From the NCBI GenBank assembly GCA_964614795.1, contig CAZTME010000002.1, positions 1 to 25,763 on the forward strand: DNA of 25,763 nt, read 5' to 3'. Source of the DNA: an uncultured Pseudomonadales bacterium. Its GTDB lineage: Bacteria > Patescibacteriota > Microgenomatia > UBA1400 > PJMF01. How positions within the stretch are numbered: the stretch's first letter is position 1; each line of letters opens with the position of its first letter. The notes under the pieces are model-generated. The model was not told the DNA's origin. It made no database searches and saw nothing but the letters and a program-made list of their open reading frames with translations. This document shows positions 1-25,763 of this stretch, piece by piece. Both the position numbers and the translations under genes were made by a program.

Positions 1-2306
1 ATAACAGCATTCTAGAATCGGTGCCCGTTTCAATTCCTCTTTTAAATTCTGGTCAAATCACTATTCAGGGTCAAGTATTACCCCAACAAGAAGATTTGTC
101 TCTCAAGCTTTATTCATCTCATACAAGTGCTAACCAAGATACGATAATTACTTACACTTTGGAATATGAAAACTTATCTTTAAGTAGTATCCCAATTAGA
201 ATCGAAGTGGATTGGAATACTCCTCATGACGATAATCATCACGTGAGTAATTTATTTGATTATGTAGTTGGATCAGCTCAAAAAGGATTCAACAACACAA
301 TACCGACTATTTCTCTTCTAGAAAGAAAAATTGTTTGGGACATTCCCCTTTTGCCTGCAAAAAAAGGCAAACAATTAGTTTCATTTCAGCTAAAAACCAA
401 AACTATTCCTCTAGACAGACCTTTGAAGTATTGGGTTAAAGCTCAACTTACCGCTCCTATTTCACTGCCAGAGGTAGTGCAAATGGGAGAATATCGCTTT
501 CTTGAAAATATGAATGAAGCTGAAGATTCTCAAGCTCAACAATTATCAAACAATACTACCACTGAACAAAGTTATGAGAGTGATAATTCTCAAACTACCC
601 TCCAATTGATCAATGACTCAAAATTAAGCATCTCGAGTGTAAATTTTCAGCAAATTGGCGTTAACACCGCAAAATTATTAATAGAAACCTCAATGCCAAG
701 CTCATTGCTTATTGAGTATGGCAAATCACCCAAGACTTTAGCAAATCAAGTGAGAAGTGAGGAATTAAAAACTCAACATTTACTCACCCTAACTCAGTTA
801 GAGCCTGGACAAAAATATTATTTTCATATTCTCGCATCTGCAATTGCTCAACCCCGAAATTATCCAATTTTATCCGACCTTTTTAGTTTTCAATCTTCGG
901 CCACTAATGACCAACCTTCGATTTTGATGGATGAAGTAGTTTTTTCTCCGATCGATTCTCCGCTCAAATTAGAGGCTAAACCTGGGGAACGTCCTTCCAT
1001 AGTTTTGGCTGAACAACTCAATGGGAGTTTGTCACTTTCGGTAGAAAATGCCACCTATGTCAATGCTGTAGATGTGATTATCATTTCTCAACTTAATAGA
1101 ACCCGCCATGAATTATCCATAGCTATGACCGAAGTTCGTCCCGGAGAATTTGTAGCCAAACTTCCTTCTTTACCCAAAGGAGATTATTTGGTATCCGCTT
1201 CTGTGTCGGATCTCTTGGGCAGTTTTGTTTCAAGCGAATTATTAAGATTAGCCATTTCACCAGCCTTAAAAGTTATTAGTTCCGGAGAAAAAAAAGCCAT
1301 TGAATTTGCACAATTGACTTTTTTTCGAGTTCATCCCAGGTTAAATACAATGCAGTTAATTCCGGCCGGTTCATTCATAGCTCAAAATCCCGTTTTTACA
1401 GATTCAACAGGAAAATTACCACTATCACTTCCAATAGGTTCATATAAAATTTTGGCGTCCGCTCCCGGTTATGAGGATACTGAAATCGGTTTTGTTCTAG
1501 GGGCAGAAACAAATTTCCCCACTATTGTGATGAAAGAAAAACACAACTCAGCCCTTCTGGCAAGAATACTCAACATACCGCATTCACTTCAATTCATAGC
1601 CCTTTCATCTACTCAACCAATAAAAGACCTTAGATACTCACAAAGAATTTATGAACTGGCTGTGACCAGTAATGTAATACTATTTACATTTTTAAGCTCG
1701 TTTGCTTTGGCTGCAAAACTACAAATTTCCGTTTGGCAAATTCCGTCATATATTATTCTAGGTCTTCGCAAACATTTATTTCCATCCAATAACAAAAATC
1801 GTATTATTACCGGCAGGATTTTTGACGCCGTTGATCAACAACCTATTCCTAAAGCTCAAATTTTCTTGCAGACAGATAATCCCACAAAAACAAAGAAAAT
1901 CTTAAGCGACAAGCAAGGCTATTTTTTTGCAACGACTTTAAATCATTCAACCATTCATTTATTGGTTAAAAGTGACGGTTATTCGCAAGTTGAGAAAAAA
2001 TTACTTCCAGCCGATCATGGTAAAACTCTCTACATCGGTCTACACTCTCTGGACAATCCAACCAGACAAGGGTTGCGAGACTCAATCCTAATAATTTTTT
2101 CGAGTTTTTTTGGCATGTTATTTGAAATTATTCTGTTAATTAGTATTGTTATTCAATTGATGTCCGTTGGCTACGGTCATCCGATTCTCAAGTATTTGCT
2201 AGATGTAGTTTTAATTATGAATGTTATTGCTTGGCTAATTTTTCAATATCGAGCTTGGAAAAGCTTTCATTCACCAATCATTACTTCTGCAAATTATCAT
2301 TCATAA
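1..2306 (+). CDS. Large membrane-anchored surface protein (DUF11-like N-terminal domain, FN3/purple-acid-phosphatase-N-like domain, two carboxypeptidase-regulatory-like domains, C-terminal TM helices); 5'-truncated by the window edge
   Basis: The track starts at GTG 21, but the frame is open to the window edge (aac agc att cta gaa tcg gtg). DUF11-like: 'DLSLKLYSS..IITYTLEYEN'. FN3-like: 'SSLLIEYGKSP..HLLTLTQLEPGQKYYF'. CarboxypepD_reg-like: 'ITGRIFDAVDQQPIPKAQIFL..SDKQGYF'. Hydrophobic helices near the C-terminus; TAA at 2304-2306. Confidence 0.8.
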   Translation, partial: NSILESVPVSIPLLNSGQITIQGQVLPQQEDLSLKLYSSHTSANQDTIITYTLEYENLSLSSIPIRIEVDWNTPHDDNHHVSNLFDYVVGSAQKGFNNTIPTISLLERKIVWDIPLLPAKKGKQLVSFQLKTKTIPLDRPLKYWVKAQLTAPISLPEVVQMGEYRFLENMNEAEDSQAQQLSNNTTTEQSYESDNSQTTLQLINDSKLSISSVNFQQIGVNTAKLLIETSMPSSLLIEYGKSPKTLANQVRSEELKTQHLLTLTQLEPGQKYYFHILASAIAQPRNYPILSDLFSFQSSATNDQPSILMDEVVFSPIDSPLKLEAKPGERPSIVLAEQLNGSLSLSVENATYVNAVDVIIISQLNRTRHELSIAMTEVRPGEFVAKLPSLPKGDYLVSASVSDLLGSFVSSELLRLAISPALKVISSGEKKAIEFAQLTFFRVHPRLNTMQLIPAGSFIAQNPVFTDSTGKLPLSLPIGSYKILASAPGYEDTEIGFVLGAETNFPTIVMKEKHNSALLARILNIPHSLQFIALSSTQPIKDLRYSQRIYELAVTSNVILFTFLSSFALAAKLQISVWQIPSYIILGLRKHLFPSNNKNRIITGRIFDAVDQQPIPKAQIFLQTDNPTKTKKILSDKQGYFFATTLNHSTIHLLVKSDGYSQVEKKLLPADHGKTLYIGLHSLDNPTRQGLRDSILIIFSSFFGMLFEIILLISIVIQLMSVGYGHPILKYLLDVVLIMNVIAWLIFQYRAWKSFHSPIITSANYHS

Positions 2307-2376
2307 ATATAAAGAATCATCGTGTTGATATTGAAAATATGAGCTTCCGCTTGATCCAGATGGAAATTCTTTAAAT

Positions 2377-2823
2377 CTAATTTTGCGATGATTGAATCAA
2401 TTCATTTGACTTAGTGGGGAGCGAACCGAAATGAATTATTTTTTTTGAGTCTGGACGATACAAAAGCATGTTTCCCGCTATGGGAAAAACTATCACCAAA
2501 TCGTTTTGTTTGGCATTTGCGAAAAATGGATTGTCTTTAATTAATTGTTCGTCATTAACTACACCTATGACCGGTTGTTCTCTTGGCAGCTCAATCACTT
2601 GACTTATTTCTCTTAAAATTAATTCATATTCACTCGCATCCTGTTTGTTGAAAAAATTAAATATCAAAATAGAAATTAAAACAAAAAACAAAGAAATGAT
2701 GATTAAAACTTTTTTGCTCTTAAAGCGATTATCACTAAAATTAAAGGAGCGATTTTTTTCCGGCTCAATAACAATTTTTCTGGGTTGAAAAGTATGATTG
2801 GAATTGGCTGACGACAAATTCAT
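2377..2823 (-). CDS. Small single-pass membrane protein of a family I recall as conserved in CPR bacteria; function unknown
   Basis: 148 aa. Basic N-terminus, TM 'VLIIISLFFVLISILIFNFF', then 'IELPREQPVIGVVND..NPFFANAKQNDLVIVF..LLYRPDSKKII'. Confidence 0.7.
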   Translation of the reverse strand: MNLSSANSNHTFQPRKIVIEPEKNRSFNFSDNRFKSKKVLIIISLFFVLISILIFNFFNKQDASEYELILREISQVIELPREQPVIGVVNDEQLIKDNPFFANAKQNDLVIVFPIAGNMLLYRPDSKKIIHFGSLPTKSNELIQSSQN

Positions 2824-2845
2824 ATGTTTTTCATCTTAGCATTTT

Positions 2846-3517
2846 TCATTTGGGTATGGAAAACACCAATTGATTATTATCATAGGCAGGATATTTTGAA
2901 AGAACACCTCTTTGAACAATTTTTTTCGTGTGAGTATTGGGCTCATAAGTTTCAGCCTGCCACTGTCCTTGAGAATTTTTTCGAGCAAAGACCAAAAGAT
3001 TATCATCATTAATATCCGGATTGATGCCACTTTCCACTAAAGCTCGCATTGGTGAACTCACCCTATACCAAATCTGCCATTCATTTTCACCCCACTCCTG
3101 CCATACCACTACTCCCACACTATTAACTTTAGGGTTGCTAATAAATTTTCCAGTTCTGACTTCCACGTTTGTTGAAGAAGGCCATTCTTTAAGCATTAAT
3201 GACTGATTACCGGAACTATCTTGTTCAATCCAAACAATATAGTTTCCTCTACTATATGTGGCTAGATACTTCTTTTCAGGTAGTGACAAATCGTGCTTAA
3301 CCCCATCTACAATAACATATAAACGAGATGAGCCATCTTCAGTGATTTCAAGTTTTGCTTCAAGATTATATTGTTTGGATTGTTCTGGCAAGGATTGACG
3401 ATTTATGACCCACCCAAAAAATGGAATGAAAACTATTAAAACAAATATAAAATACCTGAAGAATTTCGATTGAATTCCTAATTGCAAATAATGATTGAGA
3501 AAATTTAAGTAAAACAT
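2846..3517 (-). CDS. Membrane-anchored protein with TolB-like partial beta-propeller repeats
   Basis: 223 aa. N-terminal TM 'YFIFVLIVFIPFFGWVI'. Repeated blade-like motifs 'GNYIVWIE', 'NPKVNSVGVVVWQE..WQIWY', 'NPDINDDNLLVFAR..WQ', 'YPAYDNNQLVF'. Exact start uncertain. Confidence 0.65.
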   Translation of the reverse strand: MFYLNFLNHYLQLGIQSKFFRYFIFVLIVFIPFFGWVINRQSLPEQSKQYNLEAKLEITEDGSSRLYVIVDGVKHDLSLPEKKYLATYSRGNYIVWIEQDSSGNQSLMLKEWPSSTNVEVRTGKFISNPKVNSVGVVVWQEWGENEWQIWYRVSSPMRALVESGINPDINDDNLLVFARKNSQGQWQAETYEPNTHTKKIVQRGVLSKYPAYDNNQLVFSIPK

Positions 3518-3520
3518 AAA

Positions 3521-6500
3521 TCAATCTACTCGGGTCATTTCGGTTTTTAATTCATTGGTGAAAATTGTGCCGTGACGTAATTCTTGCTCAGTTGCTTGAC
3601 GAGTAGTCAAGGTTGGACAAACTGCATAATTACTCAACAATTGATTATTGTGATCTACAACACGAAAGGAATAGGTGCTGGCTGGCGCTGCCCCATTGTG
3701 CTCCAAGTGAAAATCATATTCCATAGTTTCTCCCTGCAAAGCGGAAAAGGGGTTAACAGCGCTGGGCAGCGCCTTCACATAAACACCCGCCACGTCGCTC
3801 AAAGATAAAACCAATGTGTCGATATTGGCGCCATTATTTATCGAAGAAGAAGCAAATCGCCAAACACTTCCAGCTCCGGACGCTCCCACCTCAGTCCAAG
3901 TTCCGGCAGAACAACTACCGTCATTACCGGCTTTATATTGTAATCTTAATTGAGCCTCTCCAACAGGCAAATTATCTCCTCCCACCGTCAAGCCAAGACG
4001 CAATCGGAGTTGTTGAGCAAACAAAGGTGGAGTATTGGTAGCCGGCAGTAGAGAAATGGCTTGATTTTCAGCCAAATTGACACTTCCCCAAGGATCATTG
4101 ACATTAATTAAAGTTGAATTTGTATACCACCGATAATTTGATTGTGTTAAATTCCATTGTCCACCGCCAGAACTTGCCATCACAGCTTGCGCATATGAAA
4201 TTATTGTGTTTACACCCTGAAGAGCGAAACAATAATTTTCCCCAGCTAAAGCATTGACGGTTGGTTTAATTGAAAATTCCAACTCGGTAAATTGAGTTGA
4301 GTTTAAACCAATTAATGAACTAGTGTTTCCCGCATCTTTGACTTGTCCAGCAACAAAATTTACATTTTCATCGGTTAAACCATTGGCCACGTTGGTTGTT
4401 GACTCACCGTCAACTAAATAGGTTGAATCGATTATTTGCCAATGACCGGAAGCATCTGTGGGTACCGGTACGTATGTACCAGCGGAACAATTATTAGTTT
4501 GAGCAAATTGTAATTGAAAGCTGGAAATGATGGGAAGTTCATTTGCGATACTCTCATTGGATACTTGCAGTCTTAACCTATATTGATTTGAACTAGAAGC
4601 ATCCACTAGTGGATAGTCTTCATTACTAATCCAAGTTGCAGATACTCCCTGAGCCTGTTGAGATGTAATTTCACTCAAAAATCCTCCAACTCCAGGATTG
4701 GAGTGATTATTGTATTCGGTTTGGATCCAATCAATACTTAATTGTCCGTTAATAACTCGAACCTCATCTATCACTCCATCAAAAGTTTCATTAAAGCCAT
4801 TTTCTCCAAAAGTTAAGGAGCCGGTGTTAACGGTTGGATCACTTGTAGTGGTTGGCTCATTAATGATTAAGCTTCCATTAACATAACCCCTATTTACGCC
4901 ATTGGTATCATCATGATCATAAACTAAATATGAAAAAGTGTTGCTAGCTACCGGAGAAGTAGTGGAGGTTGATTCTTGAAATCCCCCACCATCATGATAA
5001 CCCACAGTCATTTCATCATTGTCAAGAATTCCCAACCAATAATTAGGATTGGGAGTACCTTTTAGCACCACTCCATCATAACCGGGATTAGAAATTGAGT
5101 TTGGTCTAACCCAAACTTGAATAGCAAAATTACTTGGAATATCCAGCGAGTTTGAATCCGGCACAACTACTTCATCACCTCTGCTAAATGAAGATGCTCC
5201 ACCTAAAATACCACTCGCGTTACCTTGAGTGGTAACGTTAACGCTACTTGAATGGTTGGCATTAGCGGTTGAATCATAGTGTTGACCAGAAGTTTCCGAA
5301 AAATGCCATACTCCTCTGTACATACTCGACCAAACATTGGTGGGATTTTCTTGGTTGGCGGCTAATGGATTACCGTAATAAATATATATTTCCGTGTTAA
5401 TTGAAGTGGACAAAGTCGGTATTCTAATCCAAGCTGTAAGCGCACCCGTCGATGCAACATAGCGTTCAATTTCATGATCCAATTGCACATTATTAATATC
5501 GGTGAATAAAATATCATTGCCCGAAGCTTGAGCCACATAACCTCCATTGCCTGTGTCTCTTAAATCTGAATCAGTAACTTGAAAGGCAAAAGGATAATTT
5601 ATTAAATCACCTGATCCAATCACTTGATTTGCGTCAATGGTAACTTTTTTTCGATATAACCAACTTGAGTTATACCAATTACTTCCTCCAACTCCTTCAA
5701 TGCCATCATCATTGCGCCAGCGATAATGCACTTGTTGAAGATCTGGCGCGCCCAAATTAATTTCCTGCCATTGCAGATCAAATCTATATACCAGATTAGA
5801 ATCACCCGCACTTTCCTGAAACAGAGCTATGCCTTCACCAGGCGCCAAAATTAACTCATCGCCAAAAACGATTTCATTCTCATATTGACCAACAACTTGA
5901 TTGACCGCGCCCGGAGCAATGACTGTGAGAATTTTTGCCTGACTACCCTGAGGATAGGCGACTGTTATGCCATTGCTTCTTACTTCAGCTACACTATTTT
6001 CAGATTGTGTATTTTTTTTGACAGCATCTAAACTTGAAACTAAACTGCCGTTACTTGCGCTGGAGATTTTTTGCAGGGTGACTGGAAAATAACTAGCCAC
6101 TGGAAGCGTAGTATTATATTTATTTACTCTGATGCCTAACCTTCTCACCTGAAATTCTTTTCCAGAATCTACCGGATTAAATAAAGAAGCATAAACATAT
6201 CCGCTCGTTGTTGAACCGGTAGTTCTAGGTGTGGTTAACAAAAATTCATTGGTGGCGGTTGGAGTTTGCGCCAGAGCTACTTCAGTCCATTCTATGAGCA
6301 TTTTTACCCGAAAATTAGCGTTTCCCGCAACCGGCTGATACAAACCTATTCCCTCACCTGGGGCTAATATGATTTTTTCATCAATATTAAATTCCAATTC
6401 TCTATATCCACTTACTGAAGGTGCAATCGCACTTCCCACTGCTCCAGGAGTTTCCAAATTAAGAAGCAATGAGTTGACATCACCCAGATATGTTGCAGTT

Positions 6501-8536
6501 GAACCTGTTCTTCTCACTTCCGTCGTGGAGTTGTTTGCTCCCGTGTGTTTTTTTGGAATATTAGCTTGAGCAATTTGTGTGCCACCAGAATGACCACTAA
6601 TTCTTCGCAACTGCATAGGAATATAGACAGCCCCTCCGATCGCATCAATTCTTAGACTAATTTTTGAAATGGCAGTTACTCTACCCGAACCACTCGGGTT
6701 AAAAAAAGTGGCGTAATTGTAATTTGCATTAGTACTACCGTTAATTACTCCAATATCCATTAAATAATTGTCGGATGCCGAAGGAGTGGAGGCAACTTCT
6801 TGCCATTCAAAAAAAATCTTGACGAGAGCATCTACATCGGTTGTTAGTACATCACTATAAAAACCAATGCCTTCACCGGGCTGGAGAATAATCGCTTCGC
6901 TATCACTTAAAACAATCTCTCGCTGACCAACAATCTGGGCGACAGCACCCGGTCCATTGACACTTAATAAAGTTGAGTCTGCAGTACCTAAATAAGTGGC
7001 AGAAATTGCGGTCGCACAGGTGGCTCCACACCAACGCAATTCAACTTGCGAAGCATTGGAAGAAGTATTTTTGGACATGATATCTGAATTATTAATCAGT
7101 AAACCATTGCCGGAAGCAGAAATTCGACGAAAACTATATCTAGGATACACAGATGAAGTATCTGCATCAATTCTAATACCCAATCTTCTCACTTTAACTG
7201 TTCTTCCGGATCCAACAGGATTAAATAATGTATAGTGAGAAGTGTTGGCTGCAACGGCAGCCTCAATTCTTGGTGATGCCCAAAAATATTCATTTTGAGC
7301 CTGAGGAGAACTTGCAACTGGCACTTCCCGCCATTCAACAATCATACGAGTTAGTTGATCTATATCTCCTGTAGCTTCTGATACGAGAGCTAAACCCTCA
7401 CCGGGCTGTAAAACCAGTTTTTCATGATCACTGTGAAAATTTATTTCTTGCCAACTATGTGGTTGTCCCGCCACCGCACAAGGTGTAACGTGACCAATGC
7501 GAGCGTCTGCAGTTCCAACCAAAGTGGCAGTAACACCCGTGTGCCGAAACTCCATGGCAGAATCTGTGGAAGCAGTATGTTTTTTTGGAATAGCACTCGA
7601 TGCAATTTGTGTCCCACCGGTGGCTGTTGTAGTTCTACGCAAGACGATGTTGTTTGTATAAACGGCCGTAGTATCGCAAGTTTCCGCTCCGAACCACATT
7701 CTTTTCACGATGGCCACGGTATTGGAGCCGGAAGGATTAAAAAATGAGTTGTAAACATAATTAATTCCCGCCACATTTTCTATTCTGGGAAAAGCAAACA
7801 AATACTCATTTTCGGCTGTTGGTGAAGAGGTAACTTCCTCCCATTCGAGATAAATCCTAATTCTTTGATCAGTATCACCAGCCGCCTCTTGATAAACGGC
7901 GATGCCTTCACCCGGATTTAAAATAATGTTTTCATCGTTATCACCAAATTTTAAATCTCGAACGCTATGAAATTGTCCGGCGGCTCCAGCCATAGTCTGA
8001 CTAATAATTCTGGAATTAGTGATACCGGAGAAGGTGACTGTAGGACCGGTTGATCTGACTTGCATTTCCGGATCAATTGATTGAGTATTTTTTTTTGGAA
8101 TGTTACCCGCCACAATCTGTGATCCACCGGTACTACTTGAAATTCTTCTGACAGTTAAATTAACATAGTTTGCGCCAGCAACCGCATCAGATCTAACAGC
8201 AATTTTTTTTATTTTTACTGTTGTTTGAGCTGTTAAAGGTTGAAAAAATGATGCATAAACATAATTTGCTGTAGCTACTCCATTTATTGGTCCGACTTCA
8301 ATAAAATAATCATTTTCAGCCGGATCTTGAGCGGCTTTAACTTGATTTGATTTCTTCATTACGTCTACAATGTTTTCATTTTTGGAAGCTTTGTAAAGCA
8401 AGTCAACAATGTTATTTTCTTTTCGATGATCCAACCATAAATTTATTAGAGACAACCAATGCATAGAATTACCAAGCATTAGCATTACCAACAACAACAC
8501 CAGTGTTTTTCTAATTAATGTGAGCCACATAATCAT
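3521..8536 (-). CDS. Giant secreted/surface protein (1671 aa): five tandem ~170-aa beta-rich repeats, DUF2341 + LamG-like (concanavalin A-like) module, two related Cys-paired beta domains, C-terminal LRHG motif
   Basis: Uninterrupted 5016-nt ORF with an N-terminal hydrophobic segment. Repeats share 'F.NP..S', 'IPKK.T', 'IIL.PGEG' and 'W.E'. DUF2341-like: 'WYNSSWLYRKKVTID..DILFTD..LDHEIE..WIRIPTLS..IYIYYGN'. LamG-like: 'VWHFSE..VWVRP..GYVNG..FDGVIDEVRV'. Confidence 0.85.
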   Translation of the reverse strand: MIMWLTLIRKTLVLLLVMLMLGNSMHWLSLINLWLDHRKENNIVDLLYKASKNENIVDVMKKSNQVKAAQDPAENDYFIEVGPINGVATANYVYASFFQPLTAQTTVKIKKIAVRSDAVAGANYVNLTVRRISSSTGGSQIVAGNIPKKNTQSIDPEMQVRSTGPTVTFSGITNSRIISQTMAGAAGQFHSVRDLKFGDNDENIILNPGEGIAVYQEAAGDTDQRIRIYLEWEEVTSSPTAENEYLFAFPRIENVAGINYVYNSFFNPSGSNTVAIVKRMWFGAETCDTTAVYTNNIVLRRTTTATGGTQIASSAIPKKHTASTDSAMEFRHTGVTATLVGTADARIGHVTPCAVAGQPHSWQEINFHSDHEKLVLQPGEGLALVSEATGDIDQLTRMIVEWREVPVASSPQAQNEYFWASPRIEAAVAANTSHYTLFNPVGSGRTVKVRRLGIRIDADTSSVYPRYSFRRISASGNGLLINNSDIMSKNTSSNASQVELRWCGATCATAISATYLGTADSTLLSVNGPGAVAQIVGQREIVLSDSEAIILQPGEGIGFYSDVLTTDVDALVKIFFEWQEVASTPSASDNYLMDIGVINGSTNANYNYATFFNPSGSGRVTAISKISLRIDAIGGAVYIPMQLRRISGHSGGTQIAQANIPKKHTGANNSTTEVRRTGSTATYLGDVNSLLLNLETPGAVGSAIAPSVSGYRELEFNIDEKIILAPGEGIGLYQPVAGNANFRVKMLIEWTEVALAQTPTATNEFLLTTPRTTGSTTSGYVYASLFNPVDSGKEFQVRRLGIRVNKYNTTLPVASYFPVTLQKISSASNGSLVSSLDAVKKNTQSENSVAEVRSNGITVAYPQGSQAKILTVIAPGAVNQVVGQYENEIVFGDELILAPGEGIALFQESAGDSNLVYRFDLQWQEINLGAPDLQQVHYRWRNDDGIEGVGGSNWYNSSWLYRKKVTIDANQVIGSGDLINYPFAFQVTDSDLRDTGNGGYVAQASGNDILFTDINNVQLDHEIERYVASTGALTAWIRIPTLSTSINTEIYIYYGNPLAANQENPTNVWSSMYRGVWHFSETSGQHYDSTANANHSSSVNVTTQGNASGILGGASSFSRGDEVVVPDSNSLDIPSNFAIQVWVRPNSISNPGYDGVVLKGTPNPNYWLGILDNDEMTVGYHDGGGFQESTSTTSPVASNTFSYLVYDHDDTNGVNRGYVNGSLIINEPTTTSDPTVNTGSLTFGENGFNETFDGVIDEVRVINGQLSIDWIQTEYNNHSNPGVGGFLSEITSQQAQGVSATWISNEDYPLVDASSSNQYRLRLQVSNESIANELPIISSFQLQFAQTNNCSAGTYVPVPTDASGHWQIIDSTYLVDGESTTNVANGLTDENVNFVAGQVKDAGNTSSLIGLNSTQFTELEFSIKPTVNALAGENYCFALQGVNTIISYAQAVMASSGGGQWNLTQSNYRWYTNSTLINVNDPWGSVNLAENQAISLLPATNTPPLFAQQLRLRLGLTVGGDNLPVGEAQLRLQYKAGNDGSCSAGTWTEVGASGAGSVWRFASSSINNGANIDTLVLSLSDVAGVYVKALPSAVNPFSALQGETMEYDFHLEHNGAAPASTYSFRVVDHNNQLLSNYAVCPTLTTRQATEQELRHGTIFTNELKTEMTRVD
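5759..8314 (-). repeat. Five degenerate in-frame protein-level tandem repeats (168-174 aa each) within the giant ORF
   Basis: Repeat starts at 8314, 7810, 7294, 6772 and 6250 (spacings 504, 516, 522, 522 nt). The 'PGEG' codon motif (cc[tc]tcacc) recurs near 7905, 7396, 6870, 6352 and 5833. Confidence 0.9.
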
Positions 8537-9557
8537 TAATTTCTTTAGCTATTTCAGAAAATATTATTGAAACATCCCTTTCTTCCAAACTATTATTTGG
8601 CCTAGCTTCAATCATAGTGGTTAATAAATATGGCCTGTTTGAGTAATATATAATGCCACTGTCAGCCCATACACGATCGTCAGCTCTGATTCCGGTTTTA
8701 TGTACAAATTTAATCGATTCGTCAATACCTTCGGCTAAATATTCTCTTGGAGAATGTTCTAAGTAACTTAAAAATAATTGTGAATATTCGGGTAACAAAA
8801 AGGTGGCATTATACAGTGATCGGAAAAAAGTAGTGTAGCGCTTGGCGGTAATGCGGTTATCATACTCATCTGAATCGGGATTTTTTTTCAAACTATCAAT
8901 AATATCGTCAAAACCAAGATGTACAAATACTTCTTCCAACTCCTTGTCGGTAATATTTCGCAACATCATAAAATGTGCGGTATTATCCGAATCCACCAAA
9001 CTTGCTTTGAGCACTTCCTCAATTGTTTTTGTTGTGCCTGTTGGTAATTGATGCCAATCACCGAAACTTGAGTCTTTGTCTTGATCCATGACTACCAGCT
9101 CATTACTCAACTGCCACTCACCACGCTCAATTTTTTTCATCACGGCCATAGCGACAGGAATTTTGATTAAGCTGGCCGGCCACATTTGAACATCCGTATT
9201 AACACTTATATTTGCACCTGTTGGCAAATATTCAAAATAAATTGATATATTAAATTTTTCGTGATTCTCATATTTATTTTTCAAAGATTCTCTTAAAGGC
9301 TGAAAATTTACAATCATGTCTTGGTTATTAATCAGGGATACTCCCGGATTTAATAAATTTAATCCATCATCACCAGCATATTTACCAATTCGATCAAAAT
9401 TATTTTGTCTTATAAAATACAAATTCACCAGAAGAGAAATGATAAAAATAAAAACAAGCAAAAAAATAGAAATTTTTATCACAATAAATCTTTTTTCTCC
9501 CGGCAAGTGAGTTCGAACTTGATTTTTTTGACCTTGTAAGTATTTATTTACTGACAT
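8511..9557 (-). CDS. Membrane-anchored serine hydrolase of the class A beta-lactamase-like / PBP fold (Beta-lactamase2-like)
   Basis: SxxK 'SLIK' (9173-9162), SDN (8990-8982) and KTG (8699-8691), plus N-terminal TM 'ISIFLLVFIFIISLLVNLYFI'. Its 3' end overlaps the giant gene start by 26 nt. Confidence 0.88.
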   Translation of the reverse strand: MSVNKYLQGQKNQVRTHLPGEKRFIVIKISIFLLVFIFIISLLVNLYFIRQNNFDRIGKYAGDDGLNLLNPGVSLINNQDMIVNFQPLRESLKNKYENHEKFNISIYFEYLPTGANISVNTDVQMWPASLIKIPVAMAVMKKIERGEWQLSNELVVMDQDKDSSFGDWHQLPTGTTKTIEEVLKASLVDSDNTAHFMMLRNITDKELEEVFVHLGFDDIIDSLKKNPDSDEYDNRITAKRYTTFFRSLYNATFLLPEYSQLFLSYLEHSPREYLAEGIDESIKFVHKTGIRADDRVWADSGIIYYSNRPYLLTTMIEARPNNSLEERDVSIIFSEIAKEINDYVAHIN

Positions 9558-9562
9558 AAATT

Positions 9563-11296
9563 TTAGTTATTAGATAAATAATGCAAATTAATTTCACCCA
9601 CTTGTACGGAATCTCCACCAGCGTCTGCCCTGAGCTGAATACGAAAAGTAACATAGGCGCCGGCCGTCCAGGTTCCACCACTTATTCCAATTGTGGACTC
9701 CGTCCAATTTGTACCTGCAACCTGGGATCCACCCGCATTATTTAAGACTCCGGCAGTGTCAAAAACATAAACAGTTACCGCATTATTCGTGTTATCTGTT
9801 CTTTTGCCATAGATTTGTATAGGATTGTTCGCCCATCCGGAAAAATTATCCGGTACTCGCCACCTTACCCAAATTTCATAATCTTGAGGCGTAGCTTGAG
9901 AAGTTGTCCAACTATAGTAGTTGTGCAAATCTCCAGCAGTGCTACACACTGTGGTATTGGTGGCGGGAATGCCCCCAACTCCACTAGAAGCCGCACAAAA
10001 ATCTGAGGTGAGAGTACCGGAATTATCACTGCCATCTCCGGTAAGAGTGGCTCCGGGATATTCAGGCACAATAGCCACTCGGCGTGTTGGTCTTGCCGTC
10101 CCGGCATAGCTTGGCCCACTAGATTCGCTGAATGTAAATGTATTGCTTCCTTCGCCAAGAATGACCGCGTCACTGGCATTGATGCTCAAATTACCACTGG
10201 CGGTGATGTTGTTTGAATTAACCGCTAATGCCCCGCTACCCAACGTTAAACCTCCACTCGTGACCGAAATTCCACCACCCGCAACAGAAATTCCACCGGA
10301 ATTAACCCCAAGCGCATTTGCTAAATTCAATCCTCCCGATGTTGTAAAATCCGTACCAGCATTACCAATATTTGTAATAATAAAATTTGACATGTCAATA
10401 CCGGTGGTAAATCCACCACCGGCATTGGAAAACAGAATTCCAGTTGTAACAGGACTGCTTAAATTACTGTTTCTGACTTCTATGATCGTGGATGTAGCAT
10501 CTCCCAAAACTGCCAGTTCCGCTTGAGGATTTGTTGTACCTATACCCACGTTACCGGAACCGCCTGGAAGAATTGCCAAATGTTCGTTTGCTGGCGTGGT
10601 AATATCGGAAGTGGCACCGGCAAAAACCAAGCCCGTACTTCCAATTGTTTTATTTAAAAATGTCTCAGTCTCTGCCAACGTCGCCAAAGTTCCCGTTGTT
10701 GGCAAAGTTAAATTCGTAATTCCACTGCTATTTAAGGTCACATTGTTATCACCGCTAAACTCAATAATTGCGTCTGGAATACTTAGCGTTCCAGTTGTAT
10801 CGATCACGGTTAAACCCGCTACCCTTTCAGCATTAAATGCATATGGAACGGCTGTGAAACGCACTCTGGGTGACATTTCTCCATCATTGTTGAAGTTAAT
10901 TCCCAGAAATAACAAATCAGAATTAAAATCTATTGATTCTGGAATCGAATTGACAGCGCCCAAACTAACCTGAAAAATTCCATCCTGAACATAAACTTGA
11001 TTACTGGTTGTTCTCACTTCTGTCCAAAGAGGCGTGCCATTTTGGGAAACATCATAAAGAGAAAAAGTCACGTCATAATTACCATTTGCAATATTCATGC
11101 CAGTATTAGTGACAATTTTTCCCTGAAAATTAATTTGTCGATTTATGCCAGTCGCGGCATGAACAGAACTATTTATTCCAATCAAGAAGCCGTGATTGAA
11201 CAAAAAAAGATACAAAAATAGAAAAAGGTATAGTAACCCCTTCCCCATAAATGAAAATAGTAGCCAAGATAAACTTGGGTTGATCTCACTGCGCAT
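9563..11296 (-). CDS. Secreted tail-fibre-like surface protein
   Basis: Signal peptide ending 'SSVHA|A'. N-terminal 'INFQGK..YDVTFSLY..LWTE..V.DGIFQVSLG..FLGI..EMSPRVRFTAVPYAFNAE' domain, a 'GNVGIGTTNP' fibre motif, Gly-rich 7-residue repeats, and a C-terminal globular domain 'PEYPGATL..HNYYSW..DYEIWVRWRVP'. No S74 chaperone visible. Confidence 0.75.
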   Translation of the reverse strand: MRSEINPSLSWLLFSFMGKGLLYLFLFLYLFLFNHGFLIGINSSVHAATGINRQINFQGKIVTNTGMNIANGNYDVTFSLYDVSQNGTPLWTEVRTTSNQVYVQDGIFQVSLGAVNSIPESIDFNSDLLFLGINFNNDGEMSPRVRFTAVPYAFNAERVAGLTVIDTTGTLSIPDAIIEFSGDNNVTLNSSGITNLTLPTTGTLATLAETETFLNKTIGSTGLVFAGATSDITTPANEHLAILPGGSGNVGIGTTNPQAELAVLGDATSTIIEVRNSNLSSPVTTGILFSNAGGGFTTGIDMSNFIITNIGNAGTDFTTSGGLNLANALGVNSGGISVAGGGISVTSGGLTLGSGALAVNSNNITASGNLSINASDAVILGEGSNTFTFSESSGPSYAGTARPTRRVAIVPEYPGATLTGDGSDNSGTLTSDFCAASSGVGGIPATNTTVCSTAGDLHNYYSWTTSQATPQDYEIWVRWRVPDNFSGWANNPIQIYGKRTDNTNNAVTVYVFDTAGVLNNAGGSQVAGTNWTESTIGISGGTWTAGAYVTFRIQLRADAGGDSVQVGEINLHYLSNN

Positions 11297-11367
11297 GCGG
11301 TTACTACCAGTTTAACCTGGTATACCTCGAGTGAACAAGTGAAACATAAAGTATCTTATTGATCTTT

Positions 11368-11383
11368 AGTATAACTAAGTATA
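11368..11383 (-). promoter_or_regulatory. Possible -10 elements upstream of the fibre-like gene
   Basis: Two TATACT hexamers on the minus strand, 10 nt apart (11368-11373 and 11378-11383), in a 156-nt intergenic gap. No good -35. Confidence 0.25.
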
Positions 11384-11452
11384 TCCTCTACTGTTCTAAG
11401 TGGTACTAATTTGTCTTAGATGAGACGTGATAGTAATAGAAGAAATGAAAAA

Positions 11453-12547
11453 TTAATACTCTGCCACTGCTAATAATAAAAAATTGGCAACATAATCATT
11501 AGCTGCGGGTGTTAGAAAATCAGTTCTGGCTTTTACTGAAAGAGATGCGACACCGTTATTGATTTTATTTTGAGAAGAATGCAATATGACTTGAGCGTTA
11601 TTATTTAAACTGCCAACTACATTACCTCCTCCATTAAATGGTGCAGCAGCGGCAATCGGTCCACCGGATGATTGATTTATAGAATGAACTTGAATGCCCA
11701 CTCCTTCATTCATTGAGTCCAAATTTCCAGCAACCAGTGGTATGGAGTGACCGGTGGTGACACTTTGCAATCCCGGATCAAGAGAAACCCCTAGAATTTT
11801 CATGCCATCTTTGGCATTAGTTTCCATGCTTATCCAAATTTTTTCGGTGCTGGTTATTGTATTTCCGGGTGAAACTTCTCCCAATGAAAGCACAAAAGGC
11901 GGTAATGAATTGTCATTATTTTGACTGACATTAAAGTTAAAATTCACTTTTAAAGGAGATGTCTGTGCAGATACTGATTCACTCCATGGTCCTTGAGTAA
12001 AAATTCCGTGCCTGGCCATCACGCGAAGCTGATAGCTGGTATTTGGCAATAAACCGACAACATATTGACCAGAATTCGCCCCCCATTCAGCATGTGTTTG
12101 CCAGTTATCTTCACTCAATGAAATTGATGTTGTACCATCACTTTTTACAAAAGAAGTAGTAACAAAATTATCAGTGGAAATTGAAAGAGCAAATTGCGCA
12201 TCTGTTGGAAAATCAGAATTATCAAGAATGAAAAACAATTTGTTATAGTCATCATCCACATTTTGCCAAATAGGAGGATTTGGCTTTGCTGACATTTGCA
12301 CATTCATTAATCCAGGTAAAAGAGAAAATAATGAAGAGCTAGAGTTTGATGCAGTCATCTCTCCTGAAAGAGCATGCAAACCGTATGCCGAACTGGAAGC
12401 ATTATTTAAACCTCCACTACCAAAAGCATGAGATTCAAGGGTGTAGGTATTACTGGTAGGCATAATCAATAAAAATAAACTTAACATTGAAAAGTTTTGA
12501 AGTCTTGAGAAAAATGAGAAAGTATTTTTAAAGCAATTCATAAGCAT
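11453..12547 (-). CDS. Secreted protein with FN3-like middle domain and C-terminal WxL/Csu-like domain (paralog of the C-terminal domain of 15269-16288)
   Basis: N-terminal 'SNTYTLESHAFGSGG..SSSAYGL' module; FN3-like 'VVGLLPNTSYQLRVMARHG'; C-terminal 'LGEVSPG..TNAKDG..LQS..GHSIP..TPAANDYVANFLLLAVAEY'. True start may be a downstream Met. Confidence 0.7.
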   Translation of the reverse strand: MLMNCFKNTFSFFSRLQNFSMLSLFLLIMPTSNTYTLESHAFGSGGLNNASSSAYGLHALSGEMTASNSSSSLFSLLPGLMNVQMSAKPNPPIWQNVDDDYNKLFFILDNSDFPTDAQFALSISTDNFVTTSFVKSDGTTSISLSEDNWQTHAEWGANSGQYVVGLLPNTSYQLRVMARHGIFTQGPWSESVSAQTSPLKVNFNFNVSQNNDNSLPPFVLSLGEVSPGNTITSTEKIWISMETNAKDGMKILGVSLDPGLQSVTTGHSIPLVAGNLDSMNEGVGIQVHSINQSSGGPIAAAAPFNGGGNVVGSLNNNAQVILHSSQNKINNGVASLSVKARTDFLTPAANDYVANFLLLAVAEY

Positions 12548-13166
12548 CTATAAAAGACCTCAGTAAGCTATAACTATCGGTTGTTACTCTGGGTAATTGA
12601 TATAGTCCGATGACAATTAGTTTATCATTTTTCCGAGCAAAGAACGCAAGTTCTTGTTCCGCGGCGATAAAAAGATATTCATCAAATCTATTGGGATCAG
12701 AAAATAATACATTGGCGCTTTTATAAAGTTGAGGATTATTTAATCGATAGTTTACGTCTGGTACTTCCTTCAATGAAAGAGATGTTAAGGAAAGTTTTCT
12801 AGTCACTATTGTCAATGAGGCTCTGGGAATATCCAAACTGCCCAAAAACACACAGTGATTATCATTTTCATTAATTCTAGCCGATCTAAATTTTAATTGT
12901 TTCTTAACTTTAAAACATGAGGTATTGGGTTCAAGTATTGTGAGTCTTGATTCTCCATGGAGTATTTCTTCAGAATTAATCCATTGCAAATCATGATGAG
13001 TAGTAACAAATTCTTTAACTCTGGGTGATAATTCCTTTGCATCATTACCTTTAACTTGACTAGTTGACCAAATTCGCAAATTTAACGATAAAAAGAATAT
13101 TGAAAAAATAAAAATGATTCCGAAAATCGACCAATGCCAGTATCTGGAAAGAAATTTATTTAGCAT
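12528..13166 (-). CDS. Hypothetical single-pass membrane protein
   Basis: 212 aa, TM 'WSIFGIIFIFSIFFLSL', one Cys pair. Overlaps both neighbours (20 and 11 nt), consistent with an operon gene. Confidence 0.6.
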   Translation of the reverse strand: MLNKFLSRYWHWSIFGIIFIFSIFFLSLNLRIWSTSQVKGNDAKELSPRVKEFVTTHHDLQWINSEEILHGESRLTILEPNTSCFKVKKQLKFRSARINENDNHCVFLGSLDIPRASLTIVTRKLSLTSLSLKEVPDVNYRLNNPQLYKSANVLFSDPNRFDEYLFIAAEQELAFFARKNDKLIVIGLYQLPRVTTDSYSLLRSFIDAYELL

Positions 13167-14073
13167 TAATTTTTTTTCTTAACTGATACTTAAATGTGAG
13201 AAATAAAAATATAATAGTTAATAACACCAAAAAAAACCAAAAAGAAAAATAAGTGCTCCAATTTTTCCAAGAGAATGCTGTTTCGTCTGTACCAGCTGAA
13301 CCTTTCAAAGATATTTGAAAAATCGAAACTGGAAATGTCCAATTCTGATGAGAAATTGGCACTTCAATAATCTTGCTCGATCCGGAAAAAACTTTTTGTG
13401 AATCCATATTTATAATTCCGGTTGCAATGATTCGACCAAAAATATCCGTAATTTCTATCTTTCCTCTAGGGGTAATAAAAGAATTACCATTATTTGCAAA
13501 TTCTAATTGCAGTTTATCAGCTTTGAAAAACATAATCGGCCAAGACCAACCTTTCACTTTATTCAATGAAAGAGATACTTTTTCATCAACTTTATAATTA
13601 ATAAAAATAATGGAAATTAAACCCTGGGTGAGTGAAGAATTGTTTTCCGATTCATTCAATTGATTTTCATAAGCCAAAATTGCAACTGTATTTCCACCCG
13701 CTAGCAAATGATTATTGGCTGTAATTTCTATTTCCACTTCACTACTTGAATTCCCGGCAATTTCTAATTCTGGCGTACTAATTTCGATGTATTTCGGAAT
13801 ATTTGTAGTTTCTAAAACTCCGGACTGATCAAAAGAAATGAGAGGCAATTGTTTGATTGGGTCATAAAAAACCGGAAGTAATTTCAGTGAAATTCCATAT
13901 TCAAAGGGATTTTCTATTTTCAATTTTGCCACCGCCACTTCATTAAAATTATTAAGTTGTATGTCTTGATAAGCCGGAGAAATACTTAAAGCTTTTAAAG
14001 CGGAAGGATGAAGAAAAAAACTCATCAACAATACAAGAAGCAGAACTCTGGAAAACCAATGTGCGATACTCAT
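13156..14073 (-). CDS. DUF916-like (WxL-interacting / PapD-like Ig) protein with C-terminal TM anchor
   Basis: Signal peptide 'ALKA|LSISP'; 'YIEISTPELEIAG..EVEIEI'; 'LEFANNGNSFITPRGKIEITDIFG'; C-terminal TM followed by a basic tail 'RKKINAK'. Confidence 0.7.
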   Translation of the reverse strand: MSIAHWFSRVLLLVLLMSFFLHPSALKALSISPAYQDIQLNNFNEVAVAKLKIENPFEYGISLKLLPVFYDPIKQLPLISFDQSGVLETTNIPKYIEISTPELEIAGNSSSEVEIEITANNHLLAGGNTVAILAYENQLNESENNSSLTQGLISIIFINYKVDEKVSLSLNKVKGWSWPIMFFKADKLQLEFANNGNSFITPRGKIEITDIFGRIIATGIINMDSQKVFSGSSKIIEVPISHQNWTFPVSIFQISLKGSAGTDETAFSWKNWSTYFSFWFFLVLLTIIFLFLTFKYQLRKKINAK

Positions 14074-14079
14074 AACAAA

Positions 14080-15246
14080 TTAGTTTTTCAAGCGCTTTTT
14101 ACGCAGAAGGAAAAATGGAGAAATAATCGCCCAAACAAGCAAACCTATAACTAGAATCGCTCCAGCAATAATTCTCCATGGAATAACCCAAAAACTCAAA
14201 GTCGCTTCCACCGGCACGTCTCTTTCACCATTATCATACACAAAAAGCAGGTTGGCAGTGTATTCGCCAAATCTAAAATGATTAGCAGTGGACCAATCCC
14301 AACTCAATCTTCTTTGCGGTTTGCCGTTCTCATCTGTGTAGACTTCATAATTGGGAAAACCTTCCAACCAACTCAATTCATATTTTCTGGAAGATTGAGG
14401 CAAAACCAATCCTCCGCCAGGATTAAGATTAAGAATTGCTACATCTTTTTGATCTTGACTATCAATGAAAATTGTACCCTTTGGTTGAGTGGCCACATTG
14501 CCAGAATTTTTAATCGTCACTTCAAAAGTGGCTGGTAAAAATTCATAAATGCGCTGAGTTGAAATAAAAGACTCCAAACTCAACTCTTTTACAGCTAAAG
14601 GAGAATTAACCATTGCAATCACCAAAACAGCTGGAATACCGGAGATGACCGCCGTATCATTACTATTTATAACTTCTTCTTGTCTTTTAACTAAAATCGC
14701 ATACAAATAGCCCAAAGCCGCGTCTGCTGGAGGATTAAAATCAAAAGGGACAGAAACCCATTGACCTGGCTCGGCAGTAAATTTTGGCTGAGAAAATTTT
14801 ATCCATTCTGCATAGTAATCTTCAGAGGTAAAATCTTCAATTCTCGGACGAGATCCGGTTTCATCTGCTCTGAATTTTGCGAGAGATAATTCCAAATATT
14901 CTGTCTGAGAACCGTTATTAAGCACCTTGATTTCAGAGGAAATTGGCACACCCGGATCTGTTTCCAAATTTAAAGAAATTGGTGAAACAGTTAAATTAAT
15001 CGGAGATGAATTTTTTACCTCTTCTTGAATTTCGGAAGAACTTGTGGAAATTTCCGACTGCAAAATCTCGCTTTTTGTTTGCGCATTAACCATCAATTCA
15101 ATTGGTGGAAAGAAAAAAACAAAAAGGAGTGTTAAAATCAACACTCCTTTTTGAAAAGTACTCATTTTTGTACAAATATTTAATTTTCTTGAACAATTAA
15201 GTTTATGTTTGTTGCATGAAAAATGAGATATTATTGTTTTTTTCAT
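14080..15246 (-). CDS. DUF916-like (WxL-interacting / PapD-like Ig) protein with C-terminal TM anchor
   Basis: 'LTVSPISLNL..PG....EIKVLNNG', 'WIKF..EPGQWVSVPFDFNPPADAALG..YAIL', 'IKNSGNVATQPKGTIFI', 'VLPQSSRKY', 'FGEYTANL', then 'FWVIPW' + TM + 'RKKRLKN'. Confidence 0.8.
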   Translation of the reverse strand: MKKTIISHFSCNKHKLNCSRKLNICTKMSTFQKGVLILTLLFVFFFPPIELMVNAQTKSEILQSEISTSSSEIQEEVKNSSPINLTVSPISLNLETDPGVPISSEIKVLNNGSQTEYLELSLAKFRADETGSRPRIEDFTSEDYYAEWIKFSQPKFTAEPGQWVSVPFDFNPPADAALGYLYAILVKRQEEVINSNDTAVISGIPAVLVIAMVNSPLAVKELSLESFISTQRIYEFLPATFEVTIKNSGNVATQPKGTIFIDSQDQKDVAILNLNPGGGLVLPQSSRKYELSWLEGFPNYEVYTDENGKPQRRLSWDWSTANHFRFGEYTANLLFVYDNGERDVPVEATLSFWVIPWRIIAGAILVIGLLVWAIISPFFLLRKKRLKN

Positions 15247-15268
15247 GCGATAATATTTTCAATATTAC

Positions 15269-16288
15269 TTAAAAATTGCCGGCAGCTACAATGGTTAATG
15301 TATCTGTGTAATCAGTGGCGGCGGGTGTCAAACCGCTAATCGTCACACGTGGAATCAATCTTACCACCTGATTGGCAGAAGCTCCGTTTGAAGAAGCGAA
15401 TGGCGAAAAACTGGTGTTTGACAAATCTCCTCCGGCGCTTGTGCTTCCACCATCATATTCGGCGTTAATACTTAAGGTTCCTCCCGTACCAGCTGCTTGA
15501 AGATCGGCATCGACTACGTAGCCGGCAACACCGGGAGTTAATGTTGAAGGAGCACTATTCACCGCTCCGGTGTTAGGAATAGAACCACCGGAAGCTACAG
15601 AGTTTAATGCTTTATTGGCGCTTCTTAGCCATGCCACCCATCCATTTCCTGCATTTGTGGAAATTTCCACATCCACACCGGATCCTGAAGTAACTGCACT
15701 CGAACTTAAAGTTCCTAGTGATTGAGAATTTCCGCTTAACGAAAGTGAAAAAGTGGCGGGAACAGTGGCGGAAACAGTATCATCGGCAATAATTGAAGTG
15801 GCGTACTGTCCAGAATCTACTTCAACATCCCCGGAGGTGGTAACAGCAATCTGTCCAACTTGATCGCTGCCCGCCGAGCCATTCGTTAAAGTAGAAGTGC
15901 CGGAAAAATTAAAACAATGCAAATCGGTTGTTGAGATATTGGAGATTGGAAAAGTCACAGTTTGCCCAGAAACTGCCGTAGCGGTTGCAACGCCGGGCAT
16001 CGCAGTCGCTCCAGCAGGCAAGTTACTGGTGGTAACAGTCCAATTACCAGCTGTACCGTTCACTGTAAAACCAGATGGAAAAGTGACTAAAACTTTGGCA
16101 TCGGTAGAACCAGTTGTGGCTAATGCCAAACAAACCGTACCACCGGTGTTAGCGGAAGCACTCATTCTGTCCAATCGTAAGGAAGCTTGCGATAACTGAG
16201 CAGCTTGCGCTTGAACCGGTGACAAGGCAATCAATCCCAGAGTGGCAACTCCACTGACTACATATGAAAAAATGCGAGAGTTGGGCAT
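15269..16288 (-). CDS. Secreted two-domain protein with C-terminal WxL/Csu-like domain; candidate major structural subunit of the cluster
   Basis: SPase I signal ending 'VQAQA|A'; Thr/Gly/Ser/Ala-rich; N-terminal domain with a Cys pair; C-terminal 'LGTLSS..STNAGNGW..SIP..TPAATDYTDTLTIVAAGNF'. No TM or LPxTG anchor. Confidence 0.75.
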   Translation of the reverse strand: MPNSRIFSYVVSGVATLGLIALSPVQAQAAQLSQASLRLDRMSASANTGGTVCLALATTGSTDAKVLVTFPSGFTVNGTAGNWTVTTSNLPAGATAMPGVATATAVSGQTVTFPISNISTTDLHCFNFSGTSTLTNGSAGSDQVGQIAVTTSGDVEVDSGQYATSIIADDTVSATVPATFSLSLSGNSQSLGTLSSSAVTSGSGVDVEISTNAGNGWVAWLRSANKALNSVASGGSIPNTGAVNSAPSTLTPGVAGYVVDADLQAAGTGGTLSINAEYDGGSTSAGGDLSNTSFSPFASSNGASANQVVRLIPRVTISGLTPAATDYTDTLTIVAAGNF

Positions 16289-16401
16289 ATTGTTAAACTC
16301 TTTCTATGGTTATGTGTAATAAATGCACACAACCTAATATCAACTGTAACGTAGTACAGCAGATTGCAATGGTTGTAGTCAATAGTACAAAAGCGTTCTA
16401 T

Positions 16402-17277
16402 TTAGAACAATTCCACTTCAAACTCACTCTCATCATCTTTTTTCTCATCTAAACTATATACATCACGATAATCACTAACTCCCAAATATTTGGCTTCATT
16501 TCTCAAAACTGCTTCAAACGGCAGGCAATATCTGCAACCATTTTTTCCGTTTGAGCAAGGAAAATGATTTAGTTTTCGAGCAAGAATTATTTTTTTAGCC
16601 AAGCTCATAACTCTATCATGAGCTTCAATTAAGTCTGGCAATTGCTTGATGACCGGATCATCGCTTTGCTCAAGATACCAGTAACTGGCATCTAATACTT
16701 TTTTATGCTGAAGTTTGTCCACTAACAAGTGATAAATTGGCAGTTGCAAGGAGTTTTCATCTTCACGACCTTTGCCGGTTTTAAAATCCACAATTCTCAC
16801 AGCATCCTCTTCGGGCAGATATTCCAACCAATCGATTTTGCCACATAAAATAAGCTCATCTTCTGGAGAAATCCAATAATAAGGCAAATCATTTTTAACT
16901 TTGATTTTTATTGCCAATCGATTTAGCGGTCCAGGATTTCTCTCAACTCGTCTTAGCATTACCTCAGCTCTTTCTTTGAATAATTTTTCCTGATTATTAG
17001 AAGAAAAACCACCAATCGCCCCTGAGTATTTTGGCCATAATTCATTAAGCCGTGCAATTAATGATTTTGAAAATCTTTCTTGTAGAGGCAGAAGAGATAA
17101 GCTTTCTAAAACTCCATGAACCGCTTGACCAAGACTTAAGGATGGCGAAGCGATTTGCATTTTGCGTCTGGTTTTGGGATTTTTATAAACATTTTTTAAA
17201 TAATAAGATCTTTGGCACTGCGTAAAGTCCCGCAAAGAAGAATGAGAGATCCAGGTGGCAGAAAATTTATCCGGCAT
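16402..17277 (-). CDS. PD-(D/E)XK nuclease family protein (RecB/AddB/Cas4-like, PDDEXK_1 type)
   Basis: 'SHSSLRDFTQCQRSYYL', 'GQAVHGVLE', 'GKIDWL..IVDFKTG', 'QLPIY', C-terminal Cys cluster 'CSNGKNGCRYC'. Confidence 0.88.
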   Translation of the reverse strand: MPDKFSATWISHSSLRDFTQCQRSYYLKNVYKNPKTRRKMQIASPSLSLGQAVHGVLESLSLLPLQERFSKSLIARLNELWPKYSGAIGGFSSNNQEKLFKERAEVMLRRVERNPGPLNRLAIKIKVKNDLPYYWISPEDELILCGKIDWLEYLPEEDAVRIVDFKTGKGREDENSLQLPIYHLLVDKLQHKKVLDASYWYLEQSDDPVIKQLPDLIEAHDRVMSLAKKIILARKLNHFPCSNGKNGCRYCLPFEAVLRNEAKYLGVSDYRDVYSLDEKKDDESEFEVELF

Positions 17278-17547
17278 AAATATTTTATGATTAGGCGACT
17301 TAGCTAAAGAAAAAATTACTGATTAATACTATCTTTAAGAAAAGTCTCAATACTTTTTCAAATTAAATTAATGCAACACTATATAGACTTGTCACACAAT
17401 GTCATAAGATTACTTTGACAAATTAATATCTGAGCTTTTGTCCGACAAATCTTTTACTTTTATATGTTAACAGATAATTGCAAGTCAATTTTTATTAATC
17501 CAAAATTCATTATAGTTTTCTCAGAAGAAAAGGGGGAAATTACAAAA

Positions 17548-17580
17548 TTGGGCCGGCTGGATTGCATCCAGCCGGCCCAA
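17548..17580 (-). terminator. Intrinsic terminator downstream of the major pilin gene
   Basis: Perfect 15-bp inverted repeat ttgggccggctggat-tgc-atccagccggcccaa, followed on the minus strand by TTTTGTAATTT; 23 nt after the pilin stop. Confidence 0.85.
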
Positions 17581-17603
17581 AAACTTTCATCAACAGTTAA
17601 ACT

Positions 17604-18113
17604 TTATCTTGTTGCCGAAGCAGTGGCAGATTGCTCAACCGCAGGTGCAAATACCGTGATTCTATTGTTGGCAGTTCTTTGCACTCTGTAACCGGTGTTG
17701 TAACTCGCACAATCGGCTGCGGTAATCGCCTGTCCGGAATGAGTGGATAACGGGTCTGAGGGCAGTGCCGCAATATATTCTGGTACTAATACTGCACAAA
17801 GATTAGTTGCGGGCACAGCTGCAGTTCCGCCACCTTCAATTAATGAAGCACCATCACTGGTTGCAATAACGTATGGAGCATCAATTGGCTGAGTAGCCAA
17901 ACCGGCCGGTAAAGAACCTTGATTATCTACTGTATATTGGTTAATCGCACTCAAGACGGCGTTCACATCAGATTGACGCTGAGTGTCATTTGCTTGTTGA
18001 AATTGCTTGCGTGGATTGATGGCCACTAAAGTAATGGCCAACAGAACGGCTAAAATTCCGATAACTACTAAAAGCTCGATGAGGGTAAAACCCTTCAATT
18101 TGTTTTTGGTCAT
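17604..18113 (-). CDS. pilA: Major type IV pilin (PilA-like)
   Basis: Class III signal 'MTKNKLKG|FTLIELLVVIGILAVLLAI', 'NP..QFQQANDTQRQSDV', 'LPSDP', two Cys. Flanked by its own promoter and terminator candidates. Confidence 0.9.
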   Translation of the reverse strand: MTKNKLKGFTLIELLVVIGILAVLLAITLVAINPRKQFQQANDTQRQSDVNAVLSAINQYTVDNQGSLPAGLATQPIDAPYVIATSDGASLIEGGGTAAVPATNLCAVLVPEYIAALPSDPLSTHSGQAITAADCASYNTGYRVQRTANNRITVFAPAVEQSATASATR

Positions 18114-18142
18114 AGGCAGTTTCCAAATGTATTACTACATCC

Positions 18143-18171
18143 ATAATGAAGTTTTTTTTTATGCGTGTCAA
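18143..18171 (-). promoter_or_regulatory. sigma70-type promoter of the major pilin
   Basis: Minus strand TTGACA (18171-18166), 17-nt spacer, CATTAT (18148-18143), ending 29 nt upstream of the ATG. The spacer contains A9. Confidence 0.6.
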
Positions 18172-18214
18172 TAGGTTGTTTTGATCTCTATGAGAAAACA
18201 AGATGTCGTCAGCT

Positions 18215-19225
18215 TCATTCCAATAATGGAGGTGGAGTTTCGACGGTTGGATTACTTTCATTTAAAGAACTTGATCTTGTTGCCAATAGGTCTACATTTA
18301 ATTGAGAGCTTCGTGTTGCATTGATGATTTCTGTCGTTTGTGCGCTATCAGTAGAATTTTGGACGAGTTCATCAATTTGCATTGGATTATCCGCAGAAGA
18401 TGATGATTCTAATAATTGTTGTGTTTGATTTAAATCCATGGGAATTATTGTTTTTTCTACATTTGATTGTTTTAAACGGGCTCTTTTTTCTTCTAATTCT
18501 TTTTTATCTTGTTCTGAAACAAACCAGTAAACTCCAATTAGGATTAAAATAAGAAAAACAAAGAATAAAAATAATAGCCAAGTTCTCTTTTTTTCTGCCG
18601 GCGTTGCCTTAGTAGTTATAAACTGTCTGACTTTTCTTTCATCTTCAAGTAAATCATTAGCTTCTAAAGTTTGCACCATTTTTCCCAATTGCGCACCAGT
18701 TTTTGCATTAAAACCATCTCTTAGTAATTGAACAGGCAAAATTTCCTCAGGAACAAGAGTTGTTGTTTCAAATCCTAATTCATTAAGTGCATCTAACAAA
18801 GGTTCAAAAAAATCTCTATTAATGGCTACTAGCACTGTCTTTTTTTGTTGATGAATCATTTTGACGTAAACATTGGTAAATGGCATAGATTCTCGCAATA
18901 ATTTTGTAGCGAAATCTATTGCTCCGACTGAGGACAATTTCAGGTCAGCCGGATTTTTTTCCTGAGCGCTTAATATCTCTTCTGGAGTTTTACTTACATA
19001 AACGCTTGATTTTAATATGACTAATACTTTTTGTTTTTTGATATCGGACTGAGCAATAAATTTTCCAATTATTTTTTTATATTCTGAAATATTTAAAACT
19101 TGTAGGGAATCACAAATTTCTTTGTCAAAAGCGATAACAAAAACCTCATTTCGCTTAGGATCGAAAAAATGAGCTTCATTTCTATCTAGATAAACAACCA
19201 TTCGCGAATGGGATACTCTATTCAT
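18215..19225 (-). CDS. Bitopic membrane protein; cytoplasmic N-terminal domain resembles part of the PilM/GspL actin-like fold, followed by a TM helix and a low-complexity exported tail
   Basis: 336 aa. 'VVYLDRN..F.KEI.D.LQV..KKQKVLVIL..S.Y..K', 'PF..VY.K..VLVAINRDFFEPLLDALNELGF...LVP', TM 'WLLFLFFVFLILILIGVYWFV', Ser/Thr/Gln-rich tail. Lies within a pilin locus. SD-like AGGTGAGGAG 5 nt upstream. Confidence 0.6.
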   Translation of the reverse strand: MNRVSHSRMVVYLDRNEAHFFDPKRNEVFVIAFDKEICDSLQVLNISEYKKIIGKFIAQSDIKKQKVLVILKSSVYVSKTPEEILSAQEKNPADLKLSSVGAIDFATKLLRESMPFTNVYVKMIHQQKKTVLVAINRDFFEPLLDALNELGFETTTLVPEEILPVQLLRDGFNAKTGAQLGKMVQTLEANDLLEDERKVRQFITTKATPAEKKRTWLLFLFFVFLILILIGVYWFVSEQDKKELEEKRARLKQSNVEKTIIPMDLNQTQQLLESSSSADNPMQIDELVQNSTDSAQTTEIINATRSSQLNVDLLATRSSSLNESNPTVETPPPLLE

Positions 19226-19322
19226 GACTACTCCTCACCTTCAGCATATCATAAAACAATGTTTCAACTAAAGCGCCAGTTAGAAATTATTGGCGTGTTG
19301 TAAAAATGTTCCCATTTCGTTA

Positions 19323-19331
19323 AGTATAGCA
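19323..19331 (-). promoter_or_regulatory. Possible extended -10 promoter for the 336-aa gene
   Basis: Minus strand TG-C-TATACT in a 227-nt intergenic gap, about 100 nt upstream of the ATG. Confidence 0.3.
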
Positions 19332-19452
19332 AACTCAAGCAGACTGACGCCTTATCATCGGTAGCTTCATCTGGTTTGAGACAAGGTAAAACTGTCATTT
19401 GGTTTTGAGAGTTCTATAGAAATGTCCCCTTTTGAAAAATAACCTTACAATT

Positions 19453-19860
19453 TTATTCAAAAATCCATGATTCAATTCGCAATTCGCCCCTGTCTCGCAC
19501 CAGTTCCACTTTTGCGGTTTGCATTTGCCCCGAAAAAGTAGCTACAGTCTGTATCGAAAAACTACCGCTGCTTGAAGCAACGTCGACTTGTACCGGAATT
19601 TGATTAATTATTATCTCTTCTCCAGAATAACTTGGCTTTCTCAAAAGAATGAGAATAGTGTTCTCTATTGCTGAATCCAGACTTGCTCTTAATAATTGAG
19701 TTTTTTCTTGCTTGGCATTGGATTGAGAACTGCTAAAAATTAATAAAGTAGATAATCCAATTAATGAAACACCCAGAAACATAATGATTAATACTACAAC
19801 AAGCACATAGCCATTGAGTATTTTCAATTTTTTTTCAGAATGTTCATGGCAAAATATCAT
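19453..19860 (-). CDS. Minor pilin, PilX/GspK-like (lacks Glu5)
   Basis: 'KKLKILNG|YVLVVVLIIMFLGVSLIG', no E5, followed by 'A..S..AIE..IL.LLR'. Last gene of the four-pilin block. Confidence 0.7.
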   Translation of the reverse strand: MIFCHEHSEKKLKILNGYVLVVVLIIMFLGVSLIGLSTLLIFSSSQSNAKQEKTQLLRASLDSAIENTILILLRKPSYSGEEIIINQIPVQVDVASSSGSFSIQTVATFSGQMQTAKVELVRDRGELRIESWIFE

Positions 19861-19865
19861 ATAGT

Positions 19866-20357
19866 TTATTTTATTTGATGAGTAATGATAATTGGTGATA
19901 ATTTTGGCTTACTTTCACTCATTTCACTTGCCTCTAACTTCAGCTCTAGTTTTAGCAATCCAGCCTCAGTTCCAGTTCTACTTACAGAAAAATCTTCCAA
20001 ACTGACTCTAGAACTATGCAATTGAGCACTACCAGTAGAATCCTGTCTTATAAGCACTCCGCTGGCCGAACTGTAACTCACTAAGCCGCTATTTGTTAAA
20101 ATTTGCATTTCAGAAAAAACAGCAGTTTGCGTAGCGGGGATCACAACTTCTGTCATTCTATTTAAATCATACTTAATTACTCCTTCAATAAAAGCTTGAT
20201 CACGAACCAGAGCATCATATTCAATATAATAAAGTTGAGATTGAACTATATGATTGGCCATCCAAATAATGACAGACAAAAAGGGTAATAATAAAGCCAT
20301 GCCTAATATCAGTTCGATCAATGTGAATGCTGAAATTTTTCCCTTTTTAATTTTCAT
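19866..20357 (-). CDS. Minor pilin, PilW/GspJ-like
   Basis: 'MKIKKGKISA|FTLIELILGMALLL' class III signal with Ala at -1. Confidence 0.8.
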   Translation of the reverse strand: MKIKKGKISAFTLIELILGMALLLPFLSVIIWMANHIVQSQLYYIEYDALVRDQAFIEGVIKYDLNRMTEVVIPATQTAVFSEMQILTNSGLVSYSSASGVLIRQDSTGSAQLHSSRVSLEDFSVSRTGTEAGLLKLELKLEASEMSESKPKLSPIIITHQIK

Positions 20358-20378
20358 GATAAATTTTTCTCATTATTA

Positions 20379-22328
20379 TCAAGGACTATAGTTAATGCGT
20401 ACTTCTTCAAATACCGGTGTAGCAAAAAAATCACTGGTATTAAAATAGACTCGATAGCGTAAACATCTACCAGGATTTTCAAAACCAAGGTCATCATCAT
20501 TTAAAGGAAGAGTATCTGGCTCAGTAAAAAAGCTATTTGTATCGCCACTTGGTCCCCAATACACATATTGAGCATCACTGCATCCGTTAGAACCGGCATT
20601 GGCTACTGCCACTTGGTATCTTACTTGAGTATTTTCTGGTGTTTGTTGAGAAAAATCAAGATAATTAATGACAGAATTTGATTGCATATCGATTGGTTCG
20701 CTAGTGTAAATTCCCTCAGCCGCATATTGACCTCCCGGCCCTCCTTCAATTATTTTTATTTCTGCATCTGGATCTTTAGTAACAATATAGGAATAAGCAT
20801 CACCGTCGGACTCTAAAACACCACCCACGCCATAAACGCCATTATCCAGATTAAGCCCTCCGCAACGATTTGGATTTTGTTCATTAGAAATATCTACAAC
20901 CTGATATTCTTCGCCTCCCGATCCAACCATCAATACTTTATTACCAGTAACCACACTAATTCCCCTGGCATTCATGCCGTTGGTATCATAAGAAGACACT
21001 AGACTAATCGAAGTTTTATTCGTTGTATTTAAAATAAATAGCTCTCTTTGAGTACTTGATTCCGAAGTAACCAAATATGCCCTAGTTCCAGTGCTATTAA
21101 CATAAATATCTTTTCCTTGCTTAGAGTTAACATTTGCCGAACCTCTTCGGATCATGTTGCTGGGATTACTCACATCCACAATGCGCATTTCGGCCCAACC
21201 CCAATCTAGAGCCACAAACGCGTGATTATTGACAACTTGCAATCGATATCCAATTGCCGGCAATATCCAAATTCCAGATAAATCAACTGAGCCTAAGGCA
21301 GGTCGACTGCCAGTTTTTTGAGATAAATCAAAACTCCACAATCTATTTCCAATAGTAGTGTAACCAATATTTCCTACCACATAAACACCTTGGGCTACTC
21401 CCCACCAGTTATTTGCATTGAAGTATCCAACTTCTTGATTCGTAGATAAATCGATGATGACAATATTTCTATCCCAAGTGTCCGTGGCAATGTAAGCATA
21501 ATTTCCATCAATAAAAATATCATTAGTGTCATAACCTTGAGTGGAACCAGCTACAGAAATAACCGGAGGTTCATCCTGAGAAACATTCAGCTCATAAAAA
21601 CTTCCCTCATTCCCCCAATCTGTTCCGGTAAAAATTTTACCCTCGATCGCTCTAATCACGCTTGCTCTGGCACTCATAGGCAAATCATGTTGAGCAATAA
21701 TGTTTTCACCTGGTAAACACCAATTTCCTCTGCCTCCAACTGAAAGAATCACCTCACCATCTTGATCACTGGTGGACAAAGTTGCATCAAACTCTCCTTG
21801 GTCAAACTCAGCCTGAGTAGTTCTAATCAATGTTTCGTTATCCAGATATCTAGTTAACAAAAACTCTGTGTTAGTAGTTTTATTTAGATTTTGACCATAA
21901 TTTATATTGACGATTATTTTTTTTGTTGAAGGGTCCAGCACGCCTCCCTCATTAACGATTTTCCAATCACTATCTCGATTGACATGAGTAATAATAATTT
22001 CTTGCTCTAATTCATCATCAATAATCGCACTGCCAGTGGCGAGAGAGTATTGTCCGTTTTCTTCAATCAAGTGATAGGTGCCAGACTCAGGCAGTTGATC
22101 CCATCCTTGAGCTCTTAAAGACCAAATTTTTTGAATACTTTCTTCTAATAAATAATGAGCGATTTGTCTTTTTTCTACAGTAATTTCAGCATTGCCGCTA
22201 TTCACTATCGTGCCAATAAGTGGAGTAATGATGATAAATAAAAGGCCAAAAGCAATTACGAGTTCAAGCAGCATTCCACCTTGAGGATTTTTTTTGCTAG
22301 TATCATTTTTTTGAATTAAGTTAATCAT
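20379..22328 (-). CDS. Minor pilin (PilV/GspI-like) fused to an LVIVD-repeat beta-propeller and a beta-sandwich; probable tip adhesin
   Basis: 'KKNPQG|GMLLELVIAFGLLFII' pilin helix. LVIVD-like repeats 'DIFIDGNYAYIA', 'MRIVDVSNPSN', 'DIYVNSTGTRAYLV', 'YQVVDISNEQNP'. C-terminal 'YRVYFNTSD..TPVFEEVRINY'. ATGA overlap with the upstream gene. Confidence 0.8.
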   Translation of the reverse strand: MINLIQKNDTSKKNPQGGMLLELVIAFGLLFIIITPLIGTIVNSGNAEITVEKRQIAHYLLEESIQKIWSLRAQGWDQLPESGTYHLIEENGQYSLATGSAIIDDELEQEIIITHVNRDSDWKIVNEGGVLDPSTKKIIVNINYGQNLNKTTNTEFLLTRYLDNETLIRTTQAEFDQGEFDATLSTSDQDGEVILSVGGRGNWCLPGENIIAQHDLPMSARASVIRAIEGKIFTGTDWGNEGSFYELNVSQDEPPVISVAGSTQGYDTNDIFIDGNYAYIATDTWDRNIVIIDLSTNQEVGYFNANNWWGVAQGVYVVGNIGYTTIGNRLWSFDLSQKTGSRPALGSVDLSGIWILPAIGYRLQVVNNHAFVALDWGWAEMRIVDVSNPSNMIRRGSANVNSKQGKDIYVNSTGTRAYLVTSESSTQRELFILNTTNKTSISLVSSYDTNGMNARGISVVTGNKVLMVGSGGEEYQVVDISNEQNPNRCGGLNLDNGVYGVGGVLESDGDAYSYIVTKDPDAEIKIIEGGPGGQYAAEGIYTSEPIDMQSNSVINYLDFSQQTPENTQVRYQVAVANAGSNGCSDAQYVYWGPSGDTNSFFTEPDTLPLNDDDLGFENPGRCLRYRVYFNTSDFFATPVFEEVRINYSP

Positions 22329-22810
22329 GGATTAATCATTTCTTCTATTTCGACTACCCCATATCTATTAAAATTTAATTTTACAGAACGCATATTCGAA
22401 AAAATAATAATTGAAGATTGAGTAGCTTGGTATTGATCAACAAATCCAGAGTTTTGAGAGAAAATAATTTGATCATTAGGCAAGTTGATATTTTCTATTG
22501 TAATGCCATTTTCAAGAATAATTTCTTCATTTTGCACATCTTCATCTTGATATTCTAAACCAGAAAATAAAGTATAAGAATTATTTTTAAAATATATTCC
22601 GTGAGCTTGATTGTCAGAGTTACCAATTTGACGATTAATTGCTTTTTGTTGCTGTGAGGCTAAATCAGATATTAATAATTCTAAAGATGTGTTGAACTGA
22701 GTACGATTAAGACTGTTAAAACCAATCACTGTTGCCATGCTAGCCAAAGTCAAAAAAATCCCCATTGATAGAATTATTTCAATGAATGAGTAACCGGATA
22801 CTTTTTTCAT
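22325..22810 (-). CDS. Minor pilin, FimT/FimU/GspH-like
   Basis: 'MKKVSG|YSFIEIILSMGIFLTLA', 'HGIYF..NSYTLF', 'IIFSQNSG', 'FNRYG'. Confidence 0.8.
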   Translation of the reverse strand: MKKVSGYSFIEIILSMGIFLTLASMATVIGFNSLNRTQFNTSLELLISDLASQQQKAINRQIGNSDNQAHGIYFKNNSYTLFSGLEYQDEDVQNEEIILENGITIENINLPNDQIIFSQNSGFVDQYQATQSSIIIFSNMRSVKLNFNRYGVVEIEEMINP

Positions 22811-22815
22811 TTTTC

Positions 22816-25107
22816 TTAGTATCCCCCTACTTCACTGTGAATGATGCCGGCGTCTTTGCCATTTTTTTCGCCACTTTTTAATTTTAAAGCAGTCGAGTTA
22901 TTTTCTTTTGGTAAAGAGAAGTAGAAAGTTGAGCCCTTGCCTCTGCCTTGACTATGTACACCAATTTCTCCACCATGCATTTCAATTATGGATTTACAAA
23001 TGTATAGTCCCAAACCCGTGCCTTGAACAGTGCCTGCGGTCATTAAGTAGGTTTCACGGATCATGCCGAATTTTTTGAAAAGTTTTGGTATTTCATCTTC
23101 TTCCAAACCCGCACCAGTGTCTTTAACTTTAATATGAACAAATAATTCATCTGTGGAAAAACTGATTTCCACTCTGCCACCTTTGGGAGTAAATTTTAAA
23201 GAATTACCAATTAAATTGACTAACACTTCTTTGATTTTGTCGGAATCGATCATGACGGTGGGTAATTTTTCCAGTGCTTGCTCTTGATGATTTTCTAAAT
23301 TTTTGGCGGTTTTCATAATTTCTATGGCCACTCCCTGCTCTTTTGCTTTTCCTTCCAACTCAGTAATTACTTCTTGAGTCAAGTTCAAAATATCGGTGGG
23401 CTCAACCGAGAGCAAAATTCTCCCCGATTCAATTCTGGAAATGTTAAGCATGGAGTTAACTAGCCTGGTTAAACGCGTACTGGATTCATAAATTCGACGC
23501 GCATATTCCTTTTGTTTAGGCTTCAATTTGCCCACTTTATCGTTAAAAAGCATCCAGCTGTAATTGCGAATTGAAACCATGGGAGTGCGCAGTTCATGAG
23601 AAGCCAAAGACACAAACTCATCTTTCAATTTATCAAACTGCAAAAGGCGCTTATTGGCCGTCTTCAAACGCTTTGTCGCCCTCGCCACCTCATCTTTAAG
23701 GGTGGTGTTGAAATTCTTAATCTCTTCATACGCTCGGGCGTTTGCCAAAGCAACTCCTAATTGTTTGTCGATGATGCTCAATACTTTAAAATCATCATCT
23801 GAATAATGTGCTCCGGAAGATTTTTCTCCAAGTCCTAACAATCCAACTAAATTATTTTGAAATTTTAAACCAAGAAATACTTCCGAATTGATTCTTTCCA
23901 TGTATTTAACAGTTTTAAAATCAAGTATTTCATCGCTAACAAGCAAATTATCCTCGCATTTTTTCAATCTTGATATTAAGTAAGCAATCATTAAATGTTC
24001 TTCTTGATTTAAAGATTTTTTTCTTCCCTGAATCCATTTTTCTATAAGTCTGTCATTAAATACATACAGGGTTAATGAGGAACTTTTAAATTTTTTTACA
24101 AACACATCATGAATTGCATTTGATAAATCGGCCAGTTCTAAATGAGTAACTGTGACTGAAGTTATCTCTCTTAATACATCTTCAACATTATAAGAACCTG
24201 AGTGAAACCATCTCTGAGTTAAATAATCAAAAGAACTTTTTATTGGTTGAAAAATTACAATTGTAAATCCAATTAGTAAAATTAAAAAAAGCATCTCAAT
24301 AAATGACCTGCTATTTCCAAATAATAAATTAGTTAAACTAATAATTAACACTCCAAGACCTAAAACTACAAATCCTAGTGACAAGATGTATGAAAATGTT
24401 CTAACTACAATCATTTTAGCGTCCACAAATCTGTGTTTTGCAATAGCATATCCAACCAAAATTATCCATAGAGTGGTCATCACCTGACCCAACCAATTTA
24501 AGTGAAATACTCCAAAAGTTGGAAGCAATAGATTGGAAATCATTGCAATGGATGAGGCAGCAATCAGTCCAATTAATAATAATTTAATTTGATATTTAAA
24601 AACTCCTCTAGAATTTTTATATCTCAAAAAATAAATGAAATAAGAGGAAAAAAATAAAATAGAAACATAAATTGGAAATGTTAAATAATACAAATAATTA
24701 AAAACTATTGTTTTCTCACCATTTACAGAAACATCAACAGTCAAAACAATTAAATTTGTCAAAGAATTAATTAAGAAATAAATAATTCCAACTGATAAGG
24801 TTGGAAATAATATCTTTTTAGAAATTATTCTATCTGGAAAAGAAAGACCATGAAAAATAAAACTTAATGGAATCAAAGAGGCAAATGCATAAAGTTGTCT
24901 TGCCCAAAAAGTGGCCATTTCCGCATCAAGATGATTGGCATAAAATCTATATAAGATCATTGATAAACACCACAAAAAAACCATTAAAGTAGCAAATTTA
25001 AAATATTTGATTGAAACAAACCTTGGAGAGCGAAAATGTACCAGCATCAAAATTGCAAAATTTGCAAGAGTGATAAAAACAATTAATACATTTTTGAGAT
25101 CCATCAT
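22816..25107 (-). CDS. Membrane sensor histidine kinase (multi-TM HisKA_7TM-like input, GAF-like, HisKA, HATPase_c)
   Basis: H box 'ASHELRTP' (His at 23598-23596), N box 'LVNLIGNSLKF', G1 'DTGAGL', F 'LFKKF', G2 'GTGLGLYIC' and 'GKGSTFYF'. About 8-9 N-terminal TM segments. GAF-like 'LVGLLGLGEKSSGAHYSDDDFKVL..QLGVALANARAY'. Confidence 0.95.
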   Translation of the reverse strand: MMDLKNVLIVFITLANFAILMLVHFRSPRFVSIKYFKFATLMVFLWCLSMILYRFYANHLDAEMATFWARQLYAFASLIPLSFIFHGLSFPDRIISKKILFPTLSVGIIYFLINSLTNLIVLTVDVSVNGEKTIVFNYLYYLTFPIYVSILFFSSYFIYFLRYKNSRGVFKYQIKLLLIGLIAASSIAMISNLLLPTFGVFHLNWLGQVMTTLWIILVGYAIAKHRFVDAKMIVVRTFSYILSLGFVVLGLGVLIISLTNLLFGNSRSFIEMLFLILLIGFTIVIFQPIKSSFDYLTQRWFHSGSYNVEDVLREITSVTVTHLELADLSNAIHDVFVKKFKSSSLTLYVFNDRLIEKWIQGRKKSLNQEEHLMIAYLISRLKKCEDNLLVSDEILDFKTVKYMERINSEVFLGLKFQNNLVGLLGLGEKSSGAHYSDDDFKVLSIIDKQLGVALANARAYEEIKNFNTTLKDEVARATKRLKTANKRLLQFDKLKDEFVSLASHELRTPMVSIRNYSWMLFNDKVGKLKPKQKEYARRIYESSTRLTRLVNSMLNISRIESGRILLSVEPTDILNLTQEVITELEGKAKEQGVAIEIMKTAKNLENHQEQALEKLPTVMIDSDKIKEVLVNLIGNSLKFTPKGGRVEISFSTDELFVHIKVKDTGAGLEEDEIPKLFKKFGMIRETYLMTAGTVQGTGLGLYICKSIIEMHGGEIGVHSQGRGKGSTFYFSLPKENNSTALKLKSGEKNGKDAGIIHSEVGGY

Positions 25108-25174
25108 TACATAATAACAGATAAAGAGCCCTTGTTTCTACATCACAACAAAAATTTTTTCCAACAAACTGTTG

Positions 25175-25763
25175 CTAAGCTCTGATTTTTCCGTAACATT
25201 GCCTGACAGCAGGATCAACTGTCATCACTCCTTTTTGAATTAATTCATTTAATAGCTTATATGCATCAAGGACATGATTCGGCAAAGCTCTGTCTTGCAA
25301 TGAATCCATTTTTCGTAAGAATACTTGCCACACTTCTGTTTCACAACCAAAAGCACCAGTGCTAGTAATACCATCCAAACTGTCTACATTTGCCAATCCA
25401 TTTGGTCCGTAATCGTATAAATTAGACAAATAAGGAACCCCATCTGATTTGTTAGCAACTGCCAGTCTTCTGTAATGCTCTGCTGAAATTTGAGCTGCTA
25501 CCCAAGATAAACTTACCCCACTCTCCTCTGTTGGAAGTCCAGCTAGTGCAGGCTGGCTATCATCTACGATAAGACAATTTGGATTTAATACGCTTGTATC
25601 AATAGGTTTCTTTGCAGTTGCAGCCATAGCCATGACATTTGCTTCTTGAGATATACTCTGCAAGTCCTTTTGAATGTCTCCACTTGGTGAAAAAACTGAA
25701 ATTTTAAGATTTTTTATATGGTAAATTGCACAAAGCTCAATCAATTTTCTATTCAAAGCTTTT
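25175..25763 (-). CDS. C-terminal part of a possible HAD-superfamily protein; 5'-truncated by the window edge
   Basis: Frame is open beyond the track's TTG at 25756. 'ISVFS', 'AKKP' and 'CLIVDDS' fall in the order of HAD motifs II, III and IV. Motif I is not in the window. Confidence 0.4.
   Translation of the reverse strand, partial: KALNRKLIELCAIYHIKNLKISVFSPSGDIQKDLQSISQEANVMAMAATAKKPIDTSVLNPNCLIVDDSQPALAGLPTEESGVSLSWVAAQISAEHYRRLAVANKSDGVPYLSNLYDYGPNGLANVDSLDGITSTGAFGCETEVWQVFLRKMDSLQDRALPNHVLDAYKLLNELIQKGVMTVDPAVRQCYGKIRA

Follow-up and report, generated by a model that had tools for sequence, protein, structure and literature searches.

An array of five predicted jelly-roll modules as a candidate host-contact head of CPR bacteria, borne here by a pilin-less surface protein

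What does a bacterial surface protein do with five tandem copies of a domain that is absent from the domain libraries? This question is raised by P0001, a protein of 1,671 aa encoded by one uninterrupted 1,671-codon frame (3521–8536, minus strand) in the window, the whole stretch of 25,763 nucleotides analysed here. Five tandem repeats of 166–174 aa each occupy about aa 72–925 (72–931) and account for 51% of the protein. All lie on the minus strand, between an N-terminal leader (aa 1–71; 8324..8536) and a large C-terminal module. Repeat 1 (aa 72–239, 168 aa; 7820..8323), a predicted jelly-roll like the others, has an 'A-type' long first strand (IGPINGxxxANYxYA). Repeat 2 (aa 240–411, 172 aa; 7304..7819) is the most conserved of the five positions and carries a Cys pair, repeat 3 (aa 412–585, 174 aa; 6782..7303) carries the insert RWCGATCATAIS, repeat 4 (aa 586–759, 174 aa; 6260..6781) is the copy that we modelled singly, and repeat 5 (aa 760–925, 166 aa; 5762..6259) is the least conserved position. 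A first-pass annotation had proposed five repeats of 168, 172, 174, 174 and ~164 aa, and both the reading frame and the alignments agree with it, with 166 aa for the last copy. Pairwise identities between the repeats of P0001 range from 34.6 to 42.5%, with alignment scores 31–55 standard deviations above those of shuffled sequences (z 31–55). The motif skeleton described for them (FNP..SG, RRIS, IPKK.T, E.R.TG, L.PGEG and W.E) is found in the repeats, and at least 85% of 685 repeats retain F27, N28, P29, S32, G67, K78, R90, G137-E138-G139, W160 and E162. A tandem-repeat scan found no DNA-level repeat in the array, which indicates that the duplication is old.

We queried Pfam (E ≤ 10), NCBIfam and the PDB with single repeat sequences and with profiles built from 5 and 115 sequences, and obtained no match; Pfam likewise gave none for ten single-domain relatives. 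The domain is thus as unrecognised as had been supposed. The suggested likeness to DUF6143 (PF19640), a small all-beta family, found no support, since the genome holds no HMM match at E ≤ 0.01 (membership threshold 27 bits) and the repeats none at Pfam E ≤ 10, the sole trace being a feature-space lead of 0.86 at rank 72. Searches among phages yielded kinship. With tblastn, Streptomyces phage proteins were matched at 26–34% identity, including FlowerPower gp42, whose gene lies between the capsid gene and the holin; the Coruscant homologue HUN41_00113 lies amid tRNA and miscellaneous genes, not tail genes. In PHROGs, repeat 1 alone of the five repeats matches phrog_5335 (annotated 'unknown function'; 1.4e-4, partial), and 5 of 115 family members match it weakly (best 1.4e-5). 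In AlphaFold DB, the matching regions are C-terminal ends, in proteins named baseplate-J-like, DUF1983 or phage tail, and the Atlas clusters nearest to the repeat are 100% viral. Together with the BFVD matches given below, these searches show that the repeat family occurs elsewhere as single, C-terminal domains in uncharacterised proteins of tailed phages and mobile elements, in line with the phage relatives that had been suggested.

Structure prediction places the repeats among the jelly-rolls. Modelled singly with AlphaFold2 from a 115-sequence alignment, repeat 4 is all-beta (pLDDT 93.8, pTM 0.88), and the structure comparison supports the jelly-roll fold that had been proposed. In a model of the whole array (868 aa; pLDDT 92.0, pTM 0.90), all five repeats are predicted to share this fold and to pack into one rigid five-domain body rather than beads on a string. 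The nearest folds are those of uncharacterised tailed-phage proteins (BFVD, TM up to 0.80). Next come heads of C1q/TNF type and jelly-rolls of phage cement or capsid proteins (Z 6–8), the best solved matches being the KHP40 trimeric cement protein (Z 8.0–8.3) and the C1q, Cbln1 and BclA heads, while repeats 2 and 3 together loosely overlay two adjacent modules in the single-chain trimers of C1q and Cbln1 (Z 7.8–8.5, ~220 residues, rmsd ~6 Å); according to the structure-comparison tool, Z values of 6–8.5 are common for unrelated jelly-rolls. The coat proteins of STNV, geminiviruses and nanoviruses resemble the repeat in fold class only (Z 6–7.4), and viral single-jelly-roll capsid proteins gave E ≥ 1.4e-3 and TM < 0.45 in Foldseek. 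Foldseek searches of the PDB, run for a single repeat and for the complete array, returned weak jelly-roll matches only; no solved structure corresponded to the five-domain body.

The array belongs to an unnamed family of CPR (Patescibacteria-type) bacteria that is undescribed in the literature and for which neither Pfam nor NCBIfam has a model. Exactly five copies are present in all 141 recovered proteins with an intact (five-copy) array, nearly all of them complete. Each copy of P0001 is closest to the copy at the same position across 136 other proteins, with same-position identities of 53.3, 61.5, 49.4, 52.8 and 43.2% for repeats 1 to 5 compared with 32–45% for other positions; for repeat 1, the mean of 53.3% stands against 35.7–42.5%. 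In a tree, the repeats cluster by position, those at position 5 forming one group (support 92), and a single clade (support 99) unites all array repeats apart from the single-domain forms. Individual positions also bear their own marks: a Cys pair at profile columns 48 and 112, confined to repeat 2 (Cys in 85% and 93% of proteins) and probably forming a disulfide, and a conserved Cys at column 92 of repeat 3. These results demonstrate that the five copies have a single origin that predates the radiation of the family, and that the positions are ancient and non-interchangeable, each having retained its identity, with an invariant copy number. Conservation along each repeat is even (0.55–0.86), with no hypervariable loop. 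For a host-specific adhesin, conservation so strong and even (50–57% array identity across CPR classes) would be unusual, and a structural role would fit it equally well.

Parts of the first-pass interpretation do not withstand these data. The A-B-C-A'-C' block duplication that it had read from the repeats is rejected by a quick tree, which pairs repeat 2 with 3 and repeat 4 with 5, by the identities within P0001, in which the best pair, 1 and 4 (42.5%), barely exceeds 1 and 2 (42.3%) and repeats 3 and 5 (36.4%) are among the weakest pairs, and by the family-wide averages, in which 3 and 5 are the weakest pair of all (37.2%). An 'avidity array' of equivalent units is contradicted by the fixed copy number, by the position-specific orthologues and features, and by the predicted rigid body. 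The proposed lattice-forming module, or an S-layer role, is unlikely, as a domain-profile search of 400 other sampled genomes of the phylum found the array in just one. What stands of that interpretation is an uncatalogued jelly-roll with phage relatives and a fold common to all five copies; the DUF6143 likeness, the block duplication and the avidity array are not supported, and the lattice is unlikely. A long-protein query over 200 genomes of the phylum returned nothing, and the pilin domain discussed below occurs in 77 of 301 phylum genomes, the present one included. Near-identical copies of the P0001 array are found in subsurface, freshwater, sludge and soil metagenomes.

To which kind of protein is the array attached? 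A pilin-type tail occupies the extreme C-terminus of 114 of the 141 array proteins, and the two tails tested, those of P0191 and P0243, pass the NCBIfam model NF058581 (CPR_Pam_pilin_C) with 66.7 and 79.4 bits (cut-off 55 bits). The commonest family form consists of the array and the pilin domain only; extra payloads such as RCC1 repeats, where present, lie between the two. P0001 is an atypical member, having the five copies and the positional orthology but no Pam-pilin-type tail. No pilin domain was detected in it with the tail HMM, with hhalign (probability 0.04) or with NCBIfam, including the models for the truncated Ig-like pilins of the Pam system (NF058581 and NF058579, the latter PamT). 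Its C-terminal module of 740–746 aa (3524..5761, minus strand) comprises beta-sandwich 'YRWRNDDG' domains, a DUF2341 domain (5267–5521, minus strand; Pfam 1.2e-11) and a LamG domain (Laminin_G_3; 4721–5179, minus strand; 1.4e-18), and ends in ...CPTLTT..QELRHG..F; these two domains are all that Pfam yields, and a WxL domain is absent from its matches. The whole module is common to P0001, P0273 and P0277 at 43–47% identity, and about half of it to P0284; the N-terminal halves of P0273, P0277 and P0284 are unrelated, and none of 119 homologues of the C-terminal half of P0001 contains the array. Among the proteins returned by the array or C-half searches, P0001 alone combines the array with DUF2341/LamG. 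It is thus shown to be a pilin-less chimera, whose DUF2341/LamG module comes from a different family of giant surface proteins. With the pilin domain replaced in this way, the array is a portable N-terminal module found with at least two different C-terminal modules, and the pilus-tip logic of its relatives is not simply transferable to P0001. The first-pass annotation had overlooked this context, in which most relatives carry the array as the N-terminal head of a pilus subunit of Pam type, as well as the recombination of the P0001 array onto a different C-terminal module.

Ahead of the array, the leader, compared with 16 homologues, contains a basic stretch, a hydrophobic segment (the sole one in P0001), the conserved motif NIVD..Y.A..N.N(I/V)VD and an A-x-A-type site (VKAA↓QDP) immediately N-terminal of repeat 1. 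An (E)AA or AxA motif stands right ahead of the first repeat in all 16 homologues, and in those with short leaders its spacing from the hydrophobic segment suits signal peptidase. From this pattern, we infer that the leader may be cleaved at the A-x-A-type site. A promoter and terminator scan of 2000–17500 gave nothing above shuffles near the array gene. The start of the gene is overlapped by 26 nt by the end of a gene for a membrane-anchored class-A beta-lactamase-fold (PBP-fold) protein (8511..9557, minus strand; Pfam Beta-lactamase2, 1.7e-38). The overlapping pair also occurs in L007/L008, L016 and G211 at 50–56% identity, and the overlap is seen in four distant genomes; in another locus group, a different protein, of 460–541 aa, takes the upstream place. 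A complex prediction for the beta-lactamase-fold protein (aa 45–348) with repeats 1–4 (aa 64–759) scored 0.00, which speaks neither for nor against binding.

Further upstream, past a 'tail fibre-like' gene (9563–11296), a cluster on the same strand as the array gene (11453..16288, minus) includes a small membrane protein, two secreted proteins whose C-terminal domain is of pilin type (15269–16288 and 11453–12547; matched end to end by the family tail profile, 3.4e-9 and 3.1e-6) and two chaperone-like proteins (14080–15246 and 13156–14073). The latter match genes found after the array gene in L009, L017, L018 and G211, which exemplify the operons of pilin/chaperone type in which the array genes of relatives lie. 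Among relatives, the array gene often comes right behind a beta-lactamase-fold gene. The pilin-type proteins of the window gave no match to NCBIfam models at E ≤ 1. A Pam pilus system of CPR bacteria was recently described, with PamA/B/E pilins, the tip pilin PamT and the membrane-anchored chaperones PamC/D (Troman et al. 2026 preprint, PMC13278184). That preprint also notes a 'tail fibre-like' neighbour gene and explicitly calls the contact mechanism unresolved; the five-jelly-roll array is not mentioned in its text ('jelly', 0 occurrences).

Taking these lines together, we read the array as a conserved and portable head of five jelly-rolls that serves host contact in a family of CPR bacteria, and give this reading a probability of roughly 0.6. 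After export and cleavage of the leader, the array would form the free distal end of the protein, where it may contact a conserved structure on the partner (host) cell in the manner of the C-terminal jelly-roll heads of phage tail proteins. In P0001, the LamG module, of lectin type, could add a second binding function, and the protein might be held on the cell either by an uncleaved leader or by its conserved C-terminal ...QELRHG..F tail, both being possible.

Of the other explanations, a rigid stalk or spacer without a ligand of its own, which would hold adhesive C-terminal domains a set distance away from the membrane or fibre, is unlikely. A fixed length, rigid packing (pTM 0.90) and strong, even conservation are marks of a structural element, the variable parts (here DUF2341/LamG, RCC1 in others) lie C-terminal to the array, and, if the N-terminal hydrophobic segment stayed uncleaved, the array would adjoin the membrane. 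However, the pilin domain, by which the protein would be attached, is at the extreme C-terminus in 114 of the 141 relatives, with any extra payloads between it and the array, which puts the array at the free end; a conserved AxA-type site stands immediately ahead of repeat 1, and the commonest form would amount to a bare stalk, which makes little sense. A bolder version of the contact-head reading, similarly doubtful, would derive the array from a phage oligomeric jelly-roll by concatenation. Its five non-equivalent modules would be packed side by side in the manner of C1q/TNF protomers (for instance as a closed pseudo-oligomer or as 3+2) with one composite recognition surface, and it would travel horizontally as a 'host-docking cartridge' for different display systems, usually the Pam pilus and here the DUF2341/LamG surface module. 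If true, this would account for both the rarity of the array (1/400) and its housekeeping-like conservation across CPR classes.

It is improbable that the array is an oligomeric phage jelly-roll (a cement, decoration or tail-tip protein) in single-chain form that self-assembles or docks on a component of its own cell, such as the co-encoded beta-lactamase-fold enzyme or the pilus, rather than binding a host. The best solved matches are indeed oligomeric, repeats 2 and 3 overlay neighbouring modules of single-chain trimers, and the beta-lactamase-fold gene overlaps the array gene start in four distant genomes, but the Z values lie in a range that unrelated jelly-rolls commonly reach, the two-domain overlay is loose, and another locus group has a different upstream partner. 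That the fusion is a product of chimeric assembly or of gene decay, without biology of its own, as its unique architecture among the returned proteins might suggest, can be dismissed as highly improbable, because the frame is uninterrupted and the junction at about 5745–5760 is spanned by contigs from freshwater, sludge (both 100% identical) and soil (about 99%) runs of three other studies, which rejects a chimeric assembly.

How ultra-small CPR bacteria recognise and attach to their hosts is largely unknown, and the array family offers a concrete candidate contact structure: a head predicted to be rigid, of five modules and phage-derived, which could be expressed and tested for ligands. The pilin-less P0001 adds a new point, in that the head is portable and present without a pilin domain on a lectin-bearing module; it can therefore be studied alone, with a function that does not depend on the pilus. 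The rarity of the array, set against its conservation across classes and the near-identity of this copy across metagenomes, poses the question of horizontal spread.

Compared with known systems, the repeats resemble the C1q/TNF-like and BclA trimeric heads and phage cement proteins (7dou, 1wck, 5hzf, 5kca) in general fold (Z 6–8.5, a range also seen among unrelated jelly-rolls). These heads consist of three identical chains, whereas the array consists of five covalently linked, non-identical modules, and PDB sequence searches found no sequence similarity between them. With the single-domain jelly-rolls of tailed phages (FlowerPower gp42, Coruscant HUN41_00113, phrog_5335), the repeats have the motifs FNP.GSG, PGEG and W.E in common; the phage domains, however, are present in one copy, always C-terminal and without a signal peptide, and the array repeats form a clade of their own. 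The Pam pilus is linked to the family by the Pam-pilin C type domain in which most array proteins end and by the adjoining pilin-like and chaperone-like genes, of which the window has a similar cluster, although P0001 itself lacks the domain and with it an acceptor for the donor-strand exchange that would link it to neighbouring pilins. In the WxL (Elr) pilus of Bacillota, tip adhesins have a variable or unannotated effector module at the N-terminus, joined to a C-terminal domain for attachment that takes part in donor-strand exchange guided by chaperones (Sleutel et al. 2026 preprint, 10.64898/2026.10.17.759780). The array family follows the same design logic, an N-terminal effector module on a C-terminal attachment domain, but in another phylum and with an N-terminal module that is the conserved rather than the variable part.

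P0001, a protein of 1,671 aa, is encoded on the reverse strand (3521-8536) of an AT-rich stretch of DNA (27-44% GC in 1-kb windows). The source genome (1.08 Mb in 116 contigs, 90% complete) encodes proteins whose named relatives belong to Kerfeldbacteria, Moranbacteria, Parcubacteria, Gracilibacteria and Woesebacteria, a picture consistent with a bacterium of the CPR (Patescibacteria) type. Five tandem repeats (R1-R5; 168, 172, 174, 174 and 166 aa) make up residues 72-925, with pairwise identities of 34.6-42.5% and alignment scores 31-55 SD above those of shuffled sequences. The repeats share the motif skeleton given in the first-pass annotation, whose five-repeat array is confirmed where it had been placed. 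At the DNA level, no tandem repeat was found within the gene.

None of the five repeats matched Pfam (even at E ≤ 10), NCBIfam or PDB sequences, the latter including profiles built from 5 or 115 sequences, and only R1 weakly matched phrog_5335, a phage family of unassigned function. An earlier suggestion of DUF6143 membership is not supported by HMM search, which leaves no more than a feature-space lead. When 1.84 billion representative proteins were searched with a profile, 366 relatives emerged, in two groups: large five-copy proteins, and many proteins of 155-215 aa carrying one copy at the extreme C-terminus. R4 is predicted to be all-beta (AlphaFold2, 115-sequence alignment; pLDDT 93.8), and among solved structures it comes closest to jelly-rolls (Z 6-8), namely the KHP40 phage trimeric cement protein, satellite-virus and geminivirus coat proteins, Ena3A, collagen VIII NC1, C1q, Cbln1 and BclA heads. 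Because the search tool gives this range as common background, we read the resemblance of the model as one of fold class and not of kinship. Predicted structures match far better than solved ones, with TM up to 0.80 for uncharacterised tailed-phage proteins and TM 0.6-0.73 for the C-termini of proteins annotated as baseplate-J-like, DUF1983 or phage tail. By sequence, single-domain relatives are encoded by Streptomyces phages; the FlowerPower gp42 homologue lies in the late region between a capsid gene and a holin gene, and the Coruscant homologue among tRNA and miscellaneous genes.

All 141 recovered proteins with an intact array contain exactly five copies, beginning 17-99 residues from the N-terminus and ending near residue 870-960. 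Compared with 136 other proteins, R1-R5 of P0001 are 53.3, 61.5, 49.4, 52.8 and 43.2% identical to repeats at the same position and 32-45% identical to those at other positions, the same position always being closest. In a quick maximum-likelihood tree, for which the careful search is incomplete, repeats cluster by position (R3 and R4 partly mixed), and all array repeats form one clade (support 99) apart from the single-domain forms. One single-domain protein branching beside this clade, P0048, is encoded on a 14.6-kb JGI contig (L021) of mostly orphan genes, together with a MazE-like gene and an integrase of phage type; this contig has the appearance of a viral or mobile element. A Cys pair in R2 is kept across the family; conservation along each repeat is even, and no hypervariable loop was found. 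The model of the whole array (aa 64-931; pLDDT 92.0, pTM 0.90) implies a defined and rigid inter-domain packing. Within it, R2 and R3 overlay two adjacent modules of single-chain C1q and Cbln1 trimers (Z 7.8-8.5 over ~220 residues, rmsd ~6 Å), hinting that the repeats may pack side by side; we found no solved protein that resembles all five domains taken together. The five copies form one fixed unit of ancient origin. Its constant copy number, positional identities and rigid model count against the first-pass avidity array, if this is read as equivalent units open to expansion, and also against the A-B-C-A'-C' block duplication proposed alongside it: R1-R4 does rank first among the paralogous pairs, but R3-R5 on average ranks last.

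The commonest family form (~1,090 aa) consists of a leader, the array and a ~162-aa tail. This tail occupies the extreme C-terminus in 114 of the 141 array proteins, including longer ones, whose extra domains (e.g. RCC1 repeats) sit between array and tail. In two homologues (P0191 and P0243) it passes the curated NCBIfam model CPR_Pam_pilin_C, which represents the pilin domain of the Pam pilus; the 2026 preprint on this pilus leaves host contact unexplained and makes no mention of jelly-roll arrays (PMC13278184). All 17 leaders examined carry a conserved AxA-type site directly N-terminal of R1; cleavage there would make the array the protein's free end. Pilin-like and chaperone-like genes follow the array gene in four other genomes (L009, L017, L018 and G211). 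Upstream, with overlapping stop and start, lies either a beta-lactamase-fold gene (L007/L008, L016 and G211) or, elsewhere, a gene for a 460-541-aa membrane protein. The fullest operon, L015 (G211:C1:98000-117900), bridges these two contexts: its genes, all on one strand, specify a 790-aa 'up' membrane protein, a beta-lactamase-fold protein, an array protein of 1,094 aa, two pilin-like proteins, a chaperone-like protein and two further products.

The Pam pilin domain, often the terminal part of very large proteins, was detected in 77 of 301 genomes including the window's own (26 of the 77 above the curated cut-off), whereas the domain profile recovered the array from only 1 of 400 other sampled genomes of the phylum and a long query from 0 of 200. 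The pilus system is thus a common one, and the five-jelly-roll head is a rare payload alongside many others. Even so, the head keeps 50-57% identity between CPR classes; horizontal spread would fit this combination.

The usual neighbours of the array gene are all present in the window on its strand, in the order pilin/chaperone-type cluster (11453-16288; both of its secreted proteins match the family tail profile), fibre-like gene and beta-lactamase-fold gene. The latter, a membrane-anchored class-A type (8511-9557), overlaps the array gene start by 26 nt, and this overlapping pair recurs in three other distant genomes at 50-56% identity. The 577-aa fibre-like protein (9563-11296) weakly matches the N-terminal domain of the Bdellovibrio mosaic adhesive trimer family (1.5e-4); a 'tail fibre-like' protein is consistently co-located with pam operons (PMC13278184). 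Shortly after the pilin-like ORF 15269-16288 comes a strong terminator-like hairpin (15120-15153, reverse strand; 15-bp stem and T-run), which falls within the chaperone-like ORF 14080-15246, ~95 nt from its listed start. It is possibly an attenuator behind the gene for the major subunit; the chaperone-like gene would then begin further downstream than listed. Upstream on the same strand are type IV pilin-like genes (N_methyl motif) and a gene for a 649-aa LVIVD-repeat protein (17604-18113, 20379-22328 and 22325-22810), so that components of two distinct filament systems are present in the window.

P0001 itself has no pilin tail (no match to the tail profile or NCBIfam; hhalign probability 0.04). 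Instead, aa 926-1671 hold DUF2341 and LamG amid beta-sandwich domains, a module that recurs at full length in P0273 and the Woesebacteria protein P0277 (43-47% identity) and at about half length in P0284. These three proteins have unrelated N-terminal halves, and the array was absent from all 119 homologues of the P0001 C-terminal half. This domain content makes P0001 a domain-shuffled chimera, combining the array head with a lectin-type module. Its end (3524-3600, reverse strand), ...CPTLTT..QELRHG..F, follows a pattern, ...CPTLTT(K/R)..Q(E/L)(L/M)RHG..F....F..AD, that is conserved at the very C-terminal ends of P0273, P0277 and P0284 and is a candidate sorting or anchoring signal. An assembly artefact is ruled out by contigs from other studies that span the junction (near 5745-5760), from freshwater and sludge (100% identical) and soil (~99%) metagenomes. 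The same identities hold across 4800-6800, part of which is present in about 20 runs from varied habitats, suggesting a cosmopolitan population.

These comparisons establish the modular anatomy and evolutionary history of the array. As to function, contact with a conserved surface feature of a partner cell is the most probable role, because the array of relatives forms the free N-terminus of a pilus-type subunit and is kin to phage tail-type C-terminal domains. The main rival is a purely structural stalk; self-docking, perhaps with the beta-lactamase-fold enzyme, is possible. We found no description of the repeat domain or the five-copy module in the curated families or literature searched. 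In kind, a jelly-roll adhesin head of modular design, carried by a fibre or a surface anchor, is already known. The WxL pilus of Enterococcus is analogous: its tip adhesins join a variable N-terminal payload to a C-terminal domain for attachment (10.64898/2026.10.17.759780).
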